Shown here in pieces: positions 1-64,000 of a stretch of 64,000 nucleotides of DNA. The DNA lies in assembly GCA_030704615.1 (NCBI GenBank), contig CM060731.1, positions 79,794,001 to 79,858,000 of the forward strand. The letters run 5' to 3'. The notes beneath the pieces were generated by a model. The model made no database searches and had not been told where the DNA came from. It worked only from the letters and a program-made list of their open reading frames with translations. How positions within the stretch are numbered: the first letter of the stretch is position 1; every line of letters starts with the position of its first letter. Both the position numbers and the translations under genes were made by a program. This DNA comes from Takakia lepidozioides. Lineage: Eukaryota; Plantae; Bryophyta.

Positions 1-1058
1 GGTTTCACGCACTTCTTGGCCATGTGCCCTGGCTCCCCGCAATTAAAGTACACCCCATCGAAGGTTGTCTTCTATCCGCCATAAGCCGCCGCACTTGATT
101 TTTCTTTCGGAACACCTAGTGCCGCCTCGACGTGCAAAGGCCCTTCCTTCGATTTCCATGTGCCATTGTCGCCGCGTGGCCTATCCCACTTCTTTTCCGG
201 TCGGAATGAGTCAGCCTCCCGCAGGATCTTCTTGTGGTTCAGCTTCGTATTGCCCTGTCGTTCGCCCCTAGGGACATCCGAGAAACATTCAGCCCTTTCA
301 ATTGCCTCGTTCAAAGTCTTTGGTGGCCTCTCCTCCAACTTCCGTCTGGCCCATGGGGCCTGTCCCGCCACAAAGTTGAAGACCATTGTTGGCCCCGCCA
401 TATCCGCGACTTCGAGCAACAACACATTGAAAGCCTGAACATATCCCCGAATGTCATCCGTTTGCTTCAAGTTCCTCATCTTGTCCCGGGCGAGCCAGGA
501 CGCGTTGAGAGGCATAAACTGTCTTTTCATAAGTTCCTTGAACCCACTCCAGCTCAAGGTTTCTGGGTTTGGCCCTTGGTCTCTGCCACCATTGTTGAGC
601 ATAGCCCCTCAAATAGGTGGGAGCCACTTCCACCCGATCCTCGTCTCTCAACTTGGCCACTCGGAAGTACTGCTCCAGCTCCAAGAACCAAGTGTTGAGT
701 GCCTTTCCATTTTGGACGCCCTCAAAGGTGTCGGGTTCCTTAGGCTTCACCTTAAACTTCGCCTTTGTGGAAGTGGCATTAGGCGCCCTCATCACGTCTT
801 TCAACGTCCCGCCAAAATGCGCCAACAACCCTTCTCAAAAGGCTACTGGCATGGGAGACATCTGTTGGTCTGGCGGAGCCTTTGGGAAGTCCTCGGGCTC
901 CGACTCCCCGGATTCCTCCCGCTCTTGAGCGGCCTCGCTTTCAGAAGCATAAATCGCCTCTTCCATTTGCCGCTTTGGTGACACGTCGCCCCACCGGGCT
1001 CACTGAGATCATCGTCTTTCGGGCCGTTCCGCTTTCGCTTTGTCTTGCCCGATCCCAT
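1..1058 (-). pseudogene. gag of the left Gypsy element, frameshifted
   Basis: ORFs 454-828 and 72-602 are consecutive gag pieces in different frames; the first Cys of the CCHC knuckle is mutated to Tyr. Confidence 0.8.
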
Positions 1059-1099
1059 AGTGAGGCCGATCTCAAGGACGATCGCGTATTGAACTCTAA

Positions 1100-1111
1100 G
1101 CTCTGATACCA
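1100..1111 (-). promoter_or_regulatory. Primer binding site complementary to tRNA-Met(i)
   Basis: TGGTATCAGAGC on the minus strand, 2 nt downstream of the LTR terminal CA. Confidence 0.92.
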
Positions 1112-1113
1112 AG

Positions 1114-1830
1114 TGTCGTGCACCTCGCTTTGGTAAACTCCCCTTCAAGTCATAGTTACTCACTTTGATGCGCGTGCCTAACTCCCAAACTGGCCGCCGG
1201 GCCAATTCGGAGCTTCGGCTGCTCACCAGGGCATAACGGTCCCCCTCACACTCCCACTCGACCCTCGACCTCTTGGGCTCAGTGGAAATTCCCTTTGGTA
1301 GATGGTAGTCCGGAACAGCTCCCCACTCCTTGGTCGCTTTCCGGCTCGCACGCTTACTCACTAGTTTTTGGTCACCAACGGGCTTGCACCGTTCTCGGGG
1401 TTACTACTCCCTATATATACTTCTGTAGGTGTATCCACAAGTAGCCAAGTCCAAATCTGGTGCACCACCACTTAGACCCTCGACTATCCCTGTGATGAGC
1501 CACGGTGAGTCTTGGCCCATCTACCACGGCCCCAATGGACCGTGGTGAGTCCCAAGACTCCCCACGACTCCCACCACAAGGCCTCAGCCTCATGGTGAGT
1601 CCTATGCCACCCCCACTATGACTCCCTACGCTACCACCACCCCTCGTGGAGCCCCCACCACCGCAACCCGGTTTGCGGGGCTCCACCTAGTGAGTGCCTC
1701 CGCCTCCTTGAGTGGCCTTCGGCACTCAAGGGCGCTTTAGCCCCCTTTCCTATTTGCTGCCACTACCCCCACCACAGGGGCAGCCCCTCTTGTGTCCCGA
1801 CCCCCGCCCTCAAGGCAAAGGGCCGCGACA
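1114..1830 (-). repeat. 5' LTR (~717 bp) of the left Gypsy element
   Basis: Terminal inverted motifs tgtcgtg (1114) and cgcgaca (1830); TATA-like TATATATAG at ~1411-1419; internal repeated GGTGAGTC/GACTCCC motifs; Copia coding sequence resumes at 1831. The partner LTR is outside the window. Confidence 0.75.
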
Positions 1831-2339
1831 TCATACCTTGAGGAGGAGGTCGACTACCTCGACTGTACCCCTGTCCAATCTGCCAGTCAGCTCCCTAGCT
1901 CTAATGGGAAACGTTCTTTAAAATACTTCTACTGCAAGATGACCAATCATGTTGTTAAGGACTGTCGCAAGCGCATTGCTGCAGAAAAGCAAGCTGCTCA
2001 AAATCTGGACAGACCAAAGGATGTTAGACGCTTGCTTGTCACAGCTACGTCTCCTACTCCTGCAAGGGATACTAGTTGGTACATTGATACCAGTGCCACA
2101 GGTCCCACATGGCCCATGATAGGAGTCACTTTCATACCTACACTTCTTTAGATCCTGCTCAAGTTGTCTATTTAGGAGACAACTCGACTCAATCTATTGC
2201 TGGCATAGGCGATGTATACGTTACCCTTCCTCATGGTGAGCCTATCATTATATCTAATGTTCTTCATGTCCCTGGCCTTACCAAGAACCTCTATTCCATC
2301 AAACACCTTGATTCTTCCAATGGCATAAAAGTATCATGA
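1831..2339 (+). mobile_element. Ty1/Copia remnant: gag zinc knuckle and protease, frameshifted and truncated
   Basis: YFYCKMTNHVVKDC (degenerate CCHC), WYIDTSAT (Copia protease WxxDSGA motif), VYLGDN...GIGDV...NVLHVPGLTKNLYS. Confidence 0.85.
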
Positions 2340-2379
2340 GGGCTGATCTGATTTGGATTGCGCTCTATGTTCAAGAAGC
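2340..2379 (+). mobile_element. LINE 3' remnant, left piece (target of the big insertion)
   Basis: TGC GCT CTA TGT TCA AGA AGC (CALCSRS) continues in frame at 14301 as CAT GAA TTT CTT GAA CAC TGC (HEFLEHC). Together they rebuild the LINE C-terminal CxxCxxxxExxxH zinc finger. Confidence 0.7.
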
Positions 2380-2464
2380 TGTCGTGCGCATACATATCGC
2401 TACACAACTACATCGCTGTCCAAACCACACCACACATATATGCACAATAAAGTAGTCTAGCACA
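2380..2464 (-). repeat. Repeat B, terminal copy (85 bp, TG...CA)
   Basis: Identical by eye to 2824-2908 (tgtcgtgcgcatac...gtctagcaca). Confidence 0.95.
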
Positions 2465-2465
2465 A

Positions 2466-2821
2466 TGATAAGAAAGCTAAAAGGACAAACACTCTCAACA
2501 CAAGAAATATGAAATCCCTCAACATCACTCTTTAAGATAATAGTCGAGCCAGGGGCACCCCAAGCTATGGGGACTCCACCCCACAACAACCTACACTCCC
2601 ATCATAAGCACACTCAGATCTGAAGAATGCAGGAGCTCGGTCGCGCAGGCTCAACTCGAGAGAGATGAGCTGCGCGACTGCCGCTCTCGTGAAGATAAGA
2701 CAGACCAGGTGTCAAAACTAAACTTGACACCTGATTTAACACTTGACCTAAATCCAAGTGTTAAATACAAATAACTAGTTTTATTCTAGCTGTTTTCACA
2801 CTGTGCTTATTTAACTTGACA
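2466..2821 (-). repeat. Repeat A, 3' copy (356 bp, TG...CA)
   Basis: Matches 13941-14296 with one mismatch found by eye (a2512 vs c13987). Confidence 0.95.
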
Positions 2822-2823
2822 GC

Positions 2824-2908
2824 TGTCGTGCGCATACATATCGCTACACAACTACATCGCTGTCCAAACCACACCACACATATATGCACAATAAAGTAGT
2901 CTAGCACA
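2824..2908 (-). repeat. Repeat B, internal copy (85 bp) directly after the polypurine tract
   Basis: Identical to 2380-2464; joined to A through the palindrome GACAGCTGTC (2818-2827). Confidence 0.95.
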
Positions 2909-2920
2909 ATCGCCCCCCTA
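2909..2920 (-). promoter_or_regulatory. Polypurine tract (plus-strand primer site)
   Basis: Minus strand TAGGGGGGCGAT immediately followed by TGTGCTAG, the start of repeat B. Confidence 0.75.
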
Positions 2921-3167
2921 GCTGGTGGATAGGTCCCTCTACCTCCAGATAGCTACAAGATGTAATAGCCACAGCCGTACTAAGTCCTCTATCACTGTCC
3001 CTATCGTGCTCAAACTCTATCAACCAAGAGGCCGGGTACAAGAGTAGCCCCATCGTTAGTCGCCGTCTTGCAATCTATGAACTTGAGCCAAGATCTCGTG
3101 TGTTCAAGGTCTCCTAGTAGCTGGGCCTTGCGTTTCTTGTTAGCCTCCATGGTTGTATCCACTCCCA

Positions 3168-6143
3168 CTATCCAATGCAATGTGGACATAACCAATCCCC
3201 ATCCGGAACCATCTCAAGAGGTGGAGTCAAGCATCCCATATGCCAACCTCTAGAGCACCGATCACACACCAGCATGGTGGCTGCCCCTTTAGCAGACCCA
3301 CACAACATGCACCTCAAACCTGCAGATACCACTGCCAGGTTTGGGTCAATCCTGCCATCGACATTCGGAAGGTGACATGGCGCACAATTACGCACATGGT
3401 CCTTCCAAGTTATGCCATCCCGACCCTCCAAGACCAAGACGCCTGAGGGCAAGACCTCTCGAACCCTCAAAATAACACGTCCTGCAGTCACATCCAGGGT
3501 CGTAGGAGCAGTCTGCTGCAGATAGACATAGTCACCAGGGTTGAATCTCCGAACCCCAGGACGATAGCCCCCACCACGTATGGTAGCATACCTCAACGTA
3601 TCACGGTGTTGTGCAATGGCAAGGTTCTCGAAAGCCATGGGCATGACTCTCTTGAACAACTCTGCACGCTGCTCACATGCACGTGCCCACACGTCCGGAT
3701 CGTCAAGGTTAAGAACTGTAGCAGCTTCTCTGCGAATGGATGTAGGCAAATCCGGCTCTCGGCCAAAGAGAAGAAAGTATGGTGAGAAGGAGGCAAGTGA
3801 TGCTTGCTTGCTGAACCTGTAGCCCATGGCTAACCAGGGTAACTGAAGGTCCCAATCTCCTAGGTGTCCCTTCTGCAAGCCATACTTGCGCAAACCCCTC
3901 TTTACTGTCTGAACAACTCTCTCTGCCAAGCCATCGGCTTCAGGATGATCCCGAGAAGTGGTGCGGTGGTCTATCAAGGCCTTGTCACACAAAGCCTGAA
4001 ACTCCCCCAAGAACTCTCTCCCTTGGTCCGTGAGTACCTCAGCTGGAGCACCGAATCGGCTAAGCACACAATCCAGGAATGCATACGCAGCTCCCTCACT
4101 AGCCTTATCAGGCAATGGAACCAATTCAATCCACTTGGAGAAGTGCTCCACCATCACCAACACGTACTTGTTGTGGCGCATGGTCAGTGGCAACGGCCCT
4201 GCGAAGTCAAGACTCCACCTGTAGCCCAATCCCATGATCGGAAGAGGGTGCAATTGTGGAGTAGGGGCGTTGAATGAAGCACGCACCCTGTCACACACCA
4301 TGCACCTAGCCACAAATTGTTGCACCTCTGTGTGCATACCACGCCACCAATACTGCCCCTGCAGTAGACTATGAGTGCGTCGCACCCCAAAATGCCCCAA
4401 CTCCTCATGGGCATGCCGCACTAACCGTGCCCGCTGTGTTGGGTGAGGCACAATCCTCACTCGACCATCCTCCCACACTCGGAGCAGGTGTGTCCCCTCC
4501 CACCTGAACCTCTTGGCTCGTTGTAGGATCCGATCCCTCTCCTTGGCAGTCATAGTGGCTGCCGTGTCTCCACTGCGGAGGTAGTCCAACACAACTGAAT
4601 CCTCATGTATATCTTTGGCGCCACCCTGCTCATTGCTGGCCTCAGGGTCCTCAGACACTTGATCTACAGTCATCCCTGTTGTAGGTCCAACCTGGCCTTC
4701 CGCTGCCAAGATACACAGAAATGCAGATGCATGCCATCCGGGCACCATCTCCTCGTCCGTCTCACCATGCCACCGAGCTCCAGTGTCATCCTGCTGGCTC
4801 GTGCATGGATTGCGACTCAACCCATCTGCATTTCGATTGACCAAACCCGGTCGATGCACCACCTGAAAGTCATACTCTTGAAGGATGAGTGCCCACCGTG
4901 CAAGCTTCCCCGTAAGCTTGTCTGACTCCATCAACCACTTGAGTGGTTGGTGATCCGTGACAAGGGTGAAGAGATTGCCGTATAGATAGCACCTGAAGTG
5001 TGCCACGGCCCACACTGCAGCTAAGCATTCTCCCTCATATGAGCTATACTTAGACTCTGCAGCATTGTTCGAGCGGCTAGCATAAGCCACTACGAACTCT
5101 CTTCCCTCATCATCCACCTGTGTGAGCACCGCTCCAAGCCCCAGCATGCTCCAATCTGTATGCAGCTGAAAAGGACGCCCCCTGATAGGTCGTCTCAAGA
5201 TGGGCGCCGAGGTCAACCTCGCCTTGAGCTCTTGAAAAGCTTGTTCTTGCTCATCTTCCCACTGCCACTCCTGGTCCACCTTGGTCAGCTTGGTTAGAGC
5301 CTTTGCAATGGCACTAAATCCCTTAACAAACCGTCTGTAATAGTTTGCTAACCCCATGAAAGCTCGAACTCGGCTCACATCCGTGGGGCGTGGAACCTGT
5401 GCAATGGACTCTACCTTAGTCTGCTGTACCCCCAATCCTCCAGGATATATCATGTGACCCAGATACTCAATCTGGTTGTGGAAAAACTTGCACTTGCCCG
5501 GATGTAACTTCAATCCGTGCGTCCTCAAGCGCTCAAATACCCCCTGAAGGTGTCTCTCATGCTCCTCCACCGTAGCACTAAAGATGATGATGTCATCTAT
5601 GTAGCACCGAGCAAACTCCACCCCTGCTAGAATCCTGTCCATGACTCTTTGAAACTCAGCGGGAGCGTTTTTAAGCCCAAATGGTAAGAACCGCCACTGG
5701 TATAGGCAATCCTTCCCGTGCTCATTGATCCCCCAGAATGCCGTCTTTTGCTTATCCGCCTCCTTGATCGGCAACTGGTGATATCCGGATCGTAAATCCA
5801 ACGTGCTAAAGACCTTGGAATGCCCAATGGCATCAAAGATCTCCTCTGGTGTTGGCATGGCATACCTATCGGACTTGGTCTGACGATTTACAGGCCGGTA
5901 ATCACCGCACATACGTCTCTCCGTCCAATTGCCATAGACATCCTTCTTAGCTGGCATCACTGTGGCTGAAGCATACTCTCCACCAGAGAGCTCCACCAAA
6001 CCTGCCTCCCAGAGATCTTGAGTCCTCATCTGAATCAAAGACCTCTCCATGTCACTGTATCTATAGGGTCTCCGAAAGATTGGCGTGTCAGTGGCCAACT
6101 CAATACGGATCTCTTGACCCTTCAGTGCTCCCAAGTCCTTCAA
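3168..6143 (-). CDS. pol: reverse transcriptase - RNase H - integrase (HHCC, DDE core) - C-terminal PHD finger
   Basis: Open 991-aa frame: RMCGDYRPVN, STLDLRSGYHQ, LPFGLKNAP, YIDD (Gypsy RT); LHTDWS...EGECLA (RNase H); HEELGH...CMVC, SLDFAGP, VLTDQGREF, HPEADGLAER (integrase); CMLC...CDRC...HMGC...WLCPHC (PHD, ~3177-3311). The frame continues upstream to a stop at ~6304. Confidence 0.95.
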   Translation of the reverse strand: MKDLGALKGQEIRIELATDTPIFRRPYRYSDMERSLIQMRTQDLWEAGLVELSGGEYASATVMPAKKDVYGNWTERRMCGDYRPVNRQTKSDRYAMPTPEEIFDAIGHSKVFSTLDLRSGYHQLPIKEADKQKTAFWGINEHGKDCLYQWRFLPFGLKNAPAEFQRVMDRILAGVEFARCYIDDIIIFSATVEEHERHLQGVFERLRTHGLKLHPGKCKFFHNQIEYLGHMIYPGGLGVQQTKVESIAQVPRPTDVSRVRAFMGLANYYRRFVKGFSAIAKALTKLTKVDQEWQWEDEQEQAFQELKARLTSAPILRRPIRGRPFQLHTDWSMLGLGAVLTQVDDEGREFVVAYASRSNNAAESKYSSYEGECLAAVWAVAHFRCYLYGNLFTLVTDHQPLKWLMESDKLTGKLARWALILQEYDFQVVHRPGLVNRNADGLSRNPCTSQQDDTGARWHGETDEEMVPGWHASAFLCILAAEGQVGPTTGMTVDQVSEDPEASNEQGGAKDIHEDSVVLDYLRSGDTAATMTAKERDRILQRAKRFRWEGTHLLRVWEDGRVRIVPHPTQRARLVRHAHEELGHFGVRRTHSLLQGQYWWRGMHTEVQQFVARCMVCDRVRASFNAPTPQLHPLPIMGLGYRWSLDFAGPLPLTMRHNKYVLVMVEHFSKWIELVPLPDKASEGAAYAFLDCVLSRFGAPAEVLTDQGREFLGEFQALCDKALIDHRTTSRDHPEADGLAERVVQTVKRGLRKYGLQKGHLGDWDLQLPWLAMGYRFSKQASLASFSPYFLLFGREPDLPTSIRREAATVLNLDDPDVWARACEQRAELFKRVMPMAFENLAIAQHRDTLRYATIRGGGYRPGVRRFNPGDYVYLQQTAPTTLDVTAGRVILRVREVLPSGVLVLEGRDGITWKDHVRNCAPCHLPNVDGRIDPNLAVVSAGLRCMLCGSAKGAATMLVCDRCSRGWHMGCLTPPLEMVPDGDWLCPHCIG

Positions 6144-6172
6144 ACTGAAGGCAAAGCAATTCCTGTAAGCCC

Positions 6173-7824
6173 TCAGGAACCGCCGTATACGTCGTCTCTC
6201 TCCTCCGGTGACAATGGGTCCAATGTCAGGCTCCCAATTGTCCTCCGTAACTGCAACCTTAAGTCCAGTGGGCTTAGAGGTAGAGGACGCGTCCCGTGGT
6301 TGCTATGCTGCAACCTCTTGAGCAGTACCCCTTCCTGCTCAGTCAATGACAAGGCCTCATCCTGCCCCATCATCTCATCATTGAGAACCTCCTCATCCCG
6401 AGAAGAATCCCCAACCTCATCCATCACAGCTGCCTTCGCTGCCAACTCCCTCTGAACCTCGAGCACCTCCCACATGTGCCATGGATGTCTACACCTCGTG
6501 GTCCTCACCGGCTCGCCCCCACTCGCTGCCTGTACCGTCTCGGTAGGCAGAGAGACCATCAAGGGAAGTGCACTCCGCACTCTACGTTGCTCAGCCATAG
6601 CCAAGCTGACAATCCAGGTCAAGCAATTGAGATCCATTGCTTGCCCCAACACCTGACGACGTGATGCCTCAGAAAGAGAAGGCACCGCCGTGGTCCCAGT
6701 GGAAAACCCCATAGCCCGCTCTCGCTCGTCGGCATTAGGCTCCACTAACTGCTGCAACTGAGCATCCCACAGGAGGCCAGGTCCACCATCCCGAAAAGCA
6801 TGGGATCCTGGGAAGCTGAGCAGTGTAGGTAATGCTGCTCGTGGTTGACCCACCCTGTTGACCACTGCCAAAGGCGAACGGTCATCGTGTCTCACACGTT
6901 GAGACTGCCTTCCTGTGTCCAAAATGCCATCCACGGTGAGGTGTGCTGGCCGCTGCACCCCATCAAATGCACGCTTGAGCAGTGCGGGTGGCATCAAGTT
7001 AGTCCACCATAGTCGTGGACGATGAGCCCGTGACCCCACTGCAGCTGCATCCAGCAATACTGCTGACCCAAGCCACGACCGGACTTGATGCACACTGGCC
7101 ATCACCCTGGCCCGAGAATCACCCATCAGTGGCACATTCTCCAAGATGTATGCCGGAGATACAGCCTGATGAAGCTGCAAGTGGCGCAAAATCCGCACCA
7201 TCTCCCAAAACAGACCCGTCCTCGAGTCTCGCAATCCATTGCCATGCCCGGCTGATGAATGCCCTTGGCAGGGCCAACCTGCCACTACCAGATCAATGGA
7301 GCCAACCCGCTCCAAATCCTGCGCCCCCAGCAACGCAATGTCTGCTGGCAAGGCCTGCTGATATCCACGAACTGCAGACACCGGCAACAACTCAGGGGCT
7401 GCTGCACCATCTGAGCAACATGGCGCAGTGAGACGCGTCGTGCAGTCTCATCCCTCTCCACATACAGGTAACGTCGAACTCGTACACCTGCCTGCAGCAC
7501 TGCAGCCAATCCAGTGCTGATCCCGCCAAATAAGTCCAGAAGGCATATGCCTTCATCCGGTCGCTGCCACACAAGAGGTGTGGTGTCCAATGGCGACAAC
7601 TGAGGTGGCCCTGGTGCAATCACCGCACTCTCCTCCTCTCCTGACGGTACAAAAGCTTCTACCCAAGCTTGTTGCACCCGTCCATCAGCAGCGTGCTGCA
7701 AATCCTTGCTCGTACCCCACAACGGAGTGTGAGCAACCATGGCAGGCAACTCCGCCGTACCATGCATGTCATCCTGCTCTGCTGGAGGTGGCACATCCTC
7801 TGCATGGGCATTGCCTTCCAGCAA
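6173..7824 (-). pseudogene. DNMT3-like cytosine-5 DNA methyltransferase domain inside the polyprotein (core ~7550-6610), one internal frameshift near 7395
   Basis: Motif I LDLFGGIS, II YVERD, IV DLVVAGWPCQG, VI YILENV, VIII AHRPRLWWTN, IX ERERAMGF, X RRQVLGQAM, in canonical (non-permuted) order, spread over ORFs 7285-7824 and 6173-7390. Confidence 0.92.
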
Positions 7825-10496
7825 CTCTCCAGGCCACTAACTGCAGCTGTGAAGGCGGCTAGTGTTGGCATCTTGCCCCGCTGAGCAGCTGCAATACCCC
7901 CAATGAATGTCACAGGGAGCTGTGCACGGCGACCATCCCCTGACTGCCATCCAGGCCTGTAGGATGCTGACTCCTCCCAGAAATCCAGGGTGAAGCCCAT
8001 GGGGTATAACACTGCCCCACCAACGAGGACATCGTAAGAGACCGCGTCTGTCACAATGGCCTTGGCTCGCATCACTGAGCCATCTACAGGATGATCCGGC
8101 TGCAGTCTAATAGCCAACTGATGCCGTGTCATGCCGCGAGCCTGCTCTGATCCTCCCAGAGATGTCTGTATCTGGAAAGGACAAGGCTCCATATCCGCCT
8201 CCATGAGGCCCAAACCTGCAATAGCAGCTCTGCCCAACATCAGTGGCTGAGCTCCTGAGTCCAACAAGACCCGCAGTGGCCGGTACTTCTTGCCTGCCGG
8301 TCCACTCAAAGTGAAAATGCCTCCCTGGTTGTCTAACAAGACAACTCCAGGTGTCACCATGGCGCGCTCAAAGGCTGGCCTAGCTGGCAGCTCCGTCAAT
8401 CTGGCAGCTGCAGCTTGCCAGGGCGCTGCCGTGGCAGTCTTGACCCTCAAATCCGAGGATCCCTCTGCCACTACACCTTCCACTAACTCCGCAGAAGATG
8501 AAGTGACCTCTCCACTCTCACAGAGTGTTGCTGCTAGTCTGAACACTGCAGCTGGTCTCACTCCCGGCGTCGCAATCATGGTTGCCGAGAACAGTGGGGC
8601 TTGACACACAGAGGTGGCTGCTCCCAATAACACACCGGCTGCACTAGCCTTGGTAGCAGGTGTCAGTGCTGCACGTGTAGCTCTTCCCAATGGCATAGTA
8701 ACCTCCGCCTCGGTAACAGTCGGGCGAGAACTAGGTGCCATGGATGGCGTTGACACTGTCTCCGCCAAGGTGAATGACTGAGGCAGCCTTGCCTGACGGC
8801 TTGCCTCCCCACGTTGTGGATCCAACTCCACCTCTGCACCTCGTGGCTCAGGAACTCGTGTTGCTCCTCGAGTCACGGCTGCAGCAGACTCCACCTGCTC
8901 TAATGGTAGTGCTGCTCCGCACATGAATCCCATTCCGCCCATATCTCCTCCCTCAGGAGCAGGAGGTGGGCCATCCCGCCTGGGAGCCGGTACCGCCTGA
9001 GCTATAGCCATGGCAGCGAGCCTCTGCTCTAGCTGCTGAAGCCGATTGGCCATGCCTTGGTCAACACCCTGACCTCCGCGTCCTTGGCCATGTGGAGGTT
9101 GCCCTTGGCCTGCACCTCGTGCCCGACCACCTCGTCCTCTTTGGGCTGGTCCACCTCGCCCCCGGCCACCATTGTTCCCTTGGAACTGGCCTGGGCGCAA
9201 CTCAGGATGCAAGTCATAACACTGGGCATCTCCATGCCCATACTTGCCACAATGCCCACACTGCAACTGTGCAGGCTGTGCTTGTGCCGGCCTTCTGCCA
9301 CTCTCTGGGCAATCTCTCTTGACATGGGGTCCTCCACATGTCCAACATATCACCCCTGGTTGCTGTTGGCCTGCAAAAGATGCCACGGGCCTCTGCACCT
9401 GAGGTCCCCTGTAAGCTCCATGGAACTTGGGCTGGGCAACCTTGCCCCCCTGACCACGCTGTTGGGCAGTCCCTTGTGCTTGTGGGCTGACAGCTGTGCC
9501 CCGTACAGGCATGTCCTTGCCAAATCCAATTGTAACAACTCGCTCCTCCACCATGTTGAGCTCAATCCGCTCAGCCAGCAGAAACACATCTGCTAATGTG
9601 GGTTGGGCTGCTTGTAACAGGGTTGCATCCGCACCCTTCTCCTGAGCTCCTTGTCCAAAATTCCATACCAAACTGGATTGCCTGAGCTTCAGTAACCCCT
9701 TGGGTCACACTTATCAAGCGCCTCATACGAGTGTACGCCTCTCGCAGGCTCTCACTGGGTTTGCGCTGGAAGTCTTGCAAACTTCGCAGCTTCTCTGTCC
9801 GTACACCTTGGTAGTTCCTCCGCAACTCCTGGAAGAACTCCACCACCGGGTTGAATCTAGGCAATTGTGTTGTAGTCGTGGCAGGAGAAGCACCTTTTGA
9901 ACTGGTACCACCTTCAGAAGTACCAGCACTACTTGCTCCACTACTAGTGCTGGCAGTGGGAGCTATTGGTACTGATGCAGCTACTGGTCGCGTCGTGCCT
10001 CGAGTAATGGAGACGTAGTCAGGTGACCAATACATCCTCCACTCCTCAATCTCTGCTTCATGTCCTCGCCTGAACTCGTGGTAATCGTCCATAGGCGGGC
10101 CTTCCAAATGCTGGAACAGTCCCTTCCACGCCATGAATGGGGTGAATAGCTGTGGATTGCGCATCTGCTGCAAATCACACCAGCTGTCGAACTCCTGGAT
10201 AAAGTCATCCAACTCGATTGTGCCCACAGCTCCAGAGTACCTACGAGGCCCCTTGGTAGCTCCATACATCACCTCCATGTCGTCCCACAACAATGGCGAA
10301 TGAAAGTGCACACCTGTTGATGAAGCCTCCGAGTCTGTGTCTGACGCTCTACAGTAGTTGAGGGTGGCGGTGAAGGTGGTCTGAACCGAATACCTCGTCT
10401 TGTGACCCCACTCTCACTGTCACTGCTTGTAGCCGTACTCCCCTCAAAACCCTTGGGTAACTCCGTAATGACACTCACAATGTGCACCTCCTCCAC
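7659..10496 (-). pseudogene. gag (capsid-like region + two zinc knuckles) and aspartic protease, frameshifted
   Basis: LDDFIQEFDSWC...QKPSESLREAYTRM-type gag; CWTCGGPHVKRDC and CGHCGKYGHGDAQC; protease LRVLLDSGAQ...DVLVG. Pieces in ORFs 10269-10496, 9571-10311 and 7659-9671 join after small indels (QF-WYGILDKELRRRVR-DATL). Confidence 0.88.
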
Positions 10497-11015
10497 GTGA
10501 CACTATAAGGCTCTAGTACTAATCTAATAGTGACACGGGTGGGCACCTGTTGCAGTCTAAGGGTCATATCCCAATGGCTCAGGGCACCTGCACCTGCATC
10601 CACCGCAAGAACTCCTATGGTTGGCTGGTCATCAACCCAGCCTCACCATAGAAGAAACACTGGTGGTCTTGCTGGTCATCACTCCAGCCTCACCACCGAC
10701 AGCATACTCTAGGATTGACCGGTGATCAAATCCGGCCTAATCCCTATGAAAGCAAGCGCCCACACAAAACCAACATGGCGCACAGTCAAGCATGCAGGTG
10801 TTGGGGGGGATCCAAACACAAGAAATCAAAACATCAACACCCCCACACCAAAATCCAGCAGCAACGCTGATCCTGCAGAATATCCCAGCCCAAAACCCCG
10901 GACTGACTGGCCTCCACCAAGAGAGGCTTTGGCAACTACAAGTACAAGGTAATGAAAATAGTACAGAGATGGAGGGGAAGAATAGAAGCCCGCCCAAGCA
11001 AGATCTAATCCTGAT

Positions 11016-11765
11016 CTATGCTATCAACTTCCAGACTTCTCTCAAAGTGCCTCGCTCTGCTTGATGGTAAGGTGTAGGAGGTATATCTATGTCCAGAAAC
11101 CTGCCACTAACCTTGTCCCAAGCTACAGTAGCTCGCTCTAACCAACCCTCCTCCTCTTTCTGCCAGGTAGAGACAAAGCAACACTCTGCTATCTCCCGCT
11201 CACTGAACACTAAAGAAAACAAAGGTAGGGTCTGATAGTCTCTCAACTCGAAAGCTTTGAGACGATTGCGGGTGTCTTCATTGCGAATGACTGCATCGCC
11301 TTCAAACAGAACAAACTTGTCCTCGCTAATGAACCCCCGCTCGTGGTTGCCTTGTGCAGAGCGTGTCCGACTGCAACACTGTCTAATTGCACAAACTTGT
11401 GCAGCTCCTGCTCCTCTGCTCCAGTACACCACGGCCTTGTGGCTGAACACCTTGGTCCCCGGGGCTGTCTTTGGCTGTGTTCCAAGCCTAGCTTTCACCC
11501 ACTTTGGTATTTCACCTACAGCTGCAGAACTGCTGGCTCCAACAGAGTTCTGACTGTCCAAGGCGATATTGAGGCCCTCAATGCCAACTACAGCAGTCTG
11601 TTGTCTACTGCTAATGCCTGACTCCCAGTATGCAATCAACTCGTCCAACTGTTCTCCACTCAAATCAGTCTGAGTTCCTTGGGAAACATAAATCGTGTCC
11701 CCTTGTGTGCACAGACTAAGAGAAGAGACCTGCCCTTCAATTACGTCCTCATTTCCCCCAGCCAT
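11016..11765 (-). CDS. Extra ORF upstream of gag inside the element, unknown function (249 aa)
   Basis: ATG-initiated intact 249-aa ORF on the same strand as gag-pol; no motif recognised. Confidence 0.55.
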   Translation of the reverse strand: MAGGNEDVIEGQVSSLSLCTQGDTIYVSQGTQTDLSGEQLDELIAYWESGISSRQQTAVVGIEGLNIALDSQNSVGASSSAAVGEIPKWVKARLGTQPKTAPGTKVFSHKAVVYWSRGAGAAQVCAIRQCCSRTRSAQGNHERGFISEDKFVLFEGDAVIRNEDTRNRLKAFELRDYQTLPLFSLVFSEREIAECCFVSTWQKEEEGWLERATVAWDKVSGRFLDIDIPPTPYHQAERGTLREVWKLIA

Positions 11766-12332
11766 GCATGGAGTACATCCACCAATTTGTCTCTCATATA
11801 GACCAGCACAGGTTCTAGAGACAGGATTGTGGATCTTTCATGGCACTCTCACACTCTAAAAATTCCATAGATTTTTAGCAGAGTCCCAAAAACGAAAACC
11901 AGGTTTAGATAGGTAGATTTCCCCTTTCTGCAGCTATCCCCCCAAAAACTGGGTCAAACAGAGTCCATTTGACAAAGATATGACCAATTAGGCTCTAAAT
12001 CCTTTAAATTAGATCAAAAGATTTTTATTTTATTTTTTTTAACACCCAAACGTTCTCGTCATTACAACCTGTTCCCAGGTTATCTACGGGTTCCCGAGGC
12101 CGTTCCCCGACTATGCTGACTCCGGGTCTTTGCTCTCACGGGACTTCATGTTCGTCATTGCCCAGGGAGAGAAGCAAGACGGACGCAGACGAGGGCAGCG
12201 ATGGCCAAGCCTGCGCGAGCAAGCAGGAACAAGGAGGTGGTGTGGGGTGTTGGCCGATTCGGCCGATCAAAGGGTTGCGCATGAGCAGCTTGCATGCTCG
12301 TCAATCTCCAAAGCCATGCAGCAGAGATGCCT

Positions 12333-12400
12333 GCTCCTGGTTCTGCTCCGTCAGCTCCTACCAGCTCCTGGTTCTGCTCAGTCAGCTCCTACCAGCTCCT
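12333..12400. repeat. 31-bp tandem repeat, ~2.2 copies
   Basis: gctcctggttctgctc(c/a)gtcagctcctacca at 12333 and 12364. Confidence 0.85.
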
Positions 12401-12487
12401 TGCTCTTAAAGGTTGTCCACTCAACCTCTCTCAAGCTGAGCGACCTAGAGACTACAAACAACATGCTTCGGCATCTCTCGGGAATCC

Positions 12488-12832
12488 ATGGCGCATGCGT
12501 TGCTTGTGAAGCCTTTGGTTCTGGTTAGTCCCAGGATTTGCAGCTCAATTCAGCACCAGCTCCGACAAACCGCCTTCTTGCCTCTCCCTCTGAGATCTGC
12601 AAGGACGAAATGTGTCGCTTCCAAACCATCAGCAAGCTTGACTTCTGAAGGATTCTGGACTCCTTCATCCAGTGACAGTCACCAAGTCTGGTTCATGAGG
12701 AGTGATCTGGAGTTACCCACCTCAGCTTATGCTTATGAGGGGCCAATTGCTCAGGGAGGGCAGGGCCCATCACCCATGTTGGCTGAGCGATTCCAAAGCG
12801 TGATCACTCAGCTTTTTCAACAACGAATCATT
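12488..12832 (+). pseudogene. ClpP5: Captured 5' fragment of nuclear-encoded plastid Clp protease subunit ClpP5 (transit peptide to start of the protease domain), antisense to the element
   Basis: MAHA...FWTPSSSDSHQVWFMRSDLELPTSAY...QGGQGPSPMLAERFQSVITQLFQQRII matches my recollection of the ClpP5 N-terminus (LWTP...VWSIRDDLQVPSSPY...QGQGPPPMVQERFQSIISQLFQYRII); similarity stops abruptly. Confidence 0.8.
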
Positions 12833-12919
12833 ATACCTTGGCTGGCCGATACTGCCCGTTCCAACTGGAGTCGGCATTTTGTGTCTTCACAAAACCAAAC
12901 AAAACCAAACTGCAGGAAT

Positions 12920-13590
12920 TCGCGATTGCCTCAGTAAAGTGGAACTCAATCTGCAGCCGCTGGTGCAATGGGACCTTGCCAAGCAGCCCCTTCTTGATGT
13001 CAATCTGCAGCTCGCGCAAAGGAAGCGCAGCAAGAAAAACTCCTTCACAAATTGACGGCAGGCACCTCTTCCAACATGCACCACCTCAGCAGCAGCAAGG
13101 TCCAAGCCATTGGGTTTTTCATCAAAGGCGACAAGTGCAGTTACTGGGGAAATCTGCTCACCCTCAGCCTGCAGGTCCCCCTTTCTATATCAATTGCTCA
13201 TACAACCCTTCTTAGAACCCTGTGTAGGAGCTTTCCGGATGTTTTTCCCTGCAGCCATGACGGACACTGTGAACGGGAGCTTGGCCTTCAACGCTACTGC
13301 CTGTTTGCGCTTCGAACATACGATTGTGATCTGCCCACCAAGCCAAGGTGTCTGCCACCGTACTCCCCCGCTGCACGGATGGCATGCAGCTCAGTCTTTC
13401 AACCCGTTTTCTTTTGGTGGAATTCTGGCTCAAGCGGGGAGCTATTTCTGGAGCTCGTGTTTACCACCCTCCTACAACTGGCAACGAGAGAAACCCTACC
13501 AGCTGCTATACGACAGTGGTTTCAGGACCTTCGTCCAAGTAGCTATGGATCCTTTATCCTGCACAGCCTTTCGACAAGATCATTGTGATC
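12920..13590 (+). pseudogene. Possible second captured fragment, degenerate F-box-type gene
   Basis: SRLP...KWNSICSRW...TLPSSPFL resembles the end of an F-box motif, and IVICPPSQGVCHRTPPL resembles the VxNPxT...LPP motif of F-box-associated domains; frameshifted and weak. Confidence 0.3.
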
Positions 13591-13928
13591 GAGGTCTGTC
13601 CTCAGAACCTCGCACTCGAACTAGATCGCAGCTTGCTTCTGCAGGTAGCTTGCAAGCGTGGAATCCCGTCTTCCCCTTTCAATCATAGGTTATGGTGAAC
13701 ACATTCTTCTGCTCCCCCCCCCAAATCAACTTCCTCCAAAATACATCGCTCCTGTGCAACAACAACAAAACGGAAAACACTTCTTGGACGAGCTTGGTAT
13801 GGCTTATAACGAGTTGGAGAACCACGTTGTCATCAAGCATGCCGCTCTCTTCACCTTGACCATCGACATAGTGCTAACATAAAAGAACTCTATCTAGCTT
13901 AGCACTACAAGAAAACTAGATACAGCCA

Positions 13929-13940
13929 ATCTCTCTCGAG
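13929..13940 (-). promoter_or_regulatory. Non-tRNA primer-binding-like site, complementary to a segment of repeat A
   Basis: atctctctcgagt (13929-13941) is the exact reverse complement of actcgagagagat (14129-14141); there is no TGG-initiated tRNA PBS next to repeat A. Confidence 0.7.
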
Positions 13941-14296
13941 TGATAAGAAAGCTAAAAGGACAAACACTCTCAACACAAGAAATATGCAATCCCTCAACAT
14001 CACTCTTTAAGATAATAGTCGAGCCAGGGGCACCCCAAGCTATGGGGACTCCACCCCACAACAACCTACACTCCCATCATAAGCACACTCAGATCTGAAG
14101 AATGCAGGAGCTCGGTCGCGCAGGCTCAACTCGAGAGAGATGAGCTGCGCGACTGCCGCTCTCGTGAAGATAAGACAGACCAGGTGTCAAAACTAAACTT
14201 GACACCTGATTTAACACTTGACCTAAATCCAAGTGTTAAATACAAATAACTAGTTTTATTCTAGCTGTTTTCACACTGTGCTTATTTAACTTGACA
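13941..14296 (-). repeat. Repeat A, 5' terminal copy (356 bp)
   Basis: 355/356 identical by eye to 2466-2821; followed by the TSD AAGC. Confidence 0.95.
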
Positions 14297-14300
14297 AAGC

Positions 14301-15071
14301 CATGAATTTCTTGAACACTGCCTGGTGTGCTACCCCAGGCAAAAAGAGTTTGGTTCTTGGTGATAAGATTCTACTCTAATTGGGAAGCTCTTCTAGTTCT
14401 CTCCCTCTCCTCCCTCTCCTCCCTCTTACTTCTTAATATTAGACATGGCAGACCTATGCTTAGGTGCGTCGTGTGGGGATGTCTGAGAGCTCATACCCTC
14501 TAGTCTATTTGGAAGTCAAGATGTGCTTGGATCTTCCAGGGTAAACCCCCAGTCTCAGATTTATGTTGTTTCACATCTATGTTGATCTAGGGGAGGAAGA
14601 CTTGGGTCAGTGTGGAACTCTTCCCCGAGCTTCAGATCGACGCAAGATGCAACTTTTCCAAGAGTTTGATCTCACCTGGGGCAAGAATGGCCTCCTCGGC
14701 ACTCGTGTTTCCAACCCTTCCGTTCAGTGGAAAGACTCCGTCCCCCCTCAATGGGAAATCCCCGGCTGAAGACGAGGATGTAGACTTTAAGCGACGCCAC
14801 AAACGTACGTGATTCTAAGTTGAAAACACAACTTAAGTTTTAGTACTCCAGCCGTTGGTAGGAGGCCTCCTCTGTCGGACTCGGATACAATCCAGCTACT
14901 GCTCCTCCCCATCTTTTGCCTCCCAAGTCACCTCTATGTTTTCCCTGCTGTAAGCCTTTACTGGCCCTGAGTGGTTATTTTTTCCACTTTGCTTAAATAC
15001 ATTTCCAGGGCCTCTGTCTCCATGTTCTCTTGAAACACTCTTTTCCCTGTTTTATTAAAAAAAAGAAAAAA
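14301..15071 (+). mobile_element. LINE (L1-like) 3' remnant, right piece, ending in an A-rich tail
   Basis: Zinc-finger continuation HEFLEHCL...QAKRVW, C-terminal ...FQEFDLTWGKNGLLG...W, then TTTATTAAAAAAAAGAAAAAA at ~15051-15071. Confidence 0.6.
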
Positions 15072-15667
15072 GTGCATGTGTATCTAGTAAGCGCTCTTAG
15101 TTCAGCTTGGTAGAACACACGTCTCATGTAGCCTAGGATGACCTTCAACTGTTCATCCCTCTAGATGAACGGGGCTAGGTAGATAGAGGCTATTGTATCA
15201 GGGTGGGCCCAGGTTTTGGGCAAAAGTGCAAAAACAGCCCTCGTCGATTAAGGGTTAAAAGGCTAAAAGTCAATATATCAATATGCAACTTCTCTTTCGT
15301 TTGCGTTTTCTGAACGTGAACAGTTCTCCCAATGATGTGGACTCTGGTCCTTGGACGGTTGTAATCAAAATCTAGACTGCTTGTCATTGTGGAGAATTGT
15401 CGTTTCTAGCTGACATGCTGTTCTTGATGAGTTTTATTCGTTTCTTCCCCTCGTCACTCTCGGATCCATAGTGCTGAGAGTGGACGTCTGATTTGAATTT
15501 TGTGGTATCTCTTTTGACCTATCGAATATAAAAGAAATTATGCTGGTAGCATACTCCAAGAAGCCCTGGTCGGTACCATATGCAACTGTTTGGAAATTTT
15601 TGTAGCTTAGCGAGCCAACAGGTGTTTGTTGGTGGAAACCCTAATCTGGACTGGTTAGGAGCGCAAG

Positions 15668-18600
15668 ATGGTGCGAATGGATCTGTTCCGGTCGGAGGAG
15701 ATGAATTTGGTGCAGCTCATCATCCCCACGGAATCGGGACATGACACGATTACATACTTGGCGGAGCTTGGCCTTCTCCAATTCAAGGACGTGAGTGCCT
15801 TGACTTGAAATTTTGAGAGAGAAATTGTTGCAATAAATGCCATCTATCAATTATTGCTTGTTTGCATCAAGTAAAACCTGTTCATATGACGCAACCATAA
15901 TAATTTTTTATAGCTTTACAGACAGTCCAAGGGCCTTGCTGCCAGTCCTCTCTGTGTGGGAGCAGTAAGTAGGGGGAGCATAAGGACTTCTTTTAATATA
16001 ATGCGTATTAGTCTCGAGGGGTATTGGGGCAATGCATGGTTTTTATTGTTGGCTGGCGCGGGTATCGAACATTGATTTCCAGAGACCTTTGGGGACATCG
16101 CTCCTCCAGGTATTCAAACAGAATTATCCTAACGCCACGAGCCAACCCCTCACCCACCAACCTGGCAACGACTATGTGTAGCTTACAATAAATGGATGAG
16201 CAAAATAAGCTGGCATTGTAGCACCTTAGATGACTAAGGAGCAGTTCGAAATCAGCCTCATTCTCCAGCACGGTACCAATGCCAGTCAATAAATCAGCAT
16301 CAAAGCTGATTACCAGAGTGGCATCAGCTGCGCAGTATCACAATGATAACTTTTGGGTTAGACCCTGATGAGCTAAAACCCTGCAACCAGCTGCTGGAAA
16401 GTATCCCCCTGGATCCGACTATGAAATTGTTCATACCTTGTCTGTGCCCCTTGTGTCTGTGAGTTTTGACAATTCCGAAATTGGAAAACTTTCTGGGTGT
16501 GAATTTGGAGGAAAACTTTGGAATCATATTGATGCTGTGGCAAGAACTTCCATGATTGTAAGGCCAGATCCAGCTTTATTTACACACCTCAAATACAGTA
16601 CTGGATTAATAGGACCCCATTGCCCTGCCTTGCCCCTTTCACTCCGATCTGGGCGGGGGGTTGACAATACTGGGCATTTGTAGTCTGATGAGTACATCTT
16701 TGTCTGGAAAATTGGGCAAATATGTGCACCTTCTATGTGAGATTGCTTTTATGGCTGATGGTGTGTGTGTGTCATGGCAGCTCAATCCAGACAAGAGTCC
16801 GTTTCAGCGAACTTATGCCAACCAGGTATGTTTCTAAGTCCAGACTGAATCAGATGTCTGATTTCTCATCATTCAATCTTGGGAAAACGTGTGGGTTTAT
16901 TGTTGATTGTGGTTTGCAGGTTAAGCGATGTGCAGAGATGGCAAGGAAATTACGATATTTCCAGGATCAAACTGCTAAAGCTGGGCAGATGCCAGCACCA
17001 AGGCCTGCAAGTGACAAAGACATTGATCTTGACGAGCTTGAGGTAACTTGCTTCGGCAAGGATCACAAAATGTGCATGTCCTGTCCAGTAACACTCCCTG
17101 GGTCTTCACACATGGTACTGTTGAGTACCAGAGGGAAGGCTGTGCTGAACAGACTGAAAGTGGATATCCAATTATCACTCAATTGGCATCACTCATTGAC
17201 TATACGTACACTTTGTATTAGGCCTTGGATGTGCCCACTTTCCATGTGAATTAAAGGTACAGGTTTCTGGCTATGTGGCAATAGGTCAAGCTCGGAGAGC
17301 TGGAAACAGAGCTTTTAGAGATCAATGCGAACAGCGAAAAACTGCAGCGTGGCCATAGTGAACTTAAAGAGCTACAGTTTGTGCTACAAAAGGTGATTTT
17401 CTGAATCCTCAGGTGCCACTTGTTAGCCCACTACAAGGGCAAGAAGATTTAGAGCACCCTAATGGTGTGTCATTGTGAAATGAATATTGTCTCATGCAGG
17501 TCAACAAGATATCAATGCATATTGTTGTAGGGTACTTTTAAAGTGGCCCTTCATATTTGACGGACGCTGTTTTAAGTTGCCCTTCTTATGACAGCTGGTT
17601 TCATATAGTGTCCTTCGTAAAGACGGGATTGTATTGGACCCCACTTTTTCATTTGCAGGGCAACTTTTTGCCATGGCCTGGTTTGAAGGGCAAGAAGGGC
17701 GTCAAAATTAACCATTGATGTGGATGTTGGCAAAAGGTTTCCCAATTTGCAGAGTTGTTCAAGTGTACAAATTGTTATGTGTGTCCCTAGGCTGGGGCTT
17801 TTTTCAGTTCAGCACGGAATGTGGCAAACATTCAGCAAAGGAGGGCGGAACTGGAAGAGTCCTTGGTGGAAGGGGAAGACATCGACCATCCCCTTCTTTT
17901 TGAGCAGGTACCATATATTGTTCTTGCCCGTCACTGTATGTATTATTTGTATTGACAATGCACATACTTCCTTGTGGACCTCAAGTCTCTACAAAATTGA
18001 TTGAAGTGTAGACCTTGCCAGCATATTTGCATTCACAGACCGTTTGATGTGAATGTTAACTCGAAGGCATAGTTCTTGTAGACAAACCCTGCCGGATCCT
18101 GTCATGGGGTTTTAAGCTATCATGACTGAAATTGGGCCTAAAACTGCAACAGCGGTTGTAACAACTCAGGACAATCTGGTAGCAGGAGATTAAGGGACGT
18201 TTAAAGAGTTGGTCTTATCGTCTTAATAAAAATTGCCATTTAAAATTCTGGCACTGCTACCTTGGTCCTAAAACTCAACACACATATTGTAGTATGTGGC
18301 TATGGTGCACGGCCAGTCACCTGCAGAGAGAAAAGCACAGAAGGTAGTCCCCTCCCTCTGCTAGATGTGACACATATACCCAGTAAACGAAGAGAGAGGG
18401 AGGGACTGGGACTAAGGGGAGGGGGATGTTGCAGGAGATGCAAACAGATCCAGGCAAGCAAGTCAGGCTTGGGTTCATGACAGGTCTCGTGCCTGCGGCA
18501 AAGGCTCCGCTTTTTGAGCGCATCCTCTTTCGAGCTACCCGTGGTAACATGCTCCTCAAACAAGCCCCTGTTGACCAGCCTATCATGGATCCTGCCACTG

Positions 18601-21600
18601 GTGAAAAGGTGGGTTATTTCCTTCTATTCTTTCCAGGTACTTCATGTGGGGTTTCAATCAACATTCTCTGCTGGATGTTTGAGAGTTAGTCAAATGTGAG
18701 GAAGATTTCTGCTTGCAGGTCTCCGGATTTTTTGGCAGGCAATTTGAGAGCATCAAATCTTGTGTGTAGAACCTGAGAAGGACATTGAAGTATTCTTCAC
18801 TCATTTATGTAAGTATATCATAAAACGTATGCCATATGTTGATTTGTTGGACTAATTTGTGTGGCAATTCTTATTTATCTGGCAGATTGAGAAAATTGTG
18901 TTTGTTGTGTTCTTTGCTGGAGAGCGTGCGCGCACAAAGATCATGAAGATATGTGAGGCATTTGGAGCCAATCGCTATCCGTTTCCTGAGGAGATCAACC
19001 GACAGCGCCAGATGCAAAGTGAAGTATGGCCTGGGGCACAAGCTCCTGTAAAAGTTCTGCCTGCTAATTCATTGTCAGGAGGAATGTCATTGCGTAGCGG
19101 CACTTGAATTTTTGATATCTGTTTTTGGGTGCAGGTGATGGCGAGGTTGTCAGAGCTCCAAGCCACACTGGATGCAGGCATCCGACACCGTGACAACGTC
19201 TTAACCAACATTGGCTACAATCTGGAGGAGTGGACAGTCATGGTAGCATCTCTCTTACTACAGTACGTTTGTTGTCACGATTCTGTGTTTTTTGAGAGAG
19301 GGGGGGAAACAAGCTGTTGTTTGTGGTCAAACACATCAAGGTCTCACTAGGCTCAGCTCCAGGTCTAATCTACTCCTTATTGCTTGTATGTGTTGGGTGC
19401 AGGTAAGGAGAGAGAAAGCAGTGTATCACACATTAAACATGCTTAGTATGGATGTGACTCGCAAGTGCCTCATTGCTGAGGGCTGGTGCCCTGTTACTGC
19501 CAAGGCCAAGGTGCTGCTTTACAAGTCCTTTTACCATCTGATGTTCTGTATTCCCACTACTTGGGGTTAATTATCCATATTGGTTATGCAATGAATTCCT
19601 GTGTGGCTGTTACGTCTCAGTAAACTTATCTCAACTCTACTTATCTCTGCTGTAAGGGTAGGCTATATTTGGAGTGCTCCTTTTTCACCTTATCTTGAAT
19701 GCTGGTAGGAACTGCTATAGGTAATGTGGGACCAGGGTGATGGTTGAATTCTTCAAAGGTTGAGGGCGCATCTGTGGTGTGCGTTCAAGTGCTCTTGTAA
19801 TATCACTTCTCTGGTTAAAGTACTCAGGGAGAATAAATTATCAAATAACCCTACACTTTTCATTGTGTGGCCTCTATTAACAGCTAATTGTTCCTTGAGG
19901 AGCGGTTTTGCAAATACAAGGTGTCTGGATTCTAGGACTGTTCCTCAGTCAATGCATTATAATGGATGCGACATGGGAGGGTGAGCAGATACAGGATGCC
20001 ATCCAGAGGGCTTCATATGACAGCAATTCACAGGTCAATACCATCTTCCAGGTTCTGCACACCAAGGATTCGCCCCCCACGTTTTTTGAAACCAACAAGT
20101 TCACGGGTGCATTCCAAGCGATTGTGGATGCGTATGGGTGAGTGAATGTTTTCACCATGGGTACCACAGGTTCTGAAACCGAAAAATGAAATGTCTGGAC
20201 ATACCTTCTTACCATCTCTAAGTACAATCTACCCACTCTCGGCACTAGACTGAAATCTAAACTCAGGGCGGGTAATTTCTAAATTGAAAAATCGGGACCG
20301 CCAGCCGTGGCGGTTCTGATTTTCCGGTTTAAATACTAAAATAAAAAAATCGAGACTGCCAGCACTCACGGTCCCGATCTTCCGATTCAATTTCTAAATT
20401 GAAAAATCGAGAGTCGGGACCGCCAGCGGTGGCGGTCTTGATTTTTCAATGTAAATTTTGAACAGCAAACAGAAGCAGAGAGGAAAGGGAGAGTGCAATT
20501 GCCCGTTGTGTGGGCAACCTGAAGACAATATTCATTTTCGGATTCATTGTCCGGGTTCTCTCACCAGAGAGACGCTCTCTTAAAATCTATCAAGGGAATT
20601 GTGCCTGTACCTCTGTTTACCAACTTTGAAAAGTCTCGAGGCTGAGCCAAAAGCGCAGGCCCTTTTGGGGCCTAGTTATTGGGCAAACCACACACAGCAG
20701 GTTGATGCTTGTGTAAAGGGATTTCTAGAGGATACCTGGAAAGCCCGGATCAATGGTCTCTTCCAAGGTAAGTCTTGCTACCGGTGTCAGCCCCTGACAA
20801 AGGTAGGTTATGTCCCTTTGTGTTCCGCTCAAACTGGGCGCGGGGTCGATGGCCACAACGCTACGGCAAACAACGTCTTATGAGTACATTATAAGTACAC
20901 TTTGAAAAAAAAGACCATACTAGAATGCTGCTAACCAATTTAAAGTGGTTTGTGGCTGTAAGGAGTTTGAGATACTAAGGTAGGGTGGGGTCAAGGGAGT
21001 TTCATTGGTAGCTTGTGGGTCTTGCAGGTGATGCAAGGGGAGCAAACCACCCCACACTTTCCTTTTTTTGAGAGACGGGAGGCTGGCGGCATATAAGCTG
21101 CATCAACCAAACTTAATTCAGCTAGTTGAAAGATGTAGGCTAGTCATTGAACTATCATTACCCACATCTAGGCCATGTGTGGGAGCGAATAGGATGGAGG
21201 CGGTCTCTCTCTGTTAGCCCATGCTTTGTCCATGGCTGAGTGGGTAGTGCTGGTTGGGGAGTTGCCCATGCAGGGTGGGTCGGTACCAGGAGGCGAATCC
21301 TGGCTGTTTTACTATAGTAACTTTCCCTTTTCTATTTGCGGTTATGTTTGGTGATTGGGGCCACGGGATTGCGCTGCTGCTGGTGTCTCTATATCTCATC
21401 ATAAATGAAAGGAAACTTGGGAGTAAGGTTAGTAATGCTCACTTATAGAGAGAACGCTCTTGCAGTTTAAACCTCGCTTTCTAGACTTTGGTGACCCTTG
21501 CATCAACTATCTTTTCAGTTTGATATGCTGCTGGTGGGCTCTGGGTGGTCTATGTTACATTTATTTGTTCTGCTATTTTAGCTCTCCTCTCTCTCACTCA

Positions 21601-24600
21601 CATATAGTCACTATACCCAAGAGATGTGCTGGGAAAGATTCATCCCTGGCAGTTGTGTATGTTGGTGTGAAGACAGAAACTGGGCGACATTATGGAGATG
21701 GCATTTGGAGGTCGATACATCATTTTATTGATGTCTATCTTCTCCATATATACGGGACTCATCTACAATGAGTTCTTCTCGGTCCCATTCCATTTATTTG
21801 GAGAATCGGCTTATCGATGCCGATACCCCAATGATTGCAGGTAACTGCCATTGCAGGTCTGTGATTAGTTGAATTTCTGGAGCTCAGTATAGAGGTACAA
21901 ATTTTCCCATGAATCGATCTTAGCATGCTAAGTACTCGAGTCAATAGTCCCATTCAGTTTAGTGTTCATAGAAGAGACTTAGTTTTTACAGTTCAGGACA
22001 TGGGTTAATTTTCCAGGTTGATCTGAGTCACAACTCTTAAACTGGGAGATGCTTAAAACAGTAATTGGACGGAACCCATTTCTGCTTGGCATGTGTCAGT
22101 TTGATTGTTTGTCTGCTCAAACTAAATCGAATTTTTTGAGGTTCTGACAAGAGAAGCAACTTGCTGACCAGAATGGGAATAGCAAAGGAGAGTAACTAAC
22201 TGTATAACTAAAAGATTTGAAGTCATGAGCAAGTGCTGCCTCTATGTGCATATGATAGTCATCTTACATATATTTGCCATTTATACTTGGTATTATGGAT
22301 GAGATGTCGCACATCGTGAAAGTGGAAATTGAGCTGACTCTATTGCCTTACACCTTATGTTCACGTAGTCGTGGGGGTGAAATCTTCTAGAGACTCGACA
22401 ACAAAGGGATTGGTCAAATGGTCAGCAGCCCCTTACCCATTTGGCGTTGATCCTGCGTGGCATGGGTCACGGTCAGAGCTGCCCTTTCTCAATTCATTGA
22501 AAATGAAAATGTCGATTCTGATGGGGATCTCGCAAATGAACCTCGGCATTCTTCTCAGTTGGTACAATGCCAAGTTTTTCCACAGCAAACTTGACATTTG
22601 GTGAGCAAGATCTTCTCTTTTAAGTAGAAGTGCACTATCTCAACAGTGCTATTTGCAGATAGGACCATATTCTCTGATGTACCAGACCTCAAGGTCTTCT
22701 GTATCTGTACTTCTGGTTTATCCCTCTGGCTTGGTGTGTATATCTAACTGTGTTGAAATTTAATCTGTCTGTCTAGTTCTGTGACAATGTTACTCTTAAT
22801 TTTATGCTCAATCCCCACGTATGGCTGTGCACAGTTGCTATGGCAATGTGGGGGCTGGTCTTACCCCACAACATGGTCCAGGAGAGTTTTTATCCTCTTA
22901 GGAGTTAACCCTCAAGGCTATGTTCACTAACAAGATGCCCAAATATGTCTCTTGAGTTTCTGGTCACAAACTACCATACCTGTGTAATGAGAAAGCATTA
23001 CACTTATCTCTCTCACTAATGCTTTTTTCCGTCCCATATGAGGATGTTACTTCTCTCTCTCTCTCTCCCATTGTTCCGCCCAAACTGGACATGGGCCCTA
23101 TGGCCACAAGGCTACAGCAATCGTCTTAGAGTATATTATCTCTCTCTCCACACTCCCTTTTGCACACAATGACGAGCAGTGAGATGGCAGCCACATGTGT
23201 CTACAATGTCAATGCTGGCTCCTAACATCAACACATACTTCCATGTGATTTAATTTATTTTGGCTCTGCACAAAAGATATGCCAAATGCTGGCTGAGTTT
23301 CTACTGAGGTTCATACTGAGGTTCAGTAGTAACTAGGGTACGCCATAGCTAAAGGTCAGAGTGGATGGTGTAAACCCTAGAAGCAAGAACTGATCAGTTT
23401 CACCAATGTTTTGCAGGTATCAGTTTGTGCCCCAGCTTCTCTTTCTGAATGCTTTGTTTGGGTATCTATCGATGCTTATTATCGTAAAGTGGTGCCAGGG
23501 ATCTAAGTCCGATCTCTACCATGTTATGATCTATATGTTTTTGAGCCCCATGGATGATCTTGGGGAAAACCAACTTTTCTGGGGCCAGTCATTCTTCCAG
23601 GTACAAGATGCTGGGGACAAATTCAAGTCTAGAACATTCATTTGACAATCTCAATTGCATTAGTACTACTCCATAATGGGTCTCATGTGGGCACCGACCT
23701 GCTGCTGGTTCTGGCTCGGTAGTGCCCTCATATTTGGACCCGAGTTTTTATAACTTGGTTCTGGGTAGTTCTACCATCCCAAGCCAGCCTGCTGCACTGG
23801 CTTGGGATTGCTCTATGTTGCATGCAATAGGCTAGCTTTTTGTCCAGGTTCGAGGTTTTGAGCATGTTTTACCAGAGTGTGCCTCCCGGTATTGCTCTTG
23901 AACGCAGTATATTCCCAATTCCACTAGGCTACGTCAAACAGCGTCTCATGAGCATATATTCCCCAATTCCTTGACCAATGGGATGTTGTTAGTGCTAGAG
24001 TTAGGTCAGTTCCTACAGAGACAATGCCCAACTGCATCATCACCCATAGGCTGCATGCAAGCTATGATACTGGTCTGATTTGAAAAGCAGGACATAGATG
24101 AGTAGTACCATGGGAGAGGTTTGTGAGGGCTGAAGATTTAAGTTGTGGTTTTGCTGGCAGATACTGTTGTTGTTGACAGCATTGGTGGCAGTGCCATGGA
24201 TGCTTTTCCCAAAGCCCTTAAAATTGCGGAAGCAGCACCGCCTGGTGGGTTTGTGGCCATTCTACTACATTCGTTACTGTGCACGTGATTCTCGACAAGC
24301 ATGGGGCTCATTTCTCTCTTTCTTTGTGTCTTTTGCTCGATACTGAAAACCCCATGCACATCACCAGTATGTGATCAGTATTGCCATGTGGGGTTGTGTT
24401 TGATATCCTGGCGACTCTGGGAGTGTTAGTATCCTGCAGGACTATTGCTGTCTTTGAATGAAACTTCACAAGGAACGGAGGGGACTATGGATCATATAAT
24501 TGCCTAGGGGACTGAAGTTTGTGTCGCAAAGAGTTTTTGGACATAAGATATGACATGCATTCTTATGCATGGCAGATTACCTCATCTTTACTTACTGTTG

Positions 24601-25523
24601 TTTGCTTGTTAACAGAAGATGCAAGGGCGGGCATATGGGGTGCTGGGAGGCTCTGATACTGATTCAGTTGACCTGGAGCATGAGCATGAGCACGAGCACG
24701 AGCAGGAGGCAGATGATTTTGATTTTGGCGAAATCCTTGTACATCAAATGATCCACACCATAGAGTTTGTTTTAGGTGCAGTCTCCAATACTGCTTCCTA
24801 TTTGCGTTTGTGGGCTCTCAGGTATTAGCCTTCCTTCTATTCCTATCTGTCTGTGTTGATAAAGTGCCTGCGGCTGCTTTGTGCATGTTCGTAGTTTGTC
24901 ATCAGGCAGAACCTTCAGGTTGTTGTGCTGCCTCCATGCCTTTCTGATTGTTGTCAGGGGAAAGCGTACAAAATGTGTCCAGTGTATTATAGTCACTAAG
25001 AAGGCCCTCTTGATTTGGAGGATATGCCCACTTTATGGGATTTCTTTGTCCAGATTTCAGTTTTCAATGGAGCTAGTGCCACCTCAGTGACTAACGGAGT
25101 TTCAAGATGCACTGCTTTGTGATTGCAGTTTGGCGCATGCGCAACTGTCAGCTGTATTCTATGAGAGAGTTCTCTTACTTGCATGGGGGTGAGTTCATTG
25201 CTGGTTCTCTATTTTTGATCTATTTTATTCCCTGGCACCATGGTGAGGGGGAATTTGAACCAGATTTTTTGCATGGAAATACTCAGTGATGTTACTTGTT
25301 TTGGGTGGATGTCAGGTATTCAAATCCTATTATAAGGGGTTTTGGACTAGTTATGTTTGCAGCTGCCACTATCGCGGTATTACTGCTCATGGAATCCCTC
25401 AGTGCTTTCTTGCACGCACTGAGGCTACACTGGGTAGAGTTTCAAAACAAGTTTTACCAAGGGGATGGCTACAAGTTCCACCCCTTTTCTTTCAAAACTC
25501 TATTGCAAGAGGATGATATCTAG
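15668..25523 (+). CDS. VHA-a: V-type proton ATPase subunit a, 18 exons: 15668-15790, 16781-16825, 16920-17042, 17285-17392, 17791-17907, 18435-18608, 18886-19023, 19135-19242, 19403-19510, 19989-20137, 21274-21427, 21677-21840, 22391-22600, 23417-23600, 24161-24244, 24616-24821, 25129-25188, 25316-25523
   Basis: [50 protein letters not shown]...[68 protein letters not shown]; GT-AG introns with consistent phases; telo-box AAACCCTAA at ~15636. Confidence 0.97.
20170..20887 (+). mobile_element. LINE 3' fragment in VHA-a intron 10 (same family as 37940-39634)
   Basis: [13 protein letters not shown] zinc finger and co-linear similarity to 39180-39634, ending in GGCCACAACGCTACGG...CGTCTTATGAGTAC. 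Confidence 0.75.
20274..20455. repeat. Three ~58-65-bp tandem units, each an internal palindrome
   Basis: Units start aatttctaaattgaaaaatcg at 20274 and 20389 (diverged middle copy at ~20332), each with core aaaatcgggaccgcca-N4-tggcggt(t/c)(c/t)(t/c)gatttt. Confidence 0.75.
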
Positions 25524-27589
25524 TTACTTTCTTCACGGTTCAGAAATGTAGAGATTTATACAGGCTGAAGCAAACCTTAGACCAAACTAAAGATTGCTGT
25601 TTGATTAGATTTTATGACTCATCCCAGAATCAACATCGTATAGCAGTGCAGTGCACTTGGATTAGTCAAGGATGCCAAGCAAATTTCAGCCACTTTCTGA
25701 CACCATCAGGATAATAGTTAGCAGAGGTCCATCTTTATCAGGGTAGGTGATTCGGTCTTTTCAGTACCAGCAGAACTGTGATAGTTTCTTGAACAAAATA
25801 CGATGGGACCCAAAAGCTGTGATGAAGAATGCCTGTGGGACAAATGTCCAAAGGAGATGCATAAGGTTTGTGCATGTGGTTTAGTGATTACCTGGTTTTT
25901 TTTCCACTTTCAGGCCCATTGGCAATGTGATTAGGAACTGATTCGGTTGTGCACATAAGTGAGCAATCACCCAATGGGCCTTATATCCAACCCAACGTCA
26001 ATGGATGACAGTTGTTTTGAAGTGTTGTAGGAGCTTCAGCTTGTGCATCCTTGATTATGCCTATTTGAACTATCCAGAATATTTTAATTGAAACTATTCA
26101 CTGAGTATGGGGGGATTACATCAGGGCCGCGCCTTCAACCACTCCATTATATGGAGAAAAATTGAGATGTAGCAAATATATGGACTACATTCAAATGTCA
26201 ATCTACAGTGTTTCACACAAACCATTAAACACAGAGGTGATACTGGCTGGGGGAAAGAGTTAGACATAAATAGAAAGTTGCTGTGCATAATATAACACTG
26301 CTGACTCCACAAATTTGCAAGCTCGGAGTTACATCTGCCCAAAATTCTCCTGTGGCCCTTCATTTTCATTCTTGCCCTGTCCATGTCAAACCTACTTCCC
26401 TAATAACCTTCAGGGACTTGCCTACTGATTGATCCATCTGCCCTGCATGGAGCAATATGCTCTGTAAATTGCTGTACTCTTTTTCTTTCCTTCTTTCAGG
26501 TCTTCCCAATCCAATATTTACAGTCACTATCAGCTAGCAAAATCACATCCAAGAAATTTTGTGCAGAGTCCCCCACCGGCCTACAACATCATCTTGCGGA
26601 AAGCAGCCATAGCTTGAACTTCAAAGTCAGGCCATGATAAATTCGCATGAGTACATATGTTCCACAAAGGAGTCACAGAAAGAGCCCAGCTCTTGGGCAA
26701 TCTCATTCACCACTTCATCCACAAAACTATCCGCCAACCTGTTCAAACATTGCCACATGTCATGACATTAATCATCAACTATTGTTACAAACCAATGTTC
26801 AAGAACAACATGCTAAATCGTCATGCTTAAGTGGTCTTCTAAGGTAAAGGGGACATCAATGTAAGCTGATATTTACAGTAGCTTTCATAGCTCCATTCTC
26901 TATCCTACCGTACTCAAAAGCCTCATAGTCTCATTGTTCAGTTGTGGGGATGGCCTACCCTTCCACCCTTCGCCTGTGTACTCGACTTGCTTGCTTGCGT
27001 TCTTGTCCAGAGGCACCCTTGTCTGCTGTCTGTCGCTCTTTGGGGTCAGGCATGCCTGTAATACTTGTAGTGGCCCTCTTTCCACCTTTGAAGCCCTTCA
27101 CCTTCTCTTTTCCACCTCTGCTCATGAAAGGAAGGGATCAGGTTTGATAGCCTAGAAGCTTATGCAAGCATAGAAATGTGCCCTTTGATAGATATGGAAA
27201 AGAAATCAATTACATCTCATGCGTTTGGATGCTCTCTTGACTACGTGAACGAAATCCATGTATAGATCAAAACGTGGAATATAGCATGTAGAAAGATGGG
27301 GAGGTGTCTTACCTTGCCAGTGTTGTTGGTGTGCTGTGCCTTTGGCCTGCAAAAAAGGTTGAAGTAGGGCAATGTGGAAACTTCCTAAGATGAACTGAAC
27401 ATGCTTCAGGCTCAAAGAAATAAAATGAATTGCAAACATGGAAATTCGGCAATGTAAAAAGTTCTAATTAAGGCTTTCTTCGGGGGTAATTCTGGACATT
27501 TTCAGGTGAAGTACAACACACTGAATGGTGGTCTTACTTTGGAAATTTTAGATTTACCACACTAAATTAGCAAAAAAATAGCTGTATAC

Positions 27590-30418
27590 CCATCACGTCT
27601 GGGGGGACTGTTTTCCGCTCAGATCTGCCAACTCTTCCAAATTGCACAGCTGGCAGATTTTTTGAAGATGATTGCAAGCCAATATCATGAGGTACCCCAT
27701 TTGTCACCATGGAAGATGGGATGTGATCTTTCTTCCAATTGACAGCAGTTGTTGTGTAGCATGTTGTTTTCCGATGGGATTTTCTTGGCGTGTGTACCCC
27801 TACTCGTCTCTCAATAACTTGACATTTTGGAGGGGGATGCAATAATGCTGTCTTAGGTACCCCTGTTGCATCCATGGCATGTGACATCTGATCTATTTTT
27901 AAATCAACAACAGCTGCTGTAATGTGGCCACCAGGTACAGATTTGTCTGTGGTAGGAGTTAGCCACCGATGCTTGAGTTCTTCTTCCTGTGAAACAAGTA
28001 CAAACAAAGAAAAGAACAAAACATCCACCATTTGCTTCCAATCACTCAAATGATTGGTTGTATCAGTTTTAACCATATAGAAACAAACAAACATTCCAAG
28101 CTCACACCCTCTCTCCTTTTCTTAACAAGGCCAAGCAATCTTTAGTAGAAATGATATTGCAGACTGAAGCTTCAGATAGTCCCTCATTTCTTCATGCTTC
28201 TGTTAAAATTTGGCAATTACTGTAATTCAAAATATTGGTTCTATGAGATTTCTGTCATGATGAAAATCTTCAGATTCTTTGCATGGACAATTTCATGGTT
28301 GAAGATCGACATGAGTAAGACAGCATCTTAGTATCCTGACCAGAGGTAACACTAGAAAATCCTACTCAAACCTAGATAGACTTTTGTCTCTTATTTCTCA
28401 CCTCCCTACTGACATACACATAGTGTCTTGTATGAACGGTCCGTTGTCAAACAAAGAAGGGTGTGTGACGTACAAATGTGTGCAATGTGTCCATATATTG
28501 AAGCAACGGCTCAGCCCACCTTTGAAGCTCTTGTGTGCATTCTCCCTCGAAGTCCTTAAGGACCTCTGACTCATGTCCTTCCAGTGCATGTGCTTCATCG
28601 TTAGTAGAAATCTGTTGCACACATCGTGAACATGTGATCAACCTTCATTGGTAATCTTCATCTGGAAACATTTGTAGGTTATCACATTTTATAATGAAGG
28701 AGATTCTTCAAGAGCTCAAACTTGCTGTTCAAAATTAAGGATTCAAAGATGCTTGCAATCTACTAGATGCGTATAGTCACTATAGGCCCTATCAAAACTG
28801 AATCCTGAAATTTGCTTGGCATGGAGACCAGACCCAATACATGACAATAATAATCAAAGCTTGAGATGCTTGAAAACCTGGAGTACATCTGGAATAGCAT
28901 TTTGTTGTGGTTCATTGTCACAAAGAATTGGCACCAGTGAACACTCTGTTTGAATAGCAGCATCCCTACATGCACCTTCACCAAAATAAGTGTTGAGTTA
29001 CCAAATGTGGGAAAATTTGATGAAGGTGATCGATACTTCCAACTTCTCCAATTCTATGGCTGCACACCTTCACCAAATATTCTTTTTGGTGAATTTTCGG
29101 TCATTAGCAATTCTTTGGAATGAGAGCTCGTTCATTCCAAATGTTTCCTATTCAGGAATAATGACTTTTTTGCAACAGCTTCAAGATGAAATGTTGCCTT
29201 CCTATGTCCAAGTCTATAATTCGATGTAAACAGCTTTAGGCAGTGTAGTCATCCGCTGTTACACTGTCGGATTAGAGCTTTTACACAAAGCAAAAGAGCT
29301 CGTACCACTCAGATGTAATTTGGAAGTTGTCTGATTGTCAACTTCAAGGTTTAGCCAAGCAAGGGTGGGCCGGGGCCGGTGACGAGACGAGTCGTCCGAT
29401 CCTGTTGTCTTTATGTGCGGTGCCTCGGGCGAGGAAAACCTAAGCACTCCGTGAAGCCTGCTGTTTCTCTCAGATGCAATCAACTGAAGCACCTGTTTTT
29501 TGAGACTTGTCTGAATCTCAGGAGAAGACAGCCTTTCGTGTTCAGATTCTAAATCAAAGATGGTAAAGATCTGCAAGTAAATTGGTTTCTCAGCAAGAGA
29601 GAACTGAAATGGTCTTTATAACGTCCGCGGAAATCTGAAAAGAGCTTACGGGACAAGAGAAAGCAAGAGAGAAAGAAAAGAAAGACGGACAGGCCAAAGA
29701 AACAAAGCAAACGGATTCTGCTGAGTATATTGATGGCGTTTGAATCCTGAAGGTCAAAGGGCTTGACGTTTTGGAACCAACAATACACAACAAACAATAT
29801 ATGTATGAGCTAATGTTTTGCATTTTACGTCGCTGACAGAGCTCGTGAGACAAGGAAAAAGGAAAGCAACGGTACGCTTGGCCCCAACAGGCAGTCCCAA
29901 CGAAACCATAATACTAAACTTCGAGTTATGGGCTGATAAAAGGAAAGAACTAAAGAAAGAAAAACTAACTTAGGGACGGAGGTAAAGAAATGAAATGTAG
30001 AAAGAAATAAACTTCTTAAACGTCCACAGGGCTACTCGGAGAGAGAGACCTGTTCTGAAAGGGAACTCAAGAGCTCCGGCCTCCCGTCATGCACGACATT
30101 GAGACAGTTAGCGCAAAAAAGTGTCTGTGAACGCCACCCCCCCTCCTCCTGCTTCACAACAAGCCTCCTCGCAGTCTTACCCTTTCTCTTGTTCCTAACC
30201 ACATCCTTCACAAAACCTATACAGCGCGGTGGTGGTGGAGCAAGTACGGCAAGGTCAGGCCTGCATTCACAAAGCCATAAATGGCGATCGATGTCTCGGC
30301 GGGCAAGGGTTGCAACGAATGCAAGTTCTCTGAATCTCCTCTCAATGCTATCATGAACATCCCGCTGCCACTCCAGCACCGTGTGACCTATCATTCTGTC
30401 GATGTCGAGGGGATGCAT
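27590..30418 (-). pseudogene. Spliced gene-like region of unknown function, apparently disrupted
   Basis: Exon-like frames with plausible splice sites: 30418-30050 (donor CAG/GT), acceptor at 29570, 28641-28447 and 27986-27590. The 29570 exon meets in-frame stops (29259), and I recognise no family. Confidence 0.3.
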
Positions 30419-31056
30419 CTATATTGGTCATGGCTGAACATTAGAAGGAAGAGTGGCACTCAGCAAGGAGCATCAAACATTGGTCTGGGAGTGCGAGCGC
30501 ATCCCCTTCTGCGACAGATACATGCAGAAGTCAAACTCTCTCGCTCCATCCTCTTACAAGTGCCTTCTCTCCGTTGCCTCACTTTGCCCCTCCCTTCCCC
30601 AATTTCTGTTGCTCTTCTCCTGATTAGTGATGTAAAAACCTTTATATTCACATGCAAAGGAAAATTTCGTACCCTTGAATGTCGTGCAAAGTGTTCAGCA
30701 TCCTGAGTCCTACCATCACCTAGACCTGTAATCCGGCCACTTTTTGGCCCTTGTTTACTTACTAGAGTTAACCTGATCTGGCCCTCTTCGTGAATAGCAG
30801 AAACCACAATTAACGCAAGCCAATGCGAGAATTCTGTTCCAGACCTTGTATTGCAGAAGAGTAAGCAACAACAGACCCTACATCAAGAGTCCACAAATTT
30901 CGTTCTTAGAAACTGAACATGATGACCTCATAGACGATCTCAAGGAAGCCAGATTGATAACTGCTGAACGGCGTCTCACTTACACTAGAGCCGGATACAT
31001 CGTCAATTTAACACACTCACTTAAAACCCATGAGATAAGACGGGCTTCTTAGATCT

Positions 31057-31060
<4 letters not shown>

Positions 31061-31091
<31 letters not shown>
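31061..31091. repeat. (GA)n microsatellite upstream of Nup155
   Basis: About 15 GA units. Confidence 0.9.
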
Positions 31092-31096
<5 letters not shown>

Positions 31097-31563
31097 CGCC
31101 ACAAATTTGAAACCACGCGTGTGAAATAAATAAATAAATAAACATATCCGGTATATGGCGAGGAAATTTCGCGGCGAGTCGCAAACTAGCCGACACACCT
31201 CGTTGGGAACATTCAGGGTCCCGGTGCACACTGCACACTTAATTGGGAACACAGCTTGGGCCGCTTGAGCTCCTGGAGCTCTGCAGAGGGCGGGAACTTT
31301 GCGACAGGACTGTTGGAGATTCTAGAGACAGTGATGAGAAGGCATTGTGCTGGTGGGAGACGAAGGGCATAGCTATCTATGAGGGAGGCTGTGTGTTAAT
31401 GTGTGTAAGAGCAAGAGAGAGAGAGAGAAAGTGAAAGACAGAGCTGTCCTCAAGTGTTTTGCAATGTTACGGCGGGACTGGTGATCGCACTTGGTTCTTA
31501 GACGCGAGAGGGTGTTTTAAGAAGGAAACCGTGGGGTACTCTCAAGAGCCCCCTCGTAAAGAC

Positions 31564-34500
31564 ATGAGCGTGGAAGATGAAGCCGTGGTGGCCGACATCG
31601 AAGTGGCAGGGCGCCTCCTCAGCGATACCATTGGCAGGGACCTCCGTTTTGCGTCGTGTGACCTACTAGATGCCCTTGATGCTGCCCGGTATTCAAGCCA
31701 TCCATATTCTACTCCTCCTAAAGAGGTAAATTGCCCGTGATCAGGGCTCTTTTTTTTTGCAAATAAACGTATGTCTAGCATAAATATCTGATCACCCAAA
31801 AATGTTGAAGCTGGGTACTGCATTCATGTGGAAAGCGAAGGATGGAAAATATTTCAGCGTTACTACCAGAGTGTACAATCTGATCAATGTAAAGGCACTG
31901 ATGAAACCGGCACTGCTCGTTTACTTCGTGTGTTGACCTAATCCCTTCAAACTGGAAGTACAGTGAAGAGATGAAAATCCTGCAACACTGCACTTATTTG
32001 CTTCCACGTAGTAAAGAATCGTTGAGGTGTGCGAGAAATTTTTTAACTCAAAATGGTTCAGACCCTAAACTTCAGATTGAAGAGGGGTTTCATAGTTAAA
32101 AAACTTAAGTGGTTTGTGGTGATTTTAAATCAACTATGTGTTTTGTAGGGTTTTTGCCCACTTGAGCATCCTAAACCCTAAGTCTGGGCTTAATTTTAGT
32201 TTATAAAGTTGAGCTTGAGCAGATGTCTGTGCTTATCTCCAGCTGTTATGAGACGTGGTTTAAAATTTACACAGGACTTCATCATTCTTTGTAATTTTTA
32301 TTACTGTTAAGTGATGGTTTTGACTTCCCTTTAAATCCCTGCTTTGCTGTATGGAATGCAGCTGTATAATTTTGGAACATTGTGCACTTCAACCTGGGGC
32401 ACCTAGAGCAGAATCAACTTTGTAGAGTTTCATGAATCTAATATGCTCTCTTCTATGATTTGCGACTTGTGTAGTGGCCACCCTTTGTGGATGTGATAAA
32501 TTCGAGGGAACTCCCGCCTGTGCTGATCGAGAGGTACAATTCGGCTGGTGGGCAAGGAACAGCGCTCTGTGGTATCTTCCCAGGAATCAGGCGTGCGTGG
32601 GCCACAGTGGACGACACTTTGTTCCTTTGGAGATTTGATAAATGGTAAGAGGTGGTGTGGAATATCTGTATATTATGGTACAAACTCTCAAAGTATTGTA
32701 CAGGGAAATATCTCTTTGACACTAAATATCCCCCCTTAGCTCTCCGGAGTTTTGGTCCCCATCGCCTCACTCATCCTCCCTTTTCATATGAGACCTGCCT
32801 CTTGGATGGCCACCTTCTGACTTATCTTATCCTTGGGATGTTCAGAAGTGGAACCCGACACTTCACTGTAAAACTTTGTCGGTCCACCAGAGCCTCAGTC
32901 AACTGTCGACTTACATTCCGAATGTACTCCAACTACAGCTCTGAATGCCACACCCAATGAAAGGATGTCACAGAACATGGCATCCAGAGTTACTCAATCC
33001 CTAGATGTGTTCGGCTGACTTTGTTTGAATGGTGAGAAGAAGCCTGACAATTAGGTAGGTTAAATACAAGAAGATTTTGTGTCAAGATGGAATTTGTGCC
33101 GTAGGGTATCCATCAGTTGACTGCCCTGTCATTTTACCTCTCAAGGCAAATGGGAATGAGCTCAAAGTTTTCTGTTGTCACTGGTCCTAGGACTAATCAG
33201 TGAAAAGGAATTCATAAGCTGAAAGAAGCAAGTGGCTACACAGGGATGGGCAGTGTCCAGAGTATAGCGGTGAAGAGCAGGCTATATGTGCAGTGGGATT
33301 GGCCAGAGCCAAGCCTGGCGTGTTCGTCGAAGCTATCCAACACCTGATTGTGCTGGCTACCCCAGTTGAGGTGGGGACCTTACCATAGTGACTAATAGTT
33401 AAAGTATTTGTGCTGAGGGAGGGGGAAGGAGATGGAACGGGGCTAAATGATTTAGATAGAAGTAAGGATGCGATGTGCTTGCAAGATGAAGTTATATTGG
33501 TATAGACAATTCTATGAAGGCAATAAGCCACAGCCCCCTTGGTCAGTGGGCTTGACGCCTGCAAAATCTTCAGTGTTAATCTATTGATCGTAAAAATTTC
33601 TCATACGATCTTGGTCAATTGTTGACTATTCTAGGTTCCTCTTGTTTATCGTCACTTCATGGGTCATGTTTCCTTTTGGTCTGTTGTTTCTGATACAGAG
33701 ATGAAGGGCTAAACCTTGGTTTTGTGCAACTTGTGAGGCAGATTGTTCTACTGGGTGTATGCTGTAGTGGGAATGGTGGTGGTGGGGATCCATATGCAGA
33801 ACTATCTTTGCAACCATTGCCAGAATACAGCATTCCAACAGATGGAATTACGATGACTTGCATCACATCAACTGAAAAGGGGCGGATCTTTCTTGGGGGT
33901 CAAGATGGCCATCTGTATGAGCTGTTGTATACTACAGGCATGGGCTGGCAAAGTCGTTGCCGCAAGCTGTGCCATACTGGAGGCCTGGGTAGCCTTCTTT
34001 CTAGGTTCTTTCTCTCGCTTCCACTTGTAGCTACCAGTTCTCTTTCTCATTAGTTTCAATGGGCTTTTCCTGTGTGCTTCAGTTTTTCCCACCAGTTTCT
34101 TTCGTTGTCCACTATTCCCTTTGTTCTTCTGGCAGCAGAAACTATTGTTCAGTTGGTCTCTGTCCTGGTCTTTTTCAATGTATTTCTACTCTTACACAAG
34201 GAGATTTCCAGTACTATGCATATCAATGTAACAATCCTAACAGTCATGCTTTCTCCAGGTGGGTGGTGCCAAATGCTCTGAAATTTGGGGCAGTTGATGC
34301 AATCATAGAGATTGTGACTGATGATGAAAGAAACATCCTGTACACGCGTACTCAGGAATCTAAGATTCAGGTATTTGATTTGGGCAAGACTGGAGACAGT
34401 GTTCCCAAGAAAGTTGCTGAGGAAGGTCGTGTTGGTGACCAAAGAGACTCACGGGGCCGGTCTGTGGGGAGCCGAAATGTTGCCCGTGCCATTAAGGCCA

Positions 34501-37500
34501 CCATAATTTCTATTGCTCCTGTGTCCCCTCTAGAATCCAAGTGGTTACATCTAGTAGCCATTGCATCAGATGGGCGTAGAATATATTTGTCAACGTTTCC
34601 ATCGACAGGAAGCAGCATTACAGCAGTGAATGGAGCAGCTGGTGGTGGGACCCATCGCCCATCAGTTCTGAGGGTGGTGATGACACGGCCAGCTCCTTCG
34701 ATCGGTGTTGGTGGAGGCATCACATCATTTGGAACTCTTTCCATGGGTGGACGGTCACAGGCGGATGGAGGGCTTGTGGTAAAGGCAGAAACTGCCCACT
34801 ACTCCAGTGGGGCCCTTGCACTATCAGATGCCTCCCCACCAACAGTATCCCGCCTGTTGCTTGCTACTCGGGATCTTACTGTTCCTGGCACAGTAACGCC
34901 CGGCAATCTGTCATTGGGCGTGCAGGGAACAACGTCACGCACACTGCGCTCGCTACGAGAGATGGTGACAGTGCTGGGTGTTGAGGGGAGGGCACTGGCG
35001 ATAGCTGATGTTTTGCCTCCCCCTGAACGGGCAGCAGCAGTTGAGTTCTCTGTGTGGGAACCAGGCAGCATTGCACCTGGCAAACAACATATGAATGAAG
35101 AAACCACACGGGCTCGCCGGCTGTGGGCTCGTGGGGAGCTAGCAACCCAACATTTATTACCGAGACGGCGTGCTATTGTGTTAAGCACTATGGGTTGGAT
35201 GGAAGTGGTATTTAATCGACCGGTTGATCTCTTGCAAAGATTGCTTGAACTGAACACCCTCAGGTCCGTACTCGAAGATTTTTTCCAGCGATTTGGGTCT
35301 GGAGAAGCTGCTGCAATGTGTTTGCTCCTTGCAGCCCGACTTACTTCTGACGAGGAAAATGTGGTACCAGTGGCAATAGCTGAGCGGGCGGCTGAAGCAT
35401 TTGAGGATCCCAGGCTGGTTGGAGTTCCACAAATGCAAGGTGGGGGGGCACCCACAGGTGGGGTCAACTCCACGGGAGGTGGGTTTAACATGGGTCAAGT
35501 AGTGCAAGAAGCAGAGCCAGTATTCTCTGGGGCCCATGAGGGTCTTTGCCTATGCACAGCCAGGTTGCTACGGTCAGTGTGGGAGCTTCCAGTGTTTGAT
35601 GTAAAAAAGGAAGCAGGGATTGAGAGCAATGGAGATGGAGGTGTCATTTCCTGCAGGTCAGTGTGGAGTTCTTGTTTGATGTGCTAAGTGACTGGTACTC
35701 TGCTCATATAGGGCAAAAAGTATTTATGAGTCACTACTCAAATAAACAGAGGAAGAACTTGTCTAAACACACAAGGTTGTAATGCTGAGGCAACACCTTA
35801 TTGTTTGTCTAGCATGTTCCTTTGGTACAGGTTTGAGGTGTTCTGTGTATCATCTGTCAAACAGAGGAATGATTCATATGCCACCCTTCCGCCTCTGAGT
35901 GGGTTGTGTGGCCTTTAGAAAGAAAGAAGAAGTCCGGAATCTCATTGTAGTCTGTCATAACCTCCACCATGACTAGTACATTGCTGCAGGTTACCTGTTG
36001 AAGCGATGCAAGCATTGGAAGATAAAATCCGCTCACTGGAGCAATTTTTAAGGGCCCGCAGGAATCAAAGAAGAGGGCATTATGGTCGGATCATGGGTAT
36101 AGGTGACATGTCTGGTTATGGAGACCGTCAAGGGAGCTCATTTGGCGCAGATGGGTTTGCTAGAGGGGAGGCAGGGGGCAGCAAATTGGTTGGGTATGAG
36201 ACCCCCCAGGTTCGAGGAGGGGGAGACCGGAGCAGTGCACAAGCAACATTGCACAAACGCCAGCGTGTGCCCTACAGCCCTTCTGAGCTGGCAGCAATGG
36301 AGGTGGGAGGTTCATGGCTTGTTTCCAAGTGGTTCTGAAACTGGTTGTATGCTGCACGTTTAAAAATTTGCTGCATTCAGGCATCAGCTCATACTTTTAT
36401 TCCTGGTTTCATATTATTTCCTTTCTCATGCTAGCACACACGTTATTGCCTAAGTCCAGCTGTCTGACATATTGTGTTTTTCCAAGGAGGTCGATCCTTT
36501 GTTTTGCAGCTGGGTTCTTGGTTTGGGTGTGACTTATATTCTTTTAGAAATTGGCATACATGTTGTGCAGCTGTATGTCTTCTTACATTCCATTCTCAAG
36601 GGTCAAAGCCTATTCTGATGTTCTGTGATTTCTGAAGATATCCTTGGGGTCTTCAAGCCATAATTCTGATGACAAATCAACCCTGGGTGGCTAACAGGTG
36701 CGAGGCATGGAATGTATACGCCGGCTACTGAGACGGTCAGGGGAGGCTCTGCGTTTGCTTCAGCTGCTGCAGCAGCACCATGTAGCACGATTGGCCCAGA
36801 GCCTTGACCCCTCGCAACGCCGCCAGCTATCCCAGCTTACTTTTCACCAGCTTGTCTGTTCCCCTGATGGGGACCAGATTGCTACTCGCCTTGTGGCGGC
36901 ACTCATGGAGGTAAGTGTATTTTGCATGTATGCCTGAATTTTCAAGTGATTTATGCCTTCTGGATTTATCCTGGACATTTTAGGGTGCCTGACCAGAAGC
37001 CCTTGTTCTGAGAAAATGAAGGTTTCTATTTTCTGTCTCGCAAAGAGTACTCCCAAGTCTGGAGATCCCTACAGTAGTTCTACTCGTGTATAGCAACAGT
37101 GGTTTTAACATATGTCCATCGATCCAAGATGGAGAATCCTGAGCCACAAGTTTTGAAGCTTTCAGAAAGGCTTTGTCTCTGTCAGCTTAGCCTTTCACTT
37201 GACTTATTTGTGAAAGATTGGGGCTTGGTGCGCGAGATGTTGTTAAGTAGGGGTTTTGTGTTTGCAGTACTATGTGGCACCTGATGGCAGAGGCACAGTG
37301 GATGACATCAGTGTCAAGTTGAGGGAGGGGTGTCCAAGCTATTACAATGAATCAGACTACAAGTTCTTCCAGGCTGTTGAGTGCCTAGAGAGGGCTGTGG
37401 GCACCCGTGACACAGAAGAGCGGGAGAAGCTGGCCAGAGAGGCTCTGGATTTGTTGGGCAAAGTTCCCGAAACAGCTGACCTACTGAGCATTTGTCAGCG

Positions 37501-40500
37501 CTTCGAGGACATCTGGTACCAAAATAGCCTTTCTTTTCACATGGAACATATGATATTGCAAGAGCTTCTTAGAAACTTGAGAGAAAGCATGGGGACAGAC
37601 CAGAAAAGAGAAAGAAAGGAGAAATGGAATGATACTAAATTATGTCCACAGAAAGCTCAAAGAGCTTATGGGACAAGAAAGCAAGAAAGATAGTGGGGCG
37701 CTCCACAAGCAGCCCTAAAACAACTATTGATCAAGGGATTGTCTAATAGTTAACTCATGCAGATATGCTGCTCAGCATTCCTGATCCTCGTAACGGAAAA
37801 CCTCTGAGAGATTGGCTATCTCAGAATAGACAATAGCATCTCCCATCGATCTCATAGTGGAAAGGAAGAAATGTCCTTCACTTTCGATTTCCCTCCTGTT
37901 ATCGCTAGTGCAAGCAGGGCACAGGAGTCCGTAGGTTGTCCCACCTAGCAGTCTCTAGGGACTGCACCAACCATATTTTCACTCTAAGCCAGATTATCCA
38001 GGGAAGGAAAGAAAAGGAAAGCCCACTTTTGTCTTCTTCCTGGATGTCAAAAAGGCTTAAGACACAGTATGGCGTGACGGGCTGTGGCTCCGGCTTTGGT
38101 GTTCGGGGTCAGGATGTGGAGGATGGTTCACAACCTGTATGCAAACACCGAAAGCTATGTTACAGTCAATGGACAGAAGTCTAACTTCTTTGATATTGAT
38201 CAAGGTGTGCACAAGGTTGTACCCTCTCCCCACTGCTCTTCAATGTTTTCATCAATCAGCTTCTTGAAGATGTGGAAAGTGAGGGGTTGGGGTTAAAGGT
38301 GGGTGATGCAACCATACCAGCTCTTATGCTTGTGGATGACTTCGCAGACCTAGGGGATAGCCCGCCCAATCTCCAGGAGTTGATTGATTGTGTGAAGAGG
38401 TTCTTTGACCTGTGGAGGCGAAAAGCTAATGTTAGTAAATGCACAGTGGTAGCATTTAACGACCGTGGGGAGGGAGGAGGGGATCTCAAAGGGAAATGGG
38501 GTAATGAAGATATCCCTGTACTCCCTTCCTATACATCTCGGTGTGGAGTTTTCCTCAAGCTGTAACTGGGATGCTCATATACAAAAAGTGATTCAATCAG
38601 CTAAATGCAAAGCTTTGGGTCACTAAATTTTTCCACTGCAGAGGGATTAATACTGAAGTTTAAAGGACCATGCTTTGTAACGTTATTAGGCCTGCCTTGA
38701 AGTATGCATCTGCAGTGTGGGTCGACAATTCTAACCATGCTAAGTCTCTAGAATCCGTTCAGGTCACGGTGCTCAAAGAAAAGAATGTCAATGTGTTCTA
38801 GAACAGCTAATTCAGGGCGAGTTTGGCATACCTCCGTTAAGCTCTTGACGTGATGGATTGAAGGTCAGATGGCGGGGTCAGTCGCATGTCTACTATCAGA
38901 TACCCTAAGATAATCGACTCTATTTCTTGGAAGCAAGACTGCTCTGTTAAACAGGCTACGTCTTGGCGGAAAATGGTATAATGGATTTTGAAGTATCTGA
39001 ATTTTAGTCGAGAAGAATTGACCCTACTGGATGAAGTTGACCTGGAGGGGGTTGTGTCCAAAGCCATGTCTGATCCCCAAAGACTTCCCGATGGCAATGA
39101 AGTTAGGCATAAAACTTCCCTGCATTTGTTTCCAGTCTGTGACATAGGCGAGGACCTTAAGGATGATCTCAAGAGCCTACCTACCCTTGGCACAATACTG
39201 AAAATCAAACTCAGGACCGACCTTTGAACATTAAACAGATGCAGAGAGAGGAAGTGGAGATTGTAATGACCCGGTATGTGGGTAGACTGAAGACAATATC
39301 CATTTTCTGATACAATGTCCAGGATATTCTCACCAGAGAGTGACCCTCTTCAGGACAATCAAGAACATTGTCCCTGCACCTCTGTTCGCAAATTTGAAAA
39401 TCTTGAGGCTGAGCCTAAAAGCCCTGGCCCTGTTGGATCTGAGTGCTGGGCAGCTCACACACAGCAAGTTGATGCTTGTGTGAAGGGCTTTCTAGAGGAT
39501 ATCTGGAAAACCCCAACTAATTGTCTCTATCAAGGTAAGTTACACTACCGGAGTGAGCCCCTCACAAAGTTAGTATGTGCTCACTGGGCGCAGGGTCTAT
39601 GGCCACAATGCTATGGAAAACGTCTTATGAGTACAATCTACCTGCAGACTGTGAGGGCCCACCCTAAACCTCCCCAATGCCCATAGAAGAGAGGGAGATA
39701 GAACTGCAGACAGGTAGTTGGGCTACAAGATTCCATCATGGAGGATCAATAATGTCTCTGGATAGAAGTGCAGTTTTGTTGTAAGTTTGATTGAACGAAG
39801 AAAGAAAAACTTACAATGCCCATGAGAAGCTCAAAGAGCTCATGGGGGAAAAGAAAGCAAGGAACAACAATGAATAAGTTTGGCCCTAAACAAGCCCATA
39901 TAGAGAGATTCTCTAAATCTCATGATGACATGTGACCAGTCATCTCTGTTCCTCATAATGGAAGATCTCTGTCAGGGGTTGACTGTCTCAGAAGAGGCAG
40001 TAGAAGCAGCTTCTGTTCTCATGAAAGACTGGACATCATAAGAAGAAATGTTCCTTCGTCTCAGTCTATAGATCTGATGTAGCACAGGTGGGGCATAAAC
40101 ATTTAGTGCAGTTTCTCACATCTGCTTGTCTCCATCCTCAGACTCTGGGATCCCACCCCAATGCTCATAAGAAAGAGAAGAAGATAGATAACTATGTCCA
40201 GTGAAAGCCCAGGCGATGGACCAATTGAGAGAAAGAAAGAAAAGAAAGGAAAGAACACACTTTTGTTGTCCACAAGGAGGCCCGAGGGCCCATCGGGCAA
40301 AAGTAGGAGGAGAGAGTGAATCATTGGAACATCTCTTTCACACGCTGGCTTTCACATACCTTAGGTTCTAGTCCCAGTGAGATATGAAGCCTCCTAAGCC
40401 AATTTTGGGGTTCTGATCCTTGAGGTGTGAACGCTCATTGCAACATTTCCTGCTCACTTGCACACAGCTAATGTGCGTCTGGTGATAGGGAATTGTGTGT

Positions 40501-43500
40501 AAATATGAGGCCTTGATCAACTTGCTACCAAAAGTAGGATCTTGTTGAAACCCTCTGCCTTAAATGTGGCTGTGGTTGAGTGCAATGCGTCTAATATTGT
40601 GAGAGAAGTGGAAAGGGAGAGAACGAAACATATATATAAATATCACATCTGCAGGATGCTTGAATGGCCCAAGGGAGCAGACATCAAGCCTCCCAGAGCT
40701 GTTGTGGATTCCTGCAGGGTATGGAAATTGAGCCCAAATTGCCTTGCTACCCAACCACAGCCATTAACGATACCGCTGGAGGTTATTGAGTGGTTGATGA
40801 ACAAGATATAATACTATTATCATAGAAAACACAACGTCAAATCCGCCAATTTGGTAACAACAGCTTTTGTGTCCTGGCACAGGTTCTATGAAGCGGTGGT
40901 GGAGCTGCCTTTAAGAAAGGCTCATGCTCTAGACCCTGTGGAGGATGCTTTCAATGACAGCATTGATGATGGCCGGCGTCAGGCAGCTCTTGCAGCTCGG
41001 CGACAATGTTATGATGTGGTCACCAATGCCCTGCGCTCTCTGAAAGGACAGTCAGTTGCTGGAAATTCGAATGTCGAGGGGTATGGGTCAGATCTGGCAA
41101 AGTCAGGGCGCCCTATTGCTGGGGCCCGTTTATTGCTAGATGAGGCAGCAAGGGAGAGCTATATCCGGCAAATTGTGCAGCTCAGTGTGCGGTGGCCCGA
41201 TCGTGCCTTCCATGAGTCTTTGTATCAGACAATGATTGAACTTGGTCTCTTAAAAGAGCTACTGGAGCTTGGGGGTCCTGATTTGGTACCCTTTTTGCAG
41301 AGCGCTGGAAATTACCAGACAGCAAAGGTGGGAATTCAACTCCAGGATAGTGCAAAGGCGCAAAATCATATAGATTAGGTGATCCTTTGTCATGGTGATA
41401 TTTTGACAAATTGTTGATGTGGTGCTCAGAATTACCAGGTTGTGCTGTGGAGTGTCAATTAAGAAGATGCTATGCACTGTCTGAACCTGACATAAATGCA
41501 TTACAAGATAACCTAGGACTATCCTTCTGTTGCATTGGCCTTACATTTGAGCACTTGATTTGTTCAGTGATGTGTAATATGTCATGGGGCGTCTTATGAC
41601 CCATGTATCTCTACTTGTTTCTAAGTAACATTTTTGTTTACCTGTCAGATGACAAATGGATCACTCAGGTCACCAATGCCTTTTGTCACACCATCTACAA
41701 GTCGCTTGCGTCAGCCAATCACAGGGGAGCAGGCAAAGTACTTAAAGCTTTTGTCACGTTTCTACGTTCAAAGACGGCAGCATGCGCTTGCTGCCCATGT
41801 ATTGTTGCGTCTTGCTGAACGTAGACAAGTTGAAGGCGCCTCTGACCTTGCACTTGAACAAAGGTAGTTCCTTACATCGTTTCTTTCTTCATGAGCTACT
41901 GTCTTTAGTGGATTTGTTCTATGTCCATCTCGTGATACTATCAAGTTTCTTTCTTTCTTGGATCAACATTTGTTTTTGGGCTGCTTGTTGGGGGCCCCAG
42001 TCTCTAGCTTTCTCGTCCCATAAGCTGTTTGAGCTTTCTGTCGATGTTATAATGTATCCTTTCAATTCATTTATTTATTAGATTCTCACACAGACAGAAA
42101 TTTTATGTGTAGTATGTCGTACACTTGTTGTCTCATCCAGAGGCTGAGTGTAATTATGCTACAGCTATGAAGTTGATGTTTGGTCATATTGGAACCTCAT
42201 ATTGGCCACTTTCGCAGGTATGAATATCTCAGCAATGCTGTGTTGCAAGCAAGAAGCGCTAGTCGGGGCGCAGGTGGCCTAGGCTCATCTCCAGAGCTCT
42301 CTGAGAGTGGGCTATTGGAGCTACTCGAGGGGAAACTGGCAGTCTTACGTTTTCAACTGAAAATCCGAGAAGCCCTTGAGCATATTGTTGTGACTGTCCC
42401 TAGTGCTCCCCCAGAACCTGGTTCCAATGGCTCTCACACCGCAATAGAACAAGCCGGCTTTCCAGGCCCAGCAGCCTTTGCTAATGAGTCACGGACCCGT
42501 GTGGCCAAGGAGAAGTTTGAAGACCTTGGCAGTGAGTTGAAGAGCATCACGCAGCTGTACAATGACTACGCAGTGCGGTTTGAACTTTGGGAGGTGAGTT
42601 TCTAAGGTCATTGCATGTTCAGTTTTGTTCATCAGTTTGCTTCATCACACTTCCATTGGGTAAGTTGATGAAGAGACCTGTCAGATGCTTGTAATACCGT
42701 CCGAAAACAGTAAGTGTTTTGGGCAGTTGTTCCTACTAGCTTCCAATAGACCTAACAGCTCACTCAGTACACCTCCTAGCTTACCACATGAGTCTACCAT
42801 GATTGAGAGTGATGACAGTCTGTTCATGCAGATTGCTAGATGCTGAAAATTTAAAGTAGCAATTCGAGTGTAAACTTAAGCACATGAATCGTTCATTGCA
42901 GGTGTGTTTGGAGATTCTTCACTTTTCAAACTACACAGGCGATGCTGAGAACAGTGTGATGCGAGAAACATGGGTCCGGTTGCTGGACCAGGCACTTACA
43001 ATTGGGGGAGTGGCTGAGGCTTGCTCGGTGCTTCGGAGGGTGGGCCCTCCATTGTACCCTGGCGATGGAGGAAGCATGCCTCTGCACACGATCTGCCTGC
43101 ATCTTGAAACAGCTGCTCATGTAATCATTCTTCTCTCTCTCTTTCTCACTTTCTCTTCACAGACCAGCTGTGGGGTCTATATGATCACAAGGCTACAGCA
43201 TCGAAGTGCAAGGAGCACAATTTCTGTTCTATCTGTGGTCTGATGCCACTCTTAGTTGCTACTTTGTTGGACTCCTCTTTTGTGTACGAGCGATACACAT
43301 TGTTCAGTAATGTGCCTTCTGCTACTGCTGACTATAGGAAAGGTCTTTGGTATCTTAGCTTAATCTCCAAGCAGATGTGCTTACTTTGTCGATCTTCTAT
43401 GATCATGCAAAGGTCATGTACAAACCTGTTGGCAACCTGCAATGTGATAATATCTGAAGTTTTGTGAGGTTCTGTGTAACTCAGGATAGAGTGAAGACAG

Positions 43501-44272
43501 GGGCAGAGACTGTGGGAGATGAGGACATTCCAAGCTCACTGTTAGCTGCTTGTAAGGGTGCGGCTGAGCCAGTTCAACGGCACTATGACCGTGTGCTGGC
43601 TAGCGGAGCCATTTTGCCAAAACCATCACTGCGTTTGCGTATTCTTCGTTCCGTCCTGACAGTGATGCGGGAATGGACTGTGTCTGTTCTCTCTCAACAA
43701 ACAGGGACAACTCTGGCAGGAGGGTCATTATTGTTGGGGATTGGCTTGAACCAAGAACAGAGTAGCATCAGCCAAGGCATGCGCGACAAGTTGGGTAGCA
43801 TGGCGAATCGGTAAGAATACTAATCCTTTAAGTCCCTTTCTGCTACATCCTGATCTTGGGGCCACAACTGCTATGGTCTTGTAAGTAACCCATCTCTTTG
43901 GCCCCACCCTGGTGGTCATGGGATTGAGGATCCCCTTACATGTATGGTCCCAATTTCACCTCTCATTACTCTTCTGCTGGTGATGGTTGATGAGTATCTA
44001 TTTCTCCCTCTTTCAACTTACTTTGTTGTAGTAAAGCTCAATCTTATGGCCAGACTTAAGTGGCTGTGAGAGCAGCTCCAGAGAGACGTTGTGGCCCCTG
44101 GAGGGTAAAGGTGGATCTAAACAGTTGTTCCAGTGCTGACACCGCTAATTGGATTTATGATTTGTTTTGGGTCAGTTATATGACGGAAGTGCGGAGGCTG
44201 GCCTTGCCACCAACAGAAGTGGACCCGGTATCTCGGGGTTTTCGGGAGCTTGAAGAGATGCTTCAGGGCTAA
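31564..44272 (+). CDS. NUP155: Nucleoporin Nup155, 14 exons: 31564-31725, 32475-32644, 33244-33370, 33742-34004, 34259-35656, 35990-36302, 36698-36910, 37268-37515, 40883-41327, 41649-41863, 42218-42593, 42902-43120, 43485-43810, 44176-44272
   Basis: RYSSHPYSTPPKEWPP...ELPPVLIERYNSAGGQGTALCGIFPGIRRAWATVDDTLFLWRFDK, DGQCPEYSGEEQAICAVGLA, GELATQHLLPRR, FSGAHEGLCLC, LKSITQLYNDYA; consistent GT-AG phases. Confidence 0.96.
37640..37930 (-). mobile_element. LINE 3' fragment (second family) in Nup155 intron 8
   Basis: Shares the tail AAAGAGCTTATGGGACAAGAAAGCAAG and AAGAAATGTCCTTC (minus-strand EGHFF zinc-finger piece) with 39815-40080 and 54170-54230. Confidence 0.55.
37940..39634 (+). mobile_element. 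5'-truncated degenerate LINE (RT domain to 3' end) in Nup155 intron 8
   Basis: HIFTLSQII, FLDVKKA*DTVWRDGLW, IDQGV...TLSPLLFNVFIN, ALMLVDDFA, ANVSKC: non-LTR RT motifs with stops and frameshifts; 3' tail shared with 20170-20887. Confidence 0.85.
39815..40810 (-). mobile_element. Degenerate LINE 3' fragment (second family) in Nup155 intron 8
   Basis: Same tail and zinc-finger remnant as 37640-37930; the extent beyond ~40100 is approximate. Confidence 0.5.
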
Positions 44273-45868
44273 GACCCCATACCCGACCCTCTACCCCTTA
44301 AAAATCGCATTTCCTCCTCTCTCCCCCCCCCCCCCAACACGCACACACTTACTCTTCACTGGAAGAGTGTACAGTACACAAGGGCAAGAGGGTTTTGTTG
44401 TTTTGAATCTGCCTGTCCGTCCAACACTAGAGCTAGAATAGAACACGTCCATGGCTGGATTAGGGGTGACTTTATTAGTCTGATTTGCCCAGTAACCAAT
44501 GTTATGGCATCCAAGCCATTCTTGACAATCGTGCAGGTGGTCTCCTTTGCAGTTGGCACACAGATATACTGAACACAGTTGATAATTGGTAGACATGTGT
44601 GGTTTGTGTTAACCATGGTTAGGGTGTAATTACCCCCTAATGTATAACTTATTGGCTGGATCTTATGATCTCCCACAGTAAAGCCCTGTTTGAGGATTGG
44701 GCCATTGTGCATTTGTAACATTGTAGTTTGGATGCTTGTTTTCTGGACTGACCAACTGTCTGTACCCCAAAAGAGCAACATGAGGATACTTTACATACAG
44801 GTGCAAAAGATCATATCTTTAATTTACCAAGATCTCTTATTTCAGTGGAAGGGTTTCATTTTGTGAAGTTCTGTGTACTCGCGTATTACAGGTTGTGTAC
44901 ACCTGACAGCGTTTTGACATCTAGCTGTTTCCTTTATCTTGGGTCTCTCTCTACACAGGTTGATGTCCTCTTGGTTGAAACCTGAAACAGGGGGTGAAAA
45001 TTTGAAAACAAATGCATGCAGCTGAGATACTATCTCAATACAGCCACCTCGAAGGAGATATCCACCTGGTTGAGGCTATGGATGAGCCAGTAGTCCACTT
45101 GCAGGAGTGTGCTATGGAAATGTACACATTAACAAAGCTCTAATGGGAATTGGGATGAGGGCCTGGGATGGGAGGGACGGGATACACAAGATACTGCCAA
45201 CAAGAAATCACTTTCAGGAGGGGACTTCAAGAGCTTGACATTGCAGCCATAATACATTCAAGCAGCACCCTAAAGATATCTTAAGACCTCAAAATAATAC
45301 TACATTATATCATTGAAGGAATCATATATCCTTGTCGTGAACTTAAAACTGCACAGGACCTTCAACACTGCCAGATTACTGTTTCTTACAGCACAAATAA
45401 ACCAGTGATCTTTCCACAAATAGCTAATCTGACCTACAAATGAATGCATGTTGCTCAACGGGATGACACCTCTTTCGTGACACAGGCTCGTCTCATAACC
45501 ACAACCCTGCCAGTTTCAATATCTAGCAATTGGAAGTCTGGAGATGAATGCATCTACCTGACCTCACTTGTTGGCTGTTTTCTTGAAAGTGAATAATAGA
45601 ATATGACCTTTGACCTAGCCTTTGTTCTCACTTCTCACCTCCCAGATTGCACCCTATTAATGAGAATTTTCCACATAGCTAAGCAATTTTCTTGCTTTTT
45701 CACCTATGGCTTGGCACATTCATCCAGTGCGAGAGTCACTTGTAATGAGACGTAGAGGTTCTTAACCCAAAAATGTAGCTTCTCTCAGAAGAGGAAATTC
45801 CAACACAAGTTGACACCACTAGAGGCAGTGCACAACGAAAATACTCGAAATAGTTCCGAGGTCATATG

Positions 45869-48800
45869 TCACAAAAGCTTCAAACTCCCAGTTACATCAT
45901 CCACCAAGTGTCTGGGCCCTGCGCAGAAAAAGGCACTTCAGCAGCAAGGAATCTTATTGTAAACTCATGGTATCCTTGGCACTGCCTCTTGCAGACTCTC
46001 TCCACTCAATTCCCACAACACTCTTCATTGGCTGGGAATGAGACGAAATTGCTGGCAGGGTTCCGTGCACAAGAAAAGTCAACGCACACATACCTACCTA
46101 GTTCCTGTTTCTTCCAATTGTCATACATCCTACTAACATCCTAAATCCAATGAACATTGAATTGAAACTTTCTGTTCTTCCAAATACGCAGGATGCAGCC
46201 GCGGTTTCTAATGCTCAATGTGCCCAATGAAGGTTTTTGATACTATGACACCTGTTGATAACTTTTTAATTTGGACAAATATGGGAATGACCTGCTACTT
46301 CACTGTGGGAGTATACAACTTGGATCCCAGGAAAAAAGAGCATACCCATAATAGCCATCACTGTCTTCGAGTCTGCAGGACAACCAAACACCCAAAACCC
46401 CCATCTGAGTCGACAAACCCGAAACATAGTGTATGTATCCATGGACATATGCAGACATGTATGTATCTGAGACACAAGCGTCTTTGGATACTTCAAGAAC
46501 TGCAACTTGCAAGGTGGAACCTTTTACCAGAGTAGGCCACCAACACAGTGCCAATACATTGCTGCCCACGGACGAATACAAAATATCAATGAGTTCAATG
46601 CCGCAATATAGCATTGAAATAAATCAAGCAGCCCAGTAAACCATATCAGAAGGCCATAACAGCCTTAGCCAAGCTACAATATACCAACTCCTGAGTCTGT
46701 GTGCAGGTGCCAGTTGATCTCGTCACAGACCACACCTCAGGGAGACACACCCTTCGTTCAAAGAGCCTTATTGTATTCTTACAATACTTTTTTCTTTATC
46801 TTTTCCCATTTTCCATGCCATGAACATAGGCCTCTTTGCTGAAGGGTTTGTGGTCAATCCACTTAAGAGAGGTGAATGGATCACCTACCAACTGGGGACA
46901 CGGATGGAAACAAAATCTGGCAGAAGACTGCGTCTGAGCAAAATGAAAGACTGGGAATCTGAACTACCCCAGTAATGCTCTAAACATATCCAAGGTTCCC
47001 CCATTCCAGGTACGCCCTTGGAGGAGGTAAGGAACCACCTGACACATTCTTCATATTACCACCTGATTATGCATATACAAAGAGGTTAGGGGTAGTATGG
47101 CGTCGGTGGGGTATATAGACGGTGATTTGAGGATAAATATGAAGGGGTGCAGGTGGTTGTATTTTAAGAGAACCCTTGAGTCATTCTTCATAAATAGCTT
47201 TAAATAAGCATATATAGGTCATAGACATACCTACATCTAATCTCAGCATACGCAAGCATTGGTATATACACTAGTGATCTGCTCTATTACAACCATGTGC
47301 TCTTCTAACAGGTAAGCTTCTAGCATTCTAGCATTCAAAAGACTTCAAGGGAACAAAGATTCTCTCCCCCACCCCACTTTGCAAAAGTCATAAGAGAGGG
47401 TAGCACATACTGGGGGCAATCTGAGTGCGACCAGCATCAATGGTGATGTGACAAGGCAATTTCAGCGTCTTCGCTCTGTTCTGCTTCCTCATAAGTCCCC
47501 CATACAGAAGACAGTTGTCAACACCTAACCCAGCACTGGAACTCCATGAATCACATGCATCAATCATAAATACTATGACCCTATATATCCATCTCTTGTA
47601 GAAGAGACATGGCCTGAATGATGACCTCCTACAACTGCAGAGATTGCATGGGAGAAAAATACATATGTAAAGACTAAGCACACAAAATGACTTTTTAAGT
47701 ACTAGGACTATGGCTAGCCCCACATTCAATGATTTGCAATAGTAAATGTGAGGCCAACCAAAAACTCTGAAGACCAAAATTGAGAGTTTCGTTGTCCACC
47801 ACAACGCACTTATTCTGGCAGCAAGCACCTGTAAAAAAAGCATTTCCTCCTCGCTCTCAACTTTGATGACCACCTTGACTTGTGAGCACATCTCCCATCT
47901 GTGTCCCAACACATGCACACAATAAGTCCAACAGGCTCAGCCACGCTGGTATCCTGTAACCGACCAATAATCATTTCTGTGATATACATCTTTGGATTGG
48001 ATGCAAAGAACACAAGGCCAAGCAAAGAAAGTGAAGGCAAAGGGGAGAGTCAGAATCCCAGGATGGCCAACCAAGCATAACCAAGGAGTATCAATGCACA
48101 AGTGTGAAAGGAGATGCAGTACCTCTGAAGGGCTTTGGGGGCCCTGTAAAAAATCTTCTTATACAACCCTAGTGTGGCATGGCTGCAAAGCAATCAGCAC
48201 ACCACAATTGAAACAATGAGACAGATTGGCCATGCAAGGGCATGACCAACTCCATCAGACAAGGAGGTTACCCCAATCTGCCATGCATAGAGCTCAAGAC
48301 CCACTGACCCCTTTGACAAAATTGGCCAGCAGTTATTAGATTCCTGGGAGCTACTCTACAGGAGCTACCATTTGTATCACCAACCCTAGTCAAGTTACTG
48401 CAAATTCGTCTGATTACAAGAAACTGAAAAATATGGATGCAATATCTCAAGAACGGACGGGCAGGCACACAGACCTGCATTGAGCAGCCACTTTGCCTTT
48501 CCCCATTTTCAAGTCATTGCGAACCACCAAAACCTATTATTCACCACCAGAACACCCCATCCTGCGCAGCTGTCAGTACGGCAACTCAAGGAATTTACAG
48601 GATTGATATCCTTCTTATTCTTGCCATATGCAAAGGCAATTGCTACCCAGGAGGTCCTTAAAGGTCTGAGAGCAATTGCTACCCAGGAGGTCATTAAAGG
48701 TCTGAGATCAATTGTGATGCCTTAAACCCTAATTTGGGAATCCTCCATTGCGAACACATAGTGAATCGGCCATGACAAGGCCTTTCCAATCTTTAGTACA

Positions 48801-49955
48801 CTAGAGGGTAACTCCCTCAAAAGCTCCATGACCCTTCAAGAAAACGTAGCACCAGAAGGCAGCGGACTTCCCCTCAGAGTCAATAACAAGATGACAATTA
48901 TCACAGTACTTGCCCTAGAGACTGGAACCATTACTAAGCAGATTTTCGGGCAGCCCCTTGGTCTAATGTGCTCTTGGTTTTGATGATCACTAGGGGAGTG
49001 TTTTCGCGTAGACCCTGATCATGTTGCGAACAACTAAATTTCTAATGCGAAAACCTAGAAGAAAGTGAGGGAGGGTTGAAATGGAGGTTCAACTGGTTGG
49101 AAACCAGGTAGTCGCATCGGAACCCAACCACAAACACCGTCCCTTCGCTTTCTATTCATTTGGGAAGAGAACAAGTAGTTTCCACATAGAAGTGAGAAGT
49201 GCACTGAAGCTACTTCCATACACAATTACGACTAACACTCTTACAAAACCATGTGTGTTTAAACGCAGCTCCATCGACCTTGTTCCATTAATATATATTG
49301 TGGAGAAAGACAAGAGAGAGAGAAATGTGAATATTCTCATCGCCACAATGGTTGAAGCCGACAAAACGGACATTCATAGGAGTACTTCTAGGCCAAATAA
49401 TTATCCTTCAGCTCCATAGAATGAAGTCTAAAGAGACTGCAAACAAAACTCGACTTATCCATTATCTCAGACTAAAAAACAAACTACAAACTTAGACCTT
49501 CGAGTATCGAGAAATGGTTCGTGGTTTTTCCTGTCCGCACTGTAGCTAGACTACTCAAGCCGTATGATTGTCAGTGTGTAACATCATCGACCTTCTAGAC
49601 GCCCCTACAATCAAGTGACAGGGGATTGCATTTTACATCGTAGCTTGCACTAGTACATAATTCTGGCCAAGATCGATGTTCATCGAATCCAAGCGCAAGC
49701 GGGCTCTACGGATCCAAAAAAACTTGAAGAAAACATAGGGAGTAAACCCTAACCCTAAACCGCGAGACTCACCATTTTAAAATCCTCGAAATCGTCTGCA
49801 AGACTCTCCACTTCATGACGCTCTTCCTTTCCGTGGTACTGCGTAATATCTGGAGACAAAAGGCGGTTTATGGCCCTCCGTTTAGCAATGAAATAGCCGA
49901 TCGCCAAAGCACCCGCCCCCACTGCCATAAGCTGCAGAAATTGGTACCGACTCAT
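45869..49955 (-). CDS. PTH2: Peptidyl-tRNA hydrolase 2, 7 coding exons: 49955-49773, 48533-48475, 48182-48123, 47898-47829, 47480-47411, 46372-46346, 45918-45869
   Basis: N-terminal TM anchor, then [32 protein letters not shown]...WEMCSQVKVVIK...ITIDAGRTQIAPNSKTVMAIMGP..LVDDVTGSLKLL*; all GT-AG with matching phases. Confidence 0.95.
48636..48714. repeat. 36-bp tandem duplication in PTH2 intron 1
   Basis: gcaattgctacccaggaggtc(c/a)ttaaaggtctgaga at 48636 and 48672. Confidence 0.9.
48871..48995 (-). ncRNA. Candidate intronic box C/D RNA in PTH2 intron 1 (target unclear)
   Basis: Minus strand CCCCTA-GTGATCA (C-like box)...CTGA-GGGG with a terminal stem; the guide CTTGTTATTGACT matches 18S GGCAAUAACAGG only imperfectly. 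Confidence 0.3.
49498..49600 (-). ncRNA. Diverged paralog of the U27-like snoRNA at 57102-57203, in PTH2 intron 1 (possibly a pseudogene)
   Basis: tgtccgcactgtagc...tactc...ttgtca..gt.ta.catcatcgac shared with 57138-57195; box C ATGATG kept, 18S guide mutated. Confidence 0.5.
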
Positions 49956-52900
49956 CTCCTCCTCCTGTCTACTTCAGGACTGAAATTCCTTGTCTCACTC
50001 TCCAGAAGGCGTGCATCAATTCCTCAATTCAGTGAGACAAAAAGGGGCTACCTAGCGAGTAGCATCCGTTCGATGCAACCAGACATCACCAATTCCTCCC
50101 CGTTTCTTCTCTTCGACTCATTCAGTCTAAAAACTCGCAGCCCTCTCTCATCAGACAACCAGCTTCTAACCCCTCCCAAAACCCTGCGGCAACGGTTTCA
50201 CTCAGAAGGGTCCTCCTTGGGCATCAAATTCTGCTCGAAACTCAACAGGTATACTTATTTCACCTGAAATGTTCACGACCCATTAGGGCAGCCCAATATG
50301 TCGATAAATCATGGGCTGTATATGGGAACACGGCAGCAGAATAGAGCGAGGTAATTAAAGTGTTCCCCATTCGACATTCATCCGCCGCTATGGCGCGCTC
50401 ATAATACACTCTGACAGAAGCCCTGTCAACTATTATCCCGGGCCCACGCCCCATTATGAGGATGCCTTCGTTTTTTTATGCCGTGCGCCCGATACTGTAC
50501 CGGGAGCGCCTGACACTCCGCCACCCTTGCTTTCCGCGGTGCGGGCCCAGCGACCCCGCCCCGTACGTACATGTGGATATACGTATATACTACATACGTG
50601 CTCTTATGCCATCCTTCACCTGCCATTATGGCGGGTAAGGTGGCGGCGAGCCCAGAAGCCATCATGATGGCAGGTGCGAGCCCGTTCCGTGGTTTAAGGG
50701 GTTGCGCCTGCCAGCCTCTGATTGGCTGTAGACTATAATCAGCCTGTACAAAGTGGAACAGGCCATTCTGTCATGGCATTATCAGCCAGTGGAAAGAGCG
50801 GGAAGCGGTTCTGCTTCTGAATCCTCCCTCGTCAAATTCGACAGAATCGGCAAGTAGAATGGATCAAACGAATAGAAGATGAAAGCAGAACCCAAAAACT
50901 TATGGGGACACGAGACTGGGACATTGAGATACGAGTAGAAAGGGAGAGTATTACATTAGGGATCTTGCCAGGTCTCAGGTCTAGGTAGGGGAGCAAGCTC
51001 AGCTTTTGCAGTGCATTATGGCCTCTCCGGTCCCCACCATCAGTTCTCGTCATAGCTTGCCCGCTCAAGAGTACCCTGTGACTGGACGCTGATAAGTACG
51101 TGAGATTGCATGCAGACAATTGGAATGCCGCCTTCCGTTTACGGAAAAGGAAGATAAAATTTCGATTCAGTGTTGACTCATGATCAGGTCACCAGCTTCA
51201 ACAGATGTTTTCAACCTATTACGTAAGTAGTGGCTAAAATGTTTTGAGCGTGAGAATGAGTTCGGATGCTGGTTTGGGAGCCGACTTTGCCGTCTTTCCC
51301 CAACTAAATACTTTCTGGAGCGAGGTCAGAATGGAACAAAAGACACTCTCTGGTGAGGGTACAACAAGCCAGGCACCGAGCATCAAAACAGTAACGAGAG
51401 GGTCTCTAGTTCATGAAAGTCGCCCATATATTCACAAATGGAAAATACTCGGGAAATCTCTTTTACCTGTCAGACATCCATGCAGCATCCACACGTAGCT
51501 GATCGCACCCTGACGGCTTCAGCATTTTGATACATATATGGAGTTAGATTCTAGATTGTCCTGTCATTCCTCTGTCTTATTGGCAATGATTCACTTCGAC
51601 CGCTAGGCTGTGGTTGTGCATGCATCGGATTTCTGTCCGTATGCCTCTATATCAGTGCCATTATTGCAGAGTACTTTAACGGGACTTTGCCTGCCGCTCT
51701 TGGAAGTGTTGGAGCAAAGCTGTCCCTCTCCCTCATCTCCCTCTCCTTCAACCACCTGCATTGGAGTCCGTGGCTGCACAACGAACAGTTCGTCATCGTT
51801 TCCAAGGAATTGCTTTGAGCGGCTCGGTTGCACTCGAACAGCCTCTACTCTTCACGTAAGCAGCTTGCATGTACCTTCATGAGTGCAATCTTTAGTGTTG
51901 AATGCTCACGTAAGGTTTCGAACTGTCTCCGAGTATTTCGCAGGTGAAATACGGAACTCGTGTGATATCAAATTATAAGTTCAAAGTCGTATCTACTTAG
52001 AAATAGCTATATATGACATTCGGAAGCTTCCCAAATTCGCAATTTCGTGTATACTACGTATATTATACACGTACTACTTAACAATGCGTGAAATCAATCT
52101 CATGCCCTCTATGCATCCCGGTCAAGACAACTTTAGAACTGAAGGTTGTCATCACAGAGCGTTTTCCTGGCTGAAGATTTTCAGTTGAACACTGAAAGAA
52201 TGCACTCTGAAAGGATCCTTTAAATTTTTCGTGTAAGTTGTGTAAGAGCAAGAGAGAGAGAGAAACTCAAAACTAGTCGAAATGGGCATGCATCGTGTCA
52301 CGTTCTGCAGGTTTCGTACATGTATATGTCTATTTAATACTTTTATGGGCTCTGCCAATGGGAATCTGAATGTCTCCCCGGAATGCTTGCGAGTGACATT
52401 CTTTGTGCAAATATCTACGTGCAACAGTGAAGAAGAAATTGGCTTGCACATGTGACACTACACTCTTCGTGAAGGTTGACCAGGATCGCAGGAGAGCCTC
52501 TCTTGATCAACTTAAGTTGGCCGTCATGGAGACTATCGTAGCCAAAGAGGAAGCCAAGATAGAAATACGTATTGCGAGCACCAGAATTATCAGATGGATC
52601 AACTCCCTTACCTTCGTAAGTCCCACAACTCCTGTAAATTTCGTGCATGCAAAGTCTGTACAAAATTTGAAATGCCTCTGCTTCGCACTTTCTTCTTATT
52701 TCATTCACTGTAGTAATGAGGGGATTACACTCAATGAGAGTCTCTCTCTAACTCTAGTAACCTGTTACCCTTCAAATTTGAGTTGGCAGCATTTTCGCTA
52801 AGTTGTGACCCGATCTACTCCACTCTGAGAAACTCTTTGAATGGTTACGTTGAATGCAGTTGCTTGGACTGGCGATTCTAGGATTGGGCATTTGGTTGGC

Positions 52901-55900
52901 GACCAGACATGGTGAATGCGAGAAGTTTTTGACTGCACCCGTGTTCATTATTGGGACTTTGATAGTTGTCGTGTATGCTCTCGGCACCCGCTTTGTCTCC
53001 ACCTTCACCTTCCTTTTTGGATGATAACAGCCCGGAGAATAACCCCAGAGTGATCTTAAAGGCTTTGTAACCTGGGGTCAATGGCTAGAAATGACCACCC
53101 CTGGGACATTTATCATTGCGTCCTGAATGCTGGCCAATCTAATCAAGAACACGCGCTTGAGCAACACTAATGGACTTCGACAGCAGGCATCGTACCGAAT
53201 CCAGAATGAGTCAATAGTCTACAACATACAGAGTGCCTCCTCTCTTGTGCAGACACACAAGGTTCATGAACACACGCGTAGTGTAATACAATGCATTAAT
53301 CATTGAGTATGTTTTGAGGAAATCACTTACTGATGAATTCAGTGGTCGTTGTCTGCAGATCGCTGCTGGGGTTCATAGGCACCTGGTTTGCCTTTACATC
53401 TCTCCTCTATCTCGTATCCTCACTGTCCTCTTACCTGAAATTTCTTTACCTGTTTAAATTCTACAAGAGGAGGAGACAATTTGATCTTGAAATAGGATTG
53501 TATAGCAAACGCTGCCACAGCAGAAGGAATTCTGTTCACGGTAAAATTAAATATGATCACTGATGTACATCATGTCAAGCCATCCGGGGAGAGTGTTCGA
53601 TCAATTAGCCAGCTTTCAGCCTTCTTTGGCAAGGGACCATCCCCTAAAGGAGGCAGTATCCGCAAGGGGAAGAGATTCTCCAGGCGTCCTCTCTCTCTGG
53701 ATATGAAGTTCCTGAAGACTAATGAAAACTACATCTAACGCATAGCGCAACGGTGGTCGTGATTTCCTTAATCAGATGATTGATGCAGTATCTGGTGGTG
53801 ATGTTCTTTCTGATCCTCCTTCTTGCAGCGTTGACAATTTTCGCGTAAGATTCTCTACTGTTACATGGTACATGGTATTATATTTGTCAGGTAAATGTGC
53901 TTTGGTTGTAGAGGAAAGGGGGGGGGGGGGGGAGGGAGGGAGAACGTGCACGGGAAAAAGAAGCTATTATGGCACATCGCAAAGGAAAGATAGAATAACT
54001 AGAGTTCAGTACAACCAGCCGCCACAACTAGGTACAACTTAAGCCCACTGGAGTGACGTGAGCACTAATTTTGAGAGCCTCGAGTACATACGCGGCAGGG
54101 TATCTTCGCGCTGGAAATTCCAGTCAAAGAGTGGCTGTTCCTGAAAAGGCAAAAGTAGCGACCCTACAGTAGGGGAAATGAAAGAAGAAATGTCCTTCAT
54201 ACCGCAATCTCGACGGTTTGCAATGTAGCCTATCTTCTGTGCCAGATGTGGTGATCGTGAAAGAACCTAAAAATTATCGTATCTTGCCTTCATCTTCCAT
54301 ATTAACCCGGTATTTGGTGATGCAGCTTCGTAGTGACAGCCAAAGGAGGTGGCCATACAGTGCCTGGCCAAAGGTAAGCTGCTAAAAACGTGAAATCTCA
54401 TTGCTCGGGACAGTCAAGCGTTCATTCTCTGTGCTAAATTGAGCGATTTGACACAGAGCAACCTGTGAGGCCAAGTAAGCGGTCAATTTGCTTAGTAAGG
54501 GTGCATCAATGCTTTCGCAAGTGACAAACATCAGAGGCATCCTAACGTAGCTATGGTGGTGAGCAGATTCGAGGAGTACAGGCTTGGGGACTACTCTAAC
54601 TGGCTCCAAAACCAGGTAGAAGTTTGGCCGTATTTAAAGTTGCTTTTAGGCCACAGCCACATGTAGATCCCCTAGCGCATTTCACTCCTCCAACATTGCT
54701 TCTTTAGCTCAGCTGCAGCCGCAAGTTGTCTCGATTGTTGAACTTGGCAAATGGTGGTTTATAGATTTATTCGATAGCAGAAACCATAGAATAACGAGCG
54801 CGTGCGTTTGTAACAGCACGCCGCACGCCGAACAGTACTAACCTATCTGTCTCCGTCTGTCTGCTCTAGTTAAAAGACTCGTCGAATTGGAGGAAACTTC
54901 GTAGTTGCTTGGGGAGCAGCAAGTCCTGCACGGAAATCTACACAGACTACCAGGCAAGCGCCTACTTAGACAAAGCAGTACAATGTATGGATTCCCTTCA
55001 TTCAATTGTTGAAGAACTTACATACTTCCCGCAGGTCTCTAGAAGCAAACTTTAGGCCTAATGCTGTAAGCTTTGTCTGTACAATGTGTTAGAAAGCTAT
55101 ACATTGATTTCTGAGTGTTGCAATACTCGGGTACAGACCGTGGACGAATATCAAAATGCAGATCTGAATCCCATACAGTCAGGCTGCTGTCGACCTCCCT
55201 CAGAGTAGGTCCTTCCTGACTGTATAACTTATTTCTCCTTCTCTACGTTCATGAAAGGAGTTCTGGCGTCTTTGCTTGATTCTCCTTAGCATGGTTGTAG
55301 TAGCATTGTATCCTTTCTTCGATACCCGTCAGAGTACTAAATGTCCGGGAATCATCTGCTCGTATGTTGGTCTATTCATTTACACACATGCATTTGGAGC
55401 TGTTTTTTTTTTTAATGAACAGGGGACAGTGGCACTGGAAGCTTTATTAATAAGGTAGAGCTGTTTATATGGCACAGAGATGAGAACGTGTGAAATAGGA
55501 TGCTCAAAATGTACAATTGGTTTCTGAGTTGTGCAAATAATACTGCAGATGTGGCTACACTATTATAAGTCCCGTGAGATTTGACACAGGAAGTTCGCCC
55601 CAGAGCTCTGACCCTGACTGCGACCTGTACAGTAACGACCCGTCCATTAAGTGCTACAACTGCAATTCTTGCCGGTATGTACGAGTGTATACAAATCCGT
55701 TTTCAACACCCCCTCTACTATTTACAAGTGTTTAAAGTCTAAAGGTACAGCTTGTACGAGACCATCCCAACATTTTGATGGAAACCCAACTGAAAGATCT
55801 CTTTTTTGCAATGTTGGCAGGGCTGGAGTTGCACAACAGATAAAGAAGGACTGGCATATTGCAGGCATCGTTTGCATCATCCTCCTCGTTCTTCTGGTAA

Positions 55901-56037
55901 TTCCTTTCGTACTTTCGTTGTTCATATGCTCAGCTTTCAAAAAAAGGCAAAGACAGTCATTTACTATTCACATCTTTAGATATTGCCAGCCACACAAACA
56001 TTTTTTTCATTTACAAATTTGTTTAGGGCATTTGTTC

Positions 56038-56119
56038 AGGCACCTTAATATGATCTAAAGGGTCTGAAATGAAAATGAATTTTTTTTTGTCAGACCCTTT
56101 AGATCATATTAAGGTGCCT
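56038..56119. repeat. Perfect 30-bp inverted repeat with 22-nt spacer; Tourist-like mini-MITE or hairpin
   Basis: aggcaccttaatatgatctaaagggtctga (56038-56067) / tcagaccctttagatcatattaaggtgcct (56090-56119); the GGCACC...GGTGCC core is flanked by TCA/TTA. Confidence 0.85.
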
Positions 56120-56951
56120 TAGAAAAAATAACCAAGACAGGAAGCCGTATAGCATATACAGCGCAACTCAAAAATCAACCACCTGGGGCTAAGCTCTACC
56201 CCCAAATCTAGGTTTTACTGTTTTTTCCATTGACTTCGAAGTCAGCATTGACCAGACGAAAAACATACTAATCGAAATTCACTGGCATGTGGTACAGATT
56301 GGGGTGTACATGATAGGATGTGCTGCAGGGAGATACGCTTACCTGGATTACTACAGCAGAGTTTGAACAACGGACTTGTTTCATGTAAACTAGTAGATGT
56401 AGAATTAAATCTCTTGAAATATCACCGTAAGCATAAACGTGCAACCCACATAAACAGACTGCCTCAACAAATCCAATCCAATTGGCGAACTTGGATCAAC
56501 AAACACTAGGGAGCACCACATCAGGATGCTTGTTACACTTAAAACGTGTGTACACAGGCTTTTCTAGTGAATATCTTTTTAATAACTTCTGATAACTCTA
56601 GTCGAGCCATTTCAGAAAGTCAATTCTATGGTTCCACACACATTCGTTATCATTATTTGGTTCTTGGCATTAGTTGCGTGCTACACAGTTTAGACACTTG
56701 AAAACTGATGTAACATTACTGGGCATGATATGGACCAGACATGGACCACTCATGCAACGACTGTCGTAAGAGTAACACTGTGTTATACAAGGAGCCGAAT
56801 GTTCACGAGAATCGCAGGCGAAGAGGTAAAATGAACAAAAATCGATTTACTGACCCCTGACAAAGACGATGAAACAAACATACCCACACCCCACTAATGT
56901 ACGACATTCGACGCTTCACAATAACCAAGAATCATACAACCAGGAAAGCCA

Positions 56952-57044
56952 GCGTCAGATAGGAGCGAAAGACATTCATTGCAGATATTCATTGCTGCAG
57001 AACATGCCTGCTTACTCATCTGAACTATGCAAATCATCATCCGC
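56952..57044 (-). ncRNA. Box C/D snoRNA, U80/snR60-like double guide for LSU rRNA
   Basis: GCG stem, box C ATGATGA; guide GCATAGTTCA + D' ATGA (antisense to 25S UGAACUAUGC, +5 = yeast Am817 site); guide GTCTTTCGCTCCTAT + box D CTGA (antisense to AUAGGGGCGAAAGAC, +5 = yeast Gm908 site). rRNA sequences and numbering are from memory. Confidence 0.88.
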
Positions 57045-57101
57045 CAGCTCCCAAAAAAGGAAGCCACTAGTAAAATAAGTGAAATGACCGCTGAAAAGTG
57101 T

Positions 57102-57203
57102 CCAGAAATGATCTCAGATCGTCCTAGTCAATGTTGTGTCCGCACTGTAGCAGGCTACTCGAGACATATGCTTGTCAATGTTTAGCATCATCGACATTTC
57201 TGG
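57102..57203 (-). ncRNA. Box C/D snoRNA, U27/snR74-like (18S Am28 guide) with a second 18S guide
   Basis: Perfect 9-bp terminal stem CCAGAAATG/CATTTCTGG, box C ATGATGC; guide GACAAGCATATG (antisense to 18S CAUAUGCUUGUC); guide GACTAGGACG before box D CTGA (antisense to plant 18S CGUCCUAGUC). Confidence 0.82.
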
Positions 57204-57342
57204 ACACCGCGGCAACCACTAGGAACTCAAAAACCAATCTCGACTTAGATATACCATGATTGATTACACAAACTAACCAGGCGACTTACTGGTGATCAAG
57301 TGGCATGAGATCCTACACCGGGACTCTGAAACGGCAGTAAGA

Positions 57343-57430
57343 GTCTCAGAAGGAAGGCAGTTCGGTCCGTGAGTATCATAGTCTATGACTCAATAGCATT
57401 ATAATTGCTGGAACCTTCTTCATCACTGAT
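57343..57430 (-). ncRNA. Box C/D snoRNA guiding the 18S site equivalent to yeast Am420 (snR52 target)
   Basis: Box C GTGATGA (57426-57420); guide CTGCCTTCCTT directly before box D CTGA (57349-57346), antisense to 18S AAGGAAGGCAG; the +5 rule hits the A after AAGG. Confidence 0.8.
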
Positions 57431-57833
57431 CCAAATGACGTGAAATCGGCTACTACAGGGGAAACAACCCTCGTTATCGAAATCCAGAAAATACAAAACC
57501 ATTACGAAGAAGGCCACACCTGCTGTTGCAGAAAACCAACCAGCGAGTCCTCATGTCTGCAGGTTGCTCGCAACTTTGCACACACGCTAGGACCAAACGC
57601 AGCCGTGAAACTTGAACAACCTAGTACGAAATAGACAACCGCGAAAAGGTTGACCAACTTAAACGTTTCCAGGAAGCAGTGCACGGAAACACAGGAGGTA
57701 GCACCATCAAACAAAGAGCACACACAAAACTCAGGCATAAACACCTACAAGACGCGGCGCGTCTACATACAACAAACTAAGTTCGAGAGAAGGGGGGGGC
57801 GCTGAATGACGACCTTGAGCGAGGCTATGGCGG

Positions 57834-57861
57834 CTTTATAAACCCATACTTTTTAGGGTTT
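57834..57861 (-). promoter_or_regulatory. Telo-box + TATA promoter for the snoRNA-cluster transcript
   Basis: Minus strand AAACCCTAA followed ~10 nt later by TTTATAAAG, upstream of the snoRNA cluster. Confidence 0.5.
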
Positions 57862-58952
57862 TGCAGGAATGTCGTTCCGCCACATTTCGCCATTGAGTAA
57901 TTTGCGAACGAGGAGTTTGACAGGAATTTGGCTAAACTTATGGGCTCTCATCGACGAACGGCAACCGCCGCCCTGATCGGAAGATCGATATTGCAGATTC
58001 ATTCATTAATCTCTCCACATTCATCGTTGTGTTTTGCTGTTACGATTGCGAACAGTACCGCATACAAGGTGATGTAAACCAATAACAGAGCAATTCCGCA
58101 CACGTTCCGATTCCGAAAAGAATAGGGAGTTTAGTAGTGGAACATCGCATGAGCAGAAAGGTATCATATTCCAGTATTGTTTTGCCCCCTCAGATCTATG
58201 CACTAACAGCAACAATTGGAATTGACAAAAAGTGCCAGAATTTGAGTTGAAAGAAGAGGACAAGTTTGCACTGTAGTGCACCGAGTCTAGTTGATCGATC
58301 ACTGGCAGATGGCTATGACACGCTCAGTTTTGCAATGACAATTAATTGCACGGGTGACCAGCAACGACAAGCGCTTCTCTCAATCTCCAAGCACAATACC
58401 CCTGCGAAACATTGATTTGGGACAATTACATTTGATGGATTTTCATGACCGATGCCCGGAGAAGAGACGGACTTGTCTGTTAACTTGGCATTGGATAAAG
58501 TTGAATGATTTTCGCTGTTCCATCGCTCTGGGATATCCCCCCTGGATCGGCTGCCTGAGCTCTGCACAAGAAGATATCAGGAGAGAGATGAGAAGCAACT
58601 GACAAGTTATGTCAACTATGAAACGGTCTAAAATTTAAGAGCATAAGTGCAATCCTTTTAGCACGATTGTTATGGCAACGAGAAATAAACAATCGGACGG
58701 CAGCCAAGGTTTTGTAGCTTACCAAACGCTTTGAAAAGGCTCTAAGAGAACTTAATAGAGGTTAAACGCAAAGTAGTAGCGATCAGGTCGTTATAACAAA
58801 CTTCAGTAGATATACATATCCAATGTGGCAGTCATCTCACTGTTTTGCTTCTCGACTTCCTCTTCGATGCATTACCATTACGTTACGAGAACCGCTGGGA
58901 GCGCACCGAGCACATCAGCGAGGATCTAGTACTAATTTACGAGTCAACTTTT

Positions 58953-59375
58953 TCATGTACCTACAAACAAGACTGCAAGCACAGCACACCTTATGCATTT
59001 GTTCAGCCCCACCATAGCAGCCACAAAGCTGTCCTGCAGTAGGCCAATCTCCTCTTGCTCCAGCTGCGCAATTAGCTGCACAGCTTGAGCAATCTCTTCC
59101 TGCCGAGCTTGAACTCTTTCTTGCTTACGTCGAGACGAAGCTTGTAATGCGTTCAGCCTCGTGCTCAGCCCTTTGACTTCTTTCTCTCCCCTATTTATTT
59201 GAGTTTTGAGCGTTTTCAATGCCAGCGTAGCAGCCTCAACTTCTGCTGACAACTCGCACTTCCGTCGTTCCAAATTTTGAAGCGCAGACTCCGCAGAGCA
59301 ATGCTGGTTTGCATGGTCCTGAACAATGGTTGATAGGATCAGCGGATTCTCGTCACTTGCTGTAACCATCGCCAT
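58953..59375 (-). CDS. Small coiled-coil protein of unknown function (140 aa)
   Basis: ATG-initiated ORF with heptad-like, E/Q/K/L-rich sequence, head-to-head with the THUMP gene across a 217-bp spacer containing a telo-box; 3' end uncertain. Confidence 0.5.
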   Translation of the reverse strand: MAMVTASDENPLILSTIVQDHANQHCSAESALQNLERRKCELSAEVEAATLALKTLKTQINRGEKEVKGLSTRLNALQASSRRKQERVQARQEEIAQAVQLIAQLEQEEIGLLQDSFVAAMVGLNKCIRCAVLAVLFVGT

Positions 59376-59592
59376 TTGTGACCAGCAACCAGCAGAAAGA
59401 AAGGATTCAGTTTTAAGCGAATCTTCAGTTAGAATGGTAATAGAATATTACGTTTTATACTTTATGCCATTCTAAACCCTAACCCTCTCTCTCCCTCTCT
59501 CTTTTGTCGATCCTTCCGCTTGCACCGTTTCTGAAAGAGAATCTGCAGGCTGGTAATGTTTGAAGCGAGTGCATTTCTATTAGTCTCTCGCC

Positions 59593-62500
59593 ATGGCTGA
59601 TGGATCACCTCTCGCAGTCATGTCTGCGCCTGAAGGAATCCGTTTTTGTTCCCGAGAGGTGACGGAGTGCCAAGAAATTGCGAAAGTGGATCAAAGCAGT
59701 GGCAACTCAACAGCGAAACCATGTGACACTGATGACATGCCACCATGGGAGCAGCATGGAGGCGTCATCAACATGCCTCGATTTTTATATGGCGCGTCTA
59801 TCGCCCTCCTGCAACGCTCCAATCCTGGCTTCCTCATCACATGCACTTACCGTACTCTCTCTCTCTCTCTCTCTCTCATACATGTACCGAAAAAAAAACT
59901 CAATCAAACTCGCGATTAAACACTCAATCGTCTGTGTAATGGCCGAGCGATTCACTTATGCACACTTATCAGTTTCTCCCCTTCCTATGCACGTACATTA
60001 TCTGTCTCTGTGCTGTCGACTTGCCTATTGGGACATTGCGGGTTTATGCCAGGCAAGTTTTATGCTTTGGTTGCAGTCCAACCAGTTAGGTTGAAACAAA
60101 GTAATGATACACAGATATCACAGCAGAGGTCATACACACTGTTCAAGTGAGGCGATGTTGTGAAGTGGGAGGTGTAAATTAGATGCTACACGGACAGTCT
60201 GACATCCTATGAATTATACGAAATCTAAGCTTCCCAACTAGTGTCTGACTGGTACTGTAATATATGAAACTCTGGACTGTTGTAAATTCAACCTCTTGGC
60301 CCATGGGTGATCTATACACGGCGTCTCTAATCTTTCTACTCTTTATCATCGATAGGGAGTCTATACCCATGTTCAATGCAACCAGCTCACATTAATGAGC
60401 TAACACTGAGTAAGGAGTCTAGGAAATCGAATTTTTCTCTTTCAAATCTTACAGGAACTTCGATTGATTAGGCGGTTAAAGCTCAGGAGGTGAACGGATT
60501 GTGGGTGGCATAGGGTAGGGCGCGAGAAGAGCGCTACCAAAGAAGCCATGACACTACTTCATGAGGTTTGTACTGATGTGCATTCTCCTCCATTTCACTT
60601 CCTGCTTGCTGTGAGGATGAACTTCAGCGTTCCTGTGGGAAGCAGGTTTGTAAACAACAGTGATATTTTCTTTTGTTTGGACTATTGACCGGTTGGAAAC
60701 TTGTAAACATTTCGTACTACAGCTTTTAGTGGTGGGAATCTATTTCACACACACACACTCTTACACAAAGGTGCACATAATCCATTGGTGGTTGATATGA
60801 GAATGATCCTCCTTACAGTACTTGCAAACCCCGGAGTCTGTAGAAGCCGAAATGCTGAGCGGAGCAGATTCAATCTGTCACAAAGAGCCAAGCAAACAGG
60901 GAATTGATGCTATACAAAAGATGAAGCGTGTAAAGAGTGAAGTTTGTGGAGGGTCCGACAATGTTGGACCTCTTACGGGAAAGAATGCAGTGGCAAGAGA
61001 TGTTGGAAGGGCACCACAAACAGGAGTGGGGGCCAGAAATTTAGAAGCGAAAACTTCTCAATCTGTGGAAGATGTGAGAGAGACTTTTGGAGGCCCAGAT
61101 GTACCTCAAAAAGGTGGAAAAGTGACACCTGAAAGACTTTTGGCTGCCAGAAGTGATCAGGGTCACATCGATGCTCAGAAGTGTGCAGCAAGAGATAGGG
61201 AGATCCCAGAGTTCAGCTCATTGAAGGAACAGTCACAAAGCGGATTTCCAGAGCTTTTCCTGGTGAAACTGGCCAGAATGGGTCTTATCTATATGTCAGT
61301 ATCAGGTAGAACATCCAGGGAGATTGTTGCATTTGTGTCCAAGCTCTTGGCAGACATACAGACAGGATCAAGATCTCCTCCAGTGTACGTTGTAGCTGGC
61401 CATGGGTTGCCTTTCCATGCTTGGTTGGTTGGGCAGCACTGTGTTGTGGCAAGATAGAGTATGAATTTCTGCAAACTGGATCCCGGAATAGGTTGTTTTG
61501 TAATATTCCAGCAGTAGTCATATATTGGAATCACATAACGGTTGCATTGAGGAAGGAGTGGCTAACTGGCACATAACCATTGTGATGTTTATGATTTCTT
61601 GAAAATTTCCTGTAATTTATGTGGTGATGTACCCTTGCACCAGCACGATACTGTTACATGAATGGGCCAGTATTATCTCAACATGGTTTGAACATCATAT
61701 TGGTGATGAGCTTATCCAGATTTGGCTCTGGAAATTGTTGCTGCAGGTGGTGCCACAGGATACTACCAGTCCAGGCAACCTGCCCTTTGACAAAAGATGA
61801 TCTGCATGCTGTTGTTGTGAAATTGGTGAGAGAACACTTGGAAGATCATGAGATCAGCAGGGATCATCCTCTTAAGGTAACTTTGCTATTGTTTTCTGTG
61901 AACAGGAGTTCTTACCATTGGTTTTGGCATTTGAACTTCAGTTTAACCTCCAATTGATGGAGCTCACAAGTCAAGCATTGCCTTTCAACATGGTCAACCT
62001 GCAATCAGTCTTCTCAATCCTCGCCTATTGGCATTTTGCACTTCCACGACATAGCACCTTTGCGTTGGATACAATCCATTGAATCTTCAAAAGTCCCATT
62101 TTAATAAAAATTCCCAATAACAGTATGGTTGCTCCGTCCTAGGGCCTTGAGCTCAGCTCAGCATGGATTTCTCAATGTGTGGATGCAATTTATCTACCTG
62201 CAGCTTACTGGATATGGCAGTTGTAAGTGTGGAGTATTTGGTGGACAGTAGGCAGTAGCTTTTGGCACCAAAGGGCTTTTCTATTATGTGCCAGAAGTAT
62301 CTTCACAATCACAGTATCTTAGGTTCCCATGGCCTTGCGTACTAAGTTGAGTGCTCTTGTGTGATATTTCTCGCCATGTACCTCCTACCCGAACAGCAGT
62401 TTTCTTACATTTGGAGTGATTGCAGGCAAGTTATTGGGGGGTTTGGCAACGTCATGCTTATGATGTATTACTAATTTTGTATCTCACAACCACAATTGGC

Positions 62501-63094
62501 AGTATGCTGTGGTGTTCAACAGACGTGGAGTTGAGGATAAGCACATTGCAAGTGATAGCATCAATGAAGGCTCCCTGAAGGGTGGTGCATTTGCAAAGAC
62601 TGAATGCATTCGTACAGTGACAGAGGCAGTGCGGGATGTGACGCCACACACAACTGTTGACTTGACCAGCCCGCAGGTAACATCACAAGAGATGACCAAG
62701 GTGACAAATTAAAGGGTGCCATTTGTGCAGGATGCAGGACATGTGAAGTCAGTAGCAGGGGGGAGATAGGCCGGAGTATGGAGAGCTGAGTGACCCACTG
62801 ATGATCATGTCCAACTGTAGAAGTGCAAGTGTGTGCATTGTACGAGCTAATAAATACCAGCACAGCTCAGTGGAAGGACTTGTGTTGAATGATTAATGGT
62901 TGCTACATTCAATGCTAACAAAGAGTGGTTGGAGCATGCAGATGGTGGTAATTGTGGAAGTTCTTCCCATGGTTGGAGCTCAATGCTCGCTCATATGTGC
63001 AGTGACAGTTTTACCGAGAGATCTCGTGAATACCAAGCCACGGCTGTCAGTTGTACCCTTAGCTTGCTCAAAGAAACGAAAGCAATGTGGCTAA
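59593..63094 (+). CDS. THUMP-domain RNA-binding protein (Tan1/THUMPD1-like), 6 exons: 59593-59851, 60519-60565, 60819-61384, 61747-61876, 62503-62676, 62942-63094
   Basis: PWEQHGGVINMPRF...GFLITCTYRREKSATKEAM, WCHRILPVQATC, YAVVFNRRG, VDLTSPQMVVIVEVLP; consistent splice phases. Confidence 0.88.
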
Positions 63095-64000
63095 GTTAGC
63101 AATCATTCCAAAAGCACCTTTGTGTAACATACTTTTAGGCCCTGAACCACACCTGCCTATTACTTCCCCAGCTAAGCTAACTTTCAGCATGAAAAGTTAG
63201 GCTAATGGTTGCTGCACTTTACCAGCTAGCCATCAGCTAATCTCATCTGATGCTGAGTGAAAGTGTAGCTGGTCAACACTTCCGCTCCTGCAGTGAGTTT
63301 TTCCTAATCAAACAACCATCAGTGACATTGGTTAAGAAAAAAAACAGAGAAATACTGAACATTCTAGATAGTATTTATTTGGGCTTTGCACTAACCATCG
63401 GGTGTGCCCACCATCACCCTTGTACTCTTGCCTTGGCATTTGCACAACCTTTTGTGGGTAGTCAAGGATTTTGGGGCTTGCTTAGAATTGAAATAGCTGC
63501 CTTGCCAAACAATTCTGAGTAATGAGTTGAAAAAATGAATTGAAGAGGGACTCAGGACTCGAGATGGTTTATCTGTTGTACCTCGTTTCTTTTGCAAGTC
63601 AGCAACAAGTCCTCCTGCACTCCACTCATTTCGAGGGAGTATAAAGCTATTCAATTGGAGTTGAAGAAAATTTGCAGAATAATAAATATGGACACTGCAA
63701 TTTTAGAAACATTAATACTTACACATTGTACTTACCATTCACCACGTGAGGTGCAAGGATCGCCTGCCTTTATGAAGCCGAATTGATGGCAGCTTACTCA
63801 ATCTGCACTAGCCAGGTCCTTCAAGTACAGTGGCCGCAATTATGCGTCGGCCCCACATAAATCCAGCCACTCATGAGACCCACCACTATCACTAGCAATG
63901 ATAATTCTTCTAGCCCATAAATTAATGCTCAAGCTTCACCGGTGTGGAGTGCAGCCTCATACCAAGTATCAAGGGGACATTCATTCCATCCACCAAGGTG

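Follow-up and report, generated by a model that had tools for sequence, protein, structure and literature searches.

Insertion ends at a conserved internal palindrome in a Ty3/gypsy branch with split repeats

How does a retrotransposon come to be bounded by the two halves of a palindrome that also lies, uncut, inside its own terminal repeat? This is the question raised by an 11.9-kb Ty3/gypsy element in the window (the whole 64-kb stretch of DNA analysed here), whose coding sequence is on the minus strand and which, on that strand, has the layout B…internal…A-GACAGCTGTC-B/A (the slash marking the seam between the last B and the outer A), with TGTC…GACA termini and a 4-bp target duplication (Table 1). 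The sequence GACAGCTGTC is a perfect palindrome that occurs once in exact form in the window and constitutes the joint of the 3' copy of B (B1) and the inner copy of A (A2). Read on the forward strand, the element runs from TGTC at 2380 to GACA at 14296, and the presence of AAGC on either side means that the palindrome's central GC is missing from both element ends. The original prediction, which placed a palindrome at the repeat joint and held that the element ends are its two halves minus the central GC, is thus borne out. A left end that includes AGC (2377–2379) was considered and rejected: these bases belong to the target duplication, and none of eight left flanks ends in GC. The host flanks 2368–2377 and 14308–14317 form a 10-bp inverted repeat spanning the insertion site, which would fit a clean insertion into a stretch able to form a hairpin.

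Table 1. Features of the element and its boundaries (positions in the window; minus, coding strand of the element).
Feature	Position	Strand	Remark
Target-site duplication, left copy AAGC	2376–2379	none	
Outer repeat A, A1 (predicted U3-distal part of the LTR)	2380–2466	minus	identical to 2824–2910
Right att end, GACA-3' of outer A on the coding strand	2380–2383	minus	relatives end at the same place
B/A seam: U5 end of B and U3 start of A (predicted LTR-LTR junction)	2466–2467	minus	
3' repeat B, B1 (predicted rest of U3, R and U5)	2466–2821	minus	355 of 356 bases shared with B2
Second occurrence of the self-primer, in 3' B (predicted start of R)	2655–2666	minus	
Palindrome GACA-GC-TGTC at the A-B joint (internal att site, uncut)	2818–2827	none	
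Inner repeat A, A2	2824–2910	minus	identical to A1, 2380–2466
Polypurine-tract-like G run adjoining inner A (predicted plus-strand primer)	2911–2919	minus	marks the U3 end of the cDNA
RT, RNase H, integrase (HHCC, D-D(34)-E) and PHD finger	3168–6302	minus	open, 1044 codons; Pfam and motifs
C-5 cytosine methyltransferase region, over two frames in the window copy	6173–7836	minus	Pfam
C-terminal part of Gag (zinc-knuckle-like motifs) and aspartic protease	7659–9704	minus	weak Pfam match
Gag N-terminal part (Retrotrans_gag)	9571–10413	minus	below Pfam cut-off
273-codon open frame upstream of gag	11016–11837	minus	family-level contig depth; no Pfam match
PBS, complementary to a 12–13-nt stretch inside B (predicted)	13929–13940	minus	marks the U5 end of the cDNA
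5' repeat B, B2	13941–14296	minus	self-primer inside at 14130–14141
Left att end, TGTC at the start of 5' B on the coding strand	14293–14296	minus	
Target-site duplication, right copy AAGC	14297–14300	none	

The coding content is that of a Ty3/gypsy element, with the order gag, protease, RT, RNase H, integrase (the gag and protease matches lying below Pfam cut-offs) and with a cytosine methyltransferase (DNMT) inserted between protease and RT. The nearest solved structure to the Pol frame is that of Ty3 Pol, and the named protein matches come from Marchantia, Riccia, Sphagnum, Closterium, Haematococcus, Volvox and Monoraphidium; the host is probably a bryophyte. The integrase frame is open and both its HHCC motif and its DDE triad were found; at its C-terminus it carries a PHD finger, and Pfam detects no chromodomain. 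The canonical spacing between the second D and the E of integrases is 35 residues. The window copy has 34, as do 100 of the 104 relatives that could be matched among 120 examined, and D(34)E is a candidate clade signature linked to the altered substrate. A scan of 26 frames of the element and its flanks at an E-value of 0.1 gave no tyrosine recombinase. The DNMT and gag regions (6173–10413) are split over frames and show small indels relative to most family contigs near 6327, 7835, 9628 and 9669; the repeats of this copy are nevertheless 99.7–100% identical, and it is a young but lesioned copy, probably moved in trans.

Palindromes of at least 10 bp are common in the window (65, or about one per kb, with 12 in the element), and the case for this one therefore rests on its position and its conservation. 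What goes beyond chance is its placement at the repeat joint, the identity of its halves with both element ends, and its retention in relatives. The latter were collected with an integrase-PHD alignment of 29 homologues as the query: the best 80 were taken from 543 confirmed metagenome stretches, and nine came from the genome collection; L088 and L089 (25% identity) were left out, and 87 loci were analysed. Scans of viral contigs gave no match. Within 4 kb downstream of the integrase the exact 10-mer has 12 matches in 195,661 bases (0.19 expected), and there are none in the other 611,022 bases of the same loci. The relatives that carry it share 46–77% integrase identity and lie in loci of 40–65% GC. 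The palindrome sits 52–180 nt after a G run in all 11 repeat families distinguished and its central GC is invariant in 10 of them, although six of the 11 families were chosen by the motif itself, so that for these only the position behind the G run and the enrichment test count as independent. Repeats A and B themselves barely align between families, unlike the joint, and a comparison of the palindrome with the flanking repeat sequence, which had been proposed as a check, accordingly came out in favour of a conserved site. Among 19 inner joints, six are perfect and 13 have one to three differences, every one of them G>A or C>T, as would be expected from the decay of methylated cytosines. In L056 the joint is doubly changed but is still a perfect palindrome (GGCAGCTGCC), and L074 and L075 carry a variant with one base changed. 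L058 stops at GACA where its near twin L083 runs on into the palindrome. In L041, a deletion about 277–300 downstream of the integrase match has fused A to B, with loss of the palindrome. We also note that L081–L087 are plant or algal retrotransposon contigs within bacterial and archaeal bins of the prokaryote genome collection, where their presence is likely to reflect contamination.

The relatives also show where insertions end. Downstream of the integrase, 25 of the 87 loci have the form A-joint-B/A and 17 have A followed by foreign DNA; about 14 more show the joint or an end by itself, 16 are too short on this side and about 15 are not classifiable, all with the proviso that metagenome contigs of repeats may be chimeric. 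A conventional pair of LTRs was found in none of the 87. Every resolved copy has its LTR divided at the internal palindrome, and the two complete direct LTRs of a typical Ty3/gypsy element, with outer ends at the cDNA ends set by PPT and PBS, are absent. For the counts of ends, one insertion found in several samples was counted once, and L051 and L052 (outer A end not callable) and L020 (outer A cut by the contig end) were left out. The 30 independent right ends that remain, that of the window included, divide equally into A-joint-B/A and A-only forms (15 each) and read GACA in 21 cases, AACA in seven, and TACA and AATA in one each. All but one of the 30 thus lie at the CA of a palindrome half, and GC follows in only two. 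The eight full-length copies (the window, L007, L040, L061, L001, L010, L057 and L065) all start with TGTC, end with GACA or AACA and are flanked by a 4-bp duplication, which is perfect in four and has one mismatch in the other four (28 of 32 positions match). Duplications of 3, 5 or 6 bp were rejected, with only 4 of 24, 9 of 40 and 11 of 48 matching positions, respectively. At the other side, the nine visible independent 5' ends comprise four copies of the form B…ABA, four of the form B…A, and L062, which is not assignable; the mirror form, B/A-palindrome-B…A, is seen in none of the nine. Wherever the 5' end of an A-only copy can be seen (four cases), the copy is B…A. Such A-only right ends could stem from one-LTR circles, from double cuts on linear DNA, from later recombination or from assembly collapse. 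The one resolved exception is L046 (245–543 downstream of the integrase match), which has the form A-joint-B and ends at the end of B, with no outer A within the 2.5 kb examined.

Other copies in the host lead to the same base. These were judged from public contigs of four runs and two samples, mapped to 2760–2950; three of the four runs represent one sample, which is possibly the source of the window. In X2, 20 contigs leave the repeat exactly before 2824 into mutually unrelated sequence (agreement 0.38, median 100 nt) and a further eight do so at 2823, which is what extension by chance matches would produce; X5, from an independent study, adds one contig that leaves before 2824. Where contigs leave A on its PPT side, the sequence that follows is the start of B. 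No loose end at 2821 is present among the 22 listed of 88 rows. Mapping of contigs to the whole element shows that the family is of very high copy number, and the loose-end rows listed there stop short of the termini. Unique right-flank contigs start at 14269 and 14272, a weak hint of other copies that end at 14296. Together with the right ends of the relatives, these host contigs answer the question, posed with the original prediction, of whether the ends of other copies map to the palindrome: we found that they do, and that ending there is a rule of the family and not a quirk of the window. We also observed that contig depth across 12108–13775 is about 1000-fold below that of the rest of the element, and that one run has a joint which skips 12016–13928; given this low depth, most family copies have a leader that is shorter than, or different from, that of the window copy.

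These ends do not coincide with those expected of reverse transcription. The stretch beside 5' B that we take to be the PBS (13929–13940) is complementary to 14130–14141 within B, and a match of this kind is present at eight of ten 5' ends (shuffle p ≤ 0.04; L008 duplicates L007), as also in L081 and L003, with none for L001 and L062 among the ten. The pairing extends over 8–16 bp, and the paired stretch of B is specific to each family and co-varies with the PBS. In six of seven cases a TATA-like motif lies 28–33 nt upstream of the paired stretch, where the transcript is predicted to start; the window copy lacks this motif. According to PMC4600332 and PMC6317226, Tf1-type self-priming is recognised by a PBS that can pair with part of the LTR, and this is the priming mode that we would predict from sequence for the present elements. 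Since the PPT adjoins inner A and the PBS adjoins 5' B, the predicted LTR of the cDNA is A-palindrome-B, and the palindrome would lie inside U3, away from the ends of the cDNA; for the same reason we rejected B-A as the true LTR. The inserted form is equal to a two-LTR molecule that has been joined end to end and then opened at the palindrome of its upstream LTR. The decoupling of integration ends from reverse-transcription ends that had been predicted therefore finds support in the PPT at inner A and the co-varying PBS at 5' B.

The B/A seam, which joins the PBS-defined end to the PPT-defined start, behaves quite differently from the joint. It is near-blunt in most copies, but L006 has extra PPT-side bases, L013 has a 17-nt filler, and seams in the L061 family vary by 0–2 nt and include one deletion. 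An invariant joint beside a ragged seam would be expected if the joint is a recognition site and the seam is remade by end-joining. The available text on Tf1 describes ragged cDNA ends, with single-stranded PBS and PPT and non-templated bases (PMC11042837), and one may speculate, by analogy, that such raggedness was the reason for moving the att site inward.

Based upon these observations, we propose the following cycle. The transcript would start inside 5' B, prime itself at the PBS and jump to 3' B, and the predicted product would be an ordinary two-LTR cDNA in which each LTR reads A-GACAGCTGTC-B and is bounded by PPT and PBS. Joining of the U5 and U3 ends would then create the ragged B/A seam, and a symmetric integrase oligomer would nick after the CA on both strands of the palindrome in the upstream LTR, leaving 2-nt GC overhangs equivalent to the 3'-processed ends of retroviruses. 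Strand transfer with a 4-bp stagger would finally give TGTC-B…A-palindrome-B/A-GACA, with the GC lost and a 4-bp duplication, as in the products described above. The palindrome would lie about 130–165 nt upstream of the predicted TATA motif and start site, and the B…A-palindrome-B/A form would therefore keep the core promoter and both copies of R and would be the sole replication-competent form, with one-LTR circles, or loss of one repeat unit, yielding dead-end B…A copies. The parts of this proposal differ in strength. That the palindrome halves are the att ends is very probable, and use of the palindrome by the integrase is a strong inference from sequence. A circle formed before the cut is likely; a closed circle as the substrate of integration is, in our estimate, only somewhat probable, because cutting before joining and an end jump by RT would give identical products. 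For the combined statement, that the inserted ends lie at an internal palindrome where a DDE integrase cuts after each CA in end-joined LTR-circle cDNA, our confidence is also above even but far from firm. The original prediction is supported overall, but its circular intermediate meets a difficulty: a plain symmetric two-LTR circle contains two palindromes and should give the mirror product as commonly as the observed form. With none among nine 5' ends, either a bias towards the upstream LTR or a loss of mirror copies must be added, and selection for cutting the upstream palindrome is plausible.

Among the alternatives, the one that deserves most attention, though we think it unlikely, has the order reversed: the integrase cuts linear cDNA at the upstream palindrome, keeps hold of the two halves and inserts them, and host repair then joins U5 to U3 in the chromosome, end-joining giving B/A and annealing of repeats giving B…A. 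No free circle is required, and the palindrome remains the att site. This scheme leads to the same products as a circle, accounts for B…A copies being so frequent (15 of 30 right ends) and for the exception L046, and explains the absent mirror form by annealing of the longer B repeats. Each insertion would, however, involve breaking the chromosome, and one of the halves should often be lost during repair; the clean 4-bp duplications of all eight full-length copies and the mostly near-precise seams fit joining before insertion at least as well. Less probable again is a seam made by RT itself, by a jump from the U5 end to the U3 end through which linear cDNA gains an A-palindrome tail, the integrase then using the first and last palindromes. 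The asymmetry of the products and both observed forms would follow directly, the seams of the window and the L007 family need only 0–1 nt of overlap, and ragged ends of the kind described for Tf1 would favour such jumps. Here each end would come from a different palindrome of which half is discarded, so that a conserved symmetric site with an invariant centre would not be needed; furthermore, the fillers and deletions at seams fit host end-joining.

Split-direct-repeat retrotransposons that encode a tyrosine recombinase have been proposed to use a circular intermediate. A cycle of the DIRS/Ngaro type, in which the terminal A is transcribed and templates the circle and the seam is inherited instead of being remade, is suggested by the A…B-A-B layout shared with PAT, Ngaro and VIPER (available text of PMC6681497; legend to Fig. 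4c of PMC5890265). We regard it as very unlikely, because PPT and self-priming PBS together specify an ordinary LTR cycle that can do without the outer A, the scan of 26 frames gave no tyrosine recombinase, duplications of 4 bp next to CA ends are suggestive of a DDE enzyme, and seams differ within one family. Finally, a single rearrangement, a nested solo LTR or an assembly error with a coincidental palindrome might be entertained given how frequent 10-bp palindromes are in the window. The comparative data refute this reading and its residual probability is negligible: layout, joint and ends recur in several unalignable repeat families and in other samples, other host copies end at the same base, and both host flanks share the 10-bp inverted repeat across the site.

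Several known systems share parts of this arrangement. One of them is KnitGypsy-Dnmt3 of Klebsormidium nitens (de Mendoza et al. 2018), described as having DIRS-like repeats and Gypsy domains (PMC5890265, Fig. 4c legend); like the window element it combines a Gypsy Pol and a C-5 cytosine methyltransferase with a DIRS-like repeat structure. In the article text of PMC5890265 that was available we found no palindrome, att site, target duplication, priming mode or mechanism for it, and term searches returned no mention of a palindrome in its supplements or in the preprint 10.64898/2026.05.21.726589, each as far as its text was accessible. No K. nitens protein is seen among the matches listed for the window element, of which only a minority carry names. 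The Tf1/sushi and Tcn1-type elements resemble ours in a PBS complementary to the LTR, a PPT and the order RT-RH-IN, but they carry two complete LTRs that end in the att sites, and in most cases a chromodomain (PMC4600332, PMC6317226), whereas the window element has an LTR split at an internal palindrome, a PHD finger on its integrase and D(34)E spacing. PAT, Ngaro, VIPER and SymbioDIRS have the same A…B-A-B layout but, in the text available, employ a tyrosine recombinase (PMC6681497, PMC5890265), as opposed to a DDE integrase with TG…CA ends and 4-bp duplications. In line with the precedent cited in the original prediction, the integrases of HIV-1 and prototype foamy virus cut the symmetric, CA-containing palindromic junctions of two-LTR circles to give processed ends (PMC1905944, PMC1180852). 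There the palindrome is the LTR-LTR junction itself and the product is a normal provirus made by a side route; in the window element the palindrome lies inside U3, the seam remains uncut and all resolved insertions use the palindrome. The layout is therefore already in print once (KnitGypsy-Dnmt3, 2018), and a description of the att site was not found in the literature searched. The same holds for any internal att palindrome, the search having covered sources other than closed journals, Repbase, figures and preprint supplements.

LTR circles are usually treated as by-products, or a dead end, for LTR elements. Productive use of circles by an integrase has so far been argued from the side reactions of HIV-1 and foamy virus, and a natural lineage in which all resolved insertions bear the mark of cutting within an internal palindrome makes the question testable with one short substrate. 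Overall, we judge the phenomenon to be real and conserved, and its mechanism to be unusual: this branch of Ty3/gypsy departs from the paired-LTR criterion of its group and works like a split-repeat circle integrator with a DDE integrase. We also lean, if only slightly, towards the more far-reaching view that in this branch of the green lineage the att site has moved into U3, that the end-joined LTR circle has become the obligatory substrate, and that the integrase acts as a site-specific circle-opener on a palindrome centred on CAGCTG, in convergence with the split repeats of DIRS elements but with a DDE enzyme. If this is true, split repeats arose in combination with two unrelated insertion chemistries; it would also explain how a high-copy clade in bryophytes and algae could escape LTR finders that depend on paired TG…CA LTRs, and the integrase may accept small circular donors carrying a 10–16-bp site.

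As to the surroundings of the element, a degenerate gypsy gag is recognised by Pfam at 72–834 on the minus strand, and a plus-strand frame at 1741–2151, which has no Pfam match, resembles by eye a copia gag-protease junction; by these two remnants, the element lies in a nest of older retroelements. Elsewhere in the window, a 430-bp repeat pair (20457–20888 and 39223–39635) is 76% identical.

Follow-up and report, generated by a model that had tools for sequence, protein, structure and literature searches.

Why retrotransposons keep a silencing enzyme of their hosts has been an open question since 2018, confined to dinoflagellates and Klebsormidium. The DNA analyzed here, a stretch of 64,000 nucleotides that we call the window, raises this question for a land plant: on its minus strand, at 2380-14296 in window coordinates, lies an 11.9-kb Ty3/gypsy element with a DNA methyltransferase (DNMT) domain. 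On balance, we lean toward reading it as a young land-plant gypsy element whose DNMT would be made at Gag level by means of a leaky stop codon, packaged, and set to methylate the element's own new DNA before insertion.

From 5' to 3', the element consists of repeat B1, a 3.7-kb 5' region, Gag, protease, DNMT, a stop codon, reverse transcriptase (RT), RNase H (RH), integrase, a PHD finger, a G-rich tract, and repeats A1, B2, and A2 (Table 1). The order Gag-PR-RT-RH-IN, the DDE integrase, the TG..CA ends, and the short target duplication are those of Ty3/gypsy; the RT (YIDD at 5603-5589) has Ty3 as its closest solved relative, and Gag matches the N terminus of Marchantia Mp4g09160 at 64%. Instead of the two full terminal LTRs of an LTR retrotransposon, split repeats in the layout B-internal-A-B-A were found. 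Likewise, Pfam placed a PHD finger, and no chromodomain (the chromovirus mark), at the integrase C terminus, and an rve integrase was found instead of a tyrosine recombinase, for which there was no match among the 15 element ORFs scanned. Inspection by eye showed no clear tRNA primer site downstream of B1, Rfam gave no match within 2300-14400, and a single weak locus matched in a viral sequence collection. Since the repeats are near-identical and the same four letters stand at both flanks, the insertion is young and integrase-made.

Table 1. Parts of the methyltransferase-bearing element and their positions in the window
Feature	Position	Strand	Remarks
Target-site duplication, left copy, 4 bp	2376..2379		identical 4 letters at 14297-14300
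Repeat A2, 85 bp, 3' end of element, terminal CA	2380..2464	-	identical to A1
Repeat B2, 356 bp	2466..2821	-	1 mismatch to B1
Palindromic A1/B2 junction, both element ends joined via 2-nt spacer	2818..2827		shared with 9 related loci, distant L041 and L051 among them
Repeat A1, 85 bp	2824..2908	-	identical to A2
Polypurine-tract-like G run preceding A1	2911..2921	-	kept before A1 in related loci; presumed role
Pol frame: RT, RNase H, DDE integrase (H2C2, rve), C-terminal PHD (about 3320-3171)	3168..6302	-	unbroken, 1044 aa; Pfam
TAG CAA CCA, in-frame stop with type I readthrough context UAG-CAR-YYA	6297..6305	-	sequence context, family conservation
DNMT-to-stop linker	6306..6580	-	reading frame broken near 6327 in this copy
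DNMT3-type C5 cytosine methyltransferase catalytic domain, motifs I-X	6580..7560	-	frame break near 7397 in this copy
Protease-DNMT linker	7561..7900	-	frame break near 7835
Aspartic protease, DSG at 8267-8247	7900..8300	-	weak Pfam match, E 0.04; same region in relatives scores Asp_protease_2
Gag, two CCHC-type knuckles (9347-9309, 9260-9219)	8300..10278	-	Retrotrans_gag E 5e-4; frame breaks near 9669, 9628
5' region, 3.7 kb, without recognised domains	10279..13940	-	Pfam, Rfam scans
Repeat B1, 356 bp, 5' end of element, begins TG	13941..14296	-	1/356 mismatch to B2
Target-site duplication, right copy	14297..14300		matches 2376..2379

The 5' region holds a 273-codon open frame upstream of gag (11016-11837, minus strand) with no Pfam match. 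Within its 12100-13900 part, which has no Pfam or Rfam match either, contig depth is several hundredfold below that of the coding part, so this part may be subfamily-specific or captured DNA.

The host setting was read from a 14-exon NUP155 gene at 31564-44269 on the plus strand. Its protein is 65-68% identical to those of liverworts, Diphasiastrum, and Ginkgo, 57-59% to those of two ferns and Selaginella, and about 55% to those of angiosperms. A 21-row tree built without mosses and hornworts places it, with weak support (80/74), as the sister of four liverworts and not within the group of ferns and seed plants. NUP155 fits a non-seed land plant, probably a bryophyte, and, together with the near-identical repeats and the target duplication, it bears out the original prediction of a recently mobile element in a land plant. 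The window further contains V-ATPase subunit a exons (about 18400-19600) and fragments of PTH2-like and filament-like proteins (47388-47936 and 58953-59447). Window positions 1-1830 hold, on the minus strand, the 5' portion of another gypsy element, which is decayed and has Retrotrans_gag and a tRNA-Met-like primer site near 1100. A copia-like remnant at 1830-2375 (knuckle, protease-like motif) directly adjoins the insertion of the DNMT element. Three diverged 62-bp repeats and a 45-bp hairpin, at 20273-20456 and 56031-56126, are possibly small non-autonomous elements.

We then asked what kind of methyltransferase the element carries. The domain matches PF00145 (E=4e-13; Pfam, minus strand 6580-7560), and its motifs follow one another on that strand in canonical linear order: I at 7539-7510, II at 7470-7447, IV (PCQ) at 7279-7256, VI (ENV) at 7150-7133, VIII (RxR) at 7030-7004, IX at 6727-6704, and X at 6649-6632. 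Motifs I, IV with its Cys, VI, VIII, IX, and X, by which a C5 methyltransferase is recognized, are thus all present and collinear, as had been predicted. The best solved relative is DNMT3A, followed by DNMT3B. A profile built from 32 relatives scored 83 bits on DNMT3A, compared to 42 on a DRM-type chain and 33 on HaeIII, and the DRM-type match was confined to the C-terminal part of the chain, as expected of a permuted enzyme. An AlphaFold model (pLDDT 85) had a TM score of 0.82 to DNMT3A (6f57); the protein modeled was the unbroken relative P0002, which is 75% identical over its C-terminal 271 aa, and not the window copy. Together, sequence profile and predicted fold support the view, also held in the original prediction, that the domain is DNMT3-like and not a permuted DRM.

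The window copy itself, as assembled, cannot make a methyltransferase. Its Gag-PR-DNMT reading has five frame breaks (near 9669, 9628, 7835, 7397, and 6327), while the 3.1-kb RT-RH-IN-PHD frame has none. A single deletion of about 2 nt near 7395 had been proposed: a break is indeed found near 7397, but it leaves the frame one base short relative to unbroken homologs, not two, and it is one of five. The feature edge that had been set at 6173 is an off-frame run-on stop, and the family's frame closes at the TAG at 6305-6303. Sister copies differ from the window by an indel at all five breaks, where contigs insert letters. At 6327, most of the listed bridging contig pieces show a gap versus the window, among them a contig of a different study whose other letters agree with the window over 121 bases. 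As the five losses are short and hardly any substitutions accompany them, the breaks are probably private damage or long-read assembly error and not a family trait. Sequencing-run contigs are dense over the coding part (90,782 records in one run set), which shows a multi-copy family; summed contig depth does not equal copy number.

A DNMT profile search for relatives gave 543 clusters at E < 1e-30. Named relatives are found in three Sphagnum species, Calypogeia, two Marchantia species, and Riccia, and further ones in Klebsormidium (GAQ93235), Closterium, Mesostigma, Chromochloris, and Haematococcus. Marchantia polymorpha "hypothetical" models make up 16 of the 58 long matches and come from more than one assembly; models of this species among the relatives include P0121, P0122, and P0125. 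Gag-protease-DNMT ORFs are annotated there as hypothetical host genes (Mp4g09160, Mp8g17980, Mp6g11220, Mp2g26090, and Mp8g15430). The long matches fall into two layouts: 35 of the 58 have protease-DNMT(-RT), and 22 have RNase H-DNMT-integrase. Of the best 150 representatives, 16 had the first and 91 the second, with 43 left undetermined. Named protease-DNMT rows are streptophytes, and the two named RNase H-DNMT-integrase rows are chlorophytes; a large clade of the latter layout spans P0153-P0178, including P0168 (Chromochloris) and P0175 (Haematococcus). The layouts separate on one branch of the tree (94 and 98*), and in a 38-row tree with open deep forks and no host-DNMT3 root the window falls into one group (98*) together with Marchantia, Calypogeia, and Sphagnum. 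The predicted link to the elements of de Mendoza et al. 2018 is also supported, as GAQ93235 has the same protease-then-DNMT order at 42% identity to the window.

To see whether selection has kept the domain, we compared synonymous and nonsynonymous change between families, for which most dS values are saturated (dS at least 1.6 or saturated, with DNMT dN of 0.16-0.8). In the least saturated informative pair, L041/L051, omega was 0.098 for DNMT, 0.077 for protease, and 0.031 for RT, and for pairs with the window the DNMT omega was 0.12-0.21 where defined and otherwise saturated. Pairs with L039, L067, and L069 (omega 0.5-1.0) were left out as decayed copies, some with apparent hidden frameshifts. 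In decayed copies of the Sphagnum-like family, omega is higher, and the DNMT decays like other domains (9.8 stops per 1000 codons versus 6-16). The check on dN/dS proposed beforehand speaks against neutral evolution, and substitution patterns in these between-family pairs indicate that the DNMT domain is under purifying selection. The element (CpG o/e 0.46-0.57) is not more depleted in CpG than its flanks (0.39-0.57), and neither CpG nor CHG depletion gives a signature of self-methylation in the element, and CpG content points neither way. CHG is depleted in the decayed gypsy element at 1-1830 (o/e 0.66) and not in the DNMT element (0.94-1.2).

The best hint of how the element deploys its enzyme comes from a conserved stop, which the original prediction had missed. 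The DNMT does lie between protease and RT, as predicted; it is not simply embedded in one polyprotein, since an in-frame stop divides it from RT. A TAG at 6305-6303 closes the family's Gag-PR-DNMT frame; it is in frame with RT, and CAA CCA comes next, so that 6305-6297 satisfies by sequence UAG-CARYYA, the type I readthrough motif of plant viruses as given in the relevant passages of PMC5382211. Only this one of the 367 stop triplets on the element's sense strand is followed by CARYYA. For the nine positions of the stop context, family contigs list no variant at or above 2%, while neighboring positions vary.

The same arrangement recurs in related loci. DNMT and the RT start were both present in 58 of 81 loci, with 51 distinct contexts, and the last stop before RT was followed by CAR-YY in 44 of these and by exact CARYYA in 5, against a background of 0.8% and 0.2%, respectively, after 32,093 stop triplets. 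Most of the 44 come from a single Sphagnum-like family (CAA CCC), where YYC stands in place of YYA and an ATG lies three codons past the stop. Counted by family, window included, exact CARYYA was found in 5 of 8, with second codons CCA or CTA, CCA, TTA, TCA, and TCA; one of the five, L080, is decayed and has a second stop. The remaining three have YYC, TAG TAG CCA, and, in an AT-drifted pair, no stop. Across the five exact families, the nucleotide pattern YYA is therefore constant though the encoded residue varies, and DNMT and RT share one frame across linkers of 108, 126, 207, 318, and 327 nt. The L055 and L064 families are without the motif, and P0169, P0383, and P0397 run from DNMT into RT without a stop. 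In the AT-drifted family of L064 and L065, the relatives' stop position is taken by a tyrosine codon. Among long PR-DNMT proteins, 28 of 35 stop short of Pol, and 6 of the 7 that continue are NCBI eukaryote gene models; the Marchantia and Calypogeia proteins, judged from the proteins alone, end 96-100 residues past motif X, matching the place of the stop. Together, these patterns suggest that the stop is likely leaky, with low-rate readthrough. As no slippery heptamer was seen and the relatives are in frame, we rejected a programmed -1 frameshift as the link from DNMT to RT.

Because the stop lies ahead of RT, DNMT would be made at Gag level. In the mechanism that we favor, most ribosomes would halt at the stop, with Gag-PR-DNMT as the main product, and a minority would read through to add RT-RH-IN-PHD. 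The protease would free DNMT inside the particle, where the enzyme would be abundant and could act de novo on double-stranded cDNA, and the copy would arrive premethylated, as camouflage or built-in damping. The PHD finger of the integrase may steer insertion by reading H3 tails. That a retro-DNMT might methylate cDNA is not new, as passages of PMC5890265 already propose it. Relatives without the stop, or with DNMT between RNase H and integrase, indicate that a Gag-level dose is not needed to keep the domain.

Instead of acting on cDNA in the particle, an abundant DNMT might work within the nucleus and methylate integrated copies or the insertion site, silencing the family in trans and damping its copy number. 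A Gag-level dose exceeds the need of one cDNA per particle, and the integrase PHD is closest to the fingers of CHD4, PHF12, KDM5A/B, PHF21A, BAZ2, and UHRF1. Fingers of CHD4, PHF12, KDM5, PHF21A, BAZ2, and UHRF1 are readers of unmodified H3 tails, much like the ADD domain of DNMT3. Nuclear action is also among the options discussed in the consulted text of PMC5890265. However, the PHD sits on Pol and not on the DNMT product, chlorophyte relatives hold the domain inside Pol, at low dose, and the family attained high copy number in its host, and we consider nuclear action unlikely.

The stop could also be bypassed by Ogre-like splicing or by reinitiation, in which case DNMT would still be made at Gag level. 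Its TAG is a possible 3' splice site, preceded in the Sphagnum-like family by a U-rich run, and NCBI models of Marchantia, Riccia, and Sphagnum skip the stop. In the survey text of PMC6317226, Ogre/Tat and other two-ORF plant gypsy elements likewise keep Gag-PR apart from RT-RH-IN, although Ogre elements splice out the spacer between Gag-PR and RT, whereas the window has an in-frame stop. Splicing explains neither the YYA pattern nor the common frame across five linker lengths; moreover, the sequence upstream of the window stop is purine-rich, the four gene-model junctions into Pol that were read all differ from one another, and a short-list donor was found in 1 of 5 families, which is a weak test. 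Across families, no conserved ATG was found downstream of the stop. Taken together, a bypass of either type seems distinctly improbable, and readthrough remains our preferred reading.

Could the domain be kept for binding, for example to hold cDNA ends or the circle junction, or to modify RNA, instead of for methyl transfer? The Klebsormidium Gypsy domain gave no methylation in yeast, which its authors deem inconclusive in the portions of PMC5890265 consulted, and motif IV reads ECQ in 73 and PCQ in 45 of the best 150 representatives. Even so, about 120-130 of these 150 best, distant representatives retain the catalytic Cys, the motif VI Glu-Asn, and RxR, and the SAM-binding motif I is intact, and we give a noncatalytic or RNA-directed role very little weight. 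That the domain is a recently captured, decaying host DNMT3 fragment or an assembly chimera, as the five frame breaks might suggest, is refuted by purifying selection and by its conserved position in elements of liverworts, Sphagnum, Klebsormidium, Closterium, and Mesostigma, with independent contigs spanning the domain and sister copies differing by an indel at the breaks, and has next to no chance of being right.

The split repeats bear on how such an element inserts. The layout B-internal-A-B-A also occurs in L040, L057 (= L060), and L058; L012, L016, L019, and L072 show the 3' part of it. The junction of A and B is a near-perfect palindrome in nine loci, including families about 50% identical in protein, and a 4-bp duplication flanks the window element and all six distinct related insertions with both ends among 18 loci examined. 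Other copies end at A1 (L010, L018, L021, L022, L033/L034, and L069); L018 and L069 have the short form B-internal-A with the duplication. With A placed behind the G-rich tract and CA at the end of B, A+B has the form of an ordinary LTR. We infer that a two-LTR circle (LTR = A+B), opened by the integrase at the palindrome within one LTR, would give the long form, whereas the short form would come from a one-LTR circle; A1 and A2 may also recombine with each other and so give the short form. Long and short end forms, both with 4-bp duplications, thus occur on a DDE-integrase element as if circles were opened within the LTR.

Split direct repeats are otherwise a feature of PAT/Ngaro-type tyrosine-recombinase retrotransposons. 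The window element shares with these, by the layout given in the review file of PMC5890265, the order B-internal-A-B-A and a second, internal occurrence of the junction between the two ends, which points to an intermediate in the form of a circle. Unlike them, it has no tyrosine recombinase that we could find, and it has an rve integrase, TG..CA ends, a PPT-like tract, and a 4-bp duplication. Similarly, SymbioDIRS-Dnmt3 of Symbiodinium combines a DNMT3-type domain with split repeats but is a DIRS element with tyrosine recombinase, in contrast to the DDE integrase and 4-bp duplication of the window; in the portions of PMC5890265 consulted, its domain, the only retro-DNMT shown to do so, methylates CG de novo in yeast.

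The closest known system is KnitGypsy-Dnmt3 of Klebsormidium nitens, with DIRS-like repeats and Ka/Ks under 0.2 according to the same portions of PMC5890265 (de Mendoza et al. 2018). As far as these portions describe it, the two share Ty3/gypsy domains, an intronless, nonpermuted DNMT3-type domain, purifying selection (0.098 for L041/L051), and the DIRS-like layout, found in the window, L040, L057/L060, and L058. They differ in the land-plant host and in the conserved in-frame stop that parts DNMT from RT in the same frame. The paper puts DNMT in the Pol ORF, but the partial model GAQ93235 ends 12 aa past the domain, where a break is possible; its main text contains no occurrence of a PHD finger, whereas the window element has one. 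The window element is therefore of the Klebsormidium-type DNMT3 gypsy kind, set apart by a conserved stop that interrupts the DNMT-RT frame.

Readthrough has parallels elsewhere, and SIRE1 reportedly uses it for its env. In the passages of PMC5382211 consulted, UAG followed by CARYYA is the type I signal of tobamo-, beny-, and pomoviruses; unlike there, the window stop gates all of RT-RH-IN, after a protease and an accessory enzyme. A PHD finger in Gag-Pol and LTR subparts are also described for Chlamydomonas Gypsy-7a_cRei (bioRxiv 10.1101/2022.06.16.496473), which we liken to our element by description only and for which no DNMT is listed, in contrast to the window.

Within a literature search that had subscription journals and Repbase outside its scope, we found no published report of a land-plant DNMT3-gypsy element, no report of readthrough for DNMT-gypsy elements, and no text naming any of six Marchantia gene ids. 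The main text of the PMC6317226 survey mentions no methyltransferase, PHD, Marchantia, or Klebsormidium, and no such elements are described in the consulted parts of PMC6317226, PMC6453930, or bioRxiv 10.1101/2021.02.12.428880. Streptophyte retro-DNMT3 is mentioned in passing in the text seen of PMC12344493, and "Gypsy-DNMT3" in that of bioRxiv 10.64898/2026.05.21.726589; the trees of both may hold land-plant rows. Within this scope, we found no printed description of three features: the lineage in liverworts and Sphagnum, the TAG-CAR-YYA stop, and the chlorophyte DNMT between RNase H and integrase.

A broader picture may be drawn tentatively, and we would call it possible and not probable: an old PHD-gypsy clade, spread across the green lineage, would load its particles with an active de novo DNMT at a capsid dose set by readthrough, methylate its cDNA circle, and integrate with a palindrome-cutting DDE integrase, still mobile in bryophytes, unrecognized in Marchantia, and a transposon-borne source of de novo methylation for land plants. 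The split ends, together with the DDE integrase, point to a circle-based insertion route, and some of the DNMT genes counted in bryophyte genomes may belong to transposons. The conserved stop makes a sharp prediction, namely, that the enzyme would be made at Gag level and the polymerase would be rare. With the copies in Marchantia polymorpha, the question of why retrotransposons keep their hosts' silencing enzyme moves into a plant with genetics and methylomes.

Follow-up and report, generated by a model that had tools for sequence, protein, structure and literature searches.

The window, the 64,000-nt stretch of Takakia lepidozioides DNA analyzed here, holds a whole Ty3/Gypsy element, with all of its genes on the minus strand and with the layout, in full, A1-internal-polypurine tract-B1-GC-A2-B2. 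The features of the element and its target site are as follows.

2380-14296, minus strand: whole Ty3/Gypsy element, A1-internal-B1-GC-A2-B2, with ends TGTCA...CGACA
14297-14300, minus strand: target-site duplication, left copy, 4 bp (GCTT)
2376-2379, minus strand: target-site duplication, right copy, 4 bp (GCTT)
13942-14296, minus strand: repeat A1, 355 nt, with a single mismatch to A2 at 13987/2512
2467-2821, minus strand: repeat A2, with second copies of the hairpin (2640-2678) and the primer (2654-2666) described below
2824-2910, minus strand: repeat B1, 87 nt
2380-2466, minus strand: repeat B2; at the A2/B2 joint (2467/2466), the two predicted cDNA ends meet flush
2911-2919, minus strand: polypurine tract ending G6-C-G
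2816-2830, minus strand: B1/A2 junction palindrome GACA-GC-TGTC, a head-to-head copy of both element ends
9571-10413, minus strand: gag, first part (Retrotrans_gag, E 5e-4, below the curated cut-off)
7659-9704, minus strand: continuation of gag, carrying zinc knuckles and a stretch that resembles protease (LLDSGA; weakly matching P0046)
6173-7836, minus strand: C5 cytosine methyltransferase, in two frames (7285-7836 and 6173-7447)
3168-6302, minus strand: reverse transcriptase (RT), RNase H, DDE integrase, and PHD finger

Coding is spread across five reading frames. The C5 methyltransferase (PF00145, E 4e-13) precedes RT in pol and is split between two frames; thus, this is a broken copy of the element, even though A1 and A2 are identical but for one base. 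The integrase has rve and H2C2 domains, and a PHD finger is present instead of a chromodomain, with no match to Chromo or SH3_Tf2-1. The homologues with names are from Calypogeia, Riccia, Marchantia, Klebsormidium, Closterium, Tetraselmis, and Tetrabaena. We considered and rejected the reading of the split repeats as those of a tyrosine-recombinase element (Ngaro, PAT, or VIPER), given the DDE integrase, the 4-bp target duplications, and the lack of any tyrosine recombinase match among the open reading frames (ORFs) scanned.

Several other observations concern the element and its surroundings. The leader (10414-13928) is ~2.7 kb longer than that of the related locus L016; its 273-amino-acid ORF (11016-11837, minus strand) has no Pfam match, and parts of the leader match possible RNA contigs that continue into other sequence. 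In run X1, summed contig depth across A and B (14005-14290 and 2380-2960) was some hundred times that of the leader, a figure that is not a copy number but that hints at many solo or non-autonomous A-B units. One relative, L069, carries a B-A-B arrangement of another family at 6688-7200. The rebuilt target site (14297-14320 and 2362-2379) is an inverted repeat, GTTCAAGAA, a 9-nt loop, and TTCTTGAAC, with the insertion at the edge of the loop. The left-hand flank (1840-2376) resembles, by eye, a decayed Copia gag-protease remnant, and a host gene for a Nup133-like nucleoporin, with Pfam N- and C-terminal domains, lies on the plus strand at 34005-41378.

Next to the 5′ repeat lies a short sequence whose complement is found within that repeat.

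13929-13941, minus strand: predicted primer-binding site, complementary to 14141-14129
14129-14141, minus strand: predicted self-primer, 13 nt; its first base, 14141, is also the predicted 5′ end of the RNA, which may instead lie a few bases upstream

The site, ACTCGAGAGAGAT (13941-13929, minus strand), abuts the end of repeat A1 (14296-13942) and is the complement of ATCTCTCTCGAGT (14141-14129) within A1. The first-pass annotation of this DNA had described a perfect 13-bp inverted copy here, and the description proved exact on re-reading: 13929-13941 is the reverse complement of 14129-14141 at 13/13 bp, with a mismatch at both flanking positions. A 13-nt complement starting no more than 3 nt from the repeat end arose in 0/20,000 dinucleotide shuffles of repeat A, and any 13-nt inverted partner 20 to 355 nt upstream was found at 40 of 127,140 window positions (both strands). 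The same annotation had noted that no tRNA-type site follows repeat A, and this also held. There is no TGG at the end of A1; the nearest (13928-13926) is 13 nt downstream, and most of the related contigs in run X1 carry a change in it (13927 C>T, depth 7146/9574). ARAGORN found no tRNA gene within the 64-kb window and made two implausible long-intron calls in relative loci. Among the variants listed for the host-type runs, none falls in the primer (2654-2666) or the site (13929-13941), and both flanks vary. The neighboring Gypsy element carries TGGTATCAGAGC at 1111-1100 (minus strand), 2 nt past the end of its long terminal repeat (LTR), which we take to be an initiator tRNA-Met site. That LTR (1100-1830, minus strand) ends TGTCGCG...GCACGACA, and the same end motifs form the internal palindrome of the element studied here.

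The pairing recurs, in different letters, in related elements. From 87 relative loci we obtained eight further families with a repeat-A end and a candidate primer. The primer/site pairs are AGTTCTTTGAGT in F1 (L032 and others), ATTCTGTGAAGT in L039 with L010, ATTCTTGTCAAGT in L005, ATCTTTGTCAAGT in L081, AGTTTTTCTAGAATT in F2 (L037), ACTCTCGGAAAGT in L011, and CTCTTTTCGCAT in L026, together with ATTTTTGGTGATT in L063 with L050, which pairs at 12/13 and was read from two different copies. With the window included, nine families thus have nine different pairs of 12 to 15 nt, eight of them perfect and one 12/13, and not one of the nine sites opens with TGG. The first-pass annotation had named covariation of site, loop, and stem across divergent family members as a check; what is kept in all nine families is the pairing of site and partner and not their letters. 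In the seven families that have the TATA-like box described below, own pairs matched at 83/84 anchored bp, versus a cross-family mean of 6.5/12, and only 1 of 5,040 primer-to-site assignments scored as well as the true one, a figure that is not a clean probability because the families are related and six of them were chosen by a complementarity scan, which favors perfect pairs. That scan, of 88 sequences, also gave about three dozen unrelated inverted pairs of 11 to 13 nt. Because contigs were collapsed, the end of A is not defined by a second copy in L005, L081, L011, or L026. Counting against ascertainment bias are the L010 site, which we had predicted from L039 before reading it, and F1 and F2, in which direct repeats fix the end of A. 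Ten F1 5′ loci (nine insertions) comprised three that pair at 12/12, three at 11/12, and four with a partial deletion of hairpin and primer. Among viral contigs there was a single distant locus, which lacks the junction palindrome, and the chlorophyte-like loci L083 to L086 gave no usable ends. L081 and L082 (genome_contigs) are plant-type retrotransposons binned in a cyanobacterial metagenome-assembled genome; this binning is likely contamination, as is that of L083 to L087.

The position of the partner relative to a promoter-like motif suggests where the RNA would start. The distance from a TATA box to the transcription start is about 30 nt, and in seven of the nine families a TAT(A/C) box, the sole TAT within 40 nt upstream, begins 29 to 32 nt before the first A of the partner (-29 in L005, L081, and L063; -31 in the window, F1, and L039; -32 in F2).

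14167-14172, minus strand: weak, putative TATA-like box TATCTT at -31; six related families have TATA there

The partner is therefore likely to be the 5′ end of the RNA. We counted against this reading the fact that the box in the window is TATCTT rather than TATA; the relatives nearest to the window in spacing likewise have TATC at -31. In L011 and L026, the 40 nt that precede the partner contain no TAT. In five of the seven families, perfect pairing goes no further than the predicted +1 A; in L005 and L039 it extends three bases past it, and in the window a single mismatch past 14141 is followed by six more pairs (two of them G-U). Since complementarity in some families reaches 3 to 7 nt upstream of that +1, the start is not pinned to a single base, and we infer from these sequence features that transcription starts at 14141 or a few bases upstream. 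Of the two possibilities that the first-pass annotation had raised, a Tf1-like start near 14141 thus gains support, as a prediction, from both the covariation among families and the fixed distance to the box.

If the RNA begins there, the element would need a cut at the 3′ end of the primer, and two kinds of evidence bear on its position. The first is a second helix, in which the last three bases of the primer and the next five or six pair with a GCTYGAC motif further down A.

14017-14025, minus strand: partner of 14131-14123 (the primer end and the next six bases), forming the second helix at the predicted cut site

This helix is common to five families, with covarying pairs (5, 117, 7, 19, and 15 of 500 shuffles were equally stable); elsewhere, 257/500 shuffles were equally stable in F6 and 130/500 in F2. 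In the window, primer bases 10 to 13 are predicted to pair at equilibrium with the second helix and not with the site (site pairing, 0.08), so that a rearrangement, a swap of partners, would be needed for priming. Site-flanking duplexes of the Tf1 type exceeded shuffles in 1 of 14 tests, a test that short duplexes may escape. The second kind of evidence, an independent mark, comes from the joints between A2 and B2. We read 17 independent joints. Nine are flush, with A joined to the base after a G-run-C-purine tract; those of L002 and L014 keep polypurine-tract bases, one of the two with an insertion; and the six from F2 take several forms, one with a long deletion. Where B does not start with A (L039, L063, and L082; in the latter two the site comes from a related copy), the joint is without the A that opens the site. 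These joints suggest that this A belongs to the primer duplex and that the DNA copy ends one base before it, with the last U of the primer paired to it. For the window we predict a cut between 14129 and 14128, a position with a one-base uncertainty, since B, too, begins with an A.

Taken together, the perfect pairing of site and repeat with different letters in each family makes it likely that the front end of the element's own RNA is the primer, and we consider it probable, judging from sequence, that this element and its relatives self-prime in a Tf1-like way. An alternative is that the pairing is a structural signal, for packaging, dimerization, or translation control, and that reverse transcription uses some other primer. 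Covariation demonstrates pairing rather than priming, and the 5′ region folds strongly overall (z = -7.5), as such a signal might. However, in every family the site begins exactly at the repeat boundary, the joints put the cDNA end at that same first base of the site, and no other primer site is visible; we therefore regard a purely structural role as unlikely.

The other possibility raised by the first-pass annotation rested on a hairpin around the partner.

14115-14153, minus strand: hairpin straddling the predicted start, with its 5′ arm (14153-14141) almost wholly upstream of the start

The GC-rich stem (14115-14128 with 14141-14153) was confirmed, with 13 pairs and one bulged base. The placement of the partner in the loop stood in part: 14129-14140 is indeed a 12-nt loop, but the 13th base of the partner, 14141, belongs to the closing pair of the stem, and RNA folding adds three pairs within the loop. 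The hairpin alone folds at -26.1 kcal/mol, and the 71-nt hairpin region has z = -3.0 (2/200 shuffles equally stable). Two more perfect hairpins (11 and 13 bp) lie at 14193-14263, in A upstream of the predicted start.

From this arrangement it had been proposed, as a new variant, that the RNA starts further upstream and that the primer is displayed in the loop, makes a loop-loop or pseudoknot contact with the site, and is released by cuts on either side of it. Both the window and L039 do have a real and stable stem, L011 has a hairpin without a TATA at -30, and nested folding, which cannot model a loop contact, is compatible with one. Nevertheless, the loop geometry did not survive comparison across divergent families: only the window and L039, two of seven, keep the primer in a loop. 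In F1, L005, L081, and L011 it is the primer itself that pairs with the upstream arm, whose sequence is like that of the binding site; the L063 stem covers most of the primer by eye but is not above shuffles (225/500); and F2 (L037) has no hairpin. In all seven families, moreover, the TATA-like box puts the start at the first base of the primer, which would leave the stem's 5′ arm out of the 5′ copy in the RNA. A 13-bp helix inside a closed 12-nt loop is also sterically unlikely. Display and excision of the primer thus seem to us quite improbable.

Instead, under self-priming from the RNA 5′ end, folding points to the opposite of display as the effect shared among families: the hairpin would hide the primer wherever bases upstream of the start are present. 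Arm strength beat shuffles in F1, L005, L081, and the window (1, 4, 0, and 24 of 500 equally strong, respectively) and was not above them in L039, L063, and F2 (140, 225, and 360 of 500). In folds begun at the predicted +1, primer:site pairing was 0.64 to 0.99 in 8/8 copies. Adding 45 upstream bases lowered it from 0.75-0.87 to 0.00-0.01 in L032, L005, and L081 and to 0.29 in L011; such masking failed in the folds of the window (0.69 to 0.66), L016, L037, and L026. The hairpin fold and the primer:site fold compete in the window, where masking varies with the assumed 5′ end (0.31 to 0.44 at 12 to 20 nt upstream and 0.84 to 0.95 at 45 to 155 nt). In a fold of the window's A2-B2 RNA end, the hairpin has a probability of 1.0. 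Because it straddles the predicted start, the hairpin likely masks the primer copy at the 3′ end of the RNA, and on these models it would do the same in read-through RNAs. Hairpin deletions were seen in 4/9 F1 5′ copies (L002, L003, L004, and L058) versus 0/7 3′ copies (Fisher P = 0.069), and the loop is inverted in L050/L053 at about 2105-2140; these changes may reflect skipping of the hairpin when single-stranded plus strong-stop DNA is copied.

Two further explanations fare worse. A host tRNA half, tRNA fragment, or other small RNA might prime, with the match inside A being secondary, as half-tRNA priming is described for plant Copia lineages in the part of that source drawn on here (PMC6317226); against it are the nine different site sequences, each matched in cis and none opening with TGG, and an Rfam scan of 13700-14400 in which all six matches fell far below gathering scores, and we judge it very unlikely. 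As for a chance inverted repeat, the scan did turn up its three dozen unrelated pairs, but the result of the shuffles, the fixed position at the repeat end, and recurrence in eight other families refute it, and we give it practically no weight.

The ends of inserted copies bear on how the DNA product would be integrated. A 4-bp target duplication was found in eight of nine copies with both ends, L002 matching once its end coordinate is shifted by one base and L076 giving no match. The junction palindrome, CACGACA-NN-TGTCA, is conserved across relatives; a conserved CA at the end of A or TG at the start of B is absent across families. None of 13 independent 5′ ends is preceded by B. Integrase cutting is therefore not symmetric, and symmetric cutting of a plain 2-LTR circle, which we also considered, is by itself a poor fit. 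About half of the 3′ ends (16/33) show B only. Copies with an A-internal-B layout and no A2-B2 were seen at L003, L032, L073, and 13 other loci, three of them with intact 4-bp duplications; integrase double cutting, B1/B2 recombination, and assembly collapse are candidate causes.

We propose the following cycle. RNA starting at about 14141 would fold back on 13941-13929, and RNase H, by analogy with Tf1, would cut it after U14129, at about base 13, beside the second helix with 14025-14017. The freed primer would start minus-strand DNA synthesis through A1; the DNA would then jump to A2, continue through B1 and the genes, and end at 13942, a position that the A2/B2 joints would record and that they show in part. 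The plus strand would start at 2919-2911, copy the primer, and so rewrite the binding site in each cycle, which, by the logic of standard reverse transcription, would explain why covariation between primer and site is complete. Formation of the hairpin would require RNA that contains sequence upstream of the start and would thus be confined to the 3′ copy A2 and to read-through RNAs. Finally, the two cDNA ends would likely be joined, and integrase would cut at the CACGACA-NN-TGTCA palindrome, producing the 4-bp duplications; the absence of a conserved CA or TG at the A end and B start fits such a step. More tentatively, and with some doubt, we hypothesize that the whole constitutes a self-priming switch gated by the start site, with an origin separate from that of Tf1, in which an anti-primer arm immediately before the start makes the primer inaccessible both in the 3′ repeat and in read-through RNAs, and each inserted copy's A2/B2 joint records the cut sites at the primer and the polypurine tract; in this hypothesis the ragged ends of self-priming would be tolerated because the copy ends are joined and integrase cuts an internal palindrome.

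We compared this arrangement with known systems, using parts of the sources cited. In those parts, the self-priming group comprises Tf1/Tf2 of Schizosaccharomyces pombe, Tj1, Tosmo, and Tf1/sushi elements, whose self-primer is the 5′ terminus of the mRNA and whose self-priming was shown experimentally in the fission yeast elements (PMC4600332, PMC5341516, bioRxiv 10.1101/2022.12.06.519325). As in Tf1/sushi, a site beside the 5′ repeat complements the predicted first bases of the RNA, there is no tRNA site, and RT, RNase H, and integrase are of the Ty3/Gypsy type. Unlike those elements as described there, ours has a PHD finger and a cytosine methyltransferase in place of a chromodomain, its repeats are split, and no conserved CA integrase end closes the repeat ahead of the site. 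The two site-flanking duplexes of Tf1 were not recovered; here there are instead a second helix at the primer 3′ end and a hairpin across the start.

Self-priming has also been predicted in a few chromovirus and Copia lineages, namely, those of Tcn1 (chromoviruses of mosses and club-mosses) and TAR (Copia) (PMC6317226, PMC2864245). Like ours, these are plant LTR elements for which self-priming was predicted on the basis of complementary sequences alone; they differ in their ordinary two-LTR layout and, for Tcn1, in the chromodomain; the portions of text consulted make no mention of a PHD or methyltransferase lineage. KnitGypsy-Dnmt3 of Klebsormidium nitens has Gypsy domains and DIRS-like repeats (de Mendoza et al. 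2018, PMC5890265, Fig. 4c legend) and shares with our element a cytosine methyltransferase in pol and A-coding-B-A-B repeats; the main text, in the portions consulted, gives no primer site, priming, or integration mechanism. Our RT groups with Klebsormidium elements, which are database entries named "putative retrotransposon protein" and not the sequences of de Mendoza et al. Gypsy-7a_cRei of Chlamydomonas reinhardtii, an active element compared by its description, likewise combines a PHD finger with LTR subparts in a Gypsy element, and the part of its source consulted makes no statement on the primer (PMC9940879). For the integration step, foamy virus integrase, which cuts a palindromic 2-LTR circle junction, is a precedent for opening a palindromic junction to make processed ends (PMC1180852, in the part consulted); its palindrome is where the two cDNA ends have been joined, whereas here the palindrome is internal to the repeat, away from the real joint.

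In the RT tree, which has no labeled Tf1 or Tcn1 sequence, the lineage stands as a separate clade (100/100), and its placement as sister to two chromovirus-like plant proteins is not rejected (p-AU 0.297); that tree thus gives no support for an origin independent of chromoviruses. We found no report of a primer for this lineage in the literature searched; the REM1 paper, Repbase notes, Craig's thesis, and supplements lie beyond that search and may bear on it. What we describe is likely a known mechanism, self-priming, in a lineage for which no prior report was found, working as in Tf1/sushi elements in an element that has no chromodomain. If this is true, the methyltransferase/PHD Gypsy clade of liverworts, mosses, and algae would add another case of self-priming, possibly an independent one. 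Since the cDNA ends survive as an internal joint, its primer length and cut sites would be readable from genomes alone; the hairpin across the start would offer a testable answer to how the second copy of a self-primer is kept from interfering, and the Marchantia relatives make such tests practical.
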